This document shows, piece after piece, positions 1 to 64,000 of a stretch of DNA of 64,000 bases. Below the pieces are notes generated by a model. The model made no database searches. It was not told the DNA's origin and saw nothing but the letters and a program-made list of their open reading frames with translations. How positions within the stretch are numbered: the first letter of the stretch is position 1; each line of letters begins with the position of its first letter. The DNA lies in the IMG/VR virus record IMGVR_UViG_3300045988_161114, positions 96,001-160,000 of that record. One strand, given 5' to 3'. Both the position numbers and the translations under genes were made by a program. The DNA is from a virus.

Positions 1-200
1 CTAGGCATCCACATATGTCCCTTAAGCAATACATCGTCCCAAAGATATCCTATTCCATCACAATGAGGGCAGTCTGATCTACCCTCATTTGATATATTAT
101 TCCAGCATGAGCATTTTTCTTTAGAACCATCCTTCATCCTGACTTTTCTATAGATATACGTCTCGCCCTTTTTGACAAACTCTCCACCAGAAAATAGCAT
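1..200 (-). CDS. partial CDS, N-terminal 66 codons (continues past window start); Cys-rich zinc-finger-like protein
   Basis: Hand translation from ATG 200-198: MLFSGGEFVKKGETYIYRKVRMKDGSKEKCSCWNNISNEGRSDCPHCDGIGYLWDD..., open to nt 1. Starts 19 nt after the stop of the upstream gene. CxC...CxxCxGxG motif. Confidence 0.45.
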   Translation of the reverse strand, partial: MLFSGGEFVKKGETYIYRKVRMKDGSKEKCSCWNNISNEGRSDCPHCDGIGYLWDDVLLKGHMWMP

Positions 201-219
201 TTGGAATTCATGTCTTAGG

Positions 220-891
220 TCAATTTCTTGTATAAAGGGGCTCTGATTCGTTGCCATATCCGTATCCAGTCTTATATAATTTACCGTCAGATTCCAATAA
301 TTTATTTGCACCTATAGGCATTTTACTTAAAAATTTAGGACTATGCCACAATCTATTACTAGATTTGTTACCACAGTTATTTTCACCTTTAACGAATCCC
401 ATAGCTTTGACTCTAGACATATCATCTATTGCAGATAATATAGAATCGGCACATTCTTTTGCTTCATCACCTATCTTGGAGTTATTATTGCCGGAGTTAG
501 AGGATTTTGTTCTTTCTACAGTAAAGTCTCCAAGAATCTTTTTAACAGACTCATTCTTAGAAGATGTACCGTATAGTAGATTTGCTACATCAGATACTAT
601 TGCACATATTACATAATCTCTACATATGGCATATATTTCTTCATCTGTCAGTTTAAGTCTTTTTCTTTTTATGTAATTACTTATCCAAACAGATTTTCTA
701 AATATCATTTCATTTAAGCGGATTATAAAATCCTCAGAAAATGATACTTCGCTAGGGAAAGATAGCTCTATATCTCTTATTGATGCAAAAAATGGATTAA
801 GATCAAAGTCAAAAATTACATTTGTAAGGGTAGCTTTTGTATCATCTTTAAACCCTATAGATATAGAATTTATAATCATTCTATTATTCAT
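220..891 (-). CDS. hypothetical virion/tail-module protein (223 aa)
   Basis: Long ORF in the co-directional late operon; 4-nt overlap with the upstream gene. No motif recognised. Confidence 0.65.
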   Translation of the reverse strand: MNNRMIINSISIGFKDDTKATLTNVIFDFDLNPFFASIRDIELSFPSEVSFSEDFIIRLNEMIFRKSVWISNYIKRKRLKLTDEEIYAICRDYVICAIVSDVANLLYGTSSKNESVKKILGDFTVERTKSSNSGNNNSKIGDEAKECADSILSAIDDMSRVKAMGFVKGENNCGNKSSNRLWHSPKFLSKMPIGANKLLESDGKLYKTGYGYGNESEPLYTRN

Positions 892-2228
892 TCATCTTCC
901 TCATATATTATTGTAACGTAAACTTTCCCACTTTTTACCATTAATGAATAGCTATCTACATCTACATATACCAAACTGTTAGAGTAAGTCTTGAAATCTG
1001 ACATATTCAACTTAACAGTCGTTCTTGGAAGATTATATACATTATATAGCTGATCTTCTATACCTTCTTTTATTGTATTTTTAAATTCCTCAAACTCGCT
1101 ATCAGAATATGAATCTTTTTTCTTTATGCCAGAATAGTATATCATCTTGCTTAAAACAGGTTCGGATCTTAATTTAAATTTTGACCCATTCATATGTTTT
1201 ATGGAGTCGAGATAGTAATAGTAATTGCTTCGAGTATTTGATTCGTATGTAGACTTATCGTTTGTATAATTTCTAATGTACCCTCTTCTTGGCATAGCGG
1301 GAACAAGGTCTCTACTCAAATCAAGTTTTCTTGTTGAAAATATTCCAAATGTACCACTATCACCACCATCAGTTCTTAATCCTGCAAGAAGACAGTGTTT
1401 CGCATCACCTTTATATTTATAATCTAAACCCCAAAAAGTCTTATTACTTATGGTATAAATTTTTCTTCCAGTAGATGTCCCTAATAAATATTTCTCGAAG
1501 ATTGTGCCTGCAAGATTATAGTCGTCATGTATATGCACATTGCTATCAGGGTTATATGTATATTCTGGACCCTTTATAAAAAACGCTTCTCTACCTGCCT
1601 CTTGTATTTTTTTATTTTCTAATTCTAATAATTTTTCTGCAGGAATGTCATCAGAATATGTTTCATATAATTTTATATACTCGTCTACATAATCATGCCT
1701 AAATGTTTTAGGTAGCAAGTCTTTTATATTGGAAGTCTCTGCATTGACATAATCTAAAGATGCAAATAATGTCTTTGTATTTATTTTTCCGTATAGATAT
1801 AAGGAATTTTCATTTGCAACTATATCTGCATACACCTCGATATCATTATAATATCCGAAATGCATCCAAATTTCGCCAATTCTAATTTCACTACTAGGGA
1901 TATCCAGCTGGTCGCATACAAATTGTAGATGCTTGTCTTTTGTCCACCCTTTAATATCAAAGTCTGATAGTATAGTAGTTCTTTTACTATATATTTTTCC
2001 TGATGGTGGGGCGTACATAAGCATAGTTGGTAAAACAGATCTCAATACAGATATCGTAAACTCCTCATTATCATATGAATATCTGACATTAATTTTACCA
2101 TATTCTAATGATTCATCCGGATTACTACTTATTATTTTTATATCTGACGCAGGTATACCCTTTAAAGATGCAATAGAGTATTTTAAATAATCTTTTGTAT
2201 CTATATCCCTACTTATATATTCTTCCAT
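888..2228 (-). CDS. hypothetical virion/tail-module protein (446 aa)
   Basis: Long ORF, tightly packed in the late operon. No motif recognised. Confidence 0.7.
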   Translation of the reverse strand: MEEYISRDIDTKDYLKYSIASLKGIPASDIKIISSNPDESLEYGKINVRYSYDNEEFTISVLRSVLPTMLMYAPPSGKIYSKRTTILSDFDIKGWTKDKHLQFVCDQLDIPSSEIRIGEIWMHFGYYNDIEVYADIVANENSLYLYGKINTKTLFASLDYVNAETSNIKDLLPKTFRHDYVDEYIKLYETYSDDIPAEKLLELENKKIQEAGREAFFIKGPEYTYNPDSNVHIHDDYNLAGTIFEKYLLGTSTGRKIYTISNKTFWGLDYKYKGDAKHCLLAGLRTDGGDSGTFGIFSTRKLDLSRDLVPAMPRRGYIRNYTNDKSTYESNTRSNYYYYLDSIKHMNGSKFKLRSEPVLSKMIYYSGIKKKDSYSDSEFEEFKNTIKEGIEDQLYNVYNLPRTTVKLNMSDFKTYSNSLVYVDVDSYSLMVKSGKVYVTIIYEEDE

Positions 2229-2231
2229 ATT

Positions 2232-4166
2232 TTACCCTTTTAAGTAGTAGTAATAATCCATTACTCCATCTTTATCTGCAGTTAGTTCTTGAAATCTGCC
2301 TGTATTACCCGACTCTTTATCCAAACTATCTTTAAATTTTTGCCTAGTAAGATATCTTATATCAGCACTTATTACGGGAGATCCTCCAAATTTTGGAGTT
2401 ATGCGCTTATAAACCTCTATATCTTGGTCCCCACCTCTTTCGCAGGACGCAGAGCTGTTTATACTATAAAAGATCTTATCAAAATTGGAATTTACAGTTC
2501 TTTCCCAATCTATATTAATCTTGTCGTAAGGTAATCCATATCTATTGAATATTTCCCTTTTTATCAGTTCCTTCTCCTCTTTTATTTGGTCAGCAGAAGG
2601 GGTTGTACCTGATGTAATTTTTGCAAAATATATCGGCTTTATTGGATTTCCATATACATACATTTTACCATAATTTGAATGCGAATAATATGTTTTACTT
2701 GATTCGTCAAAAATGAAGTTACTTCCAGAATTTGACTCTTCTTGCAATATTTTTGCAGTTCCGTATGCTCTTTCTTTTTGTCTTCCTTCGTTATCAATGT
2801 ACTCCTCTCTTCTTTCAGGTTTAAAAACCTGGCCATATTTTATATTGAATAGGCCGCCATCAGTAAGACCAACTGTTACATAATCGTCAAAAAGAGTTGG
2901 AAGGTATCTTCTTGATTTTTTAAAATACTCATCTATTTCCTTTTTCTGGCTCTCATTAAATTTAGGAGGTTCATAGTCTGGTGGAGGAGGTGGGTCATAC
3001 GGACTCCTGTTTGGATTTATATACGATAAATCATCTTCACTTATAAAGCTTGGCGGAGGAACTCTATAATCTGTAGGGAATATAAAATAACCTTCCCCCT
3101 CTATATTTGAAATATAATATTCCTTGCCATCATCGCCATTAAATATATTGGCGCCCTCATAATTCAAGTCTGAATATCCATGAACATATTTTACAGATTC
3201 AGATGTTCCGTCAACAAATTTGACCCTTTGTATGTGTAATCCAGGATCAAATTGTTTTATTTTATAGTAACCATTCCTATCTGTGATATCTTTATTTTTA
3301 TTTTCAACCCATACCTTAGAGAAACCATTTTCAAGTTGTTTGAATTCCGTTATTTCATACTTGTTATTAACAGAATCTTGTATCTCACCAGTATGATATG
3401 CATCAATCATGAAGCCTATGAGTTCGTCATCTGTATTTCCGAACTCATAATTTGTAGAGTCGAAATCTGTTATATTCCCTTTTGGGAAGAATAATGGATT
3501 ATTTGCGTGTCTATGTCCATCTGCTACATGAGTGCTTTTATCTATAACTATATCTCTATCATTTTTAACAGTAATTACTACTTCAGTTGAAAAATCAAAT
3601 GGTGAACCCAATTTCTTTTCAAAATTTTCATCATTAATTGTGTATATAGGAGGAATATACCATGATTTAACAGTAAACTTGTCTTTGATGGTTTTAGCAT
3701 TGTCGTTAACTGCTTTAAATGTTACAGATGTATTGCCTTCATACTTATTACTGTAGTCTATAGATTCAACTACTATTTCATCACTAGGGATATTAACTCT
3801 ATCCGCGACCTGTTGTTTTAATTTGGTATTAATGGATTTATCATTGAATGCTGTACTGAAGTCTCCATTATCTCCATCCATGTAATTCAAAACCCAGTCG
3901 TTTTGAGACTCGCCCTCGACAGCACCCACTTCTGTTAGTGATACCCTATTATAATAGGCGACCACTCTATTTGTGTGGCCGCCTTTAGTAATCTCAACAT
4001 CAACAGCGGTATTTCTGTCTTTTTCAGAAACCTCTCTAATAGTAGATTCATCGATTCTTATATCTCCCTTTTGGAGGCCAGTTGTATCAACTATAAGCTC
4101 TAACAGATTTTCGATACCTGTTACTTTCTTATCAATTAAAATATCGCCGTTTGGTGCCTTAATCAT
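2232..4166 (-). CDS. hypothetical large tail/host-interaction module protein (644 aa)
   Basis: Long ORF with a proline linker (PYDPPPPPDYEPP) between two domains. Function inferred only from its position among distal late genes. Confidence 0.7.
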   Translation of the reverse strand: MIKAPNGDILIDKKVTGIENLLELIVDTTGLQKGDIRIDESTIREVSEKDRNTAVDVEITKGGHTNRVVAYYNRVSLTEVGAVEGESQNDWVLNYMDGDNGDFSTAFNDKSINTKLKQQVADRVNIPSDEIVVESIDYSNKYEGNTSVTFKAVNDNAKTIKDKFTVKSWYIPPIYTINDENFEKKLGSPFDFSTEVVITVKNDRDIVIDKSTHVADGHRHANNPLFFPKGNITDFDSTNYEFGNTDDELIGFMIDAYHTGEIQDSVNNKYEITEFKQLENGFSKVWVENKNKDITDRNGYYKIKQFDPGLHIQRVKFVDGTSESVKYVHGYSDLNYEGANIFNGDDGKEYYISNIEGEGYFIFPTDYRVPPPSFISEDDLSYINPNRSPYDPPPPPDYEPPKFNESQKKEIDEYFKKSRRYLPTLFDDYVTVGLTDGGLFNIKYGQVFKPERREEYIDNEGRQKERAYGTAKILQEESNSGSNFIFDESSKTYYSHSNYGKMYVYGNPIKPIYFAKITSGTTPSADQIKEEKELIKREIFNRYGLPYDKINIDWERTVNSNFDKIFYSINSSASCERGGDQDIEVYKRITPKFGGSPVISADIRYLTRQKFKDSLDKESGNTGRFQELTADKDGVMDYYYYLKG

Positions 4167-4175
4167 TTTATCACT

Positions 4176-5474
4176 CTAATTTTCTTCTTGTGCTGGAACT
4201 TCTTCGTCACGTTTCGGTTTCCTTGCTCTCTCGATTATATCTATGAGTTTTTTCTCATTTAGATATCCAGAAGGAATACGTCTAAATCCATTAGCTATAA
4301 ATTCTAATTCTTGAGCTGTATCTTCGTATATCTTATTAACATTGTGTCTAATAGTAATATTAGGAATATAACAAGATACTTTACCAGATTTAATTTTAAT
4401 AACTCTATTAAGACAGCATTCACCGTTATTTCTGATTTTAATATTCCATAATTGAGAATCAGATGGAACAATAGAAGATTTACCTATATGTATAGATTCG
4501 TCTCTTATATCTATGCGCTTGTATAATAAGTTGGCAAATATATTATGGTCATATACATTATCTGATACAAATATATTGCCCGACTCAATTCTTCTTGTAT
4601 CAACTTTCTCGGTATTGTATCTATATATAGATAAAGAAATATATGGTATTAAATCTGATATATCTACATTTACTCTTGATAGTATATTTGATATGTTTAT
4701 TACATATTTTGAATTTTCTATAGCTATCGGTGCGGTGGTAGAATCTGTAGTGAAGCAGTAATTAATAAATAGCGGCGGCATATTTAAGAATACACGTATT
4801 TTATCTTTTGATGTATCCAATTTTAATATGCTCGGATCTATTATTATTTTACCTCCAGATGCATCAACAGTATAACCCTCATTTATATTTAACAGATAAG
4901 AGTCATCGTTTCTATATTCGCTTACGAATTTATATTTAGCATCTTTTACATGTGTAGAGTTATAACTACCTATATATTTGAATTCAGACTTTTTAGTCTT
5001 CTGATAACTGTAATAATCATAATATTTGAAGCGATATACTTTACCATTTACATTATTATTTTTGTATCCTGATTTAAGTTTTACTGTACGTTTGACATAT
5101 CCTAGCTTAACTTTAAATAGGCTTCTAAATGTTAAAGTATGTCCTCTTTTGCTTGCAACACTGAAGTTATATCTAGATTTATATCTTATTCTTCTTTCTG
5201 TTAAAGAATAAGAAGTATATTCTGACAAGAATGACATCGTACGCAAGTTGCGTTTTTTATTTATATAATATATGTCACTAAACTTATATACAGTTTCGCT
5301 AAGCTTTATTCTATACTGTGTTTTAAATATTTTTTCTTTTACAGTATTGGTTTTATTGTTGTATGAGCTCCTAAAGGTTCTAACTCTGTAATTATCAAAA
5401 ACAACCTTTAAATTAAGCGAAAGAGACGGGTACCTTAGTGAACTTTTTTCATTATTCTCAAGCTTCAAATACAT
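4176..5474 (-). CDS. hypothetical virion protein (432 aa)
   Basis: Long ORF, 9 nt from the downstream gene; overlaps the upstream gene by 17 nt. Confidence 0.7.
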   Translation of the reverse strand: MYLKLENNEKSSLRYPSLSLNLKVVFDNYRVRTFRSSYNNKTNTVKEKIFKTQYRIKLSETVYKFSDIYYINKKRNLRTMSFLSEYTSYSLTERRIRYKSRYNFSVASKRGHTLTFRSLFKVKLGYVKRTVKLKSGYKNNNVNGKVYRFKYYDYYSYQKTKKSEFKYIGSYNSTHVKDAKYKFVSEYRNDDSYLLNINEGYTVDASGGKIIIDPSILKLDTSKDKIRVFLNMPPLFINYCFTTDSTTAPIAIENSKYVINISNILSRVNVDISDLIPYISLSIYRYNTEKVDTRRIESGNIFVSDNVYDHNIFANLLYKRIDIRDESIHIGKSSIVPSDSQLWNIKIRNNGECCLNRVIKIKSGKVSCYIPNITIRHNVNKIYEDTAQELEFIANGFRRIPSGYLNEKKLIDIIERARKPKRDEEVPAQEEN

Positions 5475-7110
5475 CTGTTTTGCCCCCGATTGGTCTAAAG
5501 TTTATACTTATACCAAACATATCAGCTATTTGACTTAGCCCTCCATCATACCTAGATGAAGATGGGTTAAAGTTTGTTATATAAGACATATATGAATCTT
5601 TTAATTTATCACCTATAAAGTCATCTTCAGTATATGGATTATATTGTATGCCAATTATAAAAACCATAAAAGAACCTTTAGCAAACTTATCTTTTATAAT
5701 TGATGATCCACAAAATGTAACAGAGGTATCTGCAAATGTACCCGCAGCTATTGGATTTGAAACTCCATACTCAGACATTGATGTTATACTATTGACGAAT
5801 AGACTATATAAGTTCTTATTATTATTCAATAATGTCGGAATAGTTTTTGTGTCTACCCCTTCAAATAATGGAAGCTTCGGGTTAGAATTTTTTTCATCTG
5901 CTATCCCTGAAAATGGGTCTATATAATTCCAGGGGCTAAGAGATATCATAGCCGACGCTTTAGATATATTAGATATTTTAATATCTTTAATACTTTTTAA
6001 TTCTTCATTTTTAGTATCTGGATTATAAACATTCCTACTCTTATCTGGAACGAATATATCTACGTAATAAGAACTTCCTTCTTTATATACATCATTTATA
6101 TATATAAAAAATTCTGTAGGAAGTTTAATTCTTGGCAATTTATCATATTTTAGTCCAGATAGCTGTAGGTTGGCATTTATTTCAACGCCAGGTATAGGAG
6201 TTAATACGTCTTCCTCATTACCATCGCAGTGTAATGTTGAGGCAACAGCAAATGATTTATAACCTATAGTATATTTTATAGCTTTTATAATATTATTATT
6301 ATAATTATAATAATGAGCACCACCAACTGAAACGCCGGTAATTTTCTTCTTATAGCCTAAAAATGTTACACCATTAAATGTTTTTGTCTTTTTTAGATCC
6401 TCAGAAAAGTCTTGATCAAGCTCAACCGTATTATATGCATTTACATCTATTTGTATACCTGTTGGAGCATTTTCTCCGTAATTTAGATTCCTTGATATCA
6501 TTACAGGTATCATTACTGTTCTATTTGATGTAGCTCCATCAAGTACCTTTTTGTTCCTTTTCTCTTTACTAACCATTCCGCCAGCGCCAATTTCGCTACT
6601 ATAAGTAGTCATTGCAAATTTTCGCAATAATAATGTTAACACTGTAGAAGTAATTCCAACATTTGTTTCGGAATTATAATATTCAAGTTCTTGAGGATTA
6701 GACGCCTTTATTGCCGGAGACATAAACTTATATCTAAAAAGTCTATTAGTTACTTCGTTTGCAAAGTATGATTGTCCGGATATATCTATATCTATGCCAT
6801 CAGATATAGATTCTTCAGAGTCATAACTCTTATACGTTCTGCTAAATTTAAATTTTTTAAATCCACACTCATCAGGATATCTAGGGGAATTAAAGTTATC
6901 AAATAGCCCAGATATCATACTTGATATAACTTTACCTAACTCATCCCTACCGGTTGATGATTCCCACTGTGCTAATCCATTTGCAGTTGCCCATGAATTT
7001 TCGACTCTATTTTCAAATTGGTCTAGAAGACTAGATGGCAGAAAAACATCAAAATAATCCATCACTGATTCTCTAGTGCTTCCAGAACTTCCGTACTCTA
7101 TTTCTGCCAT
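5458..7110 (-). CDS. hypothetical virion protein (550 aa)
   Basis: Long ORF in the late operon. No motif recognised. Confidence 0.7.
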   Translation of the reverse strand: MAEIEYGSSGSTRESVMDYFDVFLPSSLLDQFENRVENSWATANGLAQWESSTGRDELGKVISSMISGLFDNFNSPRYPDECGFKKFKFSRTYKSYDSEESISDGIDIDISGQSYFANEVTNRLFRYKFMSPAIKASNPQELEYYNSETNVGITSTVLTLLLRKFAMTTYSSEIGAGGMVSKEKRNKKVLDGATSNRTVMIPVMISRNLNYGENAPTGIQIDVNAYNTVELDQDFSEDLKKTKTFNGVTFLGYKKKITGVSVGGAHYYNYNNNIIKAIKYTIGYKSFAVASTLHCDGNEEDVLTPIPGVEINANLQLSGLKYDKLPRIKLPTEFFIYINDVYKEGSSYYVDIFVPDKSRNVYNPDTKNEELKSIKDIKISNISKASAMISLSPWNYIDPFSGIADEKNSNPKLPLFEGVDTKTIPTLLNNNKNLYSLFVNSITSMSEYGVSNPIAAGTFADTSVTFCGSSIIKDKFAKGSFMVFIIGIQYNPYTEDDFIGDKLKDSYMSYITNFNPSSSRYDGGLSQIADMFGISINFRPIGGKTDVFEA

Positions 7111-7126
7111 CTTTTACCCTTTTATA

Positions 7127-7648
7127 TTAATCTGAACCTATAATATTTAACTCAAACGCCTCTCTAATTTCACCAGCACCTGATACATTTTCTGCTGTAC
7201 GTTTAACCCAGATAGCGTATCTATCGCCTGCATCAAGTGTATCTAGTCTTAGAGGATTCTCTTTGGTGTATTTTTCAAATGATATTCCATCTGGAGGAGT
7301 TGTCTCTGAAGCCGCAATATTTGCGTCTGTGTTTTTAGTATCAACTTTTGCTAATGTGAATTTAGCATATGTTACACCACCGATATATATTTTCGTTCCC
7401 AAGAATGGGCCTTTATTTGGTCCAGTTGGGTTATTGTAAATATATAAACATCGGTAATCTGAAGCATTAGATGCATTGTCAGCCTGACTTACATCATCCC
7501 ATATGTCATTTAGTTTAAATGAATTTTCTGTTATTACATGAGATATTGATCCAGATTCGGCCATTTTACCACCAATAGAGTCTTTGATATTCGCAACTGC
7601 TTTATTGGTAGCACTACCGGTAGAAAGTCTTAGTTCGATATTTGCCAT
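7127..7648 (-). CDS. hypothetical virion structural protein (173 aa)
   Basis: ORF abuts the upstream gene (7649). N-terminal RLSTGSATNKAVANIKDSIGG segment resembles Gly/Ser-rich N-termini seen in podovirus structural proteins (recollection only). Confidence 0.65.
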   Translation of the reverse strand: MANIELRLSTGSATNKAVANIKDSIGGKMAESGSISHVITENSFKLNDIWDDVSQADNASNASDYRCLYIYNNPTGPNKGPFLGTKIYIGGVTYAKFTLAKVDTKNTDANIAASETTPPDGISFEKYTKENPLRLDTLDAGDRYAIWVKRTAENVSGAGEIREAFELNIIGSD

Positions 7649-9172
7649 TTATTCTCTCTTAGTTCCGTCGTATGTGGTTATAGAAATATATGCGCCGCCA
7701 TTACTTTCAATGAATTTTATTAATGACTCATTTGGGTAGTAACGTATTTTTCCATAATCCTCTGTTTTTACACCTTTGTATTCTAGGAATGTATGTGAGA
7801 ATTCTGGGAATTCTCGACCTATTGTTTTTAAATCATTACAATTAGTGTGATGATACCATAATCCGTATTTTAATATATTAGCATACTGAGGAGCTATATA
7901 TCTTTCTACATCATCGGATGTGGAGTCTCTAAATAAAAGAGTTTCTTTATCGTTATGATATATTTCTATTGAATATTGAAATCCTCCACTAGATTTAAAG
8001 TTTCTTTGGACATCAAAATCTATATAGTCCATCTCATATATAAACATTGAGAAGTGAGGATGTGAAACTTTATCTATTACATCATATGCTAGTATATTAT
8101 ATGATGGTGGATATATTATAAGTTTAAATGTTGATAATGGTATAGGATTATTTTGTTTGATAAGCTTTGTCAGCTTTGTAAGATTTACTCTTACTTTTGA
8201 ATTGCATACATAAGCCCCTGGCTTATATACTTTTTTAGACATTATTCTTTTGAGATCAAGTCCATCGTAAATTCTAGTCCACGATTGACATTGTTCGCTC
8301 ATAGACTTCCATCTTATTTGAGCACCTGCTTCAAGATATTGAGGATGTCTTATGTTAAGATCTTTTTCATAGAATTCTTTTGGTCTACTTGATTCATCAA
8401 CAAGTCTTGTTGTCCCAAAGTAAAATTCTACTGGAGAATCTTCTGTAGCCTTTGGCTTAGGTATTCCAGTTAACATTGGAGCGGTTTTACTCATATCAGA
8501 ATTGAAATTATCAGAACCTTTTTCTATGAATTGTATATCATATGCTAAGTTACATCTAAATATATTTCTTGGCGTATTCGGCATTAAATGGAATTCACCA
8601 ATATGTATATCTATATAATCATTTTCGTACTTATCTTTTTTTATTTGATCTTTGAATGAGTATGAAACTTCACCATCTGATTGTATATTGGCATGGATAG
8701 TTATAGCACAACCATTTATTGTAGATGAATTATATGAGTATCCATTTGACGACCTTAATGCATACATCTTTTCAATGTATGCTGGTTCTGTTTTCCATCT
8801 ATCTATAATAGATGCAAATGACCCATCAAATAATTCTCTATCGTTTATTATCTCATGCATGCCATATGTAGAACCTAGAGCTTCAAAGTATTTAAAGGTA
8901 TGAAATGGTTCTCTATACAAGAATGTTGTTCTCTCTACAGTCTCATATTTTGTTTTGCCATTATCCTTTTTTACTTGTTCTCGTATAAGCTCTTTTTTAA
9001 TGGCTCTTGGAGGACCTTCGAATCCTTCAAATGTAGAATGCACAGATGGTATAGCAAATGTTCCAAGAGTATTGTATACAAGTGTAGCACCAGTTTTAAA
9101 CTCTGGATCTCTCACAAGATAATTATCTCCTGCAAGTTTCTTATAATCTACTAACTCTGTCATTCTTTCCAC
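7649..9172 (-). CDS. hypothetical virion protein (507 aa)
   Basis: Long ORF; 13-nt overlap with the upstream gene. Confidence 0.7.
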   Translation of the reverse strand: MERMTELVDYKKLAGDNYLVRDPEFKTGATLVYNTLGTFAIPSVHSTFEGFEGPPRAIKKELIREQVKKDNGKTKYETVERTTFLYREPFHTFKYFEALGSTYGMHEIINDRELFDGSFASIIDRWKTEPAYIEKMYALRSSNGYSYNSSTINGCAITIHANIQSDGEVSYSFKDQIKKDKYENDYIDIHIGEFHLMPNTPRNIFRCNLAYDIQFIEKGSDNFNSDMSKTAPMLTGIPKPKATEDSPVEFYFGTTRLVDESSRPKEFYEKDLNIRHPQYLEAGAQIRWKSMSEQCQSWTRIYDGLDLKRIMSKKVYKPGAYVCNSKVRVNLTKLTKLIKQNNPIPLSTFKLIIYPPSYNILAYDVIDKVSHPHFSMFIYEMDYIDFDVQRNFKSSGGFQYSIEIYHNDKETLLFRDSTSDDVERYIAPQYANILKYGLWYHHTNCNDLKTIGREFPEFSHTFLEYKGVKTEDYGKIRYYPNESLIKFIESNGGAYISITTYDGTKRE

Positions 9173-10203
9173 CTACGTATTACATCTGGTGCACTAGGGT
9201 CAACGTTTTGTATTAATTCTATTTGTAATACTTTGCCGGCCCTTATTATAGAGAATTCTAGTATATATTTGGGCAATTCGTACAATCCCATCATTGATAG
9301 ATGATAATTGTCAAATGCTTCCATAAACTCAACATCAAATGAGTTTATATCTGTAGTGTTCTTATCTATCTCTTTGTCGAACACTATTAATGCTTTAGAT
9401 GGTTGTCGAACTTCAAGTCTGTATAAAGCAGAGCTTTTAGTTGTTCCATCTGCTGTTGTAGTTGTAGCTGCGCCTGAACCATTTAAGCCATTATAGAATT
9501 CTTTTAGATCAGATTCTCCTATTCTACCAGATGTAGATTTAGGAGTTTTATCTTCTAACGGACTTGCGGTACCAGTACCAAATTCAAGTTTAAAATCTTT
9601 ATCAAGTATTTGAGATGCTGTAACAGTTATGGATATTTCATCCCCTATATGAGGAACAAATCCATCTTTAAATGATATATCTACACCTCTTATATTTATA
9701 TCACTAGGGACTGTTATTAGTTTTGAGTTTTCTACTAATTGTCCGTCTATAGATACACTGGCTACGAATATCTTATTTGCGTCGTTAAGGAATCCTGATG
9801 AAGCCTTTATTAAAACATCCTTGTCGTTGACAGAACTTGATATAAGATTGGCATCATTGCCATTTATTTGATGAACATTAGATATACTCATTAATCCAGA
9901 GTCAATATAAAGGGCGTATTTTGAATTATCCTGTAATGCCTCTTTAGGGATAATTGTTATTACGCCATCTTTATATTCTATATCTATTTCCTCTGTTCTG
10001 AATTCATCAATTCTAAACATATCACTATATGATCTTGCATAGTGATTTAGCCCATCTTTATTATGAATTCTTTTCAGAGTTATATGTTCATTAAGCGCAT
10101 ATGGAAAGTAACTGCCAGATAATTTAAGTTTTATCGCGCCCTTTAATGGCATAAATTTTAATTCTTCTTCGGAATTTAATACTTTTAATATATTATCTGA
10201 CAT
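9160..10203 (-). CDS. hypothetical head-proximal virion protein (347 aa)
   Basis: Long ORF two genes downstream of the capsid gene. No motif recognised. Confidence 0.65.
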   Translation of the reverse strand: MSDNILKVLNSEEELKFMPLKGAIKLKLSGSYFPYALNEHITLKRIHNKDGLNHYARSYSDMFRIDEFRTEEIDIEYKDGVITIIPKEALQDNSKYALYIDSGLMSISNVHQINGNDANLISSSVNDKDVLIKASSGFLNDANKIFVASVSIDGQLVENSKLITVPSDINIRGVDISFKDGFVPHIGDEISITVTASQILDKDFKLEFGTGTASPLEDKTPKSTSGRIGESDLKEFYNGLNGSGAATTTTADGTTKSSALYRLEVRQPSKALIVFDKEIDKNTTDINSFDVEFMEAFDNYHLSMMGLYELPKYILEFSIIRAGKVLQIELIQNVDPSAPDVIRRWKE

Positions 10204-10210
10204 AATTATA

Positions 10211-10798
10211 TTACTCTTCTGATACTACTTCTTCTTGTTTTTCTTCTTGAGCTTGTTCTTCTACATGAGCATCAAGAGCAGCTAATTGTTCTTCGATTAG
10301 AGCAACAACTGTTTTACGGTTTTTAGATTCAACTTCTGCATTTAGAGCATACTCTAAAGCCTCTTTAGTTTGATATGGAGAGTTTTTCAGAGAAACAAGT
10401 GCTTGTGCGCCGGAAGCATTGATAACTTTATCAGCAACAAATGTTTCCATATCAGATTTCAATTGTTTTCTTTCCAGAATTTCAGCAGTGGTTGTTACAT
10501 TACCATTTTCATCAACAACCTCGGCATCAACAACCTCTACAGATGTTTCATTTTGAAGATGGAATACTTTGTCAGTTTCGCCATCAGAAACTTGAGCACG
10601 AAGTTCCAGAGCAATATTCATGATATCATCTGCATTTGCAGTAGACTCTAAAGTGCCAGAACGAATGTAGTGAGAGATAATCTCAAGGTCAGCAATATTC
10701 AATTTATCAGAATCGAGAACTTTTTCTTGTCCTCTTATCATAGAGAATTTTTCACCAAATAAGAATGATGAACCAACTAGTTTAATTTTTATTTGCAT
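10211..10798 (-). CDS. hypothetical protein with acidic C-terminus (195 aa)
   Basis: ORF directly after the capsid-gene terminator. C-terminal EEQAQEEKQEEVVSEE. Confidence 0.65.
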   Translation of the reverse strand: MQIKIKLVGSSFLFGEKFSMIRGQEKVLDSDKLNIADLEIISHYIRSGTLESTANADDIMNIALELRAQVSDGETDKVFHLQNETSVEVVDAEVVDENGNVTTTAEILERKQLKSDMETFVADKVINASGAQALVSLKNSPYQTKEALEYALNAEVESKNRKTVVALIEEQLAALDAHVEEQAQEEKQEEVVSEE

Positions 10799-10812
10799 AT
10801 ATTTTTAATCCA

Positions 10813-10847
10813 ATAAAAAGGGAGGTAGGGAGTAGACCCTACCTCCC
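10813..10847 (-). terminator. intrinsic terminator downstream of the major capsid gene
   Basis: Perfect 11-bp stem GGGAGGTAGGG/CCCTACCTCCC (10820-10830 / 10837-10847), 6-nt loop. On the minus strand it is followed by TTTTT (A-run 10815-10819). Confidence 0.8.
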
Positions 10848-10877
10848 AATTAGTCAATAAACACTTATGGGTTTATA

Positions 10878-12101
10878 TTAGCCTTTACGTTGAATACGTG
10901 GGATATTGCTAACAATTGCTTGTGGAGGCAGAACAATTTCGTTAGGCTCGATGCTTACGTTGCGAGCAACAGAAATAGCTTGACCTTCGTTGAAGATTGC
11001 AATACCATAGCGTTCGCGGATTTTAACCTTTTTGATGTCTCTTGCTGGGTCATCCCATTCGTCCATAGTAGGATTCTCGATAACGCACAGAGCACCAAGT
11101 TCTTTAGTATCGATCATGATAATGTCAGTAGTTTTAGCTACTGGGTCGAAGCGTACATGTGGAGATGCGATAATACGCAGACCGGCAGTTCCAGGGAAGT
11201 ATGATGGGAGTTTGAATGTGCTTTCTTGAGTACCAACACGCTCGTTAGCGGTAGGATTGAAAGCAGTGTCGCCAGACATACGTGTAGCATTACGCCAAGC
11301 TTCAGGGATAAATTTACCTTGACCAATGTTAGAATTAGGCATTGTGCTGAACCATTCGTTCAGACCACCACCTTGCAATGCATATTCGCGCAGAACTGGA
11401 TCTTTAGCAAATGTAGCCCAAGCCAATGGGTGGCACAGAATTACGTCAGGAGTAAATCCACGTTCCAGAGTTGAGGCATACATATCATACATGTCATCAG
11501 CGGTGAATGAACCATTACCAGCACCAGACAGGTCACGACCAGTTGTACGACCGATCAGAGATTGATCAGGGTTCAGGTTGTCGAATACAACAACACCGGC
11601 GTTATTAATTACGTTGAAGATGTTTTCTTCACGGGCACGAGCCATAGCTTTACCCAATTCGCGCAGAGTGTAACCAACAACATCCCATTGGTTGTTATTC
11701 AGCATTTCTTCAGTAATGCGGACAGCCAAACCGTATTTACCGATAATGGCACTTACTTGTCCACCACCGTTAGTGGTGCTGAATTCTGGATATTCTTGGC
11801 CTTCCGCCATAGAGATATCACCAACATCGATTGCGCCTAGTGTACGGAATTTAACTTCGGTAACATATGGGCCATTAAATTCGATACGTTGTAGCAATGA
11901 TTGACCGATCAGGTTAGGCTCAATGCCTTCCAAAACGACTTCCTCAATAACACGCTTCATGATTGTAGCGATGTTAGGAGTTGCCAAAGTATCTTTAATT
12001 GACATCACTTCGCCAGTGATATCACGACCGTTGTTTTTAAACAGAGAGTGCAAGGTCTGTAGTTCGTCTCTGATATTCAGTTTATCTTCTGTTGTAGACA
12101 T
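10878..12101 (-). CDS. major capsid protein, HK97-fold type (407 aa)
   Basis: Size, position after portal/protease, GC-richer (highly expressed-type) codon usage and its own terminator. The sequence pattern (LIGQSLLQRIEF..., GKYGLAVRITEEML..., GFTPDVILCHPLAW...) recalls HK97-family coat proteins. Confidence 0.8.
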   Translation of the reverse strand: MSTTEDKLNIRDELQTLHSLFKNNGRDITGEVMSIKDTLATPNIATIMKRVIEEVVLEGIEPNLIGQSLLQRIEFNGPYVTEVKFRTLGAIDVGDISMAEGQEYPEFSTTNGGGQVSAIIGKYGLAVRITEEMLNNNQWDVVGYTLRELGKAMARAREENIFNVINNAGVVVFDNLNPDQSLIGRTTGRDLSGAGNGSFTADDMYDMYASTLERGFTPDVILCHPLAWATFAKDPVLREYALQGGGLNEWFSTMPNSNIGQGKFIPEAWRNATRMSGDTAFNPTANERVGTQESTFKLPSYFPGTAGLRIIASPHVRFDPVAKTTDIIMIDTKELGALCVIENPTMDEWDDPARDIKKVKIRERYGIAIFNEGQAISVARNVSIEPNEIVLPPQAIVSNIPRIQRKG

Positions 12102-12134
12102 ATTATGTATTTTCCTAATTTACTTTTTACTATC

Positions 12135-13007
12135 TTATCTATTTATAAGGTTAATACGAACTAAGCCATAGCCACCAGAATATGATAATTTGTGACCAAC
12201 ACCATCAGTCGCACTACCAGGCATCTTATTCAATTCGCCACCACCATTAGCTGATGTGCGAACATATTTCAACATGCTATTTGCACGAGGTTTAACAACT
12301 TGTAATACTTGACCAAGGACTTTGTCGCCTGTTTTCTCTGTAGTAACGATCAAGTTAGAGTTTTTGTCGAATGTAACGAAATCACCAGGTTTAACTGTTG
12401 TGAAGTCAGCGATTGTACCAGTGCCAGCCATAGGGCCTTTGGCAGCAATGAATGCAGCAATACCAGCCATAGGGGCTTTGGCGTAAACATCATCGCTTTC
12501 AACAATAGGCAATTCAATTACATAGTCAGTAGTGAATGTTACACGGTTTTGATAATTCAAGTTTTGGAAGTTCAGATCCAATGGATTAATACCATCACCG
12601 CCTGGGTTGCGCAGATAGTCGAAGAATGCAACACCAACTGGTGCAGAGACAGTAATGCCAGCAGCTTTCATTTTATCAGCAACTTTTTCGCCAGCTACAA
12701 CAGCTTTGCCATCTGGACCAATAACGCCTTCTTGTACATCAACTACAGTATAAGTAGCTTCAGAATCTAGGATACCAGCTGGAACCAAGTAACCATTGCT
12801 ATCAAATGCAACAACTTTACCAGTTGATACAACTACATGGGTGTATACTTCTTCGCCCTTGCCACGAACAAATGGCAGGTAAGGGGCAGGCATAAACTGA
12901 CCTGCAGGGTGCATACCCTCAGAGAACATCACCGCTGGGGTCTGCCAGTCACCTTTATTGTAGTGTTTTGTGTTTTGTTTTTTATTAATAGAATATGGTG
13001 AAAACAT
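12135..13007 (-). CDS. abundant head-associated protein (decoration/auxiliary capsid protein candidate, 290 aa)
   Basis: Lies between the protease/scaffold and the capsid gene, where lambda-like decoration genes sit. Shares the GC-richer codon usage of the capsid gene. Confidence 0.4.
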   Translation of the reverse strand: MFSPYSINKKQNTKHYNKGDWQTPAVMFSEGMHPAGQFMPAPYLPFVRGKGEEVYTHVVVSTGKVVAFDSNGYLVPAGILDSEATYTVVDVQEGVIGPDGKAVVAGEKVADKMKAAGITVSAPVGVAFFDYLRNPGGDGINPLDLNFQNLNYQNRVTFTTDYVIELPIVESDDVYAKAPMAGIAAFIAAKGPMAGTGTIADFTTVKPGDFVTFDKNSNLIVTTEKTGDKVLGQVLQVVKPRANSMLKYVRTSANGGGELNKMPGSATDGVGHKLSYSGGYGLVRINLINR

Positions 13008-13034
13008 ATTTTAAAACTCCGCTATTAGTAGCTA

Positions 13035-14678
13035 TTATGCATTAATTTTTGCATTGCGTTTAAATTGTAAAGCTTTTGTTAGGCCCTGCTCTTTAAGAAC
13101 TCGTTTGTATTCTGCTTCAAGTTCTTTTTTATCCTTAAAGACTAAATTCTGTTCGTCTTTAATTTGGTGTTCAGCTTCGCCTTTTTCTTTACCAGTATCT
13201 GTTTGCCCTTCGCCATCAACGGAGTCTGTAATTGTCAGCCCATCTTTAGGAAGAGTATTTTTCTCTTGAGAGTCTTCTACTTTAGTACCCTCTGCATCTT
13301 TAACATCTGTATTCTCTTTTATTTCTTTTTGTTGAGAATCTTTGATGTCTTGTAATTTATCCATCAGAGAATCAATTGATCTTTCTTTCAATCTCTCTAT
13401 TTTATCAGAGTCTTCAATTTTATCAAGAGCTGAAATTTGAGAAATTAATGAATCACGAAGTTGTGTTTCAAGTTCAATTACTTTGCTTGAAAGAATTTGA
13501 TTTTCTTTTGCCAATGCTTTTGTTCTTGCACTTTGATATGAGCTAGCTTTGATACCAAGAGAGTCTTGAATTTTAGCAACCACTAGGTCAGCTAATGCGC
13601 TAGTGTCGATACTGTCTTTAACAACTACTTTTGGCTCTTCAGTTACTTTAGCTCCCTCAATTACAGAGACGTAATCTGTTACACCAAGCTCAGACAGTTT
13701 TTCATCTATAAGCTGCAAGATACTTTGTTTATCTTCTGAATCTTCAATTTTTGTAATGAAGAAATCTTTAGCCAATGATGCGCTTAAAGCATCAGAAATC
13801 GGGAATGACTGTTCTTCGATAAAGATATAATTTGATTTATCTTTGATATCTGTAGGACATACAAAGTCTTTGATCCCTAATTCCTTAGCGTGGTCTACAA
13901 GGATGTCATTTGATTTATCAAGTTCGTCCAGTTTTACCATTGTTGTATTGCCTTGTGTTAATGTTTCAAAATCTAATATTGATAAATACGATCTATGCTC
14001 TTCGGCGTCTCGTATTAATGTTGATACTGCTTTTTTATCTGCAGGGACATCTACATATGATACATGTTCAAAAACCATATCTCCACCGATGTAGAAGCAT
14101 GGCTCGCCATTGTACTTGGCTCCCCTCATATGCCTGTGGCCATTTTTAACACTTTCACCACAAATAGAACATATAGCAGATTTAGCATTACCGCCAACAG
14201 ATACAGAAACATATTTGTTGTCTAATATCTTATTAATAGCGTCTGGATCTGTAATCTTTGCTATAAGCTCAACATGACCCAACCCCTTATAATCACTCTT
14301 TCTGTAATTAGGGCTTTTTATAAAATCTTTTATTTCTTTGATGGAATTCTTGCTAACAGGATTAAGAAGTTTTTCCGGAGCATCACTATAGGATATATAA
14401 TTAGCTTCAATTACACGGCCAAGAGTTTCCGAATCATCTAAATGATCTCTTGTAACTCTTTTAGCATATGGACGTATAAAACTCTTAGCGCCGCTGCTCA
14501 TTCCATATGGAGAATAATACCAGTAGTTCCCATTTACTTTACCGGAATGTGTTGCCTCCATTTTAACGGTGACACTTTTCAACTTCCCGGATTTTAGAGA
14601 GTCTTGAATTTTTACTTCTAGATCTCTATCTATATCTACTATAGTTGGGATACCTAACTTTTCTGAAAACTGATTCAA
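13035..14678 (-). CDS. prohead protease (HK97/S78-like) fused to a coiled-coil scaffold-like C-terminal half (547 aa)
   Basis: Motifs VTRDHLDDSETLGRV (His), YVSVSVGG (Ser) and EHVSYVDVPAD resemble prohead serine proteases. The C-terminal ~250 aa is acidic and heptad-rich. 4-nt overlap with the portal gene. Confidence 0.6.
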   Translation of the reverse strand: MNQFSEKLGIPTIVDIDRDLEVKIQDSLKSGKLKSVTVKMEATHSGKVNGNYWYYSPYGMSSGAKSFIRPYAKRVTRDHLDDSETLGRVIEANYISYSDAPEKLLNPVSKNSIKEIKDFIKSPNYRKSDYKGLGHVELIAKITDPDAINKILDNKYVSVSVGGNAKSAICSICGESVKNGHRHMRGAKYNGEPCFYIGGDMVFEHVSYVDVPADKKAVSTLIRDAEEHRSYLSILDFETLTQGNTTMVKLDELDKSNDILVDHAKELGIKDFVCPTDIKDKSNYIFIEEQSFPISDALSASLAKDFFITKIEDSEDKQSILQLIDEKLSELGVTDYVSVIEGAKVTEEPKVVVKDSIDTSALADLVVAKIQDSLGIKASSYQSARTKALAKENQILSSKVIELETQLRDSLISQISALDKIEDSDKIERLKERSIDSLMDKLQDIKDSQQKEIKENTDVKDAEGTKVEDSQEKNTLPKDGLTITDSVDGEGQTDTGKEKGEAEHQIKDEQNLVFKDKKELEAEYKRVLKEQGLTKALQFKRNAKINA

Positions 14679-16459
14679 ACTAAGTCCCCTAATGTAATAT
14701 ACGTGTCAAATAGGATATTGTCAATATCCTTTATTGTATTTTCGCTATCTCTTAACTCTGATATTTCTAATGCTGCAAGAGAACTTATATCATCTATTAT
14801 ATTATCTGAAAATATATTCGTCTTGTCAATGCTGCATTTTAAATAATTTGATATTGTTTGAGAAGTTATGTTAATATCGTTTCTGGATTTAACAATACTA
14901 TCTAACAATTCTATTGGGGAGCATAATTCTAAAGAATCAGTATATTGGTTAGATGGAGATACTTTTGACTTAGTAGCGGATTTACTTCCATCACTCTTTG
15001 TAGAGTTTCCGGAACTATTCGTTTCCTTTGCAGAAGCTGCTGCTGTTTTAGCAGATATTCTAGTAGACTCTGCTGAAGCCTTATTTAAGTCAACCTCTGT
15101 AGGAGGCAGTATATATTCTTTTTCTTTACCAATATTTTTTATTTGCTCTTCAGATAGCTCTCTATATCCATTCTCTTTTCTTGCTTCATTGAATGTCAAT
15201 AGTCCACTATTAAACATATTTAATATGTGTGATTCTGATTTTATTTGTGAATCTTGATCAACATTATTGAATTCAAATGATACAAGGTCTTCGTCAGATA
15301 TTTCATATTCGGCAGCGTACATTCCAGATTCTACAAGAAGCGGCTTAAAGAATCTTTGTGTAATAAAGTCTGCAATTACATGTTGCATATTTATTACTGC
15401 TTCTTTTAATGTCTGTGATACTATCTGTCCTGTTGCTTTGCCAGATGAATCACCTATACCCATATCTAGGTCTGAAACACCAAGTCCAAGCATTACTCTA
15501 TCTTTGAAATATTCTAGGTATGTCTCAACACGAAGAGCTAATGATTCTGCACCTATAGCCTTTATCTCAACTCTTTCGTTTGTAGTTACACCACCGTAAT
15601 CGTCCAAATCAGACATAACACTAGTCATAGAAGCCACTTCATCTTCGCCGTTACTTAATATAGTTGCAGGTTTAGACTCTGTACCAACTTTGACGTGGAT
15701 AAGTGGGAACAGGGACTTATATATTAATGTTTCTACTGATTCTTCGATTCTTCTCAATGCCATTATGTCGTCTTTTACAGACTCTAATGGCGGCGTACCC
15801 ATAGTAAACCCTGTACGTTTATTATAGGTTAGGTGAGCAATCTTTTCAGGTTTAAAGATCCTAAAGTTGTTAGAATCTATATATTGCCTATATACAGATA
15901 TTTCACCATTTGGCTTTATCTTCCGCTGCATTGACTCAGTTGGAAGATTGAACCATCCAGCTATAGGTTCAATTTCGTTACCATCTATAGATACAGTTTT
16001 ACCATTGGATTTGTCTTTATCTCTAACAAGGACGACGTATGCATTATGAAACATAATAAGGTTATTTGTCAATTCCTCAACAAATGACTTAAATGTAACA
16101 CCTGATACATATTCTATCTCGCGCAATCTTTGCTTGATATATTCTATGTTTGCATCGTTATTTGATTTAAAGAAATATCCGTTTTTAAATATAAGAGCAC
16201 GTTTTCTTTCAAATGCCCTAGCAACAATTGCTTCTGTATCTATTATTCTAGAATATTCAAAGAGGTCATATTCATGACCTCTGTATCCAGATTCATCATT
16301 CCTATAATATCTTCTAGACCCAAAATATGAATATCCTGGAGTATCTAGTCTTCTTTTAGGAATCTTATTAGCAGTCTTTACAGCATTGGAAAATATTTTT
16401 CTATCACCAATAGGTAGATAATTAGTCTCCATTATGATGTGAGCGTCTAATGCGTCCAT
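14675..16459 (-). CDS. portal protein candidate (594 aa)
   Basis: Size and position immediately upstream of protease/scaffold and capsid genes. No specific motif verified. Confidence 0.6.
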   Translation of the reverse strand: MDALDAHIIMETNYLPIGDRKIFSNAVKTANKIPKRRLDTPGYSYFGSRRYYRNDESGYRGHEYDLFEYSRIIDTEAIVARAFERKRALIFKNGYFFKSNNDANIEYIKQRLREIEYVSGVTFKSFVEELTNNLIMFHNAYVVLVRDKDKSNGKTVSIDGNEIEPIAGWFNLPTESMQRKIKPNGEISVYRQYIDSNNFRIFKPEKIAHLTYNKRTGFTMGTPPLESVKDDIMALRRIEESVETLIYKSLFPLIHVKVGTESKPATILSNGEDEVASMTSVMSDLDDYGGVTTNERVEIKAIGAESLALRVETYLEYFKDRVMLGLGVSDLDMGIGDSSGKATGQIVSQTLKEAVINMQHVIADFITQRFFKPLLVESGMYAAEYEISDEDLVSFEFNNVDQDSQIKSESHILNMFNSGLLTFNEARKENGYRELSEEQIKNIGKEKEYILPPTEVDLNKASAESTRISAKTAAASAKETNSSGNSTKSDGSKSATKSKVSPSNQYTDSLELCSPIELLDSIVKSRNDINITSQTISNYLKCSIDKTNIFSDNIIDDISSLAALEISELRDSENTIKDIDNILFDTYITLGDLV

Positions 16460-18354
16460 TAAATATCTCCGCCAAGGTTGTTTAATATATTGCTTAACTC
16501 TTCATCACTAGCACAATCTAACATATTGATGCCGAGGTTTTTACCTGGGGACAATGTTGCAACGATATTACGAACAGATTCACTTTCTTGTCTAGGAGTT
16601 ATATCTTCTGTGCCGTTTGTAGTTATAGCAGTTGTTGTACCATCAGGATTTGTAACGGTATTTGAAGTAGGAAGACTTGGAGTCTTCTTATTTATAAGCT
16701 TGTTAATATAGTCATCATTTACAAAGATTATATCAGCTTCTGTTTTAGGATTTTTAACTGTGCCGTCATATTTGTTTATTAATGATATGATGTTTTTGAT
16801 ATGATCTGGCAAATCCCATCCATCATCATCACGTATAGGCACTATCATTTTGTCATCTGGCGGCGTAGTGAACTTATCTTCAGGAGTTATTGTTATTGTC
16901 CATCCGCCATTATCTAACCCAGGTATATTGTCAGTAGGTATGCCGTGGTCAACTATCTCTTTTATTATATTAGGGATTTTTACAGAATTTGTAAAGTCCT
17001 CAAGATTACATGAGTAAAATGATAAGTTGTTCGGATTAGAATCTTTATTCTTATTGTCTTTGTCAACTATAAATGCAGTAGGGTTACCTTTGTCATCTGT
17101 CAGGATTTCAACATCACTTTCTATTGTTTCTGCAATTATAGATCCTATGTTCTCAACAGAAAGATTTCCGGCTATATCGCTTACGTCATTGTCGTTTAAA
17201 GCATTGCTTCCATCTACAGGAGTGTTACATAGTTTTTCATATGCACTCTTACCAGCCTTAAATCTTATTATATATCTTAGCAGATTAGCTAATGCCATCA
17301 ATTCTGATATATTGGACAAATAATTAGATATTGATATACCAGACCTAGATGGTTCACATGAATAATGATTTAGCAATGCTGCCAATTCAGCTATGCTGTT
17401 ATTCAATGACTCAACACTCTTATTAATTGTATTCTTGAGTGGAGCAAATGTTTCTTCTGCATACGATTGAATAGAGGATGTAGCAGTATTAGAAAGATTA
17501 TTCACCCTTGAAGAATAAGCGTCTCTAATTGTAGCAGTTTGTTTCTTAAGATTCGTATCATATGCGCCATTAAGAAACTCTTCACTTACACCAAGTTTTT
17601 TAAGATCTTCAGATGAAGACTGTCTTATATTTTCTGGTGTTGGCAACTGATTTATTATGGAATCTATTGCATCCAGTATGCACAATACAGGAGTTAGCGC
17701 GAATCTTGCTAGTATAGCTATATTTTTTACTAAAGCCTCTATTATAGCAGACAATATACCATTTATGAAAGCTGCTATAGTTATTCTTGGTAGATTAATG
17801 TTAGACATTAATTTAACTATTGCCGCTAGTATTAAAGATAAAAGCTTTAAAAGATCAGGTATGCATAGGTATGAAAAGAAATATGAGTATTGGCATATGT
17901 TAGATTTTTTATATTTAAACATATGTTCAAATTGACTAAGTGCTGACTGTATATCAGCTATAAGTCTGTCAAATATACCAGAAAAGTCAAACTTAGGTTT
18001 AGGAATAGAACAGTTAAAACAATCGTTACTAACTTTTCTTATAGCAGATGCAACTGCAGCATTTGTTATGCCATTTTCAGTTGTGTTACCACTGTCATTT
18101 TGATCATTTTGGTTTTCATCTTGTCTACTATTTTTGGAATCATCATCTATTAAAGATGCTGAATTCACTGCACTATCTATATAATCTGTTATCTGATTAT
18201 GTAAATTGTCTAACTCTATATATAAAGATGCTGGAACCTGAATTAAGCATCCATTTTCTTGCAAAGCTTTTGCAAAGTGGTCAACAATTTGTTGTGCATA
18301 TGCAGTAGCGTATGCTGTGTTGTCCGTAGAGGACACTTTTCTTTCTAATTCCAT
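16459..18354 (-). CDS. hypothetical protein with a central hydrophobic segment (631 aa); internal virion/ejection protein candidate
   Basis: Long ORF between terminase and portal. ~70-aa hydrophobic stretch (YFFSYLCIPDLLKLLSLILAAIVKL...ILARFALTPVLCILDAI). Confidence 0.65.
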   Translation of the reverse strand: MELERKVSSTDNTAYATAYAQQIVDHFAKALQENGCLIQVPASLYIELDNLHNQITDYIDSAVNSASLIDDDSKNSRQDENQNDQNDSGNTTENGITNAAVASAIRKVSNDCFNCSIPKPKFDFSGIFDRLIADIQSALSQFEHMFKYKKSNICQYSYFFSYLCIPDLLKLLSLILAAIVKLMSNINLPRITIAAFINGILSAIIEALVKNIAILARFALTPVLCILDAIDSIINQLPTPENIRQSSSEDLKKLGVSEEFLNGAYDTNLKKQTATIRDAYSSRVNNLSNTATSSIQSYAEETFAPLKNTINKSVESLNNSIAELAALLNHYSCEPSRSGISISNYLSNISELMALANLLRYIIRFKAGKSAYEKLCNTPVDGSNALNDNDVSDIAGNLSVENIGSIIAETIESDVEILTDDKGNPTAFIVDKDNKNKDSNPNNLSFYSCNLEDFTNSVKIPNIIKEIVDHGIPTDNIPGLDNGGWTITITPEDKFTTPPDDKMIVPIRDDDGWDLPDHIKNIISLINKYDGTVKNPKTEADIIFVNDDYINKLINKKTPSLPTSNTVTNPDGTTTAITTNGTEDITPRQESESVRNIVATLSPGKNLGINMLDCASDEELSNILNNLGGDI

Positions 18355-18362
18355 AAAATTCC

Positions 18363-18944
18363 TTATACTACATTAGGTGTTAGGTATGGCGGTATTGTAG
18401 GTGTTGCCGCCTGAGGATTAATTATAGATCTTCTTGCTCTTGGCGTAGCATCACCTATAGTTCCTGATCCTACAACTATTGTATTAACTAAATTCGTTGT
18501 TGCTCCAGATGTATTTGAGTATTGATTTGGAATTGTCCCAGTTTGCCAATTAACACCAGATGGTTCTTCTGGAACTTGAGTCTGAAGCATATCATTTGGC
18601 ATAGTAGACCGTTGTGCTTCCACTAGGGTAGTTAGAGGAACAGGCCCGGTTGGTCCATATGCATGAGGATGAAAGTGTGGAGGAATAGTATGCACATGCT
18701 GTGGTATTGTATGTGTATGAGGTGTAATACCATGAGTATGTTTGGCTAATGCTGCGCCCTGCTTAGTAAGCTTTTCCTCTATTGATGACATCCATTTTGT
18801 CAGGTTTTCCATGAAAGTTGTAAAGTCTTGATGATTTACAAAATCTTCTGCCATAAATGGATATATTCTCATATACAACTCTGCTCTATGTTGAGCAGTT
18901 ATACTGTTCTGAGTTAAATCTGTAAATAATGTAGCATCTGTCAT
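18363..18944 (-). CDS. HxH-heptad repeat protein (193 aa), metal-binding fibre/spike-like
   Basis: aa 69-94 = HTHGITP HTHTIPQ HVHTIPP HFHPH (nt 18663-18740), four 7-residue HxH repeats. Confidence 0.7.
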   Translation of the reverse strand: MTDATLFTDLTQNSITAQHRAELYMRIYPFMAEDFVNHQDFTTFMENLTKWMSSIEEKLTKQGAALAKHTHGITPHTHTIPQHVHTIPPHFHPHAYGPTGPVPLTTLVEAQRSTMPNDMLQTQVPEEPSGVNWQTGTIPNQYSNTSGATTNLVNTIVVGSGTIGDATPRARRSIINPQAATPTIPPYLTPNVV

Positions 18945-19222
18945 TTTATTAGTTCAGAGGCTTTAGCTGCCCCAGCCTTATAAACAACCCTCATGCATTG
19001 TGTTACCATTTCGAAGGTTATATATGCCTTACCATCTACTACCTTATCACTACCGAATAATGACACTATTGCTGTTATTATTTCAGGATTCTTTTCTTGT
19101 GATACAGCAACTCTTAAATCTTTTAATTTCTCGAATAACGAGGACTTAGCGTTAACTAAGTCCTCTATTATTTTCATTACATCTGATAGTTCTACTTGAT
19201 TAGAGCTCATATGAAACCTCAA
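18941..19222 (-). CDS. hypothetical small protein (93 aa)
   Basis: ORF with 4-nt overlap downstream and 23-nt overlap upstream, in the operon. Confidence 0.55.
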   Translation of the reverse strand: MRFHMSSNQVELSDVMKIIEDLVNAKSSLFEKLKDLRVAVSQEKNPEIITAIVSLFGSDKVVDGKAYITFEMVTQCMRVVYKAGAAKASELIK

Positions 19223-19619
19223 GAGGAAGGTTGTTTATAGAACCTATATCTGATTTTGCTTTTACATGTACAAAGAACGGTATTAATGAGTATGGTTGTA
19301 ATGGTCCATTTATATTTATACTATTATAATTCGGAACATCATCAAACTCATAGTGCGATGGTGTTACTGCACCAGGAAGCAATTTGATATCAAATCTACT
19401 ACTTAAAGTTTCAGATTCTATAGGCTTAATGCTAACTTTTGATAGCGATTTAGATGAAACTGCAATCATCAGTTTGTGTACTATTGGGCCATATGAATTG
19501 CTACTTAGAATATAGCTAGAACCAATCTCTTTTATAGTCTCATCAATTGGATCAAAATAGCATATGCCAACATCCGATTGTACTGTCTCGCTTGTAACTG
19601 TTATATTGTTAGCATCCAT
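19200..19619 (-). CDS. hypothetical protein (139 aa)
   Basis: ORF 14 nt downstream of the terminase gene. Confidence 0.6.
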   Translation of the reverse strand: MDANNITVTSETVQSDVGICYFDPIDETIKEIGSSYILSSNSYGPIVHKLMIAVSSKSLSKVSIKPIESETLSSRFDIKLLPGAVTPSHYEFDDVPNYNSININGPLQPYSLIPFFVHVKAKSDIGSINNLPLEVSYEL

Positions 19620-19633
19620 ACTTAATTTTATTC

Positions 19634-21583
19634 CTATCTATATGTTTTACTCATATTCGATCTATAATCCTTGAATTTACCATATGCACTACTTCTTGTA
19701 ATAAGTTTTCCAGCTCTACCAGAGCTTGGTTTAACTAATCCAGACCTTCCATAAAGTCTTTTAGCATCTCTGGATAATTCATCAGTTGTTTTTCTTTTCT
19801 CTATAGTAGTTTGACTATTATAACCCTTATACGTTTGTTTTTCAAAAGGCAAAATTGTGTACTCTGAATATCGTCTAGTGTCAAGGATTGACTCGTATTT
19901 CATGTGCAGTCCACATACAGCTATCATAAATGCGTCTAGGTCATGATCGCCAACCTCAGGATTTTTGGCTTCATATATCTCTCTGCCAGAAGCGTTTCTT
20001 GTTTTTACAACATAACCCTTCATTTGCTCAACAATAGGCTCAGCTAGTTTATTGTTTAGTGAGATGAGACCTTTTTCAAGCATCCTTTTTACTGTTTCTA
20101 CCATAAAGTTTTTATAGTATTTTTTACGTATTTCTCCTGTAACTACGTCTACAAGATCCAATGTAGAAGAGAAGTTTACTGGCTGTACATTTGCCAATCT
20201 TAGGTCTGGATGATCTTTTGGCAATTTACCATATGCATCTAATGCAACCAGTTTAAGTTGTTGTACGTTTGCCTCACCAAATCCTTCATCTACGAATATG
20301 AAGTCTGGGATGTATTGCCTATTTAACTCTTTTATTTTTTCTACTGCTGCTACCTGAGTCCATCCCTCTTTCCTAACATTGTCCATTGAGCATACAAAAA
20401 CCTTATCTTCCTTTTTAGAGTATGCAACTATACATATGCGCGTACCAACTTTATCGGCGTTCCAGTCACATCCAAGTATAAGGATATAGTCTTGCCTATT
20501 CATAAGTACATCTGCTATAGGTGCATCAAGTTTTATTTCTTCCGCCCTTGTTATGAATTCAGTTTGGAATACTGCATTGTCAGCAACACCATACTCCGCC
20601 TGAATCTCTTGGATGTAACCCATTACAGAGGTTGAAGACCTTAGGTCTTTATCCATTTCATCGCTGTAGTGAGGAATAACGAATGATGGGAAATGGAACT
20701 CTTTGTACTCTTTAGAATTTGATAACTTAAATAGAATGTTCTCACCCATTGGTGTAGATGTACATGTAAACTCTGTATCCTTTTTATCCATAAGAATTGC
20801 GATTACAGAGTCGAATGCAGCCTTAGTTAAGAAGTCTGCTTCGTCTATTATTAGCCAGTTAGCACCTTGACCACGAATTGAGCCACCATCATTACCAGCA
20901 GTAAATGCTTTTAGTGTAGAACCGTTTTTTAACGTTATCTTTTGATATGGTGATGCAACAGATTGAGATACTAAAGAACTCCATGATCCAATTTCTGGAT
21001 TTATTTTTCTTAATAGTTTTCTAACTGTGTCTGTTATCTCTTTTGCTTGTGATTCAAATGGGGTCACTACAAGGATTTGGTAGTTTTCATTCTTAACTAA
21101 TCTATCAACAATATCTATTGCTAGTCCAAATGTTTTACCGGCGCGTCGTCCGCATCGAATAGTTTTCTTCTTAGCGGAACATACAACCATCATTTCCTGA
21201 TGCCATCTTCTTGCAAACAGTCTTTTATCTGGGTCTTCCTGATCTATATCTATATTGGCGTCTGCCCAAGCATACGGATTCTTTGTTTGCTCTATTTTAC
21301 CAAGCTCTTCGTCTGAGAAGTTAGCTTTTAATTCATCAGGCATTTTACCTATTATAGTTTTAGGACCGCTACATTCTATTGTTATAGCCCCATACTTTTT
21401 GATTTGGTTCATCTGACAGATTCTACACATCTCTTTTGGATCAGTATTATAATTCTTTTTCTTCAGATAATCTTTCCAGTATGTTTCGTAAAGACCTAAT
21501 ATACTGCTAGCAACCTTATCGTCTGGAACATCTATTTCAGGACTATTAATTTTACTTTCATCAACTATTGGTATTACACCCAT
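19634..21583 (-). CDS. terL: terminase large subunit (649 aa)
   Basis: Walker A RCGRRAGKTFG and Walker B NWLIIDEADF, with a C-terminal nuclease-sized domain. Typical size and position ahead of the portal. Confidence 0.88.
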   Translation of the reverse strand: MGVIPIVDESKINSPEIDVPDDKVASSILGLYETYWKDYLKKKNYNTDPKEMCRICQMNQIKKYGAITIECSGPKTIIGKMPDELKANFSDEELGKIEQTKNPYAWADANIDIDQEDPDKRLFARRWHQEMMVVCSAKKKTIRCGRRAGKTFGLAIDIVDRLVKNENYQILVVTPFESQAKEITDTVRKLLRKINPEIGSWSSLVSQSVASPYQKITLKNGSTLKAFTAGNDGGSIRGQGANWLIIDEADFLTKAAFDSVIAILMDKKDTEFTCTSTPMGENILFKLSNSKEYKEFHFPSFVIPHYSDEMDKDLRSSTSVMGYIQEIQAEYGVADNAVFQTEFITRAEEIKLDAPIADVLMNRQDYILILGCDWNADKVGTRICIVAYSKKEDKVFVCSMDNVRKEGWTQVAAVEKIKELNRQYIPDFIFVDEGFGEANVQQLKLVALDAYGKLPKDHPDLRLANVQPVNFSSTLDLVDVVTGEIRKKYYKNFMVETVKRMLEKGLISLNNKLAEPIVEQMKGYVVKTRNASGREIYEAKNPEVGDHDLDAFMIAVCGLHMKYESILDTRRYSEYTILPFEKQTYKGYNSQTTIEKRKTTDELSRDAKRLYGRSGLVKPSSGRAGKLITRSSAYGKFKDYRSNMSKTYR

Positions 21584-22698
21584 TAGTATATTCCTTTTAA
21601 TATAGAAGCCTCATTACCCATTATATATGCTTTGTCATTTAGGGAGGATTTACTTAATGCGGCCATAGCTTTTTGTCTGCTTGTTAGAAGATGATTTGTA
21701 TTTACGGATATATCGCCAGTCATATCATTTCTATACAAAGCATTCTTTACTCTATTGATTGAGTTATTCTGGTCTGCAGCCGTTTTAAACAGGTCTACAG
21801 CGGCGTCTACAGCCATTGTAGCTCCTAACCCTGCTGCTAGTCCGCCAACAGTTCCTACGGCCATCTTGAGGCCTCCACGGGCCTTGCTGAGCATTCCTAA
21901 TGTCTGACCCTGTTTTGAGAACTTAGGAACTAATGATGTTGCAGCATGTGTTAGCTCTTTACCAACCCTAAATCCATAAGTGCCGGCTGCTAATGATAGT
22001 GCCATTCCAGCAACACTAGTAACAGCATTATCTGTAAGTGTTGATTCTTTATCCCCAGTTAAATATGGTAATGCCTCTGAACCAGCAAATACTGCTCCAA
22101 CAAGAGGTGCAAATCCTGCAAATGCTTTATCCAGAACTCTCACACTTTTTGATGCCATAATTTTCTTTTGGTGTGCGGTTGCTAAACCTATTGAGTTCAT
22201 CAGGTCATCTTTTAGTCCTGCACCAGATGCAAATGCTGCTGCTCTATTAAGGTGTGTTCCCACACCTGAAGTTGCAAATGCTTCGTAAGATGGCATCATA
22301 TACATGTTAGCTATACCACCCCCAGACTTAGGAGATGTAAGTATATCAAAGTCTTTATTCCCATGACCTAGCCATCTTTGAGTAAACGTTTGTTCCCTGG
22401 CGGCAGATCTAGACCTTATTTTCATCACATCTTCTATATTAGATATGCCTGACTTTTTGATTTTGTCATATTCTGACCTCAAGTCATCGAATCCGCCTGT
22501 TATCTTTCTTGCATCAAATCTAAGTCCAGTATTTAATGAGCCGTTATTGTCAACTTTAAATATAGTCTTGGCGTAATCAAGATTCTTTTTATATGATGCG
22601 CCTCTACCAGTTTGATCCCATTGCAGATCTATTTGTTCGGCTTTCGTCTGGAAGGATTTAGATTTTCTCTGTTTCAGTGTTTCATTATTAGTATTCAT
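21583..22698 (-). CDS. hypothetical protein with Gly/Ala-rich hydrophobic C-terminal half (371 aa)
   Basis: Long ORF. The C-terminal 200 aa is rich in G/A small-xxx-small repeats (AGMALSLAAGTYG..., GGLAAGLGATMAV). Confidence 0.65.
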   Translation of the reverse strand: MNTNNETLKQRKSKSFQTKAEQIDLQWDQTGRGASYKKNLDYAKTIFKVDNNGSLNTGLRFDARKITGGFDDLRSEYDKIKKSGISNIEDVMKIRSRSAAREQTFTQRWLGHGNKDFDILTSPKSGGGIANMYMMPSYEAFATSGVGTHLNRAAAFASGAGLKDDLMNSIGLATAHQKKIMASKSVRVLDKAFAGFAPLVGAVFAGSEALPYLTGDKESTLTDNAVTSVAGMALSLAAGTYGFRVGKELTHAATSLVPKFSKQGQTLGMLSKARGGLKMAVGTVGGLAAGLGATMAVDAAVDLFKTAADQNNSINRVKNALYRNDMTGDISVNTNHLLTSRQKAMAALSKSSLNDKAYIMGNEASILKGIY

Positions 22699-24361
22699 AG
22701 TGCTTATTACGTTCCTCCCAGTTTGCTTTGCCTACGCCAGCAGGCATAGATGCATAATCCAATGAATGGAATTGTCTTATTGTTGGGTCTGCATACTGTC
22801 TCTGTCTCAATCTTTGCTGATCTTCTCTTATTGCCTTAACCTTTAGGTCGTCATCATATGAATCCATAGATGCATACAGTCCTAGTGCAGCAACACCTAG
22901 TCCTAATACTCCATAACCCTTTTTAAAGTTGTCTGGAAGAAGTTCTCCTAAAACTGGGACATTTTTTATCTTAGTGTCGTATACCTTTTCTGCACCTTTT
23001 ATAAATTCTTTTTTAGGATCTTTCTTATTGGATTCTTCTATAAAAGCTCTTATATCAGATATGATAGTTTTACCAAGCAGGATAGATTCAACTGCGTCAT
23101 CGGCAATATTGGATATATTATCTATTGATGCCATGTCTGCATTTTTGATTATATCTATAAAATCATCTATATTGCCGTTTGACCTTTTCCATGCATCATC
23201 AAGATGTCTCTTTGCTGTAGTGTTGCCATACTTGTCAACCTCCTCCATAACTCGTTTTATGGACTCCTCTTTTGAGTCAGCATGTATATATTTGGGTACG
23301 GATATATTAGATTCTTCATTTGTTATATTATCGACTATGGTTATAACTGTATCACCAGCTCTACGTCTTGCATCAAATCTACCTGTCTCTTTATACTTCT
23401 GAATGTTTGATTTTAGGACTTTCATCCCCATAACTTCTCTAAGGTATGGCTCAGCTTCTCTCATTCTTGTAAATATATCTTTTGTTTCACTAGAGATATT
23501 CCCAGAAATAAGTTCTTCTCTTATAACATTCATGCGCTTAAAGATGGCATACTGCTGTCTTGCATCAGACATTGCTCCGTGTACCTCTTCCTCACCAAGC
23601 ATTAATTTTGAAAGGAAGTCTACATTATGACCAATTTTTGCATAAGACGTCGGAACTTTACCCTGTGCAGCAGCTTTTGTCAAAGTAGCTGCTGTAAAGT
23701 CCATAAGGTCTGCGACATAGAATCTGTTTTGTCCGGCAGGCATAGAAGATATCCTTCTATCTATCTTCTTATATGCTTCAATAACCCTATCGTAAGCCTT
23801 ATCACTAGCCCCTAGTGTCGTAGCATTTTTGGCTTCTTGTAAATGTCTACTTACCTCGGCAGGCCTGTATAATTGGTTAACTCTTTCACCGTTATACATT
23901 TGTGATTCTATCATATTAGCATGTATTGATAACTTATCAGATTCTGGTATTGATGATAGCCATCTTCTTTCGAATTGAGAGTTCTGAATAAGTATCATAC
24001 CTCTCTTGTTGCCGCCATTGCCAAATATATCCTCGTTGATATGTTTATGTATGTCAAATTGTCTGGAATGTCTATTATCAGATTCAAAGTATTTTCTTAC
24101 TGTTTCATTTGTATTGTAGAAATCTTTATCTTTTAAAGCATTCCATTCAGCTTTTTTATCTATTGAATTGTCAGGATCATAAAAGAATTCTTTGGCGATG
24201 CTATTGCCATTATTAGTGCCGTATGCACCAATGGACCAGACTCTTCCTTTACCAACAGTTCTTGTTACGCCATTATATTCTGACGTGATACTTCCGTTTG
24301 GGGTAAGAGATGTAGTCTCTATATCGAAAGATGTTATATATCGCCATAGATCATTGTTCAT
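22688..24361 (-). CDS. DEDDh (DnaQ-like) 3'-5' exonuclease domain protein with C-terminal hydrophobic anchor (557 aa)
   Basis: ExoI SFDIETTSL (D13, E15), ExoII QNSQFERRWL, ExoIII VHGAMSDARQ (H261-x4-D266). C-terminal GYGVLGLGVAALGLYASM. Confidence 0.7.
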   Translation of the reverse strand: MNNDLWRYITSFDIETTSLTPNGSITSEYNGVTRTVGKGRVWSIGAYGTNNGNSIAKEFFYDPDNSIDKKAEWNALKDKDFYNTNETVRKYFESDNRHSRQFDIHKHINEDIFGNGGNKRGMILIQNSQFERRWLSSIPESDKLSIHANMIESQMYNGERVNQLYRPAEVSRHLQEAKNATTLGASDKAYDRVIEAYKKIDRRISSMPAGQNRFYVADLMDFTAATLTKAAAQGKVPTSYAKIGHNVDFLSKLMLGEEEVHGAMSDARQQYAIFKRMNVIREELISGNISSETKDIFTRMREAEPYLREVMGMKVLKSNIQKYKETGRFDARRRAGDTVITIVDNITNEESNISVPKYIHADSKEESIKRVMEEVDKYGNTTAKRHLDDAWKRSNGNIDDFIDIIKNADMASIDNISNIADDAVESILLGKTIISDIRAFIEESNKKDPKKEFIKGAEKVYDTKIKNVPVLGELLPDNFKKGYGVLGLGVAALGLYASMDSYDDDLKVKAIREDQQRLRQRQYADPTIRQFHSLDYASMPAGVGKANWEERNKHYEY

Positions 24362-24804
24362 TTTATTTTATCCAGTATAGCTAAATATTCTTTATTATTT
24401 TTGAATAAATCATTTTCTGTTACGAATCTGAAGGACATATTTTTGCCTGTAGATTTTATTTTTCTTACCGCGGCCCTTGCTTTTAATTGCACATTTGGAT
24501 CCTTGAGCATTATAGTTGGTTTAACCTCACAAAGTTCCATTCTTCCGTCTTTGTACAATACAAGTACATCTGGAATGTATGTACGCTTCTTTAGGTCTAC
24601 ATCTACATATCGTATCTCTATTGGTTCTGAGAGATATTTAATTACATTAGGATCGGATTCTAGCTGTTCAAAGAAGGCATATTCATATGCTGAGCGGTAT
24701 TTCATATAAGATCTGTTCTTTACAGATTTATACATACCGCTTTTGTACATATCATTTTTATTGAAATATATTCCGTTATTTTTCTTGCTCTTTTTTCTTG
24801 GCAT
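24358..24804 (-). CDS. TnsA-N-like PD-(D/E)xK endonuclease (148 aa)
   Basis: YRSAYEYAFFEQLESDPNVIKYLSEPIEIRY followed by YIPDVLVLYKDGRMELCEVKP (D...ExK). Overlaps both neighbouring genes. Confidence 0.55.
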   Translation of the reverse strand: MPRKKSKKNNGIYFNKNDMYKSGMYKSVKNRSYMKYRSAYEYAFFEQLESDPNVIKYLSEPIEIRYVDVDLKKRTYIPDVLVLYKDGRMELCEVKPTIMLKDPNVQLKARAAVRKIKSTGKNMSFRFVTENDLFKNNKEYLAILDKIK

Positions 24805-26164
24805 TTAAGAGCTCCTGAATTGCTGGATCTACATATCCATTGCCGCTTGATGCTCCGACACTTTTTAATATCATTTCAATCTTAGATGACAGTGAAGCCA
24901 TTTCTGATGTCATACCACTTTGAATAGTGTCAACTGCTACTTTTGCTGCATCTTTTCTAGTTGCCATCAGCGTTTCTAATATTTTAAGGCGATTCTTTTT
25001 AATGCGTTCTTTTATATTAAAATACTTAGATACGTCTTCTTTTATTATTTGTCCACCATTTGCATCAAAACCATAGAAATCTTCTTGAGACATATTTTGA
25101 TCTTGAAGAGCTAACATAAGTGTTGCTCTCCTTTCATACAGATCAAGTTCAGACAATTCAGATATCAGATGCATTTCAGTTATTCTACTAGGATCAGCAT
25201 TGAATTCGTCTAGATATCCTTCTATTGATTGTCTTAGATATGTTTGTTCATATATACATTGTGATCCTATTGGGGCTTTATTAATCTTATTAAGTTCACA
25301 GTTGTGAACTAAGATACCATTTGCAAAGAAATTAGAATTCAGATTCACAGTTATGTCGTATACATCTTCTATTCCTGAATATTCGATACTCACTATTTCA
25401 GATTCTAGAAGATCTCCATATTGATTTACATTTTCAATATTTGTTTCTAATTCCTCATTGTAAAATAAATCAGTTACTAAAACCTTATGTCCTACTTCTA
25501 AACCATCATCAATAGAGATATATGAATATACATCTCCGTTAAAAGCATAGAATAAATGATTTGTTGTAACTTTTAAAGAATGACCGTGTTCAGTAACAAC
25601 AGTGTAGACTTCTTGTCTACCTGTTGGTATAACTGATCCTATAACTATATCACTACGGATTTCTTGTGTTTTAGTATCAAAGCTATATATTTTATCTTTG
25701 TCTACTATATCGGTTATCTTTTTAGCTATTCCATATCTCATAGATACTAGTGTATCACCAGTTACACATGTTTCAGCAAATGGACATTTAGAACCTCTAC
25801 ATATCATTGGTGCTGCTGCTGTTACACCTCCAGAAGTCATTTTAGCAATACTTTTATTAAGATTCTTTGCTTCATCTTCTGTTAATGCAATATGTTTATA
25901 TTGATCTTCATCAATATCAAATGCTCTTAAGTAATTTGTTTTGGTTAGTTTATCACCACTAACAGCTATTGCTTGTGATGATAACAAAATTGGAATTGTT
26001 TTACTAGTATCACTACCAGAGGATATGGATTTCATTTTATCTTCTAAAACAGATTCTACAACTGTTTTACTTTTATTAGAATTTGTCAGTTGTTCTGACA
26101 AATTGAATACAGTATCTAGTTCCGATTTAGGAATTCCTTTACCATAATTGAATTCATTATTCAT
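24776..26164 (-). CDS. intein-containing Cys4 zinc-ribbon protein, first gene of the packaging operon (462 aa precursor, ~306 aa spliced); small-terminase-like role only guessed
   Basis: Extein junction ...MICRGSKCPFAET | CELNKINKAPIGSQCIYEQ... The gene heads the terminase-containing operon. Confidence 0.75.
   Translation of the reverse strand: MNNEFNYGKGIPKSELDTVFNLSEQLTNSNKSKTVVESVLEDKMKSISSGSDTSKTIPILLSSQAIAVSGDKLTKTNYLRAFDIDEDQYKHIALTEDEAKNLNKSIAKMTSGGVTAAAPMICRGSKCPFAETCVTGDTLVSMRYGIAKKITDIVDKDKIYSFDTKTQEIRSDIVIGSVIPTGRQEVYTVVTEHGHSLKVTTNHLFYAFNGDVYSYISIDDGLEVGHKVLVTDLFYNEELETNIENVNQYGDLLESEIVSIEYSGIEDVYDITVNLNSNFFANGILVHNCELNKINKAPIGSQCIYEQTYLRQSIEGYLDEFNADPSRITEMHLISELSELDLYERRATLMLALQDQNMSQEDFYGFDANGGQIIKEDVSKYFNIKERIKKNRLKILETLMATRKDAAKVAVDTIQSGMTSEMASLSSKIEMILKSVGASSGNGYVDPAIQELLNAKKKEQEK
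25301..25768 (-). mobile_element. mini-intein (156 aa, no homing-endonuclease domain)
   Basis: Starts CVTGDTLVSM (Cys1, aa 133, codon 25766-25768 checked). Block B KVTTNHLFY. Ends EDVYDITV...NFFANGILVHN followed by +1 Cys (codon 25298-25300). Confidence 0.85.
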
Positions 26165-26388
26165 ATTTTTTCCTATTGTTAAATATCTTATAATCTTTTA
26201 GAAATGTTATTAAAATAACTAATAATAAATAAAAAGCTGTAAATGATATAAGTAAGTCTCGTTATTTAATAAGACATTCCATTTAAGCTTATAATCTTTT
26301 TAATATAGTATACAATATTTATATTTTTTAAACAATATATTTATTTATATTTTTTAATATGATCCCATATTTTCTTGTAGTGTATTAT

Positions 26389-26417
26389 AACACTGCGTTC
26401 TTGTGGAACGCTGTGTT
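26389..26417. promoter_or_regulatory. 12-bp imperfect hairpin in the late-operon upstream region
   Basis: AACACTGCGTTC ttgtg GAACGCTGTGTT (one T-T mismatch), flanked by DNA of ~10% GC. Confidence 0.5.
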
Positions 26418-26479
26418 TAAAAATTTAAAAATGTTTAGACATCTGTTGAAGAATTGTTTAAAATAGATGTATACATTTT

Positions 26480-27120
26480 TAATAGATACAATTAGGCCTA
26501 GCAAAGCAAGGCTTTCATCTAAAAAGATATAGCTGTATCTGCCATGTTATTCCCAGTTCCACTTTCGTAACTTCCTTTGCGATTATCAAGCAGTGATCCA
26601 AATGATCATCAGAAGTAAGCTTTTACACTTTGTCGTGTCTTAACTAACAGGATATTGATTACTCCAAGTGTCGTTATTTCGCAACACTCTGTTAAGTTCT
26701 GGTTCATTATATTTATAGTCGAGCAACTTTTATAAGTTGCTAGGTTATATCTCATTGCACTATCTATATAACCCTAAAGTTGTCTGTCTGACCATACGGC
26801 TCGATTTCGAGGATAATCCGTTATTTGCAACAGGTCATTATTTTTATACTGCCCAACTTTCATAACTCTTTATGTATTACTTTTTGTAAGGGAGCTTACA
26901 CAGGGAGAATTACGCTACTTCAACAAACAGTTTTTCGATACCTCCCTAGCTAGGCTTGCCCACATCTTGGGAGATCATTATACTTTCGCTACCGGCCTCT
27001 ACCGATTATTCTATGAGTTACTTGGTATAAGGTCAACTCTCTTTTAGTTCCGATGCCGTAGTTTATCCCGACTAGATACTAACCTCAACGAGTTAACAGA
27101 GCGAATTATACTCTCATTTT
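26480..27120. ncRNA. candidate large structured non-coding RNA or cis element (ORF-free GC-normal island); strand unresolved, minus weakly favoured
   Basis: The track shows no ORF of 60 aa or more in any frame. Sampled lines are 38-53% GC against ~10% in the flanks. Local hairpins include AGCAACTT ttat AAGTTGCT (26722-26741) and 26667-26688 (G-U only if read on the minus strand). Confidence 0.3.
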
Positions 27121-27155
27121 ATACAGTTGTGTGTTAAGGAAGTGTAAAAAATAAT

Positions 27156-27171
27156 GTAAAAATATTTTTAC
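27156..27171. promoter_or_regulatory. perfect 16-nt palindrome, operator-like
   Basis: GTAAAAATATTTTTAC, overlapping a direct repeat TGTAAAAA (27143-27150 / 27155-27162). Lies 43 nt upstream of the sigma70-like -35. Confidence 0.45.
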
Positions 27172-27213
27172 ATATACTAAAAATAAGTGGTTGTTTTTAA
27201 ATATAAAAAAGTT

Positions 27214-27242
27214 TTGACTTTTTATAAAAACATAGGTATAAT
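27214..27242 (+). promoter_or_regulatory. near-consensus sigma70-type promoter
   Basis: TTGACT (27214-27219), 17-nt spacer, TATAAT (27237-27242). Lies 55 nt upstream of ATG 27298, which has an AAGGA RBS. Confidence 0.7.
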
Positions 27243-27297
27243 TCAAATCTTAGTCACCACAAAGAAGATTATTATTTTTTATTTAAGGATTTAAATT

Positions 27298-28125
27298 ATG
27301 CGTTTTGGCAATACTTACGAAGACAGAATTTTCTTTCACCAACCAGAAAGACTGACATTTTACAACCTACAAAATACTTGTGCACTGTGCCGTACCGGCC
27401 GCACTATGGTAACAACCCATAAAAAATATGGTAACATTGTTGACATCTGGGGCTCAAACGATTACTGTACAGGATACCTGTCAAATGCTTTTGTAAACAT
27501 GCAAAAGAAAGACTATAACGAAAAAGTATATAAACTAGAAATATACCCTGTAGTGTACATGGTTTCAGAAGAGGAAAGAAAATCAATGGCAGGTATTGAA
27601 GAACTTGAAAACAAATATATTCTTAATTCTGCATTGATGGTTTATAGATCTGGAAAACATCCTCAATACAATGTATCGGTAGCTAAAACAGATTATAATC
27701 ATGTTAAGGTAAAAATGAATTACAACGTAATTCTAGAGCAATCACTAGATGGTGTTGTATTACCGCTACGAGAACTGATAGCAAGGATGACAGTATCAGC
27801 GATCAACTACAATAGAGCGATTAAGTTTATTCCTCATCAAGATATGATTATTGAACTGTGTATACCACAATCTGTTATGGATGAGATCAAAATGGAGCAA
27901 GACAGTGAACAAACAGACTTCGATAGTGAAGCGTTACTGATAAAACTTCTTGCGAATGTTCTTGGTTCTGATTTTGGAAGCTTCTCAAATAAATTCAATA
28001 GAGATAAATTCAAGATCAAAATAATCGATGACTCAACCGAAGTAAAAGCCGAAAATAATTTACCGGCAGTGTACAGAGAATTGATTGATGTATATCGCGG
28101 ATCATTCGTTTCAAATCCTCTATAA
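27298..28125 (+). CDS. hypothetical protein (275 aa), probably host-RNAP-transcribed
   Basis: ORF with RBS, preceded by a consensus promoter and followed by a hairpin terminator. Confidence 0.75.
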   Translation: MRFGNTYEDRIFFHQPERLTFYNLQNTCALCRTGRTMVTTHKKYGNIVDIWGSNDYCTGYLSNAFVNMQKKDYNEKVYKLEIYPVVYMVSEEERKSMAGIEELENKYILNSALMVYRSGKHPQYNVSVAKTDYNHVKVKMNYNVILEQSLDGVVLPLRELIARMTVSAINYNRAIKFIPHQDMIIELCIPQSVMDEIKMEQDSEQTDFDSEALLIKLLANVLGSDFGSFSNKFNRDKFKIKIIDDSTEVKAENNLPAVYRELIDVYRGSFVSNPL

Positions 28126-28131
28126 AAGTAG

Positions 28132-28162
28132 AAAGCCCTAGCTTCTGTGCTAGGGCTTTTTT
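28132..28162. terminator. bidirectional intrinsic terminator between convergent genes
   Basis: AAAGCCCTAGC ttctgt GCTAGGGCTTT, with A-run and T-run flanks. Confidence 0.8.
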
Positions 28163-28649
28163 ATGGCTTAATCCATGTTATTTTCAATGTATTATCACCA
28201 GACTCTTCTATATACTTCAAAAGATACCCTAAGGCCTCGAACCCATCAATAGGTTCATAGAATCCTCTGGAATCAAACTTGGTACTCGCGCCTATAAGGA
28301 TAAATCTACCATAAATCTTATCTATTCCGTCTGCGGCAACTGGTAAAAAACAATGTCCAGTTCTATCTGTAGACTTAACTTTAGCCCTTAAGCATACGCC
28401 TAGTGATTCATTAAATATGAATGGATATCTCTTTCCGTTAACAGGGGATTTTTCAATGGAGATGGTATATGAACCATCTTTTATACATGATAAACCCGTA
28501 ATACCATTCGGTGAATCATTATTGTAGTCCCAAGGAGACTCAAGTGTATAGATGTAGACATCCTTACCAGAAAGATTCAGCTTAATGCGTCCATGTACGC
28601 CATACTCTCGCGCGATTGCATGGTTTTGTTTCAATCTTTCTAATATCAT
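28161..28649 (-). CDS. hypothetical protein (162 aa)
   Basis: ORF at the end of the minus-strand membrane-protein block. No catalytic motif recognised. Confidence 0.6.
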   Translation of the reverse strand: MILERLKQNHAIAREYGVHGRIKLNLSGKDVYIYTLESPWDYNNDSPNGITGLSCIKDGSYTISIEKSPVNGKRYPFIFNESLGVCLRAKVKSTDRTGHCFLPVAADGIDKIYGRFILIGASTKFDSRGFYEPIDGFEALGYLLKYIEESGDNTLKITWIKP

Positions 28650-29038
28650 TTTTTGTCATCCATAGTATCTTCGATCTTTTCTACGGACTTCTTCATAGAT
28701 TCAAGCCTTTTATCAAACTTGTCAAGATTTTTCATCTCTCTTAATTGTAATTTGATAGAATCTAAATCACTACGAATGGCACTAAATTTACTCTTTATAT
28801 CTCTTTCGCTATACCTTCTTATAGTTTCTATATCCATCCTATTGCTAGATGACATAGATATCATATCTTTAATCATGTCTTCTGTTTCTACAATTCTTAA
28901 CTCCAATTTAGAAATGTTTTCGTTAAGAGCGTTATACTTTGTATCAACATAATAATTAGCGGATATGTTTGCAATTAAAATTACAAGAGAAGATAGCGTC
29001 AAAAATATGTGGTTACACCATATTTTTCTGCAATCCAT
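28646..29038 (-). CDS. N-terminal TM + coiled-coil protein (130 aa)
   Basis: HIFLTLSSLVILIANISA hydrophobic segment, then a heptad-rich Lys/Glu region. 4-nt overlap with the next gene. Confidence 0.6.
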   Translation of the reverse strand: MDCRKIWCNHIFLTLSSLVILIANISANYYVDTKYNALNENISKLELRIVETEDMIKDMISMSSSNRMDIETIRRYSERDIKSKFSAIRSDLDSIKLQLREMKNLDKFDKRLESMKKSVEKIEDTMDDKK

Positions 29039-29066
29039 TTAAACTCCCTAAGTTCTGAGTTATGAA

Positions 29067-29366
29067 TTAACTCTTATGTGGAAAATATATTGGTTCGTCT
29101 TGTGAAGTTTCCCTTTCAATAACAGGAGCATCTTCCTCAGCTGTTTCTTGTGATGTCTCATCGACAGCAGCTTTATACTTTTCATTCACAAATCTAGTTG
29201 CAACATTAGAGCCCAGATATGCCATAGAAATTGTGATAACAATATCTTTGTAGACAGTGCTATCAATTCTATTAATCAATAGGATGCTACTGACTAGTGC
29301 TATGACACTCAACGAAAAGACGAACTTTCTTGATAGAAAGTTTAGAGCATATTCTTTGATCGACAT
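29067..29366 (-). CDS. small TM protein with acidic tail (99 aa)
   Basis: FVFSLSVIALVSSILLI and ITISMAYLGSNVA hydrophobic segments. Confidence 0.55.
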   Translation of the reverse strand: MSIKEYALNFLSRKFVFSLSVIALVSSILLINRIDSTVYKDIVITISMAYLGSNVATRFVNEKYKAAVDETSQETAEEDAPVIERETSQDEPIYFPHKS

Positions 29367-29367
29367 T

Positions 29368-29694
29368 TTATCTTTCCTTCATTAAGTATTTGATATCAGA
29401 TTCATGTCTGTCAAGAATTTTTCTCATTTCGTCCATTTCTCTTTTATAGGACTCATTTTGTACAGCAGCTTCGGATCTGGTGTACATATCATTTCGAAGT
29501 TTTTGTATATCTTGTGATAACTGTGCAACCTGATTTGCAGAGTTTTGTATATTGTTGTTGATGGAAGCTAAACTCCATGTACTATATACGACAAAGCACA
29601 TCATCGACCAAAAGGTAGCAATACCAATTGTTTTAGGAATTGTCACTCCAAAAACAACATAGCCGTTGTTGTTGCTTTCTTTTGCTTCAGACAT
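29368..29694 (-). CDS. TM + coiled-coil protein (108 aa)
   Basis: IGIATFWSMMCFVVYSTWSLA hydrophobic segment, then a coiled-coil-like C-terminus. Confidence 0.6.
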   Translation of the reverse strand: MSEAKESNNNGYVVFGVTIPKTIGIATFWSMMCFVVYSTWSLASINNNIQNSANQVAQLSQDIQKLRNDMYTRSEAAVQNESYKREMDEMRKILDRHESDIKYLMKER

Positions 29695-29782
29695 TTAAAT
29701 CCCCTATCTTAGCATTGTGTTCAAAAATCATGCAAGGGATTTCATTTTGAAAAAGAGTGCGTTTGGGGTCGCATCAATACAA

Positions 29783-30370
29783 TCACACTTTCATGTTCAT
29801 ATTGGCTCTTTTCCAACCATACCCTCCTACACTCTCAGGTGCAGTCTTCCGATACATAGAGAATGAATCAAGTGCTGATTGCGAAGCAGCACGTGCCTTT
29901 TCGGAATTCTGAATCAAAGATTGTGAGAAGGACATTCTTGGTAGCTTGGAAACAATATCTTGCCCAGAGCTACGACTCATGATATGTGCACGTTGAAACG
30001 AATCCATATCAGAAATGATTCTTCCAGCAGCACCTCTCCTAAATCCTCTGAATGCACCAAATGCAGCACCAAGTGCAGCACCTGATTTCAAACCATCAAG
30101 AGTCTTATCAGTAACATCACCACCAGTAGCCATAGCAATAGCAGCATTCATGCCACCAATTGTAGCAGCCCCTGTAGTGATAGACCCTAAGAATCTTGAA
30201 CGAGATTCTGCTTGTGTGATAAAACCAGAGTTCTTAAATAGTTTTTCTGTTTGCGAAGCAGGGGTATTTAGAACCTTGTTCGCAATAACACTCATGGTTT
30301 CATCAGCTGTTGGTGCGCCACCTTTTTTAGCAAATGCACCAGTAAGTTTATTGAACAGACCCATAATCAA
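29783..30370 (-). CDS. glycine-zipper-type Gly/Ala-rich protein (195 aa)
   Basis: GSITTGAATIGGMNAAIAMATGG and GAALGAAFGAFRGF small-xxx-small repeats. Confidence 0.6.
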   Translation of the reverse strand: MIMGLFNKLTGAFAKKGGAPTADETMSVIANKVLNTPASQTEKLFKNSGFITQAESRSRFLGSITTGAATIGGMNAAIAMATGGDVTDKTLDGLKSGAALGAAFGAFRGFRRGAAGRIISDMDSFQRAHIMSRSSGQDIVSKLPRMSFSQSLIQNSEKARAASQSALDSFSMYRKTAPESVGGYGWKRANMNMKV

Positions 30371-30909
30371 ATGACTCCGTTACGTTTTAAGAAGCTCTCA
30401 AATTCCGGACCTCTGTCAAAGTCCTCTTTAGGACTTGGACTCCAGCTATTTGCAGCATTTCTTGTTTGGAAATCTTTTCTGAACAAACCTTCAAATGCTT
30501 TAGCATCTCCAGGTCCAGCCCCATCAAATGCACTAGCAAAAGCTTTGTCCATGTGTTTACTTCCTCCATTCATCCCTGAACCAGCATCAAATCCGGCCAT
30601 AGCCTCTGAAACAGCTTTCTTAGCGCCAGTTGCACTGGCAGCTAAATCACTAGCAAGGTTACGGAATCCAGTTGATTTGTGAGCAGCGTAAGCAATGCCC
30701 GCGCCGGCAATCGCACCAAAGGTGCCACCACCAACTGTACCTCCAAATGCTGTAGTGTTGTCGGACAAGATGCCATTTCCTAAGCCATAGGCTGCGCCAG
30801 CAGCGGCACCAACACCGACCCCACCTGTCCATTGTGGAGCAATTTCGGATTTACCAAGGAAGTTTTGTACTCTAGCATACATACTGAAACGTTTATTGGC
30901 GATAGCCAT
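30367..30909 (-). CDS. glycine-zipper-type Gly/Ala-rich protein (180 aa)
   Basis: GGVGVGAAAGAAYGLGNG...GGTVGGGTFGAIAGAGIAYAA. 4-nt overlap with the downstream paralogue-like gene. Confidence 0.6.
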   Translation of the reverse strand: MAIANKRFSMYARVQNFLGKSEIAPQWTGGVGVGAAAGAAYGLGNGILSDNTTAFGGTVGGGTFGAIAGAGIAYAAHKSTGFRNLASDLAASATGAKKAVSEAMAGFDAGSGMNGGSKHMDKAFASAFDGAGPGDAKAFEGLFRKDFQTRNAANSWSPSPKEDFDRGPEFESFLKRNGVI

Positions 30910-31383
30910 AAAGTACGCTCCTTGTAAGATTGAATTAAAAATTTTTCTAGATCTAGAAACACTTTTATAGTGTTTCCAATATAATACTATACATATTTGT
31001 TTTTGGGTAGACCGAAAGTGCCATTGGGGAAATATTTTTGATATATATAATTTTTGGGAGAATTTAATATTGATTTAAGGGAGAAGTGATTTATTTTGCC
31101 CCCGGGGTGATGTGAGGGAGAGAAGAAGACCGAGAGTGATAATGGATAAGCACTATAAAAATATAATTATTGAAACCTAATGTAAACACAAAATACATCT
31201 GCACTTCGACTGAGCACAATATATAAAATAAGTACATCTATTGTTAGTCTGAGCACCTGGTGTGTATTTTATGGTTTCTTGTGGAGTGGGGTATAGTCCG
31301 GGATTTGCCCCCTGGACTGTATCCATGTTATTACATCATCCACATTCATTAGATTAATTTTATTTTTATAAGGAGTAACCAAA

Positions 31384-31530
31384 ATGGTTAAATTCATCAT
31401 CGCTTTAGTAGTATTCTTCTCAGTCCTGTTTTGCGGAATTGAATCTTTAATGAGCTCATCCAAAGCAGCTGATGCATTAAGTAGTCGTAATGCAGTAATC
31501 GAATGCAAGGTTGAAGGCAATTGTAAGTAA
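31384..31530 (+). CDS. small secreted/membrane peptide (48 aa)
   Basis: AAGGAG RBS 8 nt upstream. MVKFIIALVVFFSVLFCGIES... signal-like N-terminus. Preferred over the antisense 83-aa ORF. Confidence 0.5.
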   Translation: MVKFIIALVVFFSVLFCGIESLMSSSKAADALSSRNAVIECKVEGNCK

Positions 31531-31598
31531 TTATCTTATTTTTATTAATTTATTTGTTTTTCAATTCTATTTTTTATTTTTTAAGAAAGGTTTATATT

Positions 31599-31769
31599 AT
31601 GAAAAGCCCAATCAAATTCCGTTGGATCTTGGTTATCCTGTTTGCAGTATTTATGTTTAATACTGTTAATAATAGTCTTAAACGTTCAGACTATAACCAT
31701 TGTCTTGTTACGTCTAAAATGACATCTGAGCAATGTCAATCTTTAACTGGTTATCAACTAAATAAGTAA
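31599..31769 (+). CDS. small TM protein (56 aa)
   Basis: Internal ATG with an AAGAAAGG RBS. MKSPIKFRWILVILFAVFMF... Confidence 0.5.
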   Translation: MKSPIKFRWILVILFAVFMFNTVNNSLKRSDYNHCLVTSKMTSEQCQSLTGYQLNK

Positions 31770-31784
31770 TTTAAGGAGATTAAA

Positions 31785-32120
31785 ATGGTTAAATTTGAAA
31801 ACAAAAACCAAGTAATTGATACACTGAATTCTGCTGAGCTTTGGCTTGGCATTTTCAAAGATGTTGAGGATCAATTCTATTTAAAAATGGAATGCTTTGA
31901 TGATCCAAGTCATCTTGTGATACAATTGGATTATTACTGTGATCATTGGCTTGAACCATTGCTTTATAATGCCCGATTGCGTGAGTGCATTAAATGGTTT
32001 ATTGATAATAATAAATCATTAGATGAGCTGAATGACGTTATCAATGATGCACTTATAGGTAAGACATCTTATCTAGTGCCTCGTAAACCAATAGAAGAGG
32101 ATGATGAAATCCCCTTCTAA
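31785..32120 (+). CDS. hypothetical protein (111 aa)
   Basis: TAAGGAG RBS 7 nt upstream of the ATG. Confidence 0.7.
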   Translation: MVKFENKNQVIDTLNSAELWLGIFKDVEDQFYLKMECFDDPSHLVIQLDYYCDHWLEPLLYNARLRECIKWFIDNNKSLDELNDVINDALIGKTSYLVPRKPIEEDDEIPF

Positions 32121-32251
32121 AAATAATATAGCCTTATAGAAATATAGGGCTTATTCGAAACACCCCTGTAGCATATGGGGTGTCTAGTGGAATTGACCTA
32201 CCACTACTGATGAGATTGGTCTTTTATAACTTTCTTCAAAAGGATATCAAA

Positions 32252-32989
32252 ATGAAATTAAATTTACAAAAACTCGACATCGAAAGAGAATACTTCATTG
32301 AAAAAGAGGTAATCGTTTCTATGGATGGGACAGATCCAGAATCTTACGTAAAATACGTAAGCAATCCCGGATTTATGTGGCTTTCAGACATCATAGAAAA
32401 TAAAATGCACTTTCTTCAAAAAGAAAGGGGCACTCAAAGGTATAAAGAGTATGAGTACGAAGACGATTACTACCTCTGGGATTTCTATGACAAAAGAAAT
32501 ACAGAGATGCCTCCAAGCGATGGAACTTATACATCAGTCCATTATCATGGTCTTGAAGCGTATACGGATCTAGGTTCTTTAGATGATAAAATAACTCCTA
32601 TTATCACTAAAGATGTAGTAATATGCGGGTCCGACGTTCCGATAGGTCGTGTTGGTATTGTATTCGATGGCATAATTCACCGCGCCTTTTTTGTTGATGT
32701 AATGTCACACAAGAAAGAAAGGGATTCTGTTGACAGAAGTATGTCTATAAGAGAGGATGTGTTTTATGCAATGTCTAAGGCTATTATTGGCAAACGTCAA
32801 TATATAGAGACATATTCTTCATGCAGGAATATACTTGGCATATGGGTCGAGTATTTTAAAGATGAAGAAGATGAGTTTAGTATCAGAAACATGGCAAATA
32901 AACTAAATGTTCCTATTTCTAATATTACAATACCTAATAGAGTCGGGAGACACAAAGATGGAAATGAATTAAAAAATTATCTTTTTTAA
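32252..32989 (+). CDS. hypothetical protein (245 aa from the internal ATG)
   Basis: ATG 32252 is preceded by AAAAGGA. The track ORF starts earlier at 32180 without an RBS. Confidence 0.65.
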   Translation: MKLNLQKLDIEREYFIEKEVIVSMDGTDPESYVKYVSNPGFMWLSDIIENKMHFLQKERGTQRYKEYEYEDDYYLWDFYDKRNTEMPPSDGTYTSVHYHGLEAYTDLGSLDDKITPIITKDVVICGSDVPIGRVGIVFDGIIHRAFFVDVMSHKKERDSVDRSMSIREDVFYAMSKAIIGKRQYIETYSSCRNILGIWVEYFKDEEDEFSIRNMANKLNVPISNITIPNRVGRHKDGNELKNYLF

Positions 32990-33083
32990 TAATATTAGTC
33001 CTGAGTATGACTATAAACTGCTCCTGTATATGGATGTGTATCCATACTGTTGAGTACAAAAGTACGAAACAGCTTTCTTCATG

Positions 33084-33120
33084 GGTTTATAGTACAGCCT
33101 TACTATAAACCTTTATTTTA
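33084..33120 (+). promoter_or_regulatory. 11-bp perfect hairpin + T-rich tail upstream of RNAP-A
   Basis: GGTTTATAGTA cagcct TACTATAAACC, then TTTATTTTAAC. The word ACTATAAAC also occurs at 33010-33018. Confidence 0.45.
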
Positions 33121-33145
33121 ACTTGTCTATAGAAAGGACATTATT

Positions 33146-36100
33146 ATGGCTAACACTATCAACACAATCAACTTCTTTGCTTCTCTTCCTGAAGATCGTC
33201 AAACTGCTATCAAAGAGGTGGCGAATCAACTGGTATCGGCAATTGGAACGGTTGCTACAAATGAACATAGAGATGTTAAAATCTCTGTACACGGCGTAGA
33301 GATTGCGATGCGCATTAAATCTGTATCGCGTAAAGGCAAAGCGTTTGTGACCTTTGTTAAGGGTCGCAATAACGGAGCAGCTCTTCAATTAATGGGCGCC
33401 CTTAAACTTGTAGAGGGTCGCAACTATGCAGTCAATAGGGTTCTTTGCAGTGGTTACGAGTCTTTCGTTAACAAATTCTTTATGTTAAATAAAGAAACCA
33501 CAATTGTTGAGAAGAAAAAAGAAGTTACTTTCCGTAAGGAAATCATCACTTCTGCGGAGGCATTCTTCGGTTTTGTTGTAAAATTGTCTTCCGATTCTAA
33601 AAACAAGATCGAAGATATTCTGGATGCTATGCGTCAACGTCCAGGTCTCAGATATGCGCCCGTATCACATATCATGCCGCGTGCTCAACTTGCCCAATAC
33701 CGCATTCCTGGTTGGGAGATTGAAACTGGTGAACTGGATAGCATGAATTTATCTCCAGACATCAATAGCAAGTTGGCGTCTATTGGTGCATTTAGCCAAG
33801 GCGCAGTTGATTCTATGGCTGCAGTGTTCGACAATGATATGACATACAGCATCAATGATAGCACTAAGTCAATCGCCCGTTTTGGATTGAATCCATCTGA
33901 ACATAAATCAGTATCTATAGGCGTTAAAAAAGTTGCAGTCATTGTAGGTGTCGATATGCCAGAAGGTTACAATCGTCTCAACGATAGCATCTATACTTCT
34001 ATTGTTGGCGGTGCTATACATGCCAACAAAAATGAGTACCTGAAATATGGTGCTGTCCGCGTCATCTCTGAGAACCATGCAAAAGGCGTGGCTGCCTTTA
34101 TTGGTGATGAGTTTGAGGCTGCTGCTAAAGAACTTGGCGTTCAATACATCACAGGCAAATTAAAATCCAAGTCTGTAGGCTTAGGATATAATCTTGTTAG
34201 CAATGGTAAAAGCCTGAAGGAGTTTATCATTGACCTGTACAACGATGCTGAATTCCGGGCTGAGGTAAACAACACTCTGGCTTCTTTTGTTAAAGAGGTT
34301 AAGATTGGCGGGCTTGTTTATAAAGTTATCATTATCAACGAAGAGCTGCATGTAACTTCTTTCTATTCCCTGGAGGGATGGGAATATACTGAGAAGTTCC
34401 TGAACAAGCAAGAGGATATCAAATCTCATGCCTCTATTGATGAGGCTGAGTTTGAATTATTGGGTGTTGAACAAATCGACGAGGATTCTTTATCCGAAGA
34501 GGAAATCGAGACTCTGAATGCTAGCAGCGTTATGAAATTGTTTATTGAAAGCATCAAAACCAACCCTGATTTCAAAGTAGGGGAAGAATTGCTTAATATG
34601 AAACGCGAAGGCCTGATCACTAAGAGCAAGAAAGTGGGCCGTATCTCTCTGTTGACCCTTGATTCTATTAAAGATCAATTTGGCGAAGAAGCCCTGAAGT
34701 CCTTCTTGGAGGCAAACATTGATAACTCATACCTGGTTGAGTCATCTATTATGACCAAAGACCTCTCTCCTCGTATTTATGAAGAGGGTGAAATCAAGTT
34801 CATCTTGAAAGAACTGTTTGATGATAGCATTGCTTATGCGGGTAACGGAACTCTGAAGGCAGGGAACTTTAAGTCTTATGGCAAGGACAAACAAATGATC
34901 TCCAACACGATCGATCGTTTGCTTAATGGTGATTCTTCAATTGGTTGGGTTGGTCTGACCAATACGGGGTTTACTATTGAGTTTGCTGGATACGATTTTG
35001 TGTTCCCAGCATGGGGCAAACTTAAAGGCCAGATCATTCTTCCTAATGAGGATGATTTGAGTGAGGGCCTTATTGGTGGCAAGCTGGTGGGCACTTTGAT
35101 GTCTATCTACCAAATGATCAAGTTCCAAAACAATAAAGGTGCTGTATTGACCTATGCCAAACATATGTTGACCTTAGAGCAACTGTTCTTGGGTAGCCGC
35201 ATTACCAAGATGCGTATGTCTAATAATGCGAACATGATACTGGTTCCACAAACAAAAGATCTGGTAAATGTATACACTACAAACAAGACTGTCCGCAAAG
35301 GTATCCAAGAAGATGGTCAGCTTGGCTATATCAAATACCCAGAATTGATGCTGCAATCATTCAAGTTGGTTAGCGCCAAGTCTGATACACCGTTCTGGAC
35401 ATCTTCTGAAGAATATTCTATTTTTGATATCCTGGAGGAGTCTGTTCTTCGCATTCCTCCAATGCTTGCTTTGTCCAACCAAGACGATTTCGACGGTGAT
35501 AGAGCCACCGTTTTCTTTGCTAAAGGTCTTGATGGTTACGATACCTGGACAACTGAACATACTCTTGGGAAAGATAATCTGATTGGTGCGTATCAGGCTG
35601 CATATGTTGCAGATGAAGAAGAGTCTTTGTTAAAAGGTTTGGATGTTATCAATGATAGCACTATTAAGTGCTATCCTGTTGAGGAGTTCCAAAGTGGTGT
35701 AGAAAAACTGGTTAAAGCTAAGCAGGATACCGGGAAATATACCAATGCCTTGGTTCAATCAATTCCACTGTTCGAAGCCATGACTGCTTTGAAAGACGGT
35801 TTATCTAAAGAAGAGGCACGTATTGCTATTGCCTCTATGGGTGTTGCCGTACAGAACGGTGCAATTTCACAAATGAAGCATGAGAATAGGGGTTATTCAC
35901 TTATCGATATGATGTACCTGTTCTCAGCTTCTGAGCGTAATGCACACGACGACTCTATCTCTTTGGCTGATGCTTGGGAAGAGGCAATTGAGTCTACAGT
36001 CGGCAACAAGGAAATGGCACGTCGCATCTCCACAATTATTGCTGAGAAGGCTCCACGTATCATCGAGCACAGCAACATGGTCAAACTTGGCAAAGTATAC

Positions 36101-36496
36101 AGTGAGGGTGAGTACGATTACTACAACCACTTCGGTACAAGAGCTACAGGTCTGGCTTTGTCTCGTATGGGGTTTGGCTCATACATGCAAAACCTTAATG
36201 GTGTGATCTATTCCTCTATTGATGGAACCGAAGAGGAAATCAAAGATTATGTAGATGCTACAATGTCTATTGGTCGTACATTTGATGACTTCTTCAAAGT
36301 GGTTGAGTCTCGTGGTACTAAGCACTCTACTGCTCCCAAAGCCAGCATCTACGGAGCAATAGGTATGTTCTTTGAAGCTGCCGAGAAAGCTGCCAAATCA
36401 TTGAAAGCTATCCAAGCAATCAATGTGTTTGCTGAGCGTGAGGCCTCTTCAACTGTTGAGGAACAAGCTTCAGCCTTGAATGACATGGGCTTCTAA
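33146..36496 (+). CDS. single-chain two-barrel (beta-like + beta'-like) RNA polymerase candidate A (1116 aa)
   Basis: Beta-like GAVRVISENHAKGVAAF (aa ~303-317). Beta'-like IKYPELMLQSF...VLRIPPMLALSNQDDFDGDRATVFF, with the Asp triad at nt 35486-35500. RBS AGAAAGGA. Confidence 0.7.
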   Translation: MANTINTINFFASLPEDRQTAIKEVANQLVSAIGTVATNEHRDVKISVHGVEIAMRIKSVSRKGKAFVTFVKGRNNGAALQLMGALKLVEGRNYAVNRVLCSGYESFVNKFFMLNKETTIVEKKKEVTFRKEIITSAEAFFGFVVKLSSDSKNKIEDILDAMRQRPGLRYAPVSHIMPRAQLAQYRIPGWEIETGELDSMNLSPDINSKLASIGAFSQGAVDSMAAVFDNDMTYSINDSTKSIARFGLNPSEHKSVSIGVKKVAVIVGVDMPEGYNRLNDSIYTSIVGGAIHANKNEYLKYGAVRVISENHAKGVAAFIGDEFEAAAKELGVQYITGKLKSKSVGLGYNLVSNGKSLKEFIIDLYNDAEFRAEVNNTLASFVKEVKIGGLVYKVIIINEELHVTSFYSLEGWEYTEKFLNKQEDIKSHASIDEAEFELLGVEQIDEDSLSEEEIETLNASSVMKLFIESIKTNPDFKVGEELLNMKREGLITKSKKVGRISLLTLDSIKDQFGEEALKSFLEANIDNSYLVESSIMTKDLSPRIYEEGEIKFILKELFDDSIAYAGNGTLKAGNFKSYGKDKQMISNTIDRLLNGDSSIGWVGLTNTGFTIEFAGYDFVFPAWGKLKGQIILPNEDDLSEGLIGGKLVGTLMSIYQMIKFQNNKGAVLTYAKHMLTLEQLFLGSRITKMRMSNNANMILVPQTKDLVNVYTTNKTVRKGIQEDGQLGYIKYPELMLQSFKLVSAKSDTPFWTSSEEYSIFDILEESVLRIPPMLALSNQDDFDGDRATVFFAKGLDGYDTWTTEHTLGKDNLIGAYQAAYVADEEESLLKGLDVINDSTIKCYPVEEFQSGVEKLVKAKQDTGKYTNALVQSIPLFEAMTALKDGLSKEEARIAIASMGVAVQNGAISQMKHENRGYSLIDMMYLFSASERNAHDDSISLADAWEEAIESTVGNKEMARRISTIIAEKAPRIIEHSNMVKLGKVYSEGEYDYYNHFGTRATGLALSRMGFGSYMQNLNGVIYSSIDGTEEEIKDYVDATMSIGRTFDDFFKVVESRGTKHSTAPKASIYGAIGMFFEAAEKAAKSLKAIQAINVFAEREASSTVEEQASALNDMGF

Positions 36497-36521
36497 GACT
36501 CCGTACCAACAAAAGAACAAA

Positions 36522-36580
36522 GACACTACCGCTCCGTTACAAATTACTGTAGCGGAAAAGTAGTGTCGATTCTTTTGTGA
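36522..36580 (+). repeat. hairpin + T-tract cassette copy 1
   Basis: GACACTAC(CCGCT...AGCGG)...GTAGTGTC, then GATTCTTTTGTGA. Starts 26 nt after the RNAP-A stop. Confidence 0.6.
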
Positions 36581-36631
36581 GAACTTACTAAGGTTTCTAG
36601 TGAGATCATTAGTATGTACACTGTTTATTTA

Positions 36632-36683
36632 AAAGTGCCGGCACTCTTAAGGGTGAGTGTCGACACTTTAATGATTATTTTGT
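36632..36683 (+). repeat. hairpin + T-rich cassette copy 2
   Basis: AAAGTGCCGGCACT / AGTGTCGACACTTT (14 bp, 1 mismatch, 1 G-T). 33 nt upstream of ATG 36702. Confidence 0.6.
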
Positions 36684-36701
36684 TAACCCTTGGAGAGTAT
36701 T

Positions 36702-37040
36702 ATGAACTACAACAAATTATTGAAGAAAGACCTTATCGCGTTACTGGTGAAGAAAGAGTCTGAGGTACAGGCTCTGACTAACAAGGTTGAGGAACTGACC
36801 TTGGCTTTACAACGTAATACCGGTGTTATGGAACAACGACCTTTGATTGAATCCAATGCTCGTGAAGAGGTTTTGACGTTCGTTCAGAAACGGGATTTGT
36901 TGTTCCGTTTCCAAAGGGCATTTGGTACCAAGTTGTATGATACTAGAATCAGTACTAATGGTGCTGAATGGCGTAGGAAAGGGGGTACATATGATACTCC
37001 GTGGAATCCTATTACTGAAGATACTTTTACTGGTAGGTAA
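36702..37040 (+). CDS. hypothetical early protein (112 aa)
   Basis: TTGGAG RBS + 6 nt + ATG. The track start 36690 is the TTG of the RBS. Confidence 0.7.
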   Translation: MNYNKLLKKDLIALLVKKESEVQALTNKVEELTLALQRNTGVMEQRPLIESNAREEVLTFVQKRDLLFRFQRAFGTKLYDTRISTNGAEWRRKGGTYDTPWNPITEDTFTGR

Positions 37041-37050
37041 AGCACTAGAG

Positions 37051-37088
37051 ATCGGCGCATTAATATGTGTGTGTCGATTTCTTTTTGA
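37051..37088 (+). repeat. hairpin + T-tract cassette copy 3
   Basis: ATCGGCGC / GTGTCGAT (8 bp, 2 G-T), then TTCTTTTTGA. Confidence 0.65.
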
Positions 37089-37122
37089 GGTTTTATACCT
37101 TGTGTGAGTGTAAGTAACTTTA

Positions 37123-37168
37123 TCGGCACCTTAAGCTTTACGGCTTTCGGTGTCGACTCTTTTTTGAT
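37123..37168 (+). repeat. hairpin + T-tract cassette copy 4
   Basis: TCGGCACC / GGTGTCGA, 18-nt loop, then CTCTTTTTTGAT. 38 nt upstream of ATG 37194. Confidence 0.65.
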
Positions 37169-37193
37169 ATTAACTTTTTTAATGGAGATTGCT

Positions 37194-37394
37194 ATGTTTG
37201 TTCCTCATGTCAACTTTGCCAACACTGAAGTCTTAACAGCATACTTTGAAGAAAATGATCCCTTTGTAGAGATTAAAGAATACCAAGGGTACGTTAAAGC
37301 AGTTGATACCGAAACCGGTGAACGTGCTTTTTGGGTTAAAGGTCTTAATGGATTCTTAACATTCGATAGCAGTAATGCATCTTATTGCTGCTAA
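37194..37394 (+). CDS. hypothetical early protein (66 aa)
   Basis: ATGGAG RBS-like sequence + ATG 37194. The upstream part of the track ORF covers cassettes. Confidence 0.6.
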   Translation: MFVPHVNFANTEVLTAYFEENDPFVEIKEYQGYVKAVDTETGERAFWVKGLNGFLTFDSSNASYCC

Positions 37395-37400
37395 TATTGG

Positions 37401-37437
37401 AATCGGCATCTATTGTAGGTGTCGATTTCTTTTTGAT
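37401..37437 (+). repeat. hairpin + T-tract cassette copy 5
   Basis: AATCGGCATC / GGTGTCGATT (10 bp, 2 G-T), then TCTTTTTGAT. Confidence 0.65.
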
Positions 37438-37473
37438 TATTTTTTTAACTTTTATGGCTATAGGAGGCCCCAA

Positions 37474-37830
37474 ATGAAATACATCCCTACTAAAAACATG
37501 TTCCAAATTTGGAATAACCCTGAAGAACGCAAAAAATTTGAGGACGCAGCACATGATGAAGCTAAAGAAAACTTCATTGCTGAACTCAAAGAAGAGGGCT
37601 ATAAATCTGTTGAAGAGTACAAAGACTACCTGCGCGGATATAGCAGTGCAGATCTGTTCCATGATGTACTCGAATACCGTGAAGAACGGGACAGAGAGGA
37701 TGATTTATCTAACCATCCAGATATCAGCCCGGAACAAAGTTTCCGCCATATGGTTTCATGTTTTGAGCATATCATTAACATCGATATCCATAATGACATC
37801 ATCGAACAGTTAGACAGATTAGGTAAATAA
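37474..37830 (+). CDS. hypothetical early protein (118 aa)
   Basis: AGGAGG RBS 6 nt upstream of ATG 37474. Confidence 0.7.
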   Translation: MKYIPTKNMFQIWNNPEERKKFEDAAHDEAKENFIAELKEEGYKSVEEYKDYLRGYSSADLFHDVLEYREERDREDDLSNHPDISPEQSFRHMVSCFEHIINIDIHNDIIEQLDRLGK

Positions 37831-37840
37831 CAATCTATAA

Positions 37841-37873
37841 GAGTCGGCACATAAAGTGTCGATTCTTTTTTGA
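37841..37873 (+). repeat. hairpin + T-tract cassette copy 6
   Basis: GAGTCGGCAC ataaa GTGTCGATTC, then TTTTTTGA. Confidence 0.7.
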
Positions 37874-37906
37874 GTAAAACCTTTTATACGGAGAAAGGAA
37901 TCCAAA

Positions 37907-38140
37907 ATGTTTGTTGTAGACAAAAAGGACTTTGATGTCCAACTTAAAAACAAAATTCAGGAGTGTATTAATAATCCTGAATTACAAGATATTATGCATG
38001 CAGATAATGGTAATTCTGTTATCTGCGGCTTTGGATACGTACAAGTCATCAATACAGATGGCGATGTATTGTATCAAGTTAATCATACGGGGATGGATGT
38101 GGTAGCTGATATTCGTAAGATTTGCGGTATCACTTACTAA
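37907..38140 (+). CDS. hypothetical early protein (77 aa)
   Basis: GGAGAAAGGA RBS region upstream of the ATG. Confidence 0.7.
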   Translation: MFVVDKKDFDVQLKNKIQECINNPELQDIMHADNGNSVICGFGYVQVINTDGDVLYQVNHTGMDVVADIRKICGITY

Positions 38141-38146
38141 TACAGA

Positions 38147-38180
38147 AGAGTCGGCGCTTTTAGTGTCGATTCTTTTTTGA
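38147..38180 (+). repeat. hairpin + T-tract cassette copy 7
   Basis: AGAGTCGGCGC tttta GTGTCGATTCT (2 G-T), then TTTTTTGA. Confidence 0.7.
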
Positions 38181-38248
38181 AGAAAGTTGTTTTTCATAGG
38201 ATTAGTGTCGACGGGGTCCCTTTTCTCCGCCTGCTCTTCGTAGTGAAA

Positions 38249-38289
38249 GTCGCCACACCTCCCTAGGGCAGTGTCGACTTCTTTTTGAT
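38249..38289 (+). repeat. hairpin + T-tract cassette copy 8
   Basis: GTCG(CC)ACAC / GTGTCGAC, then TTCTTTTTGAT. An orphan TAGTGTCGAC half-site lies at 38203-38212. Confidence 0.6.
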
Positions 38290-38319
38290 TATTAACCATG
38301 TCTTAGAAAGGACAGCACC

Positions 38320-38697
38320 ATGAAAATCATTTTCTCACCTAAAGAAGTATCCGCCGCAAAAGAATTCAAATCTAAATTCTTTAGTCTGATTGAAAAGACC
38401 GCTGAAAAGGTTTGCATTGTAACCGGTAAAGATCCGAAACTGGCTAAGACTAAAGCCAAAGAATTCTTGAATAAGGATATTGTTACAGTATCAAATGAAG
38501 AATCTGGTGCATCTATTGTTGAAGTAGATGAAAAATGGGTTACTGGTTTCATTGATAAATTTGGTGAAACTGTTTATGCTTGGATTGATGTTGGTTTCAA
38601 TGTCATGGTATCCTGTTTACCATTGGCCAATATCGCATTCTTTAAGCAAAAAGAGCTTGGTGAACACATGAAACAGTTGAACAAAAAAGATTACTAA
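38320..38697 (+). CDS. hypothetical early protein (125 aa)
   Basis: AGAAAGGA RBS upstream of the ATG. Confidence 0.7.
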   Translation: MKIIFSPKEVSAAKEFKSKFFSLIEKTAEKVCIVTGKDPKLAKTKAKEFLNKDIVTVSNEESGASIVEVDEKWVTGFIDKFGETVYAWIDVGFNVMVSCLPLANIAFFKQKELGEHMKQLNKKDY

Positions 38698-38705
38698 TTT
38701 GAATC

Positions 38706-38749
38706 ATCGGCACTAGACAAATTAACGTTTAGTGTCGATTTTTTATTGA
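38706..38749 (+). repeat. hairpin + T-tract cassette copy 9
   Basis: ATCGGCACT / AGTGTCGAT, ~16-nt loop, then TTTTTATTGA. Confidence 0.65.
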
Positions 38750-38775
38750 AAGCCATCTAATAGAAAGGAAATGAT

Positions 38776-39711
38776 ATGGCCGACAAAGCAAAAGCTGCGA
38801 GAAAGCAGTTGCATAATATTGCAAACGGTATTAAGAATGCCGCGAAAGGTTATGCTGCTGCTATTGATCAGTCAGTTAAAAAACTCAATGAAGAAAAGGT
38901 TATCGCCGGCTTTATTGAGTACAAAACAGTAGCACACGAATACATTAAAAATGGTGTACTCGATACGGATCCATACGATGTTATGGATGAAACTAAACCC
39001 GAAACCAAACTTGGCAATGTTGCCGATTCAATTTTCACCAATTACAAGGAAGCCATCATGAAAACCGTAAACGCTAAAAACTTCAAATCTCAACAAGTTC
39101 TGGACGCTGAAATGAAAGAAATCAGCAAACTGGACGAATCCGGTGTACTGTTGCTGCACTCTGCTGTTGTGAAAGCCAACAAGGAATATATGGCCAACCA
39201 AAGCGAAGAAAACAAGGTACGTCTGTATGTTGAAGTTCGCAAATACATCCGTGCTGTTGCTCACTTTGGTACTAATGATATTACCGGTATCACTATTGCT
39301 CAAAGCAATATGGAAGCTGTGAATGAGGTTGCTTCTGATATTTTGTCAGAATTGAAGATGAATGTCAGCACTCATGAAGAAGCTGAAGCTATTGTAGAAT
39401 CCGTTAAAGATTCTATTAAGCAAACTCCTGAAGCCGTTAAGAAAGGCTGGACAGGTTCTATTATGGTCGGCCTCACCAAGGTTGGCGGTCTGTTGTGGGA
39501 CTTTGCCAAAGGTGTTGTATGCTATGTTTATAATGGCGCTAAGAAAGTAATTGGTTCCATTATCAAAGTATCTGCGCTGGCATTGTCTTGTATCATCGAT
39601 CTGCTGGACGCCGCTACTACCAAAGACTTTGGTGCTAGTGGTGCCAAAGGCATCATCCGTAAAGGTATGGTTGCCATGACTAATGTCGAAGAAGAAGCTG
39701 TTGCAGCATGA
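38776..39711 (+). CDS. hypothetical early protein with hydrophobic C-terminus (311 aa)
   Basis: AGAAAGGAAA RBS. GC-richer codon usage. C-terminal IMVGLTKVGGLLWDF...SALALSCIIDLL. Confidence 0.75.
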   Translation: MADKAKAARKQLHNIANGIKNAAKGYAAAIDQSVKKLNEEKVIAGFIEYKTVAHEYIKNGVLDTDPYDVMDETKPETKLGNVADSIFTNYKEAIMKTVNAKNFKSQQVLDAEMKEISKLDESGVLLLHSAVVKANKEYMANQSEENKVRLYVEVRKYIRAVAHFGTNDITGITIAQSNMEAVNEVASDILSELKMNVSTHEEAEAIVESVKDSIKQTPEAVKKGWTGSIMVGLTKVGGLLWDFAKGVVCYVYNGAKKVIGSIIKVSALALSCIIDLLDAATTKDFGASGAKGIIRKGMVAMTNVEEEAVAA

Positions 39712-39980
39712 TATATGCAGACGCTTCTGAAGTTGGCAAAGGTGTATTCTTAATTGGATACATCTCTGCTAACAATAGCAAAAGGGCTTATAAGCGCATT
39801 AAAGCAAAAGACAATAATGTTGCAGAAAGAGCCGCAATTGAATTTGCTTTACAGAATAGCGATGGGGAAGTTGTTGCTAGTGACAGTTTAAACAATGTTA
39901 CTGGTATTAATAACCCACAGGTTGTGTTTGTTCCTCGTAGCAATAACTTGGCAGACCTGTACATCAAAAGCTGTAAATAG
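39708..39980 (+). CDS. minimal RNase H-like (DEDD) protein (90 aa)
   Basis: IYADAS...NNVAERAAIEFAL...VASDSLNNV...PRSNNLADLY reproduces the D-E-D-D motif order of RNase H. ATGA overlap with the upstream gene. Confidence 0.5.
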   Translation: MIYADASEVGKGVFLIGYISANNSKRAYKRIKAKDNNVAERAAIEFALQNSDGEVVASDSLNNVTGINNPQVVFVPRSNNLADLYIKSCK

Positions 39981-39985
39981 AAATA

Positions 39986-40027
39986 AAGATCGACACTCCA
40001 TCATAGTGAGTGTCGATTTTTTATTGA
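39986..40027 (+). repeat. hairpin + T-tract cassette copy 10
   Basis: AAGATCGACACTC / GAGTGTCGATTT (5' arm fully complementary, no wobble at the core), then TTTTATTGA. Confidence 0.7.
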
Positions 40028-40093
40028 GGATAATGTTGTCCTCATTAACGGGTATTCGCCCACTTTTATTCTATTTTAAAAAAGGATCTTAAA

Positions 40094-41533
40094 ATGAACC
40101 AACAAGCAAACTTTGAAATCAACCCAGCTCGCATCATCTCTGTTGTACGCAACAACCCTGAAGACTTCCATGAAGTATCCGGTACTGTATACATGCCACG
40201 TCCTGAAAATCGTCGTGTGATTTACAGCATCAACCGCCGCGATACTGATAACGGTCCGGTATTCAGTGTTTACCGTACTCAGAATGTAATGGTGCCTGCG
40301 CCTTACAGCAATACCCGTAATGCCCGTGCTACCGGTTGGGTTATGGCAAATGCCGATGACCATTGGTCTGTAGCACAAAAAGGTGCTGTTGACTTTGTTA
40401 ACACTCCTGTTGGTGACCATAACCACTGGGCAATGGAAACAGCTCTGAAAAGCGATGTTTTCAATGCAATGTCAGTACAAGGTCAATGGACTTATACTTT
40501 TGTATGTCCGTCCGATGCAGTAAAACAGTCAGAGTATGACGTTATCAACCGTAATGCTTTGGCCATTTTGGGTTTGCAGTCTCAAAAAGAAAACCTGTCT
40601 ACAATGAACAGCCAATATGTTCACAATACCGGTGAAATCCGTACTATTGAAAAGGCAATGAATGTTAATGCCATCAATCAGCGTATGGAAGAACTGTACA
40701 AAGAATATTTGGTTCAAGTTGCTAAACTGGTCAAAGAAGAAAAACTGTTTAAAGGTGTAGCGATTTATGCTAACCGCGACACCCTTTTACCGATCGCATT
40801 GCCAGAACTTGGTGCTGGTTACGGTCGTGTTGGTAGCACAGCAAAAGACTTGTGGGAAAACACTTTGTTCCCTGCAAGCCGCGTAATTGCTGGTTTATTT
40901 ATGGTAGGTAAAGCAACAGTCAATATGGCTGATGTTGATCCTTTGCATTCTGACTTCACCTGCGGTATTCAAGTTACCCAAAACAGCGAGACACAATATA
41001 CTCGCCGCATTGTTGAAGTAACTAATCCTCAAGGTAATAAGATTGCAATCCGTACTACTTTGTATGATAACAATCGTGGCAATAGCAATAGCCGTCCTGA
41101 AGCCTTTGAACGTGGTATCACTAGCAATCCTGCTATTATTTACCAAGCCGGTAACCGTGTAACTATGGAAAGCCGTATTCAAGGTCAAGGACAGCCCTGG
41201 GTTACTGTACCGAATATCGTGATTTCCGAATACATCTTCGACCGCGCTGGTAGTGGTGTTGCCGCTCCTGTCGTATCAGAAGACTTCGATATGTTTGCTG
41301 CTCCTGTAGCGACTGTTGAAGAAGTTGAAGAAATCGATATCAACAAGATCGAAACAGTAAGCTCTGAAGCTCCGAAAGAGCAAACAGGTGTACAAGCAGC
41401 ACGTGCACGTCGTTTGGCTCGTGGTACTAAACAGGCTGCTGAAGAAAAAGAATCAACCCAAACAGTTGATGAATTGCTCTCCGGCGCTGATGGTACTGTA
41501 GATCAAGGTGAACAAGAAGAACCTGCTGCTTAA
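40094..41533 (+). CDS. abundant-type early protein with acidic C-terminal tail (479 aa); function unknown
   Basis: AAAAGGA RBS. GC-richer codon usage. The C-terminus is acidic (EEVEEIDINK...GEQEEPAA). Followed by a canonical terminator. Confidence 0.75.
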   Translation: MNQQANFEINPARIISVVRNNPEDFHEVSGTVYMPRPENRRVIYSINRRDTDNGPVFSVYRTQNVMVPAPYSNTRNARATGWVMANADDHWSVAQKGAVDFVNTPVGDHNHWAMETALKSDVFNAMSVQGQWTYTFVCPSDAVKQSEYDVINRNALAILGLQSQKENLSTMNSQYVHNTGEIRTIEKAMNVNAINQRMEELYKEYLVQVAKLVKEEKLFKGVAIYANRDTLLPIALPELGAGYGRVGSTAKDLWENTLFPASRVIAGLFMVGKATVNMADVDPLHSDFTCGIQVTQNSETQYTRRIVEVTNPQGNKIAIRTTLYDNNRGNSNSRPEAFERGITSNPAIIYQAGNRVTMESRIQGQGQPWVTVPNIVISEYIFDRAGSGVAAPVVSEDFDMFAAPVATVEEVEEIDINKIETVSSEAPKEQTGVQAARARRLARGTKQAAEEKESTQTVDELLSGADGTVDQGEQEEPAA

Positions 41534-41548
41534 TGTAGTAAAAGAAAA

Positions 41549-41577
41549 GGTCCCACTTTTAGGAGTGGGATCTTTTT
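41549..41577 (+). terminator. intrinsic terminator
   Basis: GGTCCCACT tttagg AGTGGGATC + TTTTT. Confidence 0.8.
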
Positions 41578-41607
41578 ATGATTAAATTCTTGTTGGAGGT
41601 AATAAAA

Positions 41608-41949
41608 ATGGATATTAAAGATATCAATGTTGGCCAAATCGTTGTAGATAAATTCGGGAATGAATACGAAGTTATCGACACTGATATATCCCAGTGTATT
41701 GCAAAATTGAAATGCACCAAGTTTGTAACAGAAAGTCGTACAGATCCTGTTTTTAAATTTGACAGGCTCGGTAAAGTACTTTGGGTTGGTTCAAATGGTG
41801 TATATCCAGGATATGATGTTACCTCAGATATTCTTATTCAAACGTTAAAATTAAAGGTCGGCAATAAAAATTCGGATAACGAACTTGAAGAGCTTAAAAA
41901 GCGAGTAGAGCGTTTAGAGAAATTAGTTGGCGTAACTAATTTGAGTTAA
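41608..41949 (+). CDS. hypothetical protein (113 aa)
   Basis: TTGGAGG RBS + ATG 41608. C-terminal coiled-coil-like ELEELKKRVERLEKLV. Confidence 0.7.
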   Translation: MDIKDINVGQIVVDKFGNEYEVIDTDISQCIAKLKCTKFVTESRTDPVFKFDRLGKVLWVGSNGVYPGYDVTSDILIQTLKLKVGNKNSDNELEELKKRVERLEKLVGVTNLS

Positions 41950-42085
41950 CAATCATAAAAGAGTATGATTTTATATCATTTCTTATGGCTATTATTGTTA
42001 TACTATCAACAATAGGAATATTGTATATATTAGAGGCGGTAATAACTTTATTATTTAAGTTTCTTTTTTGTGTAGAGGTGTTGAT

Positions 42086-42346
42086 ATGTTTGTATTTGGA
42101 AGTGTTTGGGATTACTTGCTATATAATTCAATTGTAAATAATCCTATCGGATTGTTATACATAATTGGGTTGGTAGTATATACAGCGCTTATAGTAGTTA
42201 ATCTATCCGCCGCCGTTGATAAGATTAAGTGGTTTAAGAAACGACAAAATAGTCAAATCTTTATCACAATACTAATACTAATCTCTATTGTATTAGGACA
42301 TATAGCAACTGTATTAACAGGTAAGCTAATTTCTGTCCTGATATAG
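42086..42346 (+). CDS. two-TM membrane protein (86 aa)
   Basis: GAGGTG RBS + ATG 42086. Two hydrophobic segments. Confidence 0.55.
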   Translation: MFVFGSVWDYLLYNSIVNNPIGLLYIIGLVVYTALIVVNLSAAVDKIKWFKKRQNSQIFITILILISIVLGHIATVLTGKLISVLI

Positions 42347-42349
42347 AAA

Positions 42350-43620
42350 GCAATACAATACGGGGCGAGCGTAAGCGAGCCACTTTACCAATAAAGATTA
42401 CAACAATACAGTGTCTATTATTTTTTGAGCATAAAAGATACTGGCTGCGATTTTATATATCGTTGTATACATATATATAAGTGAATTAAAAGCAATAGAA
42501 GAATAAATAGTATGTTTATATATAAGGTACAATACAGGTATATATAACAGTAATACAATAGATAGATAAATAGCACATGTCCGGCGCGGCATGTGTTGTA
42601 ATAAGTACAGTTATGAATAGTACAGATACGACAAAATTACCGAATACTATAGATAAGTATACGGCGGGCGCTCCTATTTAAAGGATTCGTTAAAAAATTA
42701 AGTTGTTCACTAAGTGTATATACCAATAAATACAATAAGAAATAGTATATTACTAGGGATTATATCAAGCATACTGTATATGCTAATACCCACCGTGACC
42801 ACACGATGTCGCTGGGGACGTAACCTTACAGCTTCACAGCCCAATTCAGGAACCAAGCATTGCTTATATAGTACACTTATTAGATATAAAACGCCGCTAA
42901 TAAGTATAATACCTCTGTAGTGTATAAATAAATATACATTGACAAAGAACCCTTTAAAAAGAATACAACAAGCACTGATGCGATACAGGAAATATAGAAT
43001 AAGAAAAGGGATAAATTCTAATATATGTATGCCTTTCCATGCACTTAAGGAGTTTATAGTCTCTCCAGTAGGACTACTCTCTAACAATATATATAAGTAT
43101 AGTATATATAGTATAAGAATGCAATCCCTTAATTTTAAAATTGTACTGATATCAGTTGTAGATGTAATTATTTTGACATCTAAAGCCACAGAGTGGCTTG
43201 TATTGTATCATCTTTTTGATCGCTGTACCAGGTACATGTATCTTAAACTTCTTTAATTGGTATTTAGTATATAAGGAATACACTAAGTGTATTCAGTATT
43301 AAAAGTATATTTAGAATTTTAAAATATAGATTACATTTCATAGTATTAAATAATTATATAAATTGCTGTAGTGTATTCTTATATATGTATATATGTGTAT
43401 ATGGTATTGTTTTATTGTATTAGGGCTATTTGTTAATAGCCTTTATTGTATTTTTATTTATTTATTCTTATATAGGTGTTTTTTATTATGATTAGTGTAG
43501 ATTTAATTGTTGCTTTATTGTTTTATGTTTGTTCTATTTTTATTGTATATTTTATTTTATGTACAATTGATCAATAGAGAAATAAGTGGCGCGGGTATAT
43601 GTATATATCACTGTAGTGCT
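42350..43620. other. ORF-poor, cassette-free AT-rich block with TATA/GTATA-type low complexity and isolated GC islands; origin or genome-end candidate
   Basis: Only compositionally odd (Y/I/L-rich) ORFs overlapping on both strands. Words ATAAGTATA, TATATATAAG and AATACAATA recur. GC islands: GCGAGCgtaaGCGAGC (42366), CACATGtccGGCGCGGCATGTG (42575), GGCGGGCGC (42663), GGCGCGGG (43589). Confidence 0.35.
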
Positions 43621-43626
43621 TTATTT

Positions 43627-43658
43627 AAATATCGACTTTAGTGTCGATATTTTATTGA
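43627..43658 (+). repeat. hairpin + T-tract cassette copy 11
   Basis: AAATATCGAC tttagt GTCGATATTT, then TATTGA. 33 nt upstream of ATG 43685. Confidence 0.7.
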
Positions 43659-43684
43659 TTTATTTTTATTAGTTTGGAGTAATT

Positions 43685-43807
43685 ATGCCACTATTTATTG
43701 AGTTAGTTCAAATTCTTTTAATTGTTATTGTTCTTTTTTGCATATTTTGTATGATTATCTTGACTTGTATTATTATTAAAAGTTTATATGATATTTATTT
43801 TAAATAA
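43685..43807 (+). CDS. hydrophobic peptide (40 aa)
   Basis: TTTGGAG RBS + 6 nt + ATG, directly after cassette 11. MPLFIELVQILLIVIVLFCIFCMIILTCIIIKSLYDIYFK. Confidence 0.55.
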   Translation: MPLFIELVQILLIVIVLFCIFCMIILTCIIIKSLYDIYFK

Positions 43808-43834
43808 CAAGAATATATTTGAATGGCAATATAT

Positions 43835-43867
43835 AAGGTCGGCACAATAGTGTCGACTTTTTATTGA
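43835..43867 (+). repeat. hairpin + T-tract cassette copy 12
   Basis: AAGGTCGGCAC aata GTGTCGACTTT, then TTATTGA. Confidence 0.7.
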
Positions 43868-43892
43868 TTAAATTTTATCCTGCGGGTCTATT

Positions 43893-43967
43893 ATGATTAA
43901 GTTCATAGAAAATATGACATTGAATCAATACATGAAATTCTATGTCTTCCTTATTTTATTAATCTAA
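43893..43967 (+). CDS. possible 24-aa peptide
   Basis: ATG lies 33 nt after cassette 12, the usual spacing, but there is no clear RBS. MIKFIENMTLNQYMKFYVFLILLI. Confidence 0.25.
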   Translation: MIKFIENMTLNQYMKFYVFLILLI

Positions 43968-43980
43968 GAAAGGGTTAATT

Positions 43981-44094
43981 ATGGGACTTGAAACAGCTAT
44001 TACAGTATACATGTCTGTACTGTTTGTCATCATGTTTTTAGGATGGTTAGCATTTACTGTCCTGGAAGGTTTTTTATTACAAAAGAAAGGATAA
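43981..44094 (+). CDS. hydrophobic peptide (37 aa)
   Basis: GAAAGGG RBS. MGLETAITVYMSVLFVIMFLGWLAFTVLEGFLLQKKG. Confidence 0.5.
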   Translation: MGLETAITVYMSVLFVIMFLGWLAFTVLEGFLLQKKG

Positions 44095-44097
44095 GTC

Positions 44098-44460
44098 ATG
44101 ATTGGGCTTATTGTATTTGGATCACTAGTGACTAGTGTTGCCATTATTTCTATTTTGGCTAAGGCATCGCCGAAATTATTAAAACGTGTATTGGGATATG
44201 AAGCCTATGTTGATTTAGCATTTTCATTGCTGATTGGTATGGCTTGCGGTTTTTCTGGTACTATGTCCGGTTTCGTAATTGGTGCAGCTACTGGTCTGAT
44301 TTTTGGTGTTACTCTTTTTATTCTTGCGCGGGTTTATGGTTATGCTTGTTATGAAAAGCAGGAAGATGGTACCTATAAATGGGTTGAATATGAACCCAAG
44401 TTCAAGATCTCCAATTGGCTGTCTAAATATACCAATAAAAATATTGGTAAGTTTGCATAA
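44098..44460 (+). CDS. multi-TM membrane protein (120 aa)
   Basis: AAAGGA RBS. Three hydrophobic segments. Confidence 0.7.
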   Translation: MIGLIVFGSLVTSVAIISILAKASPKLLKRVLGYEAYVDLAFSLLIGMACGFSGTMSGFVIGAATGLIFGVTLFILARVYGYACYEKQEDGTYKWVEYEPKFKISNWLSKYTNKNIGKFA

Positions 44461-44523
44461 GGTTTCATCATGACATTTTATCTTTTGTATTTGTTTTTAA
44501 TTTCCATCTTTTAAGGTGAAAGT

Positions 44524-44766
44524 ATGAAAAAGTATTTCATTGGTGCATCAACTATTGCACTTGCTCGTCTGCTTTATAAGAAAGATGGTAATATCTCTCT
44601 TACTAAAGTTTGTGCTATTCTTGGCATTTCTGTTTTTGTTATTTTGTATGCCCCGGGCGTACTTGAATTTTTTGTAACATTAGCAGTATTAGCTGTTTTT
44701 GGCTATGTTGCTTTTGGTATTGTTAAAGCTGTTATGGACGGCAGCTTGTCAAAAATTTCTAAATGA
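44524..44766 (+). CDS. two-TM membrane protein (80 aa)
   Basis: AAGGTGAAAG RBS. Hydrophobic segments CAILGISVFVILYAPGV and LAVLAVFGYVAFGIV. Confidence 0.7.
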   Translation: MKKYFIGASTIALARLLYKKDGNISLTKVCAILGISVFVILYAPGVLEFFVTLAVLAVFGYVAFGIVKAVMDGSLSKISK

Positions 44767-44815
44767 TAATTTCTCATTAATGATATATCATTTATATTTT
44801 GATCTTAAAGTTTTT

Positions 44816-44847
44816 GGAAATCGACCTTAGTGTCGATTTCTTTTTGA
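44816..44847 (+). repeat. hairpin + T-tract cassette copy 13
   Basis: GGAAATCGAC cttagt GTCGATTTC, then TTTTTGA. 39 nt upstream of ATG 44880. Confidence 0.7.
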
Positions 44848-44879
44848 TTATTTTTATTTTAATAGAAAAGGATTTTGTT

Positions 44880-45095
44880 ATGCTTCCATTTGATTATAAA
44901 AAAGCTTTGAGTGGCCGTCATTTATGCAAGCTTAAGAATGGTATGTATGCAATTTTATATGCCGATATAAGCAATGATCCTCGTATTCCTAATGAACATG
45001 AATCCCCTTTATTAGGTATCGTATTTAACCTTGATAAAGTGTCATATCCTCAGCATTGGACTCTTTCAGGTAGATTTAAAGTCAATAGTGATTAA
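44880..45095 (+). CDS. hypothetical protein (71 aa)
   Basis: AAAAGGA RBS + ATG 44880. Ends at a TAA that is in frame with the next ORF. Confidence 0.6.
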   Translation: MLPFDYKKALSGRHLCKLKNGMYAILYADISNDPRIPNEHESPLLGIVFNLDKVSYPQHWTLSGRFKVNSD

Positions 45096-45125
45096 AACAT
45101 TATTGGAATTCTTGACCCCCATGAA

Positions 45126-45329
45126 TTGGACACTGTTGATGCGATCAGAATTTTAAAAGAGGCTTGCAAATCTAAAATGCCGGTACAATGGGATGGCTGT
45201 CTAATTGATAAGCCTCTTACTGTTGAAGAAGTGTATCCTAGTGGAAATTTTAAGCTGTCTTTTGGTAAATGGGTATATAATACCGACGGAAGCGAACTTC
45301 CGAATATTCGTATTGTTCATAAGGAGTAA
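45126..45329 (+). CDS. ORF in frame with the preceding gene; no ATG or RBS (67 codons)
   Basis: Same frame as 44880-45095, separated by a single TAA (45093-45095) plus 10 sense codons. TTG start only. Confidence 0.35.
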   Translation: MDTVDAIRILKEACKSKMPVQWDGCLIDKPLTVEEVYPSGNFKLSFGKWVYNTDGSELPNIRIVHKE

Positions 45330-45331
45330 CT

Positions 45332-45481
45332 ATGGTTGCACGTCCCAATTTAAAAATTCCACTACTGACAGTGCTCTCATTGATTCTGAAAAAGTATCTG
45401 ATGCTGGCGTTAAATCTGATCCTCGTGATGAATCAAATTTTGATAAACCTAAGGACGGTACATTTATTAAGCCTGAAATGA
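45332..45481 (+). CDS. alternative 49-aa hydrophobic ORF
   Basis: Best RBS in the region (AAGGAG + 5 nt + ATG). Its TGA overlaps ATG 45478 (ATGA). It conflicts with the hydrophilic reading of the overlapping frame. Confidence 0.35.
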   Translation: MVARPNLKIPLLTVLSLILKKYLMLALNLILVMNQILINLRTVHLLSLK

Positions 45482-45801
45482 TTGTTGATTTTCATGGCAA
45501 ATATTTTGTTACAGATCGTGGAATACAGGTTTATGTAGATGCCAGATATTGTCATCATAAATGGCGGTATGAAGGCAGCTCTATACAGAAAGGTAAAGAA
45601 AAATTTGACATTTGGGATGTTAATGGATATTCTCCTGATTCTGGTACTATTGTTGGTTTTAGTGATAGCAGCAAATACAATGCAGCGCATTGGGATGTTC
45701 CTAAGCATTGGAAAGAATATACCGATTACCATAAAACTGATTGGGAAGAAATTGGGTTTCTTGAACACAAGAAACGCCAAGAGCGTTACTCCATGAATTG
45801 A
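45478..45801 (+). CDS. hypothetical protein (107 aa core; the frame is open upstream to 45205)
   Basis: MIVDFHGKYFVTDRGIQVYVDARYCHHKWRYEG... The start is ambiguous. Confidence 0.55.
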   Translation: MIVDFHGKYFVTDRGIQVYVDARYCHHKWRYEGSSIQKGKEKFDIWDVNGYSPDSGTIVGFSDSSKYNAAHWDVPKHWKEYTDYHKTDWEEIGFLEHKKRQERYSMN

Positions 45802-45805
45802 TTAT

Positions 45806-45840
45806 AAAAGTTGACACAATAGTGTCAACTTTTTTTTTGG
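45806..45840 (+). repeat. hairpin + T-tract cassette copy 14 (compensatory variant)
   Basis: AAAAGTTGACAC aata GTGTCAACTTTT + TTTTTGG. TCGA is changed to TCAA with a matching TTGA in the 5' arm. Confidence 0.75.
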
Positions 45841-45862
45841 TTAAAATATTTTGGAGTCTATC

Positions 45863-46366
45863 ATGGATTTAATTGAAACTATCAAAGAAATGAATAAAGA
45901 AATGGCTGAAAAGTTTCCTGAAATAAATTATGGAGGCTGCGGTAAATCATCTTTTACTTTGTTTAATCTTCTTTCAAAGATAAAAGGTGTATCAAATGTT
46001 GGCATATCAGTAACTTGGTATAGAGATAATCATGATTGCGGTTATAATAAAATTCGTAAAATAAAAATTACAGACGATAATGTTATGCGCTGTATCGATA
46101 GCCACGATTGGGATCATATTATGGTTAAATTCAAATATAATGGAAAAGTTTATTATGTCGATCCATTAAGAATTGTTCATGTAAAAGATCTCAAATCTAA
46201 TAATTTAAATGCTCATTATGGCACTGTCAATGCTAATAGTATTATATATATTATCCGTAAATCAGGCGTTATTTGGAATTGGATATGGACTTCTGTTAAA
46301 AAAGATAATGAAGCCCGTCTTGTTATGAAAAAGTATTTGAGACCACATTTTAAGAAAGGAAAATAA
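45863..46366 (+). CDS. hypothetical protein (167 aa)
   Basis: TTGGAG RBS + 6 nt + ATG 45863. Confidence 0.7.
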   Translation: MDLIETIKEMNKEMAEKFPEINYGGCGKSSFTLFNLLSKIKGVSNVGISVTWYRDNHDCGYNKIRKIKITDDNVMRCIDSHDWDHIMVKFKYNGKVYYVDPLRIVHVKDLKSNNLNAHYGTVNANSIIYIIRKSGVIWNWIWTSVKKDNEARLVMKKYLRPHFKKGK

Positions 46367-46367
46367 A

Positions 46368-46793
46368 ATGTCACCAGAAAAGTTTAATTTCTTTTATCGG
46401 ACTAATATCAAGTCCTATGAAAGATTTCTATCGACTATCAAGTTGAGCAATAAAATATTTGCTCAGCAAGAAAAAGCTTTGAATAAAGTATACTTTAGTC
46501 CTGCAAACTTTTTATACCCTAAATTATGGTTTAATTATTCTTTAAGTAATGATCTTTACTTTTTGAATAATGGTTTGTATTTTGAATCTCTGAAAATGAT
46601 CGAATATTTTGGAATTAGTGATGATAATCCTATTCCAAAATGTGACTTGAAAGCATTTATGCTTAGTGAGAACATTTCAAAGAATGCTAAAGGACGTATG
46701 CGTCACTTTTATGATATTCTTTGCCGCATTCATAATGAAATTCAAAGATTTAAATCTTTTAAATTTGATTGCTATCCAGAATCCTGGTTCTGA
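46368..46793 (+). CDS. hypothetical protein (141 aa)
   Basis: AAAGGAAAATAAAATG: RBS and start abut the previous stop. Confidence 0.7.
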   Translation: MSPEKFNFFYRTNIKSYERFLSTIKLSNKIFAQQEKALNKVYFSPANFLYPKLWFNYSLSNDLYFLNNGLYFESLKMIEYFGISDDNPIPKCDLKAFMLSENISKNAKGRMRHFYDILCRIHNEIQRFKSFKFDCYPESWF

Positions 46794-46800
46794 TTTAAAA

Positions 46801-46833
46801 ATGTTCGGCACATTAGTGTCGAATATTTTTTGA
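46801..46833 (+). repeat. hairpin + T-tract cassette copy 15
   Basis: ATGTTCGGCAC atta GTGTCGAATAT, then TTTTTGA. Confidence 0.7.
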
Positions 46834-46860
46834 TTAAAATCATTTTATTTGGAGTATGGT

Positions 46861-47172
46861 ATGTCTAGTTTTAAAAAGTTTGCAGTAGAATCATTGATTC
46901 CTGCTGTTATTACTGGTGTTTTTGCCATTGCTATTTTGGGTTTGCTTTTCTATTGGGCTTTAAATGCTACGCCGCGCCCGAAAGATAAAAAAGACAATCC
47001 AGTAAAACTTGAAAAAGTTGAAAAGCCTTTAACTGGAGTAAAGAACCATTTTTCTATTGATGGTTATAAATTCACTTCAACAAATGTTTGCATTGATGGT
47101 AAACAAATTCTTTTTGTACAGCAATTTGCAAAAGATTTTGTTGTACTTAACCTTAATGAACCCTGTAAATAA
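46861..47172 (+). CDS. N-terminal TM protein (103 aa)
   Basis: TTTGGAG RBS + ATG 46861. LIPAVITGVFAIAILGLLFYWAL. Confidence 0.7.
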   Translation: MSSFKKFAVESLIPAVITGVFAIAILGLLFYWALNATPRPKDKKDNPVKLEKVEKPLTGVKNHFSIDGYKFTSTNVCIDGKQILFVQQFAKDFVVLNLNEPCK

Positions 47173-47184
47173 CGGAGACTTTAA

Positions 47185-47520
47185 ATGAAAAAATTGGCTA
47201 TCGTAATTGCCGCATCTTTCGTATTAACTGCCTGTAACCCTTTTAAAGGCGAAACAAATAATCGTATGTATATCAATTCAAATTATTGGATTGAATCATA
47301 TGTTGATCATGATAAAACTGTCTATCAAGAATGTGTAAATGATATGGTTCCCGGCAAAGAGGCAAAAGCTTTGTGCCGCCCAATTGACAAATCTCATTTT
47401 GAAGATATGCAATATCAGCATATTAATCACTCTATTGAGATGTCTAAAGCTGTAGATCGCAAAAATGATCGTGCAATTACAGCATTGGAACAATTGCCTG
47501 ATAAAAAGGCTTCTGAATAA
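47185..47520 (+). CDS. lipoprotein (111 aa)
   Basis: MKKLAIVIAASFVLTAC: signal peptide with lipobox L-T-A-C. ACGGAG RBS. Confidence 0.75.
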   Translation: MKKLAIVIAASFVLTACNPFKGETNNRMYINSNYWIESYVDHDKTVYQECVNDMVPGKEAKALCRPIDKSHFEDMQYQHINHSIEMSKAVDRKNDRAITALEQLPDKKASE

Positions 47521-47530
47521 AAGTTAAAAA

Positions 47531-47565
47531 TAATCGGCGCGATATTAGTGTCGATTATTTTTTGA
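47531..47565 (+). repeat. hairpin + T-tract cassette copy 16
   Basis: TAATCGGCGC gatatta GTGTCGATTA (2 G-T), then TTTTTTGA. Confidence 0.7.
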
Positions 47566-47588
47566 TTAAATTTTTTGGAATTTTTATC

Positions 47589-47915
47589 ATGAAATTTGTT
47601 TTTAAATCTACTTCGGAGTATGAAAAGAATGCTCCAGTATATGCTGTTCGTGTTTTTACACCAATTCAATCTGGTGTAACAGATGAAGACATTGATTGGC
47701 TTTTGTTTGAATCTTCAAAAGATCGTGATACTTATATTAAGTGTCACAAAGAGTCAATAGATTCCTATTTGAAATCATTGTCTGTAGAAGACCCTGAAAC
47801 TGAAGTGTTAACAACATGCCAACGGGCACATAAATTTGATACTACCATGAGTATTGAAAATTGTAAGAAATATATTGGCTATACGCCGCAATTTATTATT
47901 TCTTCTGTTGCTTAA
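47589..47915 (+). CDS. hypothetical protein (108 aa)
   Basis: TTTGGAA + ATG 47589, 32 nt after cassette 16. Confidence 0.65.
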   Translation: MKFVFKSTSEYEKNAPVYAVRVFTPIQSGVTDEDIDWLLFESSKDRDTYIKCHKESIDSYLKSLSVEDPETEVLTTCQRAHKFDTTMSIENCKKYIGYTPQFIISSVA

Positions 47916-47940
47916 TAATGCTATTTAATTGGAGACTAAA

Positions 47941-48195
47941 ATGGCATTTAAAATATGGTCTTTCCCCAAAAGCTATAATCCTATGCTCGGCAATATAAGC
48001 TATAAGGAATTTAATGCTTTTATGGAAAAAATTAAAAAACATCAATTAGAATACTTTACTTTAGGTAGTGCATTCTATATTGAATTCAAAATTGATAAGT
48101 TGTGCCCAAACGACGTACAGCTTCGAAAAGTTTTGTATTCTTTAAATGGTGGTCGCGCCATAGACTTTATTAAGTCTAACTTCAATTTAATTTAG
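47941..48195 (+). CDS. hypothetical protein (84 aa)
   Basis: TTGGAG RBS + 6 nt + ATG 47941. Confidence 0.7.
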   Translation: MAFKIWSFPKSYNPMLGNISYKEFNAFMEKIKKHQLEYFTLGSAFYIEFKIDKLCPNDVQLRKVLYSLNGGRAIDFIKSNFNLI

Positions 48196-48208
48196 AAAGG
48201 GCTTTAAA

Positions 48209-48724
48209 ATGAAAGCACAAAAAATTCAATTAAGTGTGGGCATGAATAAATATATGCCTTTGGAAATTGTTACTCATACTGGGAACAAAGGTTTCATTGG
48301 ATCTATTCTTTCAGATGGCCAAGTCGCTATGGCAATTGGCTTTGTTTATTCAAAAACTCATGGTAAGATGCCTGTAGCATGGAATATGTATGGTGAATCT
48401 ACCGATCGTGTTTCAGCACTCGGCCTTGGCGATATTAAGCCAACTAAAGATCTCTGTATTAAAGAAATTATTACAAAGATTCCCAAAGAGCCAAAAGAAA
48501 CTGACGTTTTCAAACAAGCATTTGGTGCAATTAGCAAAGCTAATGGTGCCGAATCTAAAGCTGAAAAAAATCATTCAATTGACACTTTGCCTCAAGAAAT
48601 TCAGGCTCATTTGTCTGAATTATTTAGCAAATTAGGCGATGGTGTTGAAGTTAAAGCGTACATGGTGGATTCAGAAGGTAATCTTGTTAGCCTTGATAAA
48701 CCTGAAAACGAAACCGTACACTGA
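48209..48724 (+). CDS. hypothetical protein (171 aa)
   Basis: AGAAAGGG RBS upstream of the ATG. Confidence 0.7.
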   Translation: MKAQKIQLSVGMNKYMPLEIVTHTGNKGFIGSILSDGQVAMAIGFVYSKTHGKMPVAWNMYGESTDRVSALGLGDIKPTKDLCIKEIITKIPKEPKETDVFKQAFGAISKANGAESKAEKNHSIDTLPQEIQAHLSELFSKLGDGVEVKAYMVDSEGNLVSLDKPENETVH

Positions 48725-48814
48725 AACAGATCGTAAGTGAAAAAACAACAAAATGGACTAACGCCACATCGTTGGTACGATTAGCTTCCATTTGAGATTT
48801 CCGATAGATAGGTT

Positions 48815-48859
48815 TGTGCGTTTTCCTTAAAAACGTACACCTCCATTTCTTTTTTTTGA
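48815..48859 (+). repeat. hairpin + T-tract cassette copy 17 (variant arms)
   Basis: TGTGCGTTTT cctta AAAACGTACA (10 bp, 1 G-T), then CCTCCATTTCTTTTTTTTGA. 38 nt upstream of ATG 48877. Confidence 0.55.
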
Positions 48860-48876
48860 AAGTTTATTTATTTAAA

Positions 48877-49218
48877 ATGACTCAAACTAAAAAGGCCAAA
48901 GCACACGTTCGACGTGCCTTTGACCACAAATCTAAATCTAAACCTAAATTTGATGGCATTAAAGTGCCGAAAGTTGGTGATGATTTGATTATTGACATCA
49001 AACCTGTTTTGGATCAATTTGGTCCGACTGGTGTATATGAAAAATGCACTGGTAAAGGCGTTGGTGATGAAATTCTGACACGTAAGATTGTTTCGGTTGT
49101 TCAAATCGGAACTAAGCGCTTCGCAGTACGCGATTTTGCGCGTGAATTCTGGGTTGTGTACCCTAAAGGTGGTGCATGGTACCCGGATAAAAACCAACGT
49201 GTTCATTACGAAAATTAA
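48877..49218 (+). CDS. basic protein (113 aa), nucleic-acid-binding candidate
   Basis: MTQTKKAKAHVRRAFDHKSKSKPKFDG... GC-richer codon usage. Internal ATG 48877. Confidence 0.6.
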   Translation: MTQTKKAKAHVRRAFDHKSKSKPKFDGIKVPKVGDDLIIDIKPVLDQFGPTGVYEKCTGKGVGDEILTRKIVSVVQIGTKRFAVRDFAREFWVVYPKGGAWYPDKNQRVHYEN

Positions 49219-49528
49219 TGCATTAAATTGCATAAATTGACGTAAAAAGCAATCAAAATTTGTATGCATCTATTTATATCGGGTTTACATTCGGTATAAG
49301 TGGTGCATACAAAAACAAAACTTTGTAGAATATTGAAATATAAAGAAATATTCTTATGTAAAAGTTTATTAAGAAGTGTATGCAATTTAAATAGCTCAAT
49401 AAGCATGTAGTCATGCATCGGGTATATCAAACGACTTTTTTAACTGGGCCAAAGCATATTTTGTGTACATTTCTTAATGAGCTTTTGCTCATTTATTGCC
49501 GTAAAGGTGATATTTATTAAGATCGTTT

Positions 49529-49560
49529 GGACGCGGGTTCGACTCCCGCCAACTCCACCA
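49529..49560 (+). ncRNA. ssrA: tmRNA acceptor-piece 3' end (T-arm + acceptor 3' strand + ACCA)
   Basis: GGAC GCGGG TTCGACT CCCGC CAACTCC ACCA, nearly identical to the E. coli SsrA 3' end as I recall it. Confidence 0.85.
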
Positions 49561-49677
49561 AAAGACATTTCAAAGATGTTGATACTCTGAAAAGAGTTAG
49601 CGATTCCATATAGCCTATTTTTAACCCTATTACATTATTGCGATTGAGTTAAAATGTCTTATGAGATGTCTTCTGAT

Positions 49678-49760
49678 GGGGTTGTAATGGAATTCGACAG
49701 GCGGTGAATAGGGATATTGCTCGGCACGAGTTGCTTCGTAAAAGCAAAATTAAAATAAAT
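49678..49760 (+). ncRNA. ssrA: tmRNA coding-piece 5' region (acceptor 5' strand, D-analog, PK1-like)
   Basis: GGGGTTG pairs 7/7 with CAACTCC, including G3-U. TAATGGAATTCGAC. UUGCUU...GUAAAAGCAA pseudoknot-like pairing. Confidence 0.75.
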
Positions 49761-49799
49761 GCAAACGATGATGTTTACATGGTACGCGCCGCTGCCTAA
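49761..49799 (+). other. tmRNA tag reading frame ANDDVYMVRAAA + UAA
   Basis: AAAAUAAAU|GCA AAC GAU GAU GUU UAC AUG GUA CGC GCC GCU GCC UAA. Same context as the E. coli resume codon (..AUAGUC|GCA AAC GAC..). Confidence 0.6.
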
Positions 49800-50032
49800 T
49801 TTAGGTAGTTGAGCATAAATGTACAGGGTTTGGACAGTACCTGGTAACAGAAACTGTCCGAGAATTCTAACACTGCGGCTAGTGCACAGTGAGTTTCGTA
49901 ATCGTCTACGATTGGGTAGAGCTGGAATCGTAACCAGCAATTATAAAAGAGTAAATATGTTTGGGCATACCTAGTAACCAACTAGTGAAATTTAAACAAG
50001 CATATATTTTGTGGAAATAACTTAACCATATA

Positions 50033-50052
50033 TCGGTATATACCGACTTTTT
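50033..50052 (+). terminator. weak hairpin + T-run, possible end of the tmRNA transcript
   Basis: TCGGT atat ACCGA, then CTTTTT. Confidence 0.4.
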
Positions 50053-50781
50053 GCATGAGTTTTAAATACCTTAAGAATCGAATTTTGTGGTGACTACTTA
50101 CAGAATTTAAGGTTTCAGGACATGTTTACTCCTTTATGATTCAACCCCCCGCAGCTCTAAGGTGTTTCAACCTTAAATTGATGGTGCATACCATTGTCCT
50201 TTCTTGACAGCATAGCAATTTATATTAGTTGCTATTTGGCTCATCAGCAACGGAAAGACGGCCTGATGAAAACAAATTTATGTAGTACGTCTTACCTGTA
50301 GTATACCCTAAGACGTGCTATTAAATCAACTGTACTAGGCAAGCTAGGATGAGCTGAATGCAGTTGTAAAACCTTGGGTAGTCCTAGAAATCCAGCTATG
50401 GGTTGACCAAAAATAGCATTTATGGTAATAATGGGTCCGTCTCCTGCCCTGAGCCATACGACCAATGATATCATTAAGGCATTCGATATTATGTCGTTAA
50501 ACTACTATACTTATTGCGTAGTAGAAAGAAATGCCTAGATCGCTATAAAATGCGATCGAATCGTTAAACCTTGCCGAGGTACTATATCGGCCCTTCTAGG
50601 ATGAAGAGCTACATCCTAGTATGTGTTCATTGATGTGATAGGCCCTACCAACTTCGCCGACTCACTTATAGCTCAATCTCAGACTTGTCTGACTATTCCG
50701 TCTTTGGATTATGGACGGAAAGAGTGAGTTTACGACCGGCGATTCCGGAGTAATACCACTCTAATAATGATCCACTGAATA
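50053..50781 (+). ncRNA. candidate second large structured RNA / cis element downstream of the tmRNA (ORF-free, hairpin-dense)
   Basis: The only ORF of 60 aa or more here is one 60-aa antisense ORF (50292-50474). Stable hairpins at 50285-50318 (10 bp), 50538-50557, 50596-50619 (8 bp) and 50696-50720 (7 bp). Confidence 0.3.
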
Positions 50782-50825
50782 GCGTCGGCGCACTTTATGT
50801 GACGCCGGCGCATTCTTTATTTAAT
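50782..50825 (+). repeat. hairpin + T-rich cassette copy 18 (GC-rich variant)
   Basis: GCGTCGGCGCAC tttat GTG(A)CGCCGGCGC (12 bp, 1 bulge), then ATTCTTTATTTAATT. Confidence 0.55.
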
Positions 50826-50886
50826 TAATTTATACAAGATGCTATTTTATTGGTATTTTATATAAATTCTTTATTGAGGAATAATA

Positions 50887-51078
50887 ATGGTTGTATGTGT
50901 TTGTAATAATGTTAGCACCAACACGATCAATAAAGATTATATTGATTTAAATAAAAGTGTTGATGATCTTATTATTGACACAGGTGCAACTATGTGTTGT
51001 GGAAAATGTGCTGATTATATTAATTGTATGTTTTCTGAAAAAGTTTTGTTAGTGCCATCTCTCCAACTGGACTCCTAA
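50887..51078 (+). CDS. bfd: BFD-like [2Fe-2S]-binding protein (63 aa)
   Basis: MVVCVCNNVSTNTI...GATMCCGKCADYI matches the CxC...CxxC pattern and spacing of bacterioferritin-associated ferredoxin. GAGGA RBS. Confidence 0.7.
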   Translation: MVVCVCNNVSTNTINKDYIDLNKSVDDLIIDTGATMCCGKCADYINCMFSEKVLLVPSLQLDS

Positions 51079-51173
51079 GGGTATGATGTTCTGCCCTCAT
51101 ATGGTATTATCATATGTTGCCTATTTTTAATAGGAAGAACAAATTCTTTTTTAATCATTATGGAGGATTAAAG

Positions 51174-51590
51174 TTGAAGAAGAAAATACTTGCTATACTA
51201 TTAGCACTACCATCTGTTAGTTTTGCCAAAGAAATTAAATGTTTATCAGAAATGGCTTACTATGAGGCTCGCGGCGAAGGCACTCATGGTATAAAAGTTG
51301 TTACAGATGTAATGTTTAATAGAATGAAAAGCAATCAATTCCCTGATGGAGTTTGTGCTAATTTTAGAAAAAGTGGTCAATATTCTACGGCTAAAATGGC
51401 CGGAGGAAGAAAAGACCAAGAGTTGTATAAAAAGGTTTCAGAACAAGTTGAATCTGAATATGCCAAATATCGTTTAGGTGATTGGCAAGACTCTACTAGT
51501 GGAAGTCTTTATTTTAATTCTAATGGATCACGTCCATCCAATAAAGTAAAATTTAAAGGGAAACGTGGAAGACATTTTCTTTATGGATAG
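51174..51590 (+). CDS. secreted SleB/CwlJ-type cell-wall hydrolase (endolysin candidate, 138 aa from TTG)
   Basis: GGAGGA + 6 nt + TTG 51174 gives the signal peptide MKKKILAILLALPSVSFA. LSEMAYYEARGEGTHGIKVVTDVMFNRMKSNQFPDGVC...GQYS is the Hydrolase_2-type motif. Confidence 0.7.
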   Translation: MKKKILAILLALPSVSFAKEIKCLSEMAYYEARGEGTHGIKVVTDVMFNRMKSNQFPDGVCANFRKSGQYSTAKMAGGRKDQELYKKVSEQVESEYAKYRLGDWQDSTSGSLYFNSNGSRPSNKVKFKGKRGRHFLYG

Positions 51591-51597
51591 TTTTAGT

Positions 51598-51632
51598 AGC
51601 CTAGCACTTATGTGTTAGGCTTTCTTGTTTTT
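51598..51632 (+). terminator. intrinsic terminator
   Basis: AGCCTAGCAC ttat GTGTTAGGCT (1 G-T) + TTCTTGTTTTT. Confidence 0.75.
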
Positions 51633-51661
51633 ACAACAATGTTCTCAGAAAGGACACAAAG

Positions 51662-54600
51662 ATGTACATTCGCTTAAAAGACATTCCAGTAATTGATGCT
51701 GATGCTACAGTTGCGGAGGTTTATGAAATTTATTCTAAACAGTTGCCACAGGATCCAAGACTTAATTGGAAACTGTTGCAAGATCGTATTGCAATGGAAA
51801 TTGTAAATGAGATTTCTGAACCGACTACAATTGAGATTCCTAAATCTTTTTATGATCTCAAATTGAATTGGCCTGAATTTTTGTTTGCAACCAAACATAT
51901 TGACAGCAGTTCTGACATTGAATTGATGAGTCATCATGAACTTATGTTTATGATGTTGTATGAACGCCTTGAATCTTTGTTCAAGTATGATCAACTCTTT
52001 ACTGAATTGATTCGCAAAGACATCAATTATGTCAAGAACCATGTATTGTATGTAACAAGTAATGCATACAATGCTGCTTTGAAAGAATCTTCTGAACTTG
52101 TTATTATTTCTCCTTATAATGAGTACAGTAAAGTTTTGACATATTTGCATCAAGATAAAGTTATGGGCGACGCATTGCCCATGTTGTTTAATCCATCCGA
52201 TCGTGCTATTAAGACTTCTGCATTATATTTTAATGTATTGCCCGGAAGTGAATCAATGCTTGCTGAATCTAATAAAATTATCATTTCTAAAAACGGTAAA
52301 GAGTTTCAGGCTCCTGGATTCCAAGTATTTAAAGATGAAAACGGTGGCTTTGTAGGTTATTCAAGTTTGTTCAAAGTTGGACAGTCTTTGCCTGCCCGTT
52401 TCAAGACTCATCTTAATGGTAATGCATTTGGTGTAAGCAATCCTTCTAAGTTCATCTTTTTACAGGATGCAATTGAAAAGGATGGTGAATTAATCACTAA
52501 GGATAATACCTTAGTTGATGCAGTAATGGTTTATAACGATATTGAATTGGAATCGTATCGTTTAGTAGGCGGCGAAATTGAAGTATCGCCTAAAGTAGGC
52601 AAAGAAATTGTGTTCACTCCTCGTCATATTGAAACTGAATTTGATGAGATTGATGTAAAAGTTGGACAGACTATTTACAGCAAAGGTGGGTACATTAAAA
52701 TTGGTTCACGTGGCGGTGAAGCAATTTATATCGAAATGGTAGACCATATTCAGGTTACTTCTATTGAAGAATCGGGATATAATGGGTCCGCCCGCATTGA
52801 TTATATTGCCTACTATAAAGCTGGTAATGCCCGTATTACAAGCCAAACTGGCTTGAAAGGTGTTACTAAAACTATGCGCAGTTGTGGCAAAATCAAGATT
52901 CATGAAGATGGCAAAGAAGATAAAATCATCGACGTGGATATTGTAGCTGGTATTAATAGCCTTAAAGGTAAAATGAATACTATTCGTCTTGCTCAAGCAG
53001 CTTTTGCATTTAAATATGGCTATTATACCAATGATAAAGATTACCTCGACAGTCTTAATGAAGAGGAAATCAATGCCGCTGTTGCGTCATTGCCTACTGC
53101 AACTTATGAAAAACGTATTAAACGTGTTGATGGTTATGATGATGAAATTATTGTAATTGAAAACGTTAAATACGGCCTGGTTCAGTATTCTTACACTGAA
53201 TTGGGTAGCCATTTTGCTAAGATTAAGAATCAAGGCATGTCATTTAATTGTTTGAAATATATTTGTCAAACAACAGATTCATCTCTTGGACAATATATTT
53301 TAGATAATTGTATTGATAAATCTGATAAGCAAATTGTTGAAGAATTGGCAAAAATCTTGTCAGATGAAGGTCATGTATTTGAATACGCTGATAATTATCC
53401 GTCATATACATTGATTGAATTGAAGTCAATGTTTAATGAACAGGACTTAATCTTGAGTCGTTCTGCTATTATTCCTACTAGCAGTAAATTGTTGGATCCT
53501 GAATTCAATAAAGGTTTCTATATCGACTTAAGTAAGGTTCGTTCTGGTACAAGTATTCGTGTACCATCTGCAGAGATTTTAAATAAATTCTGCGGTAAGC
53601 AAAATGATGGTCAATATGTATATCCAACTATGCTTATTGAATTGTCTAAAATCATTCGTGCAGCAATTGCTGGCCCTAGCCAGTATTTTACTATTGCGCC
53701 GCATCGTAATGAACGTAATCATAAGCGTCCTTCCGCATGGAATGGCTATTTGAATGCAATTAAATCAATGCTGTATCGTACTGAATTAGGTGGTCAAACT
53801 TATGTTAAATCACTTATTCAGCCAAGTCTCAAAGGTGTCAACCTTAAACAGGTTCATGATAAATATGTTCCTGAAGGCAAAGTCGTAATTCTTGATCGTA
53901 ATATTCTTGAGAGTATTCGTGAGTATATTTATGGCAAGCCTAATAATAAGACAACTGAAGAGGCAATGCTTGACCAGTTCCGTCCATTAAATGCATTTAC
54001 TTTGCGTAATCCGTTTTTATGGCGTTCACAGATGATTATTTCCCAACTTTGGGGAATTGATGAATTCAATGATTATCTTCAGGAGAATTATGGAATGACT
54101 GTCAATGATTATCTGGATGTACAGGGAAATCTGCATTGCGCTTTGATTTCTACTGAAATTGTAAGACGTAGCCATAGCGACAATGATGGCGACTTATTGC
54201 AAATTAGTTCAATACCAGGAATTGAGCAACAAGAAATGATGGCTCAATTCAAATTGGAATACTTTACTGAAGATCAAAAACAGTGGGATGAAGACTTCTT
54301 GTTGTCTGAGTATTCATCTATTGAAGATGTTGATTGGAGTAAAAAGTACGAATTGTATTATGTTCCAATTTATCCTAAGCATCCTGGTGATAATGCTTAT
54401 ATGGAATTTCTATGTTCATCAGCTATGGCTAAGAATGCAGTTGGTCCTGGTACAAATGATGCATGGGTATTTTACATGTTAGTTCAGCTGTATTATGGAC
54501 TGGCGCGTGATAATGATCCTAAATCGTATGTACCTTGGGAACGTAAACGTAAAGTACAACTTCGTATTAAAGAAGAAGACTTGTTTACTTATGACCATAT

Positions 54601-55048
54601 TTATACAATGGTTCTTGAAAATCGTGTAATTAATGCGATTAAACATGTGTCAGGTGGAGCTAGCTCTCATGCTGTCTTCTACCTCAAAAACATGACAAAA
54701 GACGACAAGAGTGTTAAAAAGGTAATTAAAAGTATCGAGAATGACTTAGGTTATTCAAGAGAAGTTGCCGTTTCTATTTGTCGTATTGTAAATTGGGCAG
54801 TTAATACCAATGCACTTGAAATGTGTAATAAGTTTTTACGCATGCACAATAAAGGTGCCCTAGTTGATCTAGGTGATGCGGATATTCAGATGTGGTTTAA
54901 ACACATTGTTGATTATACGTTCTTTGGCAGTATGCTTGCACCGATTTTTACCATTTATGGTCAAAGTCAAGGATTAATTCCTTTAGGCGAAAATGCAGAA
55001 AATAATGTGGCCGAAGTTATGGACACTTTTGACGCAATTGGTTTTTAA
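51662..55048 (+). CDS. single-chain two-barrel (beta-like + beta'-like) RNA polymerase candidate B (1128 aa)
   Basis: Beta-like AGNARITSQTGLKGVTKTM and IIDVDIVAGINSLKGKMNTIRLAQA. Beta'-like LRNPFLWRSQMIISQLW...HCALISTEIVRRSHSDNDGDLLQI, with the Asp triad at nt 54179-54193. Confidence 0.7.
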   Translation: MYIRLKDIPVIDADATVAEVYEIYSKQLPQDPRLNWKLLQDRIAMEIVNEISEPTTIEIPKSFYDLKLNWPEFLFATKHIDSSSDIELMSHHELMFMMLYERLESLFKYDQLFTELIRKDINYVKNHVLYVTSNAYNAALKESSELVIISPYNEYSKVLTYLHQDKVMGDALPMLFNPSDRAIKTSALYFNVLPGSESMLAESNKIIISKNGKEFQAPGFQVFKDENGGFVGYSSLFKVGQSLPARFKTHLNGNAFGVSNPSKFIFLQDAIEKDGELITKDNTLVDAVMVYNDIELESYRLVGGEIEVSPKVGKEIVFTPRHIETEFDEIDVKVGQTIYSKGGYIKIGSRGGEAIYIEMVDHIQVTSIEESGYNGSARIDYIAYYKAGNARITSQTGLKGVTKTMRSCGKIKIHEDGKEDKIIDVDIVAGINSLKGKMNTIRLAQAAFAFKYGYYTNDKDYLDSLNEEEINAAVASLPTATYEKRIKRVDGYDDEIIVIENVKYGLVQYSYTELGSHFAKIKNQGMSFNCLKYICQTTDSSLGQYILDNCIDKSDKQIVEELAKILSDEGHVFEYADNYPSYTLIELKSMFNEQDLILSRSAIIPTSSKLLDPEFNKGFYIDLSKVRSGTSIRVPSAEILNKFCGKQNDGQYVYPTMLIELSKIIRAAIAGPSQYFTIAPHRNERNHKRPSAWNGYLNAIKSMLYRTELGGQTYVKSLIQPSLKGVNLKQVHDKYVPEGKVVILDRNILESIREYIYGKPNNKTTEEAMLDQFRPLNAFTLRNPFLWRSQMIISQLWGIDEFNDYLQENYGMTVNDYLDVQGNLHCALISTEIVRRSHSDNDGDLLQISSIPGIEQQEMMAQFKLEYFTEDQKQWDEDFLLSEYSSIEDVDWSKKYELYYVPIYPKHPGDNAYMEFLCSSAMAKNAVGPGTNDAWVFYMLVQLYYGLARDNDPKSYVPWERKRKVQLRIKEEDLFTYDHIYTMVLENRVINAIKHVSGGASSHAVFYLKNMTKDDKSVKKVIKSIENDLGYSREVAVSICRIVNWAVNTNALEMCNKFLRMHNKGALVDLGDADIQMWFKHIVDYTFFGSMLAPIFTIYGQSQGLIPLGENAENNVAEVMDTFDAIGF

Positions 55049-55056
55049 AGCATAAG

Positions 55057-55100
55057 AAAGAGAGGCACGAAAGTGTCTCTCTTTTTATTTTTTTATTTTT
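55057..55100 (+). repeat. hairpin + T-tract cassette copy 19 / terminator after RNAP-B
   Basis: AAAGAGAGGCAC gaaa GTGTCTCTCTTT (GGCAC/GTGTC core with the same G-T), then TTATTTTTTTATTTTT. 30 nt upstream of ATG 55114. Confidence 0.75.
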
Positions 55101-55113
55101 AAAGGGAGACATT

Positions 55114-55356
55114 ATGTCAATTGTTTTTAATAAGTTGGATGTCGTTGCTACTGGTGAAAAACCATTGCAGATTATAACAGATACTGAATTTAATTCAGAA
55201 ATGGGAACTTGTTGTAGATGTCAAAAGGTTAAACCTTTATATGGTTTACCGTTTAATCGTTATGGTAGGAAATTTATTTGCTCCCAATGTTTGATTGAAT
55301 TTCAGCAATCCCGACTTCCGTTTTTAAAACTTATGCCTGTTAATTTAGGCGCATAG
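55114..55356 (+). CDS. zinc-ribbon protein (80 aa)
   Basis: AAAGGGAG RBS. CCRCQK...x19...CSQC. Confidence 0.7.
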   Translation: MSIVFNKLDVVATGEKPLQIITDTEFNSEMGTCCRCQKVKPLYGLPFNRYGRKFICSQCLIEFQQSRLPFLKLMPVNLGA

Positions 55357-55378
55357 GTTTTATTTAGAAAGGTTTGGT

Positions 55379-55771
55379 ATGGAACTTAGTCGTAAAAATT
55401 TAATTTATCGTTTTGTAAATTTGTATACAGAGCCTAATGAAAATTTCTGTATATTTGCACGTCAATTTTTTATTGGTATATTTTTAATTCTTGTCCTTAT
55501 AGCAGGAACTGCTGGAACTTTTGCATTTGCATATTTTAATGTAAATGCCATATCAGGATTCTTGTACTTTTTGAAATTCTTTTCAGTAATATCAACATTG
55601 ATCATACTTGTATTGGTTGTTATGTCTGTTTTATTTTTAGCTCTATATGTTTTGGCAGAAGGTAAAAATAAAATGGAAGAAACAGAATTTTATAAGGGAA
55701 TGTTATCAAAGATGACTCCCATTAAAAATAAGTACAGCAAATTATGTTGCAAAATCAAGTTTAAAGATTAA
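55379..55771 (+). CDS. membrane protein (130 aa)
   Basis: GAAAGG RBS. Two or three long hydrophobic segments. Confidence 0.7.
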   Translation: MELSRKNLIYRFVNLYTEPNENFCIFARQFFIGIFLILVLIAGTAGTFAFAYFNVNAISGFLYFLKFFSVISTLIILVLVVMSVLFLALYVLAEGKNKMEETEFYKGMLSKMTPIKNKYSKLCCKIKFKD

Positions 55772-55775
55772 TATA

Positions 55776-55806
55776 AAGGACCAGATATTTACTGGTCCTT
55801 CTTTTA
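55776..55806 (+). terminator. intrinsic terminator
   Basis: AAGGACCAG atattta CTGGTCCTT + CTTTTATTT. Confidence 0.75.
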
Positions 55807-55821
55807 TTTCTAGGCACTAAA

Positions 55822-56352
55822 ATGTATAAAGAGATTATTGTTTACAAAGATTGTAGTTTTGAATTGAAAATAAATGGCAACATTGTATATTCTATGTTTA
55901 TAAAAGATAAAAATGCAATGACCAGGACATATAGAGTTCTTGCTCCGCATGTTGATCGCATATGCAATATTTTGCTTTCATCAAATCTTAATGCACCATT
56001 ATTTAATATAAAGATTGATATGTTGCAACAAAGTAATACTACTGGATTAAAAGAATATTGTATTACCTTTAATTATCAAGATAAGAATTTAATCAATAAA
56101 GGGTATGGTAATCATCCGGATATTTTACTTGGTCCTCAATATTTCAGAGTAAAATCTGTTACTTGCCCAGAATTAAAAGCAGGTGAAGGAATTTTGTTTA
56201 CTTTAGGTGATAGGCTTAATCATAATTCTACAAAGTGTGTTATTCAACATGTTGCTACACAAGAAAAGCTATTCAGAACTGTAAAACGTCTTAATGAGAC
56301 ACCTGCTATTGAAATTATATTTAATCATTTGCAATATTATTCATTTGGATGA
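55822..56352 (+). CDS. tandem paralogue 1 of 4 (176 aa)
   Basis: Shares size, the N-terminal I-x-Y-x-x-x-K/x-F-x-I...I-V/I-Y-S/T-Y pattern and the C-terminal S-V-x-CPE...ILF..G motif with the next three ORFs. Confidence 0.7.
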   Translation: MYKEIIVYKDCSFELKINGNIVYSMFIKDKNAMTRTYRVLAPHVDRICNILLSSNLNAPLFNIKIDMLQQSNTTGLKEYCITFNYQDKNLINKGYGNHPDILLGPQYFRVKSVTCPELKAGEGILFTLGDRLNHNSTKCVIQHVATQEKLFRTVKRLNETPAIEIIFNHLQYYSFG

Positions 56353-56358
56353 TAAGGT

Positions 56359-56886
56359 ATGTTTGAAATAGTATATGAAGAAAATAAATATTTTGCTATA
56401 GAAAATAATTATAAAGTAATATATACATATCCTTCTAATATTAAAAATGAAGATATGGATATATCAAAACAGTATTTATATAGATTGAAATACGGTCTTG
56501 ATAATACTGAAGAATTGTCTTCTATTTTTTTAAAAATTGATTCAAATAAACCATTTTTACAATCTCTTCATTCAATTGATGGCGATCATATTAGTTTTCA
56601 AATTTTAAAGCAAAATGATTTTATTAGAGGTAGTTTTCTTTTGCCTATTTTTATAGGTAAAGAAAGATACGAAAAAATAAGTGTAGAAAGTGTTGCATGC
56701 CCTGATGTTAGTTTTAACAATATATATTTGCGTGGAACTAGCATAGATAGAGATAGAGTTAAGATATATAAAAAGATTAACCCTATTCAGGCAAAAATTG
56801 TAATGAAAATACTTGACGATTTAAATACAAAAAGTGTTCATCAGGTTTTCTTAGACTCATTAAGCGGAATGTATAAAAAGCTTTAA
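56359..56886 (+). CDS. tandem paralogue 2 of 4 (175 aa)
   Basis: MFEIVYEENKYFAIENNYKVIYTYPS...VESVACPDVSFNNIYLRGT. TAAGG RBS. Confidence 0.7.
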   Translation: MFEIVYEENKYFAIENNYKVIYTYPSNIKNEDMDISKQYLYRLKYGLDNTEELSSIFLKIDSNKPFLQSLHSIDGDHISFQILKQNDFIRGSFLLPIFIGKERYEKISVESVACPDVSFNNIYLRGTSIDRDRVKIYKKINPIQAKIVMKILDDLNTKSVHQVFLDSLSGMYKKL

Positions 56887-56897
56887 GGGAGACTATT

Positions 56898-57464
56898 GTG
56901 AGATTAGATATATTTTATAAAAAGGATAAATTCTTTTTTATAACACGAGATAAAGATATTATTTATATCTATCCTAGTGATTATATTTTGACTAAACAAG
57001 ATGTAGATACATCTATTCGGGTTTATAAAAACTATAATACGAGTGGCGACTTTTATGAATATGAAAATTTTATTAAAGCGATTTTATTTTGGGATAACAA
57101 TAAGAAGACTTTAGTTTCTAAACAATCATTTTATAAAAATAAAGATGATAAAAGTGATATAATTGAATTTGAATTAATCGAACAAGACTCTCTATTGTAC
57201 CAATTTTATTTTTCATTTGATACCGATATTGTTGGTGTAGAACGAATTATTTTTTCTTCTAGACTACATGTGGATATATATCCTTATGCTATATTTTTAA
57301 AAGGTACAAATAGTAATAATTGTGATACGAAAGCTAAGCATTACTTTTCTGATGAAAGATTAAAATCTGTCGCTAATGAAACGATAAGAGTTCTTGAATT
57401 AGCTAATAATCACCCTTTGCCTGAATTTGTATTTTTAACTTTATGTAAAGAAGCTTATAAATGA
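56898..57464 (+). CDS. tandem paralogue 3 of 4 (188 aa, GTG start)
   Basis: AAGGGAG RBS + GTG. MRLDIFYKKDKFFFITRDKDIIYIYPS... Confidence 0.65.
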   Translation: MRLDIFYKKDKFFFITRDKDIIYIYPSDYILTKQDVDTSIRVYKNYNTSGDFYEYENFIKAILFWDNNKKTLVSKQSFYKNKDDKSDIIEFELIEQDSLLYQFYFSFDTDIVGVERIIFSSRLHVDIYPYAIFLKGTNSNNCDTKAKHYFSDERLKSVANETIRVLELANNHPLPEFVFLTLCKEAYK

Positions 57465-57985
57465 GTTTTTCATTTTATGTAAAAAAGGATAAGGCATTTA
57501 AAGTAGCCTATAATGGTAAATTTATTTTTTCTTATTCCAAAGATGGGGTTGTAAATATTGAAGATTTTGATATGCAAATATTACCATCTTTTGGTTGGAG
57601 AGCTGTTACATTAATACAATTAGCTCTTAAAATGGGTATAAATGAAAAGTTTATCAATATTGGTTATCAATATGATGATTATGATGAAGGGCTTAGAATA
57701 AAAATTAATTATCAAAATGAAGCTGTTCGTGGATTATTGTTTGCATGTTATTACATTGATGGTCATAAAATTTATTTAAGATCTGCAAATAATCCTGAAA
57801 TTTCATTTGTTGGATATAATACTGTAGAATTTTTTGTAAGAGGAAAAGACCGATATGAAGATGATAGAGTAATCTTTTTGCCATGTTCTTGTGATAATGC
57901 AAGTAAAATAATTAAACATATTGATTTTCTTAATCATGCTACTATAGCTGAAATTTTATTAATGGATTTGTCAGCTAGATTTTAA
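57461..57985 (+). CDS. tandem paralogue 4 of 4 (174 aa)
   Basis: ATGA overlap with paralogue 3. MSFSFYVKKDKAFKVAYNGKFIFSYS... Confidence 0.7.
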   Translation: MSFSFYVKKDKAFKVAYNGKFIFSYSKDGVVNIEDFDMQILPSFGWRAVTLIQLALKMGINEKFINIGYQYDDYDEGLRIKINYQNEAVRGLLFACYYIDGHKIYLRSANNPEISFVGYNTVEFFVRGKDRYEDDRVIFLPCSCDNASKIIKHIDFLNHATIAEILLMDLSARF

Positions 57986-57998
57986 TAAGGATACTGTT

Positions 57999-58439
57999 AT
58001 GTCTTGTACTGTATATTTATACACAGATGGAGCATGCAAAGGCAATCCTGGTCCTGGAGGATGGGGATACCTTTTGAAATGTGGTGAAAAATCTATACAT
58101 GATTCTGGTTCTGAAAAGGACACTACGAATAATCGTATGGAATTAATGGCGGTTATTAATGGCTTATCTAAGCTTAACCAATTTTGTAATGTAATCATTT
58201 CTACTGATTCCCAATATGTTAAAAACGGAATGGAAGAATGGATACATAATTGGAAAAAGAATGGCTGGAAAGGTTCCAATAAAAAACCTGTTAAGAATGT
58301 TGATTTATGGCAAAGGCTTGATACTTTAGTTCAAAAATTTAATGTTTCTTGGGAATGGGTTAAAGGTCATTCCGGCCATACTGAAAATGAATTTGTTGAT
58401 ACTCTAGCTAGCAATGCAGCAGAATCAATTAAGGATTAA
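57999..58439 (+). CDS. rnhA: ribonuclease HI (146 aa)
   Basis: YTDGACKGNPGPGGWG...TNNRMELMA...STDSQYV...WIHNWKKNGW...KPVKNVDLWQRL...WEWVKGHSGHTENE is close to E. coli RnhA along its whole length. Confidence 0.9.
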   Translation: MSCTVYLYTDGACKGNPGPGGWGYLLKCGEKSIHDSGSEKDTTNNRMELMAVINGLSKLNQFCNVIISTDSQYVKNGMEEWIHNWKKNGWKGSNKKPVKNVDLWQRLDTLVQKFNVSWEWVKGHSGHTENEFVDTLASNAAESIKD

Positions 58440-58628
58440 TTATGTTTCGTAAATTTAAATTGTATATACTTATTAATCCTATTAATTGTATTGTTGAGTA
58501 TATTAAATATTTGAAAGGTAAGTATGCGCCGAAGAATAAATAAACATCAGTGCCAGCGTAGAAGAAATAATTGGTATATGTTGGAAAGAAAAAATAAATT
58601 GTTTTGGAAAACAAAACAATGTAGTATT

Positions 58629-58659
58629 AGCACTAAGGTTTAATACCTTAGTGCTTTTT
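58629..58659 (+). terminator. intrinsic terminator
   Basis: AGCACTAAGG tttaata CCTTAGTGCT (10 bp perfect) + TTTTT. Confidence 0.8.
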
Positions 58660-58698
58660 ATGTTTGTGAATAATATTTTTTATAAGAATAATAATAAG

Positions 58699-59970
58699 AT
58701 GGCAATAAACACTGAAGAATTAAGACCGTATGCATATACGGATAGACAAAGATTTATATTGGACGCTATTGATCAATATGGCGGACAATTGCCTGCTGCT
58801 AAAGCATTGAATATTTCAAATGGAACTGTATCATCCCATTTAGCTGCTATTAGAAGAGCTAAAGAAGAGGCAAATATAGACGAAGCAATTCGTTCTAGAA
58901 TTAATGTTAATAAAATAGCTAAGACTGCTAAAGTCCTTACTAGTGATACATATTCTTTATCTGACAAAGTAAAAGAAATTGAAGGCAAACTTTTTAAAAA
59001 AGATATGTCTAAAGCAGAATTTTTAAATTCTAAATCTTCATCTACTTTGTATGATGCAAATGGCAATGTAAAATTACAATGGATTAAAACAGATTCTAAA
59101 GAATCTGCTATTGCAGAAACGATTAAATCTGCAATGGAAGAGTTTTACAATTTTGCTAAACCGGTATCAATACCAGTAGTACCGCGCCCTATTGTTGAAA
59201 ATAAATTGTTAGCACAATATACCATTACTGATTATCATCTTGGTATGTTTGCTGATATGTTTGAAACTCATGAAGGTAAACCTTGGAATACTGATATTGC
59301 TACTGCTAAATTAGCTGAAGTATTTGACAGAATGGTTAATGCCGCTCCTTATACTGAAAGAGCTGTTATTAATATTCTAGGTGATTTCTTACACTATGAT
59401 AGTGAGAAACCCGTAACACCAGCACATGGTCATATATTAAGTGCAGATGCACGTCCTGGCAAATTAATTAGATTAGCTATTAAATTGGTTAATCATGCTG
59501 TAATGAAAGTATTAGAGAAAGCTGAAAATGTTACTCTTATAATTTCCCAAGGTAATCATGACCCAATAAGTTCCTTATGGTTACAAAATTGTTTTGCATT
59601 TATGTATTCTGAAGAAGAAAACGTAGAAGTTGTTGTAAACTCTACACCTTGGATTGCATATGAATGGGGCAACACATTACTTGCTTATCATCATGGTCAT
59701 AGAATTAAAAAGTTGAGTGATATTGCAGTTAAGATTCCTAATCTATTTGCAGTTGAATGGGGCAATACAATATATCGTTATTGCCATGTTGGTCATCACC
59801 ATCATCAACACATTGAAGAAGTTGGCGGCATAATTATTGAACGTCATCAAACACTAGCACCAAATGATGATTATGCTAGTGGAATGGGATTAACATCTCA
59901 GAGAGGTGCAAATCTTATTATTTATTCCCAAGATCATGGTGAAATTTCTAGGATGACATTCCGACCATGA
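58699..59970 (+). CDS. N-terminal HTH + calcineurin-like metallophosphoesterase (423 aa from ATG 58699)
   Basis: HTH-like PAAKALNISNGTVSSHLAAIRRA. Phosphoesterase motifs TDYHLG, LGDFLHYD, QGNHDP, YHHGH, VGHHHHQH in canonical order. Confidence 0.7.
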   Translation: MAINTEELRPYAYTDRQRFILDAIDQYGGQLPAAKALNISNGTVSSHLAAIRRAKEEANIDEAIRSRINVNKIAKTAKVLTSDTYSLSDKVKEIEGKLFKKDMSKAEFLNSKSSSTLYDANGNVKLQWIKTDSKESAIAETIKSAMEEFYNFAKPVSIPVVPRPIVENKLLAQYTITDYHLGMFADMFETHEGKPWNTDIATAKLAEVFDRMVNAAPYTERAVINILGDFLHYDSEKPVTPAHGHILSADARPGKLIRLAIKLVNHAVMKVLEKAENVTLIISQGNHDPISSLWLQNCFAFMYSEEENVEVVVNSTPWIAYEWGNTLLAYHHGHRIKKLSDIAVKIPNLFAVEWGNTIYRYCHVGHHHHQHIEEVGGIIIERHQTLAPNDDYASGMGLTSQRGANLIIYSQDHGEISRMTFRP

Positions 59971-60173
59971 AATATCAAACAACAAGTGAAGTATTGTGTT
60001 ATGATCCAAAAGAATATCCGCCGCCATTAAATACAAAAATATATTGTGTTTCAAAATATGGTGTAGGAAGACTTGGACATTGGGTTGAAGATTTTGATAT
60101 AGCATGGTATCCATTACCTAAACTACCTCAATCCGTTAAAGATTTAATTAACGAAAGATTGCTTAAAGCATAA
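59967..60173 (+). CDS. hypothetical protein (68 aa)
   Basis: ATGA overlap with the upstream gene. Confidence 0.6.
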   Translation: MKYQTTSEVLCYDPKEYPPPLNTKIYCVSKYGVGRLGHWVEDFDIAWYPLPKLPQSVKDLINERLLKA

Positions 60174-60194
60174 TCTTTTGTTCTTATTTTCAGT

Positions 60195-60226
60195 AAGCTG
60201 GTATTTAAAATGCCAGCTTTTATTTT
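60195..60226 (+). terminator. intrinsic terminator
   Basis: AAGCTGG (11-nt loop) CCAGCTT + TTATTTT. Confidence 0.65.
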
Positions 60227-60240
60227 ACTGTAATTTAAAT

Positions 60241-60507
60241 ATGATAGAATATTTATTAGGATTTTTCGTTACATTCTGTATTTTATTTGGGGCATTTATT
60301 GCAGCTTATAAAAACGGAAAAATTAAATATTATGCAAAATATAATGAAAAAGATAAGATTATAGAAATCTCATTTCTTATAGTTTGTTTTATCGTATTAT
60401 CTTTCATATGGCCATTATCAGCTTTTATTTTATTAGCTCTTTTGCTATTGTTTTTATTTTATAAAGTTATTGTCTTTATTGCAATTTCAATAGTTAAAAG
60501 GTTTTAA
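60241..60507 (+). CDS. membrane protein (88 aa)
   Basis: ATG 60241 lies after the terminator. Three hydrophobic segments. Confidence 0.6.
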   Translation: MIEYLLGFFVTFCILFGAFIAAYKNGKIKYYAKYNEKDKIIEISFLIVCFIVLSFIWPLSAFILLALLLLFLFYKVIVFIAISIVKRF

Positions 60508-60577
60508 TGTTTTATTTTAGTATAGTATTTTTATATACTATTTATTTTTCATTTCATTTTTTATAAAGGGATTAAAC

Positions 60578-62053
60578 ATGAAAAAGACTTTTATTGCATT
60601 TGCTTTAGCCGCATTTATTACTCCTGCATTTGCTGTAAATACTACTTATGGTAGTGATCAAAATGTAGACGGTAATTATAATGTAACTACTGGTCAGAAA
60701 TTGATTGTTGCTGGTCAAGGCAATACAGTAACCGGAGTAGATATTATTACTGCCGGTGATTCTAATGTAGTATCCGGTATTCATAATATTGTTGATGGTA
60801 AAATCAATGTCGTATCTGGTCATAATGCTGCTGCAAAAGGCAACATGTCTGTAGCAATCGGTCAACGCGCTGAAGCTTACAATAGCATGGTTACTGCCGT
60901 AGGTTCTGACACTAAAGGTCTTGGTGAATCATCTGTAGCTCTTGGTAAGGGTGCTACAACTGGTGAAGAAGCTAAAGCTTCTACTGCAGTAGGTCCACAT
61001 GCTACTGCTATGTCTCCTTCTGCATTTGCTGGTGCTTTACATGCTTATGCTGGTGGTGCACAATCTGTAGCATTGGGTCAAAGCAGCCAATCTATGGGTG
61101 AAAAATCTACTGCCATTGGTTCTGGTGCACAAGCTTTGGAACGCTTCTCTACTGCTGTAGGTGGCAATGCTGTTGCTACCAATCAACATGATGTCGCTTT
61201 GGGTTTCGGTTCCAAAACAACTGGTGCTGTTGGCACTGCTACATCAGAAATTAATGGTGTTAAATATGGCACTTATGCCGGTCATCGCCCTACAAGCGAA
61301 TTAAGTGTTGGTAGTGAAGGCTGGGAACGCAATGTAACCAATGTTGCAGCCGGTCGTATTACTAAAACCTCTACCGATGCCGTTAATGGCAGTCAGCTTT
61401 TCGCCGTTGCTAATCAAGTTGGTGAAAATACCAAAGGTGTTGAAGCCAATAAGAAAGCAATTGCCGAATTGGGTGATGTTGTAGCTATTAATGCCGGCAA
61501 TATTGAAGCCAATACTCAACAAATCACTACTTTGAACCATACTGTTCAACAGCAAAACACTTGGAACGAAGCTCAAGATGGTCAAATCAATGAGCTGCAT
61601 GGCAATGTTGGTGTCAATTCTGAACGTCTGGATAATCTGACTGCTCTGGTTAAAGGTATGGGTGCTAACGAAGCAATCCTGCGTAAAGAAATGCACGATC
61701 TTCGCCGTGAATCTCGTGCCGGCATTGCTGGTGCTAATGCTATTGCTGGCATTCCGCAACCACACGCTCCTGGACAAACTGCATTTGGCGTTGGTGCTGG
61801 TTATTTCAAACACGAAGGTGCAGTAGCTTTGGGCGTTTCCCACATTTCCAACTCTGGTAAGTGGGTCACCAAGGCTGGTGTCAATTTTGACACCCGTAAA
61901 AATGTTGGTGCGACAATTGGTTTGAGTTATGTATTGGGAGGCGTTCCTGTTGTAGCTCCTGCTCCTGTTGTAATTCATAAAACTGAAGTTGTTGAAAAAG
62001 TAATCGTACGTGAAGTAGCGCCGGTTCCTGCACAAGTAAAAGTGCGTCAATAA
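60578..62053 (+). CDS. trimeric autotransporter adhesin, YadA-like (491 aa)
   Basis: Signal peptide MKKTFIAFALAAFITPAFA. Head repeats (SVALG.., STAIGSGA.., STAVGGNA..). Neck ERNVTNVAAGRITKTSTDAVNGSQLFAV. Coiled-coil stalk. Anchor AGIAGANAIAGIPQ...GVGAGYFKHEGAVALGVSH...GATIGLSYVLG. Confidence 0.9.
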   Translation: MKKTFIAFALAAFITPAFAVNTTYGSDQNVDGNYNVTTGQKLIVAGQGNTVTGVDIITAGDSNVVSGIHNIVDGKINVVSGHNAAAKGNMSVAIGQRAEAYNSMVTAVGSDTKGLGESSVALGKGATTGEEAKASTAVGPHATAMSPSAFAGALHAYAGGAQSVALGQSSQSMGEKSTAIGSGAQALERFSTAVGGNAVATNQHDVALGFGSKTTGAVGTATSEINGVKYGTYAGHRPTSELSVGSEGWERNVTNVAAGRITKTSTDAVNGSQLFAVANQVGENTKGVEANKKAIAELGDVVAINAGNIEANTQQITTLNHTVQQQNTWNEAQDGQINELHGNVGVNSERLDNLTALVKGMGANEAILRKEMHDLRRESRAGIAGANAIAGIPQPHAPGQTAFGVGAGYFKHEGAVALGVSHISNSGKWVTKAGVNFDTRKNVGATIGLSYVLGGVPVVAPAPVVIHKTEVVEKVIVREVAPVPAQVKVRQ

Positions 62054-62061
62054 TAAAAATG

Positions 62062-62096
62062 AAAGCCCTAGCTCGACGCTAGGGTTTTTGTTTTTG
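62062..62096 (+). terminator. intrinsic terminator
   Basis: AAAGCCCTAGC tcgac GCTAGGGTTT + TTGTTTTT. Arms nearly identical to the terminator at 28132. Confidence 0.8.
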
Positions 62097-62203
62097 TAGC
62101 TTATTAATATTAAAGGTTTTTGAAAGTCAAAAGCTCTTGATATTAGTTATATTGATTAGAATAATAAACATAGTGTTGAAAGATTATTTTTGAAAGGTAT
62201 TAG

Positions 62204-62431
62204 ATGAGTAAATTAGATGGACTACATCCATTCCTAATTGCAATATCTGTATGGATTTTTGGAATGCTTACCGGATCATGTATCCTCATGGCAATTAATA
62301 AGTACAAAATGGGGATATCAAGAACTTACATCGCAATGGACAATCAATACCGTGCTGGCACTTGTATTGTCGTAGACTCTAATGAGTTAAGATGTAATTT
62401 TGATAAGGAAAGTATATATAAGTCTAATTGA
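62204..62431 (+). CDS. small TM protein (75 aa)
   Basis: GAAAGG RBS. LHPFLIAISVWIFGMLTGSCILMAI. Confidence 0.6.
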   Translation: MSKLDGLHPFLIAISVWIFGMLTGSCILMAINKYKMGISRTYIAMDNQYRAGTCIVVDSNELRCNFDKESIYKSN

Positions 62432-62753
62432 GAATTCTCCATTTGATTTGATTGATTCTAATGTATATAGTATGCATCCACCCCAATTAAAAATGGAAGT
62501 CGGTAATCTTATAGTGGATATATTCCGAGGATTACAAGGAATTGTTTTGACAGATTCTTTATTTATGATTCGGGAATTGTATCTTTTTACTAATGGAACT
62601 GATATTCCTGTCAAGTATATTAACATTTACTTTGATAAAGATAAATGGAATATTGAACAATCAGATTCTATTGAAAATATGAAGCATGTATCTTTGCTTA
62701 ATGAAAGTGAAGTTCAAGATGATAGATATATGAAATGTTATACTTCAATATAA
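62400..62753 (+). CDS. hypothetical protein (start uncertain: TTG 62400 or ATG 62472)
   Basis: Open frame of 117 codons. No clear RBS at either start. Confidence 0.5.
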   Translation: MIRKVYISLIENSPFDLIDSNVYSMHPPQLKMEVGNLIVDIFRGLQGIVLTDSLFMIRELYLFTNGTDIPVKYINIYFDKDKWNIEQSDSIENMKHVSLLNESEVQDDRYMKCYTSI

Positions 62754-62762
62754 GGTGTTAAA

Positions 62763-63032
62763 ATGGTTAGTAAGCTATGGGATGAAGAAGCACGTGAAGC
62801 ATATGAAAAAAAGTTGGAAAAGAAAACAGCTATTATTTTGACACTTTTTATACTTTTTATTATCTTTTCTTTTATAGCATCTTTTATCTGGATTGGTTAT
62901 TCCAAGAAAGAAATGTCAACTCCTATTGTATATACTGCTAAGAATTCTGATGGAACTATTCGTGAATGTGTTTATTTAAGAATTTCTGGAACAATAGAAT
63001 GCGACGGTAAAGTAATTAAGGAATCTAAATGA
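62763..63032 (+). CDS. TM protein (89 aa)
   Basis: TAAGGTG RBS. TAIILTLFILFIIFSFIASFIWIGY. Confidence 0.65.
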   Translation: MVSKLWDEEAREAYEKKLEKKTAIILTLFILFIIFSFIASFIWIGYSKKEMSTPIVYTAKNSDGTIRECVYLRISGTIECDGKVIKESK

Positions 63033-63733
63033 AATTGCCTGAGTATATAAATAAAGATTATCCAACTGAGAGTAACGCTTTATATTGTTTAAAAGAGATA
63101 AAATCCTGCTTGGAAAATAAAAATTCTACTACAAATATTCAAGATTATTTTGATGTAGTGGAAAATTATATCAATCATATTTCTAAGCAAAGACAAGAAA
63201 AGCGGGATTTAGAACTTAAAGAAATTTATTCTGAGGTAGTTAAAGAATATTTTACTGAGCGTACAAAATTAATTAAAAGATTAAAATCTTTTATTAGTAA
63301 AAATTCTTTATCGTCTAAAACCCTTCTTATTGGTAATAATTGGATAAGTATGACATATCCAACTTATTATGAAAATAATAATCTTGGTTATTATGAAAAT
63401 AATTGGGTTAAAAAAGAATTTGTAATACATATTCCTATATATAAGGGCTATATAAATTTTATTATTCCTATGGAAGGTAATCCCTTAGAGCTTAGCAATC
63501 CCTATAGTGTTCCAATTTTAAAAGTTGAAGCCTTTAGAGACGACTTTAAAATACCTTTATTCTCTAAAGAATATAAATGGGCTTTTGCCAGTATGGAATC
63601 TCCTTGGCTTGTATGCAATTCAATTTTGGAAAAAGTTTATGATGCTAAATCGCATCATAAACCATCAGCAGAATTTGAGGCATTAATGTCACAAATTCTT
63701 AAAAGTTATCCTGATACAAGATATCATAAATAG
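63029..63733 (+). CDS. hypothetical protein (234 aa)
   Basis: ATGA overlap with the upstream gene. Confidence 0.7.
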   Translation: MKLPEYINKDYPTESNALYCLKEIKSCLENKNSTTNIQDYFDVVENYINHISKQRQEKRDLELKEIYSEVVKEYFTERTKLIKRLKSFISKNSLSSKTLLIGNNWISMTYPTYYENNNLGYYENNWVKKEFVIHIPIYKGYINFIIPMEGNPLELSNPYSVPILKVEAFRDDFKIPLFSKEYKWAFASMESPWLVCNSILEKVYDAKSHHKPSAEFEALMSQILKSYPDTRYHK

Positions 63734-63748
63734 AATTATTTATCAATT

Positions 63749-63847
63749 ATGAATGATTTTAAAAATGAAGAAATTCCGAGATATGTTGTAATTTTAATAT
63801 TAATATGGATAGGAATTATTTTAAATTCTTGTATAATTAAATTATAA
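63749..63847 (+). CDS. possible 32-aa TM peptide
   Basis: MNDFKNEEIPRYVVILILIWIGIILNSCIIKL. No clear RBS. Confidence 0.25.
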   Translation: MNDFKNEEIPRYVVILILIWIGIILNSCIIKL

Positions 63848-63859
63848 TAGAGGTATGAA

Positions 63860-64000
63860 ATGAAGAAATGTTATTTCGTAAATGATAAAGAATATAGCTG
63901 GATAGAGCTTATAAATCTTGCATCTGATTTAGATGATGATTTTAATAATTCATATATTAAAACTACATCTAAAGCTGCTGAAGTTTTAAGAGAATCTGGT
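63860..64000 (+). CDS. partial CDS (47 codons, continues past window end)
   Basis: AGAGGT RBS + ATG 63860. Open to the end of the window. Confidence 0.55.
   Translation, partial: MKKCYFVNDKEYSWIELINLASDLDDDFNNSYIKTTSKAAEVLRESG

Follow-up and report, generated by a model that had tools for sequence, protein, structure and literature searches.

Locus and phage context

We analyzed a single stretch of 64,000 nucleotides (64 kb; called the window below), positions 96,001 to 160,000 of the IMG/VR record IMGVR_UViG_3300045988_161114. Its source is a phage of ~186 kb from human-fecal and other metagenomes, with related contigs of 177 to 186 kb in several assemblies; one related contig came from a human-fecal co-assembly, and wastewater was the source of a more distant one. 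Genes for a major head protein and a large terminase lie in the window, and among cultured phages the Acinetobacter jumbo phage ME3 comes closest (terminase 40% identical). Flanks retrieved from related contigs held phage-like genes only, and no bacterial housekeeping genes were recognizable among the window proteins scanned. Homologs of a YadA-like protein were almost all phage-contig proteins, and the hydrolase protein of the window had no record in the assembly index.

The window carries a tmRNA gene on the plus strand, which by its gene layout plausibly lies in the early region of the phage. Among the adjoining open reading frames (ORFs) scanned (48209 to 48724, 48814 to 49218, and 51114 to 51590), there was no integrase-type Pfam match, and none of the 25 window ORFs of 120 to 200 amino acids scanned with Pfam matched SmpB (PF01668). 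The RNase HI of the phage is closest to Neisseriaceae enzymes, a weak pointer to the host; together with the relationship to ME3, it weakly suggests a beta- or gammaproteobacterial host. The features of the gene are as follows.

49448-49458, plus strand: possible leader strand, GCCAAAGCATA; hypothetical pairing with a trailer at 49956-49966, from the MFE fold of the precursor
49476-49493, plus strand: 5' hairpin of the acceptor piece, AATGAGC-TTTT-GCTCATT, aligned to the hairpin that opens the structured part of Rfam alpha_tmRNA
49497-49529, plus strand: 5' strands of the P2 helices, with their partner in the coding piece at 49698-49726 (Rfam tmRNA_permuted structure line and thermodynamic fold)
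49529-49532, plus strand: GGAC, read from the sequence
49533-49549, plus strand: T-arm, GCGGG TTCGACT CCCGC (sequence and Rfam; invariant in all variants)
49550-49556, plus strand: 3' acceptor strand, CAACTCC (sequence and Rfam)
49557-49560, plus strand: discriminator A and encoded CCA, predicted to be the 3' end of the mature acceptor piece
49561-49677, plus strand: intervening segment of 117 nt, predicted to be excised; a long hairpin in the fold
49678-49726, plus strand: start of the coding piece, with GGGGTTG (49678-49684), the D-loop analogue TAATGGAATTCGA, and the P2 3' strands (sequence, Rfam, and variants)
49727-49747, plus strand: PK1-compatible pseudoknot; stem 1 CGAG/TTCG in RF04321, stem 2 TTGC/GCAA by complementarity only
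49761-49799, plus strand: tag frame GCA...GCC TAA, 12 codons for ANDDVYMVRAAA (ARAGORN and Rfam); stop codon TAA at 49797-49799
49792-49808, plus strand: stop-codon hairpin, CTGCCTA-ATT-TAGGTAG, 7 pairs, invariant (fold and variants)
49824-49859, plus strand: PK2-type pseudoknot, CAGG/CCTG and GGACAG/CTGTCC, with the alpha-type core ACCTGGTAACAGAAAC (Rfam alignment)
49860-49970, plus strand: conserved 3' domain with further hairpins or pseudoknots (low divergence; 3' end approximate)
50033-50052, plus strand: terminator-like hairpin TCGGTATATACCGA, then a T-run (consensus scan; kept in all variants)

Identification of a permuted tmRNA gene

The only gene that ARAGORN called across the window was a permuted tmRNA at 49468 to 49890 with the tag ANDDVYMVRAAA. 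Two Rfam covariance models scored far above threshold at the same place: RF04321 (tmRNA_permuted) with 115.8 bits (gathering score, 47; E = 6.8e-22) and RF01849 (alpha_tmRNA) with 104.8 bits (gathering score, 50; E = 1.5e-27), the latter over the full model (1 to 355). When overlapping lower-scoring matches of the clan were removed, alpha_tmRNA was the sole tRNA-clan model retained. The gene is AT-rich (40% GC).

The order of the parts is permuted: the CCA at 49560 precedes the 5' G at 49678, and no canonical 3' domain follows downstream. In regex scans of both strands, a T-arm joined to an acceptor strand and NCCA occurred exactly once in 64 kb, as did the 5' tRNA-like end (GGGG..TTCGAC). These two counts rule out both a hidden standard gene and an att duplication or att-site fragment. 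An unconstrained thermodynamic fold of the precursor (RNAfold; for P2, also RNAcofold) recovered the T-arm, the acceptor stem, and the P2 helices.

An earlier, sequence-only reading had proposed a phage-borne, circularly permuted tmRNA gene of the two-piece type at this locus, with no second T-arm/CCA downstream. Both proposals stood up: all the sequence elements it named are present at the coordinates it gave, and the ARAGORN call, the Rfam scores, the surrounding phage genes, and seven sequence variants agree with the assignment.

Predicted structure of the two pieces

The two pieces can pair with each other in the acceptor stem and in P2. The acceptor stem is paired at 7/7 positions (CAACTCC with GGGGTTG), including the G3-U pair, which is kept in 7/7 variants, and its pair 5 (49552/49682) changes from AU to GC in 4/7 variants, a compensatory change. 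The 21 P2 pairs are 93 to 100% paired across variants. One of them, the outer pair 49499/49724, is compensatory (CG to UA), and eight have changed on one side and are still paired (1 outer, 4 middle, and 3 inner). In the 5' hairpin of the acceptor piece (49476 to 49493), 7/7 pairs are 100% paired in the seven variants, with two one-sided changes that keep GU. A further contact, between the leader strand at 49448 to 49458 and the trailer strand at 49956 to 49966, could form in the modeled fold but is hypothetical; of its 11 pairs, 7 are invariant, 3 have one-sided changes with the wobble kept, and 1 is always mismatched. The spacer between the pieces represents an insertion of ~90 nt relative to the Rfam alpha model, and in the predicted fold its long hairpin would juxtapose the CCA end and the 5' G.

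In the coding piece, the tag region aligns to the Rfam consensus resume region AUAAaUGCaAACGA, with GCA at 49761 as the resume codon. The variants encode the tags ANDDVYMVRAAA, ANDNVYMVRAAA, and ANDNVYMVCAAA; none of them disrupts the frame or the stop codon, and the codon changes comprise 2 synonymous and 2 nonsynonymous ones. One variant tag ends in ...VCAAA. The tag had been described from the sequence as atypical for its RAAA end. That end is confirmed, but the tag as a whole is only mildly atypical, with the length of the alpha consensus, an AND start, and a terminal Ala-Ala; the antepenultimate Ala in place of Leu or Val is the sole difference. Mutagenesis of the E. coli ssrA tag indicates that an AAA end instead of LAA or VAA could weaken recognition by ClpXP-type proteases.

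The PK2 segment aligns at high posterior probability to the 3' end of alpha_tmRNA (consensus, ACCuGGCAACAGAAac). The segments of PK1 (49727 to 49747) and PK2 (49824 to 49859) are complementary, and their pairs are invariant in the seven variants and hence carry no covariation signal. Because these pairs never vary, the support for the pseudoknots is limited to complementarity and similarity to the models.

To judge from its sequence, the hairpin with T-run at 50033 to 50052 likely ends the transcription unit, and it coincides with the end coordinate (50052) that had been assigned to the feature earlier. A scan for sigma-70-type promoters found sites no more common than in shuffled sequence, with the stretch immediately before the tmRNA gene free of them. 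The element ATCGGGTATATCAAACGACTTTTT at 49417 to 49440, which resembles the downstream terminator, was rejected as a repeated phage signal, as it occurs once only.

Conservation across variants

The variant set consisted of 7 distinct sequences, all from one species-level lineage, and the tmRNA-bearing contigs are at least 94% identical. Over these variants, 97.7% of the 76 proposed pairs were paired, versus 36 to 44% when the partners were slid by 1 to 3 columns. Two pairs (49552/49682 and 49499/49724) are fully compensatory, and 13 have one-sided changes yet remain paired. In a shuffle control, the count of compensatory pairs was reached in 62/500 cases, but the cell count and covariation score in a single case of the 500. 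With all variants from one species-level lineage and only the 2 compensatory pairs, the evidence from covariation is thin.

Sequence divergence is unevenly spread over the unit. Variable columns made up 4.1% of positions 49800 to 49970, versus 10 to 27% elsewhere in the unit. Between the window and contig L001, the 3' pseudoknot domain has diverged by 1.7%, ~6-fold less than the adjacent gene for an 1,128-amino-acid (1128-aa) protein (10.3%), in which 24% of synonymous codons differ. The spacer, unlike the functional parts, has diverged about as much as the overall nucleotide sequence of that gene. A conserved 3' domain, changes that preserve structure, and a drifting spacer form the pattern expected of purifying selection on RNA structure. 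We consider it likely, with good confidence, that the locus holds a true tmRNA gene of the alpha, two-piece (circularly permuted) type, maintained by selection, in an accessory gene region of this ~186-kb phage.

Distribution and origin

To place the gene among relatives, we considered the contigs that encode homologs of the neighboring 1128-aa protein at 38 to 47% identity (L006 to L011). ARAGORN detected no tmRNA in these contigs within ~6 to 8 kb to each side of the syntenic gene, as far as each contig reached, and Rfam likewise detected none in L006 and L008 to L010. The 3.3-kb segment at 47560 to 50886 has no counterpart in the relatives L006 to L010. Since relatives at 38 to 47% identity lack a tmRNA near the syntenic gene, the tmRNA gene looks like a lineage-specific acquisition. 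It was probably a fairly recent horizontal gain, with an alphaproteobacterium or one of its phages as the donor.

Searches for a source returned little. The exact pattern of the 5' tRNA-like domain, used to look for a bacterial donor in 185,579 GTDB species genomes, matched two unrelated standard tmRNAs and otherwise gave chance matches only, and the exact PK2 pattern in JGI metagenome contigs matched only this phage and one chance sequence. Exact-pattern scans miss homologs with a single mismatch, so this absence of a donor is weak evidence. Among GenBank phages, blastn gave only matches of ~40 to 60 nt to the T-arm and acceptor, in five records from four other phages, and no isolate with a similar tmRNA. 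Another permuted tmRNA was found in unrelated marine viral contigs (L013 and L014; tag, DDYYFEDFALAA); we rejected it as a close relative because it aligns poorly, with weak similarity.

Comparison with known tmRNAs

The prototype of the alphaproteobacterial two-piece tmRNA is reportedly the ssrA gene of Caulobacter crescentus (Keiler, Shapiro & Williams 2000). The phage gene resembles this class, as modeled by RF01849, in its order of acceptor piece, intervening segment, and coding piece; in a 5' hairpin before P2, a P2 that bridges the pieces, the T-arm, an acceptor stem with G3-U, and an encoded CCA; in a resume region that matches AUAAaUGCaAACGA and a 12-codon tag starting with AND; and in an alpha-type PK2 core, ACCUGG(C/U)AACAGAAAC. 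It differs in being encoded by a phage rather than a bacterium, in its longer spacer and AT-rich sequence, and in a tag ending in RAAA where the model consensus is LAA. Exact-pattern scans of the GTDB representatives and JGI metagenomes turned up no bacterial tmRNA that shares its 5' tRNA-like sequence or PK2 core.

Two-piece tmRNAs of phages have been published for the OM43 phage Melnitz, the Pelagibacter phage Mosig, and other marine myophages, and 53 two-piece genes were called by ARAGORN among 133 unique phage tmRNAs (PMC9004378). Such calls include the nonmarine Stenotrophomonas phages Moby and Mendera, the Citrobacter phage Mordin, and the Streptomyces phage BRock (PMC9004378, Table S1). 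The present gene is like these in being a permuted gene among small nonstructural genes of a large phage and in being carried by only part of its phage group. Unlike the Melnitz/Mosig group, it belongs to an orphan lineage of ~186 kb, distantly related to ME3 and not to the T4-like marine myophages; one of its related contigs is human fecal and a more remote one is from wastewater, neither of them marine. Its sequence resembles the tmRNA genes of GenBank phages in the T-arm only. Rfam detected no glutamine riboswitch.

In Melnitz, an alpha-type tmRNA is already known from a phage that infects a nonalphaproteobacterial host (PMC9004378), and the alpha type of the present gene may likewise be independent of host class. 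Two expectations of the sequence-only reading fared less well in this light. Its view that a permuted tmRNA in a phage is unusual finds no support, given Melnitz and the 53 such genes already called in phages, and neither does its suggestion that the tmRNA hints at the host lineage: apart from the alpha-type RNA itself, no feature points to an alphaproteobacterial host, the relative ME3 infects Acinetobacter, and the RNase HI is Neisseriaceae-like. As phage two-piece tmRNAs had already been published, both the claim of novelty and the host hint are weak.

Other phages carry tmRNAs of one piece, and huge phages carry tmRNA, some of them with SmpB as well (Al-Shayeb et al. 2020, PMC7162821). With one-piece phage tmRNAs (cluster C mycobacteriophages, Lak megaphages, and huge phages), the present gene shares the presumed purpose, a ribosome-rescue RNA supplied by the phage, and a large genome with other translation-related genes; unlike them, it is circularly permuted, and SmpB was not found among the ORFs scanned. 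The attP fragments of ssrA, which consist of the 3' portion alone and usually adjoin an integrase gene, duplicate the T-arm, acceptor strand, and CCA of a tmRNA, and the present gene has these as well. Unlike such fragments, it is a complete, structurally constrained gene with the 5' half, tag, and pseudoknot domain, and there is no integrase in the flanking ORFs scanned; unlike the attP sites of temperate phages, it lies in related contigs that are phage sized (177 to 186 kb) with phage-like flanks.

Proposed function and alternative readings

We infer the working of the RNA from established tmRNA biology, and we assume that it fits the SmpB, AlaRS, and RNase P of the host. A single precursor would be transcribed, ending at the hairpin at 50033 to 50052. 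Host RNase P would cleave 5' of G49678, and host 3'-end processing of the kind used for tRNAs would expose the CCA at 49560 and remove the spacer; tRNA-processing enzymes are reported to process permuted tmRNA precursors (PMC11915505). Pairing in the acceptor stem and P2 would keep the two pieces together. The host AlaRS would charge the RNA by way of G3-U70, and the charged RNA would enter stalled ribosomes with host SmpB and EF-Tu, where translation would resume on GCA, append ANDDVYMVRAAA, and free the ribosome. The tag would probably mark the nascent chain for host proteases, and the likely benefit to the phage would be that ribosomes are kept available while host mRNA is degraded during infection.

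The assignment as a permuted gene has one competitor, namely that the locus is a standard tmRNA with its 3' domain farther downstream and an att-type duplicate at 49529 to 49560, or else a false positive. There are general reasons to consider it: integration into tmRNA genes is common and their 3' fragments are frequent in phages (PMC9004378, PMC11915505), permuted calls by ARAGORN can be false, and the GenBank phage matches are short T-arm/acceptor stretches only. At this locus, however, the single T-arm/acceptor/CCA in 64 kb leaves no second 3' domain, Rfam joins the upstream acceptor piece and the downstream coding piece, bridging P2 included, at 105 to 116 bits, pairs of the acceptor stem and P2 that link the halves covary, and the adjoining ORFs scanned have no integrase-type match. 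We regard this reading as scarcely credible and already effectively refuted. It is also very improbable that the gene is a recent, nonfunctional passenger, alphaproteobacterial or phage DNA that landed in a hypervariable accessory region and has not yet decayed. Its restriction to one species-level lineage, its absence near the syntenic site in relatives at 38 to 47% identity, its location in the 3.3-kb lineage-specific segment, and the lack of SmpB among the scanned window ORFs would all suit such a passenger. Yet the neighboring gene has had 24% of its synonymous codons changed while the tmRNA 3' domain has diverged by 1.7%, every change in a helix preserves pairing (two are compensatory), and the spacer, in contrast, drifts at about the overall nucleotide divergence of the neighboring gene.

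A functional RNA need not act through canonical degradation tagging, and it might instead compete with or modulate host trans-translation, by rescuing ribosomes with a tag that is poorly recognized by host proteases or adaptors, by replacing host tmRNA that is depleted or under attack during infection, or by titrating SmpB. We judge this unlikely. The tag has Ala rather than Leu or Val as its antepenultimate residue, with ...VCAAA in one variant, and, as no phage SmpB turned up in the window ORFs that were scanned, host SmpB must be what the RNA uses or competes for; a beta- or gammaproteobacterial host, as weakly suggested, would own a one-piece tmRNA, and the type carried by the phage would be foreign to it. 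Set against these points, the G3-U pair, the context of the resume codon, the 12-codon frame of alpha length, and the terminal Ala-Ala are all kept, the tag frame is conserved across variants, and no feature of the sequence requires a noncanonical role. A related proposal, to which we would give only a small chance, is that in a host with a one-piece tmRNA (e.g., a beta- or gammaproteobacterium) an imported RNA island, made up of the alpha-type tmRNA with its RAAA/CAAA tag and the RNA of 50053 to 50886, reprograms ribosome rescue and thereby escapes or redirects tag-dependent proteolysis rather than merely supplementing the host.

Implications and the downstream region

As a selected, alpha-type two-piece tmRNA gene, the locus is a new example and not a new class: phage two-piece tmRNAs are documented, and standard tools (ARAGORN and Rfam) detect it. 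Its value lies in a well-supported ribosome-rescue RNA of foreign type in a phage beyond the marine systems of the first description, one that is large and uncultured and recurs in metagenomes. The 90% cluster of the neighboring protein has 236 member sequences, so there is already material for studying the RNA at the population level. If active, the RNA would be a natural case for testing whether a two-piece tmRNA of the alpha type functions with the SmpB, AlaRS, and RNase P of another host, and whether degradation tags are tuned by phages. For annotation, tmRNA type alone should not serve for host inference.

Directly downstream of the gene lies a region of 0.8 kb (50053 to 50886) that is free of ORFs, strongly structured, and uncharacterized. 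Rfam gave only chance-level matches in it. This structured region may be a more original lead than the tmRNA itself, and some variants carry a tRNA-Ile(UAU) cassette there.

Identity and anatomy of the tmRNA gene

The only gene that ARAGORN called in the whole 64 kb is a permuted tmRNA (49468-49890) whose predicted tag is ANDDVYMVRAAA. Two Rfam 15 models, tmRNA_permuted (RF04321; 115.8 bits against a threshold of 47) and alpha_tmRNA (RF01849; 104.8 bits against 50, with the entire model, 1-355, covered), exceeded their curated thresholds. In a permissive Rfam rescan, alpha_tmRNA was again the retained model of the tRNA clan, and four weaker overlapping clan matches were discarded. These calls agree with the sequence-only reading, which had proposed a permuted two-piece tmRNA at 49440-50052. 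When 49200-50400 was read and its segments printed, all of the sequence elements listed in that reading were present, including a 5' acceptor strand at 49678 that pairs 7/7 with CAACTCC with a G-U third pair. We refer below to the upstream half, which ends in CCA, as the acceptor piece and to the downstream half, which holds the tag frame, as the coding piece.

Features of the tmRNA gene (window coordinates), with evidence in parentheses
49448-49458 with 49956-49966: tentative leader-trailer helix (weakly indicated by fold and alignment)
49476-49493: 5' hairpin (Rfam structure lines and thermodynamic fold)
49497-49529 with 49698-49726: P2, three stacked helices, 5' strands in the acceptor piece and 3' strands in the coding piece (Rfam and fold)
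49529-49532: GGAC (sequence)
49533-49549: T-arm, GCGGG-TTCGACT-CCCGC (sequence, Rfam structure lines, fold)
49550-49556: 3' acceptor strand, CAACTCC (sequence)
49557-49560: ACCA, the encoded CCA ending at 49560 (sequence)
Between 49560 and 49678: spacer, 117 nt (sequence)
49678-49684: 5' acceptor strand, GGGGTTG (pairing with the 3' strand)
Coding piece: D-loop analogue, TAATGGAATTCGA (sequence)
49727-49747: PK1-compatible element (sequence)
49761-49799: tag frame, GCA AAC GAT GAT GTT TAC ATG GTA CGC GCC GCT GCC TAA (sequence, ARAGORN)
49792-49808: 7-bp hairpin holding the tag stop codon
49824-49859: putative H-type pseudoknot, core ACCTGGTAACAGAAAC against alpha consensus ACCuGGCAACAGAAac (Rfam, high posterior probability)
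50033-50052: terminator-like hairpin and T-run, end of the unit

Pattern scans of both strands of the window found one occurrence of a T-arm (5 bp) followed by a 7-nt acceptor strand and NCCA, and one of the GGGG..TTCGAC 5' end. Since the first pattern is unique, no canonical 3' domain lies downstream in the window, and the earlier claim that there is no second 3' domain holds on both patterns. The core reading, a permuted two-piece-type tmRNA in a phage, is thus supported by the covariance models, the single 3' domain, and the phage context. In our judgment, the locus is very probably a real phage tmRNA gene of the alpha two-piece type, kept by selection. With less assurance, we consider it rather likely that the RNA performs canonical tagging in concert with host factors.

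The same architecture emerged from the Rfam structure lines and from thermodynamic folding of 49440-50052 without constraints. In the predicted fold, the acceptor stem closes across the spacer, which forms a long hairpin that sets the CCA end beside G49678; a leader-trailer helix is possible in this model. Just 5' of the unit, the motif ATCGGGTATATCAAACGACTTTTT (49417-49440, plus strand), found once in the window, resembles the terminator ATCGGTATATACCGACTTTTT at 50031-50052; it could terminate the preceding gene or mark the edge of an inserted module.

Conservation and covariation

We aligned seven distinct gene variants from IMG/VR and a metagenome collection and imposed a 76-pair structure. 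Standard pairs occupied 97.7% of the cells, compared with 36 to 44% when partners were slid by 1 to 3 columns. Two-sided changes were found at the acceptor pair 49552/49682 (AU to GC in four of the seven variants) and the outer-P2 pair 49499/49724 (CG to UA). Another 13 pairs (10 in P2 and the 5' hairpin, 3 in the tentative leader-trailer helix) varied on one side with pairing retained (GU to AU or GC). Unpaired cells within the tmRNA helices were confined to the middle P2 helix, where four adjoin a one-base insertion that lets the strands pair again in a shifted register, and a further cell belongs to L026, a contig with a variant from the same species-level lineage; the tentative leader-trailer helix has one mismatch in all variants. 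All of the variants come from one species-level lineage, so the statistical support is modest: 62 of 500 shuffles matched the alignment in compensatory pairs. For compensatory cells and for the covariation score, only 1 of 500 did.

Regional rates are more telling than covariation counts. Between the window and L001, another contig of this lineage, nucleotide divergence was 10.3% in the adjacent gene for a 1128-aa protein (24% of same-amino-acid codons differ), 10.3% in the spacer, 7 to 9% in the tRNA-like and P2 parts, with structure kept, and 1.7% in the 49800-49970 domain. Judged from these sequences, this is the pattern expected of a functional RNA whose spacer would be excised and weakly constrained.

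The tag and a proposed mechanism

The tag frame is unbroken in all variants, with two synonymous and two nonsynonymous changes, and encodes ANDDVYMVRAAA, ANDNVYMVRAAA, or ANDNVYMVCAAA. The phage tag shares its length, AND start, and terminal Ala-Ala with the translated consensus of the alpha model (ANDNYAPVALAA) but has Ala rather than Leu as its antepenultimate residue. In Escherichia coli, the antepenultimate residue of the ssrA tag adds to recognition by ClpX. The substitution might therefore weaken or alter the degradation signal, though this is speculative.

The structure of the gene and the selection on it are observations; for processing and trans-translation, we infer the following steps. 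RNase P would cleave 5' of G49678, and 3'-end processing would bare the encoded CCA at 49560, with loss of the spacer. AlaRS would charge the RNA via G3-U70; the RNA would then enter stalled ribosomes with SmpB and EF-Tu, and translation would resume at GCA, appending ANDDVYMVRAAA. Because a Pfam scan of the 25 window ORFs of 120 to 200 aa found no SmpB, with about two-thirds of the genome lying outside the window, the phage RNA would on present evidence depend on host SmpB. A plausible benefit to the phage would be that ribosomes are kept free during host mRNA degradation; a comparable benefit has been proposed for phage Melnitz (PMC9004378) and for huge phages (PMC7162821).

Genomic context and origin

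The tmRNA gene is carried by a phage. Genes in the minus-strand half of the window specify a major head protein (10878-12101) and a large terminase (19634-21583), the latter 40% identical to that of the Acinetobacter jumbo phage vB_AbaM_ME3; the 1128-aa protein just 3' of the tmRNA has 28.5% identity to an ME3 region. Close relatives are contigs of 177 to 186 kb from several independent assemblies, consistent with a genome of ∼186 kb. A near-identical contig belongs to an IMG dataset that, according to a paper, was coassembled from human fecal samples, and a more distant relative came from a wastewater metagenome.

Most of the window ORFs scanned had no Pfam match. Proteins of ∼1,120 aa at 33146-36496 and 51662-55048 (both plus strand) matched neither Pfam nor PHROG, and the ME3 region that matches the second carries annotations for several ORFs and, in one record, for an endonuclease. 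A 148-aa ORF in the structural and packaging block (24358-24804, minus strand) has a TnsA-like endonuclease N-terminal domain and is possibly a nuclease of the homing or mobile kind. At 60578-62053 (plus strand) lies the gene for a YadA-like trimeric autotransporter adhesin with head, stalk, and membrane-anchor domains; of its thousands of homologues, the 120 closest are nearly all unnamed proteins from phage-sized contigs (∼60, 150, 185, and 250 kb), a few of the 120 being assigned to Caudoviricetes.

Identity among homologues of the 1128-aa protein drops from ∼94% directly to 38 to 47%. Near this gene in the more distant relatives (6 to 8 kb on each side, contig permitting), ARAGORN found no tmRNA in any of the six contigs searched (L006 to L011), nor did Rfam in four of them (L006, L008 to L010). 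By tblastn, window positions ∼47560-50886 (four small ORFs, the tmRNA, and an ORF-free structured stretch) have no counterpart in the distant relatives; the flanks, 47185-47520 on one side and a BFD-like ORF, a hydrolase, and the 1128-aa protein on the other, are syntenic. The segment is a hypervariable accessory island. Absent from the syntenic stretch searched in relatives, the tmRNA thus appears to have been acquired specifically in this lineage, within an accessory region that varies. ME3 does not feature in a published catalogue of GenBank phages with tmRNA (PMC9004378), and the ME3 genome paper relied on tRNAscan-SE alone. No donor of this alpha-type gene turned up in two scans with exact patterns, which a homologue with a single mismatch would escape: the 5' tRNA-like pattern recovered only unrelated standard tmRNAs and chance matches among GTDB species genomes, and the pattern for the downstream pseudoknot (PK2) core recovered only this phage and one chance match in a metagenome contig collection.

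Comparison with known phage tmRNAs

A 2025 tmRNA database holds 79 unique phage sequences (PMC11915505), and huge phages carry both tmRNA and SmpB (PMC7162821). Among 133 unique phage tmRNA structures, ARAGORN called 53 two-piece genes; most are marine, but Stenotrophomonas phages Moby and Mendera, Citrobacter phage Mordin, and Streptomyces phage BRock are among the carriers. OM43 phage Melnitz, whose host lies outside the Alphaproteobacteria, has an alpha-type two-piece ssrA (PMC9004378). We also found another permuted tmRNA on two unrelated IMG/VR viral contigs (L013:1734-2257, minus strand; L014:298-821, plus strand), which scored 81.3 bits with RF04321, did not reach the alpha-model threshold, and has the tag DDYYFEDFALAA, a spacer of ∼200 nt, and adjacent tRNA-Asn and tRNA-Thr genes. 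The novelty that had been attributed to a phage-borne permuted tmRNA was thus overstated; because two-piece phage tmRNAs are already described, the window gene is a further example. It differs from the known cases in its phage, from an orphan ∼186-kb group near ME3 with fecal and wastewater relatives, and in its long spacer and RAAA tag end.

The suggested link between the gene and the host lineage found no support. Other clues, both weak, point away from Alphaproteobacteria: the host of ME3 is Acinetobacter, and the nearest named cellular homologues of the RNase HI (57999-58439, plus strand; 170 bits against Pfam) are from Neisseriaceae (Eikenella and Kingella; 66 to 67% identity).

An adjoining, apparently structured region

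The 0.8 kb that separate the tmRNA terminator from the next ORF (50053-50886) contain no ORF above 60 aa, whichever strand is read, and match no Rfam family. The plus-strand fold is far more stable than shuffled sequence (z = −7.4; minus strand, z = −2.6), and the region closes with a strong GC hairpin and a T-run after it (∼50783-50830). Among eight variants, 12 predicted pairs are compensatory, and entire hairpin tips are exchanged with stems retained. In two variants (L026:2062-2135 and L028:1076-1149), a tRNA-Ile(UAU) gene called by ARAGORN replaces one cassette, at a site (∼50685-50775) where the window has a different hairpin pair. On these predictions, the stretch looks like an uncharacterized structured RNA region. 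It is confined to the tmRNA-bearing lineage and looks to have been acquired, or to be evolving, together with the tmRNA. Immediately downstream, a 63-aa ORF (50887-51078, plus strand) has a CxC...CxxC pattern, and Pfam Fer2_BFD ([2Fe-2S] binding) weakly matches the homologue encoded by a related contig. The ORF adjoins a cell wall hydrolase, an arrangement kept in relatives.

Follow-up and report, generated by a model that had tools for sequence, protein, structure and literature searches.

What does a 1,128-aa protein that the databases label "hypothetical" throughout do in a large phage of the human gut, and how is it related to a second long ORF of the same genome? The window considered here, in which all coordinates are given, is a 64-kb stretch of a phage genome of ~185 kb. 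From its letters, a sequence-only reading had proposed that this protein, the product of gene B, is a single-chain two-barrel RNA polymerase (RNAP) and that another gene, A, encodes its paralogue. The B ORF is intact, and the peptides that had been quoted for it lie at aa 387, 422, 781, and 825. The gene and its flanking signals are as follows:

51662..55048 (stop codon included), + strand: gene B, 1,128 aa, ATG start, 0 internal stops, fold from AF2 and Foldseek
51650..51654, + strand: Shine-Dalgarno sequence AAGGA, 7 nt 5' of the gene B ATG, read off the sequence
51598..51633, + strand: hairpin AGCCTAGCAC-TTAT-GTGTTAGGCT plus T-tract, 41 nt upstream of the B ATG, from the terminator scan
55055..55096, + strand: strong intrinsic-terminator-like hairpin with a 14-bp stem and T-run, directly 3' of the B stop codon, from the terminator scan

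The hairpin upstream of B, which folds with a dG of -10.8 kcal/mol, is the terminator of the preceding hydrolase gene and is built like the hairpin cassettes described below (CAC-loop-GTG). A scan for σ70-type promoters around B is uninformative, giving fewer sites (25) than are found by chance in shuffled sequence (31.4). Within the window, B is surrounded by small early-type genes plus replication/repair genes, and its neighbours are an RNase H (57999-58439) and an SbcD-like exonuclease (58651-59970).

The predicted fold of B is that of a multisubunit-type RNAP. The AF2 model has a pLDDT of 84.7 and a pTM of 0.81, and its best 50 PDB matches by Foldseek are all chains of multisubunit RNAPs, with beta/Rpb2 ahead of beta'/Rpb1. 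Leading beta/Rpb2 matches are 8eos_C (2e-6), 8b3d_B (7e-5), and the ASFV chain 8xxp_B (1.3e-4); the beta'/Rpb1 matches include 4xln_D (2.3e-4). The TM-scores are low (0.15-0.17) because each PDB match spans just part of B. The structure search that had been set as a check on B thus returns both beta and beta' chains, and these matches, together with the motifs described below, argue for two double-psi beta-barrels (DPBBs) in the one protein. Since the matching chains are cellular and NCLDV beta/beta' subunits, the term "minimal multisubunit-type" is a reasonable one. In the viral library (BFVD), two exon products of phage ME3 come first, followed by NCLDV, poxvirus, and baculovirus RNAPs and large unnamed phage proteins; segments of crAss-like phage proteins (cr118_1, cr116_1) are also matched, weakly at full length. 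The best 50 PDB matches include neither φ14:2 gp66 (6VR4), QDE-1, PolD, nor the P23-45 enzymes. They also hold no T7-like structure, and Pfam gives 0 matches to B at E<=10, RNA_pol (PF00940) included, which speaks against a T7-like single-subunit (right-hand) RNAP.

Searches by sequence recover none of this. Domain scans of Pfam, PHROGs, and NCBIfam find nothing for B or A, and eight distant members of the B family find nothing in Pfam. Comparison of PDB sequences with B and A (phmmer and profile searches) yields noise only, profiles of both families pick up no RNAP chain of solved structure, whatever its type, in PDB at E<=10, and alignment of the B family with the single E. coli RpoB and RpoC sequences (hhalign) is not significant. 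The evidence within the sequence of B lies instead in a series of motifs:

52820..52876, + strand: beta-like barrel motif 1, aa 387-405 AGNARITSQTGLKGVTKTM, aligned to E. coli beta
52925..52999, + strand: beta-like barrel motif 2, aa 422-446 IIDVDIVAGINSLKGKMNTIRLAQA, N432 and N439 near-invariant
54002..54052, + strand: beta'-like barrel motif, aa 781-797 LRNPFLWRSQMIISQLW, found with the signature regex
54170..54199, + strand: catalytic loop, aa 837-846 SHSDNDGDLL
54398..54508, + strand: candidate bridge helix, aa 913-949, carrying AMAKNAVGPGTND; a 37-residue helix in the AF2 model, assigned by position
54626..54658, + strand: VINAIKHVSGG block, aa 989-999, conserved in the B-family alignment and lined up with AISQMKHENRG of A
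54989..55045, + strand: disordered C-terminal tail, aa 1110-1128, ending ...MDTFDAIGF, pLDDT below 50

Conservation was read from an alignment of 16 B-family sequences, with identities down to 26%. The quoted motifs and the Asp triad form its most conserved columns: R391, G397, K399, K435, R782, P784, L786, W787, Q790, S839, and D840 are invariant, and D842 is near-invariant because two of the 16 sequences are intron-truncated. Residues 391-439 align with E. coli beta 1065-1108 through R/K-x7-KGV, VDIV, and [KR]MN. Here R391 and K399 match beta K1065 and K1073 with the same 8-residue spacing (local alignment), and motif 2 has a counterpart segment in beta, in which VDIV and [KR]MN align. The beta'-like motif matches beta' NRAPTLHRLGIQAF and represents the [RK]xP element of a published signature; the top hhalign placement of the B family on beta' is at 456-484, the NADFDGD loop, which alone is not significant. 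This signature, [RK]xPx{20,100}DxDxD, is a filter for two-barrel RNAPs (PMC10770324, Suppl. Data 4). It is satisfied at the homologous site in 14/14 full-length B-family members, in B itself by R782-N-P784 ... D840-N-D842-G-D844. An ordered beta-then-beta' signature, [RK]x7KG[VI] ... [RK]xP x20-100 DxDGD, is present in both B (391-844) and A (305-785) and occurs in 5e-5 of composition-preserving shuffles of A or B; the two proteins do have the same motif order, as had been proposed.

These features suggest how B might work. Its N-terminal half would be a beta-type barrel, where the phosphates of the NTP and the 3' end of the RNA would be held by R391 and K399. Its C-terminal half would be a beta'-type barrel with R782-N-P784-x-L-W and, for binding of the catalytic Mg2+, the loop S839-D840-x-D842-G-D844; the triad D840/D842/D844 of this loop, the predicted Mg2+ site, lies at nt 54179-54193, exactly where it had been placed. 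After this barrel, the helix at aa 913-949 with AK..VG..TN is a candidate bridge helix, and hhalign lines up AK-x-x-G-x-x-TN in this region between families A and B. The VINAIKHVSGG block, with its conserved Lys-His, is by its position a candidate for the base of the trigger loop. Relative to E. coli RpoB/RpoC, the elements K/R-x7-KGV, VDIV...[KR]MN, R-x-P-x-L-[HW]...Q, and DxDGD recur in the same order. However, B has ~40% of the combined length (1,128 vs 2,749 aa), it consists of one chain without evident alpha, omega, or sigma partners, and the sequence similarity is not significant.

The B family comprises 196 representatives at 50% identity, and one 90%-identity cluster alone has 236 members, carried on contigs of ~180-186 kb that come from human-associated metagenomes. 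A B homologue is also present, as split genes, in the cultured Acinetobacter phage ME3. Relatives of B are split at exactly three sites, RNPF/LW, SDxD/GD, and AKxAVG/PGTN (the slash marking the split), which fall in the beta'-like motif (aa 781-797), the catalytic loop, and the candidate bridge helix, respectively; the first split in ME3 is due to a group I intron (RF00028, 51 bits), which comes with an ORF for an endonuclease. Homing introns on precise catalytic codons are a pattern typical of essential, highly constrained sites. Within the clade, copies of B are 94% identical to the window copy, which as a sequence comparison indicates strong purifying selection. A split RNAP of the φKZ/AR9 type is ruled out for B, as both barrels lie in one uninterrupted ORF and the splits in relatives are intron insertions.

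Taken together, a confident model that matches RNAP subunits and a set of invariant catalytic motifs argue that B is a single-chain two-barrel RNAP, beta-like then beta'-like, in agreement with the sequence-only reading. Most probably it is an active, single-polypeptide, DNA-dependent enzyme of the two-barrel (double-psi beta-barrel) superfamily, where catalysis and template type are what we infer from the model and motifs.

The companion gene lies upstream of B:

33146..36496, + strand: gene A, probable second two-barrel RNAP, 1,116 aa, from its invariant motifs and hhalign to the B family

Gene A contains R305-x7-K313-G-V at nt 34058-34090 and K730-Y-P732 ... D781-F-D783-G-D785 at nt 35333-35503, followed by the block AISQMKHENRG; the motif residues of the first, the signature residues of the second, and M910, K911, and H912 of the block are invariant in the A family. 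Alignment of the A and B families (hhalign) gives 91.8%, with E 7.2e-7, over 255 columns of the beta'-like halves, with the DxDGD loops in register. The check on relatedness of A and B is thus borne out at the profile level for the beta'-like halves, and with the invariant motifs this makes A probably a second RNAP. That claim is less secure than it was for B, however: the beta-like, N-terminal halves align at E 0.13, which is not significant, and the AF2 model of A has a pLDDT of 36.6, so Foldseek on it is uninformative. "Paralogue" also proves too strong a word. BLASTP of A against B has no significant match (its second-best HSP, at E 2.4, pairs the two beta-like motifs but by itself proves nothing), and a duplication within the lineage is unsupported; from these comparisons, A is probably related to B as a remote homologue and not as a close paralogue. 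The distant B-family matches P0160 and P0187 show no link to family A. The A family is narrow (56 clusters), which keeps its alignment shallow, and a profile search with it found 0 new members. (A 24-nt repeat common to the 3' end of A and a 479-aa ORF was dropped, there being no similarity at the protein level.)

Two ORFs, of 111 and 269 aa, precede A in the + strand arm, and its place there, the third, fits an early as well as a late gene. Both A and B lie outside the structural arm, and neither is fused to the tape measure protein. The pair is also found in a sister clade, where A-like and B-like genes lie ~16 kb apart in collinear loci, both on contigs of 187,720 bp; in ME3 no homologue of A is detectable, though B is present. 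In the same genomes in which B is 94% identical to the window copy, A is 87.5% identical. By these identities A evolves at about twice the rate of B, and B is the more conserved and the more widespread of the two. The reported contrast between an AT-rich B and a GC-richer A holds (GC 0.352 vs 0.421; GC3 0.273 vs 0.418, with 0.37 for the capsid gene), and the codon usage of B is like that of the small-gene region and unlike that of the capsid gene, whereas A resembles the major capsid gene. The GC3 contrast may mirror gene history, not expression. At the C-terminus, ...LNDMGF of A resembles ...MDTFDAIGF of B (from a survey of the tails of 76 ORFs); a shared partner that docks A and B via these tails is a speculation. 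The 111-aa ORF, which ends in EEDDEIPF, has no SSB match in Pfam.

A and B do bracket a region rich in repeated hairpins, as had been noted:

36563..47565, + strand: 16 hairpin cassettes (...CGGCAC-loop-GTGTCGAY + TTTTTTGA), from a pattern scan

The cassette region starts 67 nt past the A stop codon (36496) and ends at 47565, ahead of the B start at 51662. The scan yields 18 matches against 0.66 expected, all on the + strand and mostly 23-38 nt ahead of a start codon, and 15/17 fold as hairpins with the 3' arm GTGTCGA. No cassette lies upstream of A in the window. In the sister clade there is a variant cassette, one copy of which sits 33 nt 5' of the B start codon. The cassettes resemble intrinsic terminators and need not be promoters; possibly they are terminators and/or promoters of the A/B transcription system. 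An argument for promoters from "sequence conserved without structure" was withdrawn, given that 15/17 fold as hairpins.

How the two enzymes might divide the work can be proposed tentatively, with slightly less than even confidence. B would be an early-made, non-virion enzyme for middle/late genes, whose targets would include the structural arm on the minus strand, and A would be its partner, possibly virion-delivered, acting on the cassette-rich region that starts after its own stop codon. B is placed early because it lies among small early-type genes, near the RNase H and the SbcD-like nuclease, and because a cassette precedes its start in the sister clade; A is placed as the partner because it evolves faster, has capsid-like codon usage, and lacks an upstream cassette. 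P23-45 and φKZ/AR9 make a division by time, or between virion and non-virion enzymes, plausible by analogy, and gene position, cassette placement, codon usage, and evolutionary rate lend it circumstantial support.

It is doubtful, on the same evidence, that the roles are reversed or tiered differently, such that B would be virion-packaged or earliest and A, expressed early by host RNAP from the beginning of the + strand arm, would then read the cassettes, in a T7-/N4-like cascade. Such a scheme would suit the third place of A in the + strand arm, which is typical of an early gene, the start of the cassettes directly after A, and the greater conservation and spread of B; moreover, ME3 has B without a detectable A, so that B apparently works without A. 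It is opposed, however, by the sister-clade cassette directly upstream of B and by the position of B in the window among early-type small and replication/repair genes. The codon usage of B, like the small-gene region and not the capsid gene, also speaks against it, though none of these points settles the matter.

Thermus phage P23-45 offers the closest precedent for a division of labour, with two single-chain two-barrel RNAPs, the tape-measure-fused virion enzyme gp96 and the non-virion enzyme gp64; the virion RNAP transcribes the pre-early genes, including the gene for the non-virion RNAP, and crystal structures of both have been reported (PMC10770324). Like A and B, these are two remotely related single polypeptides in one tailed phage, with DPBB-B (beta-like) ahead of DPBB-A (DxDxD), and the P23-45 early-region terminators carry conserved sequence motifs (PMC10770324), a parallel to the cassettes. 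In contrast, A and B are not fused to the tape measure protein and lie outside the structural arm, the phage is from the human gut with a genome of ~185 kb, and the A and B profiles match no PDB RNAP at E<=10 in a searched copy that may lack the P23-45 chains. The φKZ/AR9 phages encode virion and non-virion multisubunit RNAPs with beta/beta' split into 4-5 polypeptides (PMC7598289, PMC4666361). They thus have two two-barrel sets per genome, a temporal division of labour, and independence of host RNAP, and A and B are likewise two enzymes; of cellular beta/beta' and YonO, the former are the nearer relatives of the φKZ/AR9 RNAPs. However, A and B are each one fused chain of ~1,100 aa, and the sequences show no similarity.

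It is improbable that B, as a two-barrel polymerase, has a task outside mRNA synthesis, either a primase-like one in making replication primers or that of an RdRP of the QDE-1/YonO branch. B is flanked by the RNase H and the SbcD-like exonuclease, jumbo phages without primases have been noted by Iyer et al. (PMC7824862), and RdRPs and PolD belong to the two-barrel superfamily (PMC7824862, PMC10770324). Yet the best 50 PDB matches of B are DNA-dependent RNAP subunits only, with no QDE-1 or PolD chain, and its R/K-x7-KGV and VDIV...[KR]MN blocks match cellular beta. YonO itself, the RNAP of the Bacillus prophage SPβ (PMC5467207), has relatives in 0305φ8-36 and c-st and is placed in the RdRP/QDE-1-like clade, without the SBHM "flap" (PMC7824862). 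It resembles B in having both barrels in one chain of ~100-130 kDa, in lacking accessory subunits, and in escaping standard domain libraries; B differs in that its best structural matches are cellular and NCLDV beta/beta'. The crAss-like φ14:2 gp66 virion RNAP belongs to a virion protein of ~2,180 aa encoded in the structural block (bioRxiv 10.1101/2020.03.07.982082; PDB 6VR4). Like B, it is a single-chain two-barrel RNAP of the gut-phage type that was recognised from motif and structure alone, and the BFVD matches of B include crAss-like segments; however, B, with its 1,128 aa, is located among early-type genes, and 6VR4 is outside its best 50 PDB matches. That B is a degenerate, catalytically dead scaffold or structural protein is hardly credible: the missing sequence similarity to known RNAPs and the low TM-scores would allow it, but the catalytic positions are invariant (D842 near-invariant) in a family of 196 representatives, as aligned in 16 sequences down to 26% identity, homing introns are inserted exactly at the catalytic codons, and the 94% identity within the clade indicates strong purifying selection.

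The preferred assignment, with B as the early-made enzyme and A as its partner, has a bolder extension that we consider unlikely: A and B would form a complete, host-RNAP-independent two-enzyme programme in widespread ~185 kb human-associated phages. An injected, rapidly evolving A would read the conserved hairpin cassettes, and B would be an unseen lineage of minimal beta-beta' fusions, structurally nearer to cellular RNAP than YonO/QDE-1. If so, B would have arisen by drastic reduction of a cellular-type RNAP, or else it would be a relic intermediate, and in the latter case it would bear on the origin of the two-subunit catalytic core.

Among the relatives of the universal transcription enzyme, the single-chain two-barrel RNAPs are the smallest, and to our knowledge just a handful of families have been characterised: YonO, crAss gp66, and P23-45 gp64/gp96. 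Judged by its model, B is a previously unnamed family within this known kind. It adds an abundant family, for which the intron-split copy in cultured ME3 provides an immediate experimental handle, and its length of 1,128 aa and confident model make B an appealing minimal system in which to study the mechanics of transcription. The conserved A/B pair would represent a second, independent phage with two single-chain enzymes, allowing promoter/terminator logic to be compared. Recognising the A and B genes would improve the annotation of large gut phages and would mark such phages as probably independent, in part or in full, of the host RNAP.

Gene B, which the sequence-only reading had taken to be a single-chain two-barrel RNA polymerase (RNAP), is flanked on both sides by terminator-like hairpins:

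51598-51621, plus strand: terminator-like hairpin 5' of B, positioned 3' of a SleB-type cell-wall hydrolase gene
51662-55048, plus strand: gene B, with an ATG start, encoding 1,128 amino acids
55055-55086: terminator-like hairpin 3' of B, with a 14-bp stem and a T-run

A Shine-Dalgarno sequence, AAGGA, lies 7 nt 5' of the ATG. The four peptides quoted previously begin at amino acids 387, 422, 781, and 825, and the aspartate triad D840/D842/D844 is encoded by nt 54179-54193. A database search among 5.8 billion proteins yields 21 relatives of B, none of which carries a Pfam domain or is informatively named. In an alignment of 16 sequences of the B family, which extends down to 26% identity, the most conserved columns are the motifs already noted: in the N-terminal half, R391, G397, K399, and K435; in the C-terminal half, R782, P784, L786, W787, Q790, S839, and D840. 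(D842 is only near-invariant because two of the aligned sequences are truncated at this residue.) The pattern [RK]xPx{20,100}DxDxD, which has been used as a filter for the β'-type barrel (PMC10770324, Suppl. Data 4), is found at the homologous position in every full-length member of the family, and a composite signature, [RK]x7KG[VI] followed by [RK]xP and then DxDGD, occurs in only 5e-5 of shuffles of B or A, the candidate second RNAP gene (33146-36496, plus strand; 1,116 amino acids). The ORF, motifs, and triad stand as first described.

Searches with B against Pfam, PHROGs, and NCBIfam give no matches, phmmer and family-profile searches against all PDB sequences return only noise, and hhalign finds no significant similarity between the B family and E. 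coli RpoB or RpoC; the best placement on RpoC, itself not significant, sets B 836-864 on β' 456-484, the NADFDGD loop. The decisive evidence on the identity of B is its predicted fold. An AlphaFold2 model based on the alignment of the family has a mean pLDDT of 84.7 and a pTM of 0.81, and when it is compared by Foldseek with 350,542 PDB chains, the best 50 matches are all (50/50) large subunits of multisubunit RNAPs. The top-ranked chains are of the β/Rpb2 type (M. tuberculosis 8eos_C, E 2e-6; Pol II 8b3d_B, 7e-5; ASFV 8xxp_B, 1.3e-4), followed by β'/Rpb1 chains of T. aquaticus (4xln_D, 2.3e-4) and then of Thermus, yeast, archaea, and ASFV. The low TM-scores (0.15-0.17) are in line with B being a fused protein of which any one target can cover only half. 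Among viral predicted structures, the best matches are two exon products of Acinetobacter phage ME3, followed by unnamed large phage proteins and by NCLDV, poxvirus, and baculovirus RNAPs.

A local alignment of B 391-439 (RITSQTGLKGV...VDIV...KMN) with E. coli β 1065-1108 (KMAGRHGNKGV...VDIV...RMN) makes R391 and K399 the counterparts of the two catalytic lysines. The predicted presence of two barrels rests on this alignment, the motifs, and the matches to both subunit types. In the model, the β'-like barrel is followed by a helix of 37 residues (aa 913-949) that bears AMAKNAVGPGTN, and there is also a VINAIKHVSGG block, which is conserved. From their positions, the helix is a candidate bridge helix and the block a candidate base of the trigger loop. 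B combines the predicted fold, the DxDxD/[RK]xP motifs, and the basic pair characteristic of the two-barrel RNAP superfamily, and its original identification is strongly supported by that fold together with the invariant catalytic motifs. B would synthesise RNA on DNA by two-metal catalysis at D840/D842/D844, and R391 and K399 would contact the substrate.

Independent support comes from the way in which these genes are interrupted. Among 1.84 billion representatives searched exhaustively by HMM, 196 members of the B family are found, and for 98 of these E<1e-30. Many of the members are fragments; their ends cluster at three profile positions and place the breaks inside RNPF|LW, SDxD|GD, and AKxAVG|PGTN (P0017, P0018, P0102, P0109, P0202, P0211, P0237, P0242, and other protein fragments). 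These are the three best-conserved blocks of the β'-like half, and they coincide with catalytic motifs; some relatives have mini-exons of ~57 amino acids between two introns. The first break can be followed in the cultured phage ME3:

8277-9615 of NC_041884.1 (ME3 locus L001): split B-family gene with a group I intron and an endonuclease ORF

This intron (Rfam RF00028, 51 bits, E 1.4e-11) interrupts RNPF|LW, carries the endonuclease ORF gp153, and lies between gp152, which ends ...VRNPS*, and gp154, which starts ...SLWRTQL...HSDVDGD. Hence gp152 and gp154, annotated as two hypothetical proteins, are read as two exons of one RNAP gene. Homing elements usually insert where the codons of essential genes are under the strongest constraint, and the presence of homing introns at the break sites argues that the sites are functional.

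The proposal that A is a second such enzyme is moderately borne out. BLASTP detects no similarity between A and B, and the A family is a narrow one, made up of two clades with 56 clusters in all, to which a profile search adds no further members. The AlphaFold2 model of A is of such low confidence (pLDDT 36.6) that a fold search with it is meaningless. Profile-profile comparison of the two families aligns B 735-1044 with A 702-966 (probability 91.8%, E 7.2e-7, 255 columns), with DxDGD loops, AK..G..TN blocks, and [IM]KH..G blocks in register. For the β-like halves taken by themselves, similarity is not significant (E 0.13), although in their top alignment the KGV motifs are in register. A retains as invariant R305-x7-K313-G-V and K730-x-P732 ... 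D781-x-D783-G-D785. It is therefore probable that A is a second two-barrel RNAP, and by its profile A is a remote homologue of B; the term paralogue used in the sequence-only reading is too strong. The more AT-rich codon usage claimed for B does hold, with a GC3 of 0.27 compared to 0.42 for A and 0.37 for the major capsid gene. A lies within a block, 33000-41600, that also includes 311-aa and 479-aa ORFs (GC 0.40-0.44, GC3 0.34-0.42), against 0.28-0.36 over most of the window; the one gene that comes close to this block is that of the major capsid protein. The contrast may reflect expression level, history, or mutational bias.

The window comes from a human-gut metagenome contig of 184,711 bp and has no DNA-level match among deposited phages. 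Genes for the major head protein, the portal, and the large terminase lie in its minus-strand arm (888-26164), which has at its inner end a 462-aa intein-bearing ORF (24776-26164, minus strand; Intein_splicing 5e-15, Hint 4e-7), which is also present in a sister clade (L005 2220-3548). The plus-strand arm carries, in order, A, 16 hairpin cassettes, B, RNase H, and an SbcD-like nuclease. The sister clade has the same local synteny, with 47% identity for B-like and 30% for A-like proteins, both found on 187,720-bp contigs; there, the A-like locus continues collinearly into the B-like one at a nucleotide identity of 74-83%, placing the two genes ~16 kb apart. In matched genomes of the window's own clade, B is 94.1-94.5% and A 87.5-87.6% identical to the window copies, indicating that A evolves about twice as fast as B.

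Directly 5' of B (50887-51590, plus strand) are genes for a 63-aa BFD-like [2Fe-2S] protein and for the SleB-type hydrolase, which has an N-terminal hydrophobic segment and also precedes B in the sister clade (L003 8557-9021). Directly 3' (55822-57985, plus strand) are four tandem ORFs of 174-188 amino acids without Pfam matches, each 18-21% identical to the first and having N-terminal and central blocks in common; they look like a diverged paralogue array. Farther along is a YadA-like trimeric autotransporter adhesin (60578-62053, plus strand), with head, stalk, and membrane-anchor domains all over Pfam cut-offs; it is kept in the sister clade (L003 16336-18129) and suggests that the host may be Gram-negative. 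Between the cassettes and B, an ORF-poor gap holds a permuted (two-piece) tmRNA gene (49435-49861, plus strand; Rfam RF04321, 115.8 bits; RF01849, 104.8 bits), whose tag peptide is ANDDVYMVRAAA (ARAGORN).

Both A and B have an acidic/hydrophobic-Phe tail at the C-terminus, and the two tails are alike: ...LNDMGF (36476-36493) in A and ...FDAIGF (54989-55045) in B. Relatives of B end in ...SLFSMF, ...DLLSF, or ...IDIDFL. Such tails occur in only 4 of 76 window ORFs, one of which, a 111-aa ORF (31785-32120), ends in EEDDEIPF (32097-32117), which resembles the SSB C-terminal tip; Pfam makes no SSB call for it. The tails may be a docking motif for a common partner.

Clues to how the two enzymes might divide transcription come from the cassettes:

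36563-47565, plus strand: hairpin cassettes, 16 copies, all on this strand

Each has the design ...CGGCAC-loop-GTGTCGAY, then a T-tract ending in TGA, and most are positioned 23-38 nt 5' of start codons led by a Shine-Dalgarno sequence. They may be terminators, promoters, or both, and are similar to the mobile regulatory cassettes known from T4-type phages. The first lies 67 nt past the stop codon of A, and none is upstream of A. The sister clade has a variant, GTGTCGGTNNTTTTNTGR (L005 13525-22574, L003 692-9968), one copy of which precedes the B-like start by 33 nt; in the window, B is preceded at 41 nt by the hairpin at 51598-51621, which has the CAC-loop-GTG design of the cassettes. These clues favour a scheme in which B, not carried in the virion, would be expressed early and serve later genes, and its partner A would act on the cassette region and might be delivered in the virion; as a whole, this assignment is tentative. 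Reversed roles, or a three-tier cascade, seem somewhat less likely; the location of A near the start of the plus-strand arm fits an early gene too, and 15 of 17 cassettes fold as ordinary terminator-like hairpins.

The closest precedents for a two-enzyme programme are P23-45 (PMC10770324) and phiKZ/AR9 (PMC7598289). In P23-45, the virion RNAP transcribes the pre-early genes, including that of the non-virion RNAP, and early terminators are marked by conserved motifs (PMC10770324), which the cassettes resemble. B itself is neither a phiKZ-type split enzyme nor T7-like; it could belong with either the YonO/QDE-1/crAss clade or the cellular clade, and its best structural matches are cellular-type subunits. 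Literature searches found neither a name for nor a description of either family, and all named members of the family clusters are "hypothetical protein". Two-barrel RNAPs are listed by Iyer et al. only for group 1 jumbo phages, 0305phi8-36, and c-st (PMC7824862), and, as far as the text supplementary files of PMC10770324 extend, including the list of multi-RNAP viruses, ME3 and Acinetobacter do not appear. Single-chain two-barrel RNAPs, even two per phage, are already known; consequently, B is a new family or variant within a known class, and ME3 offers an unusually good experimental handle on it.
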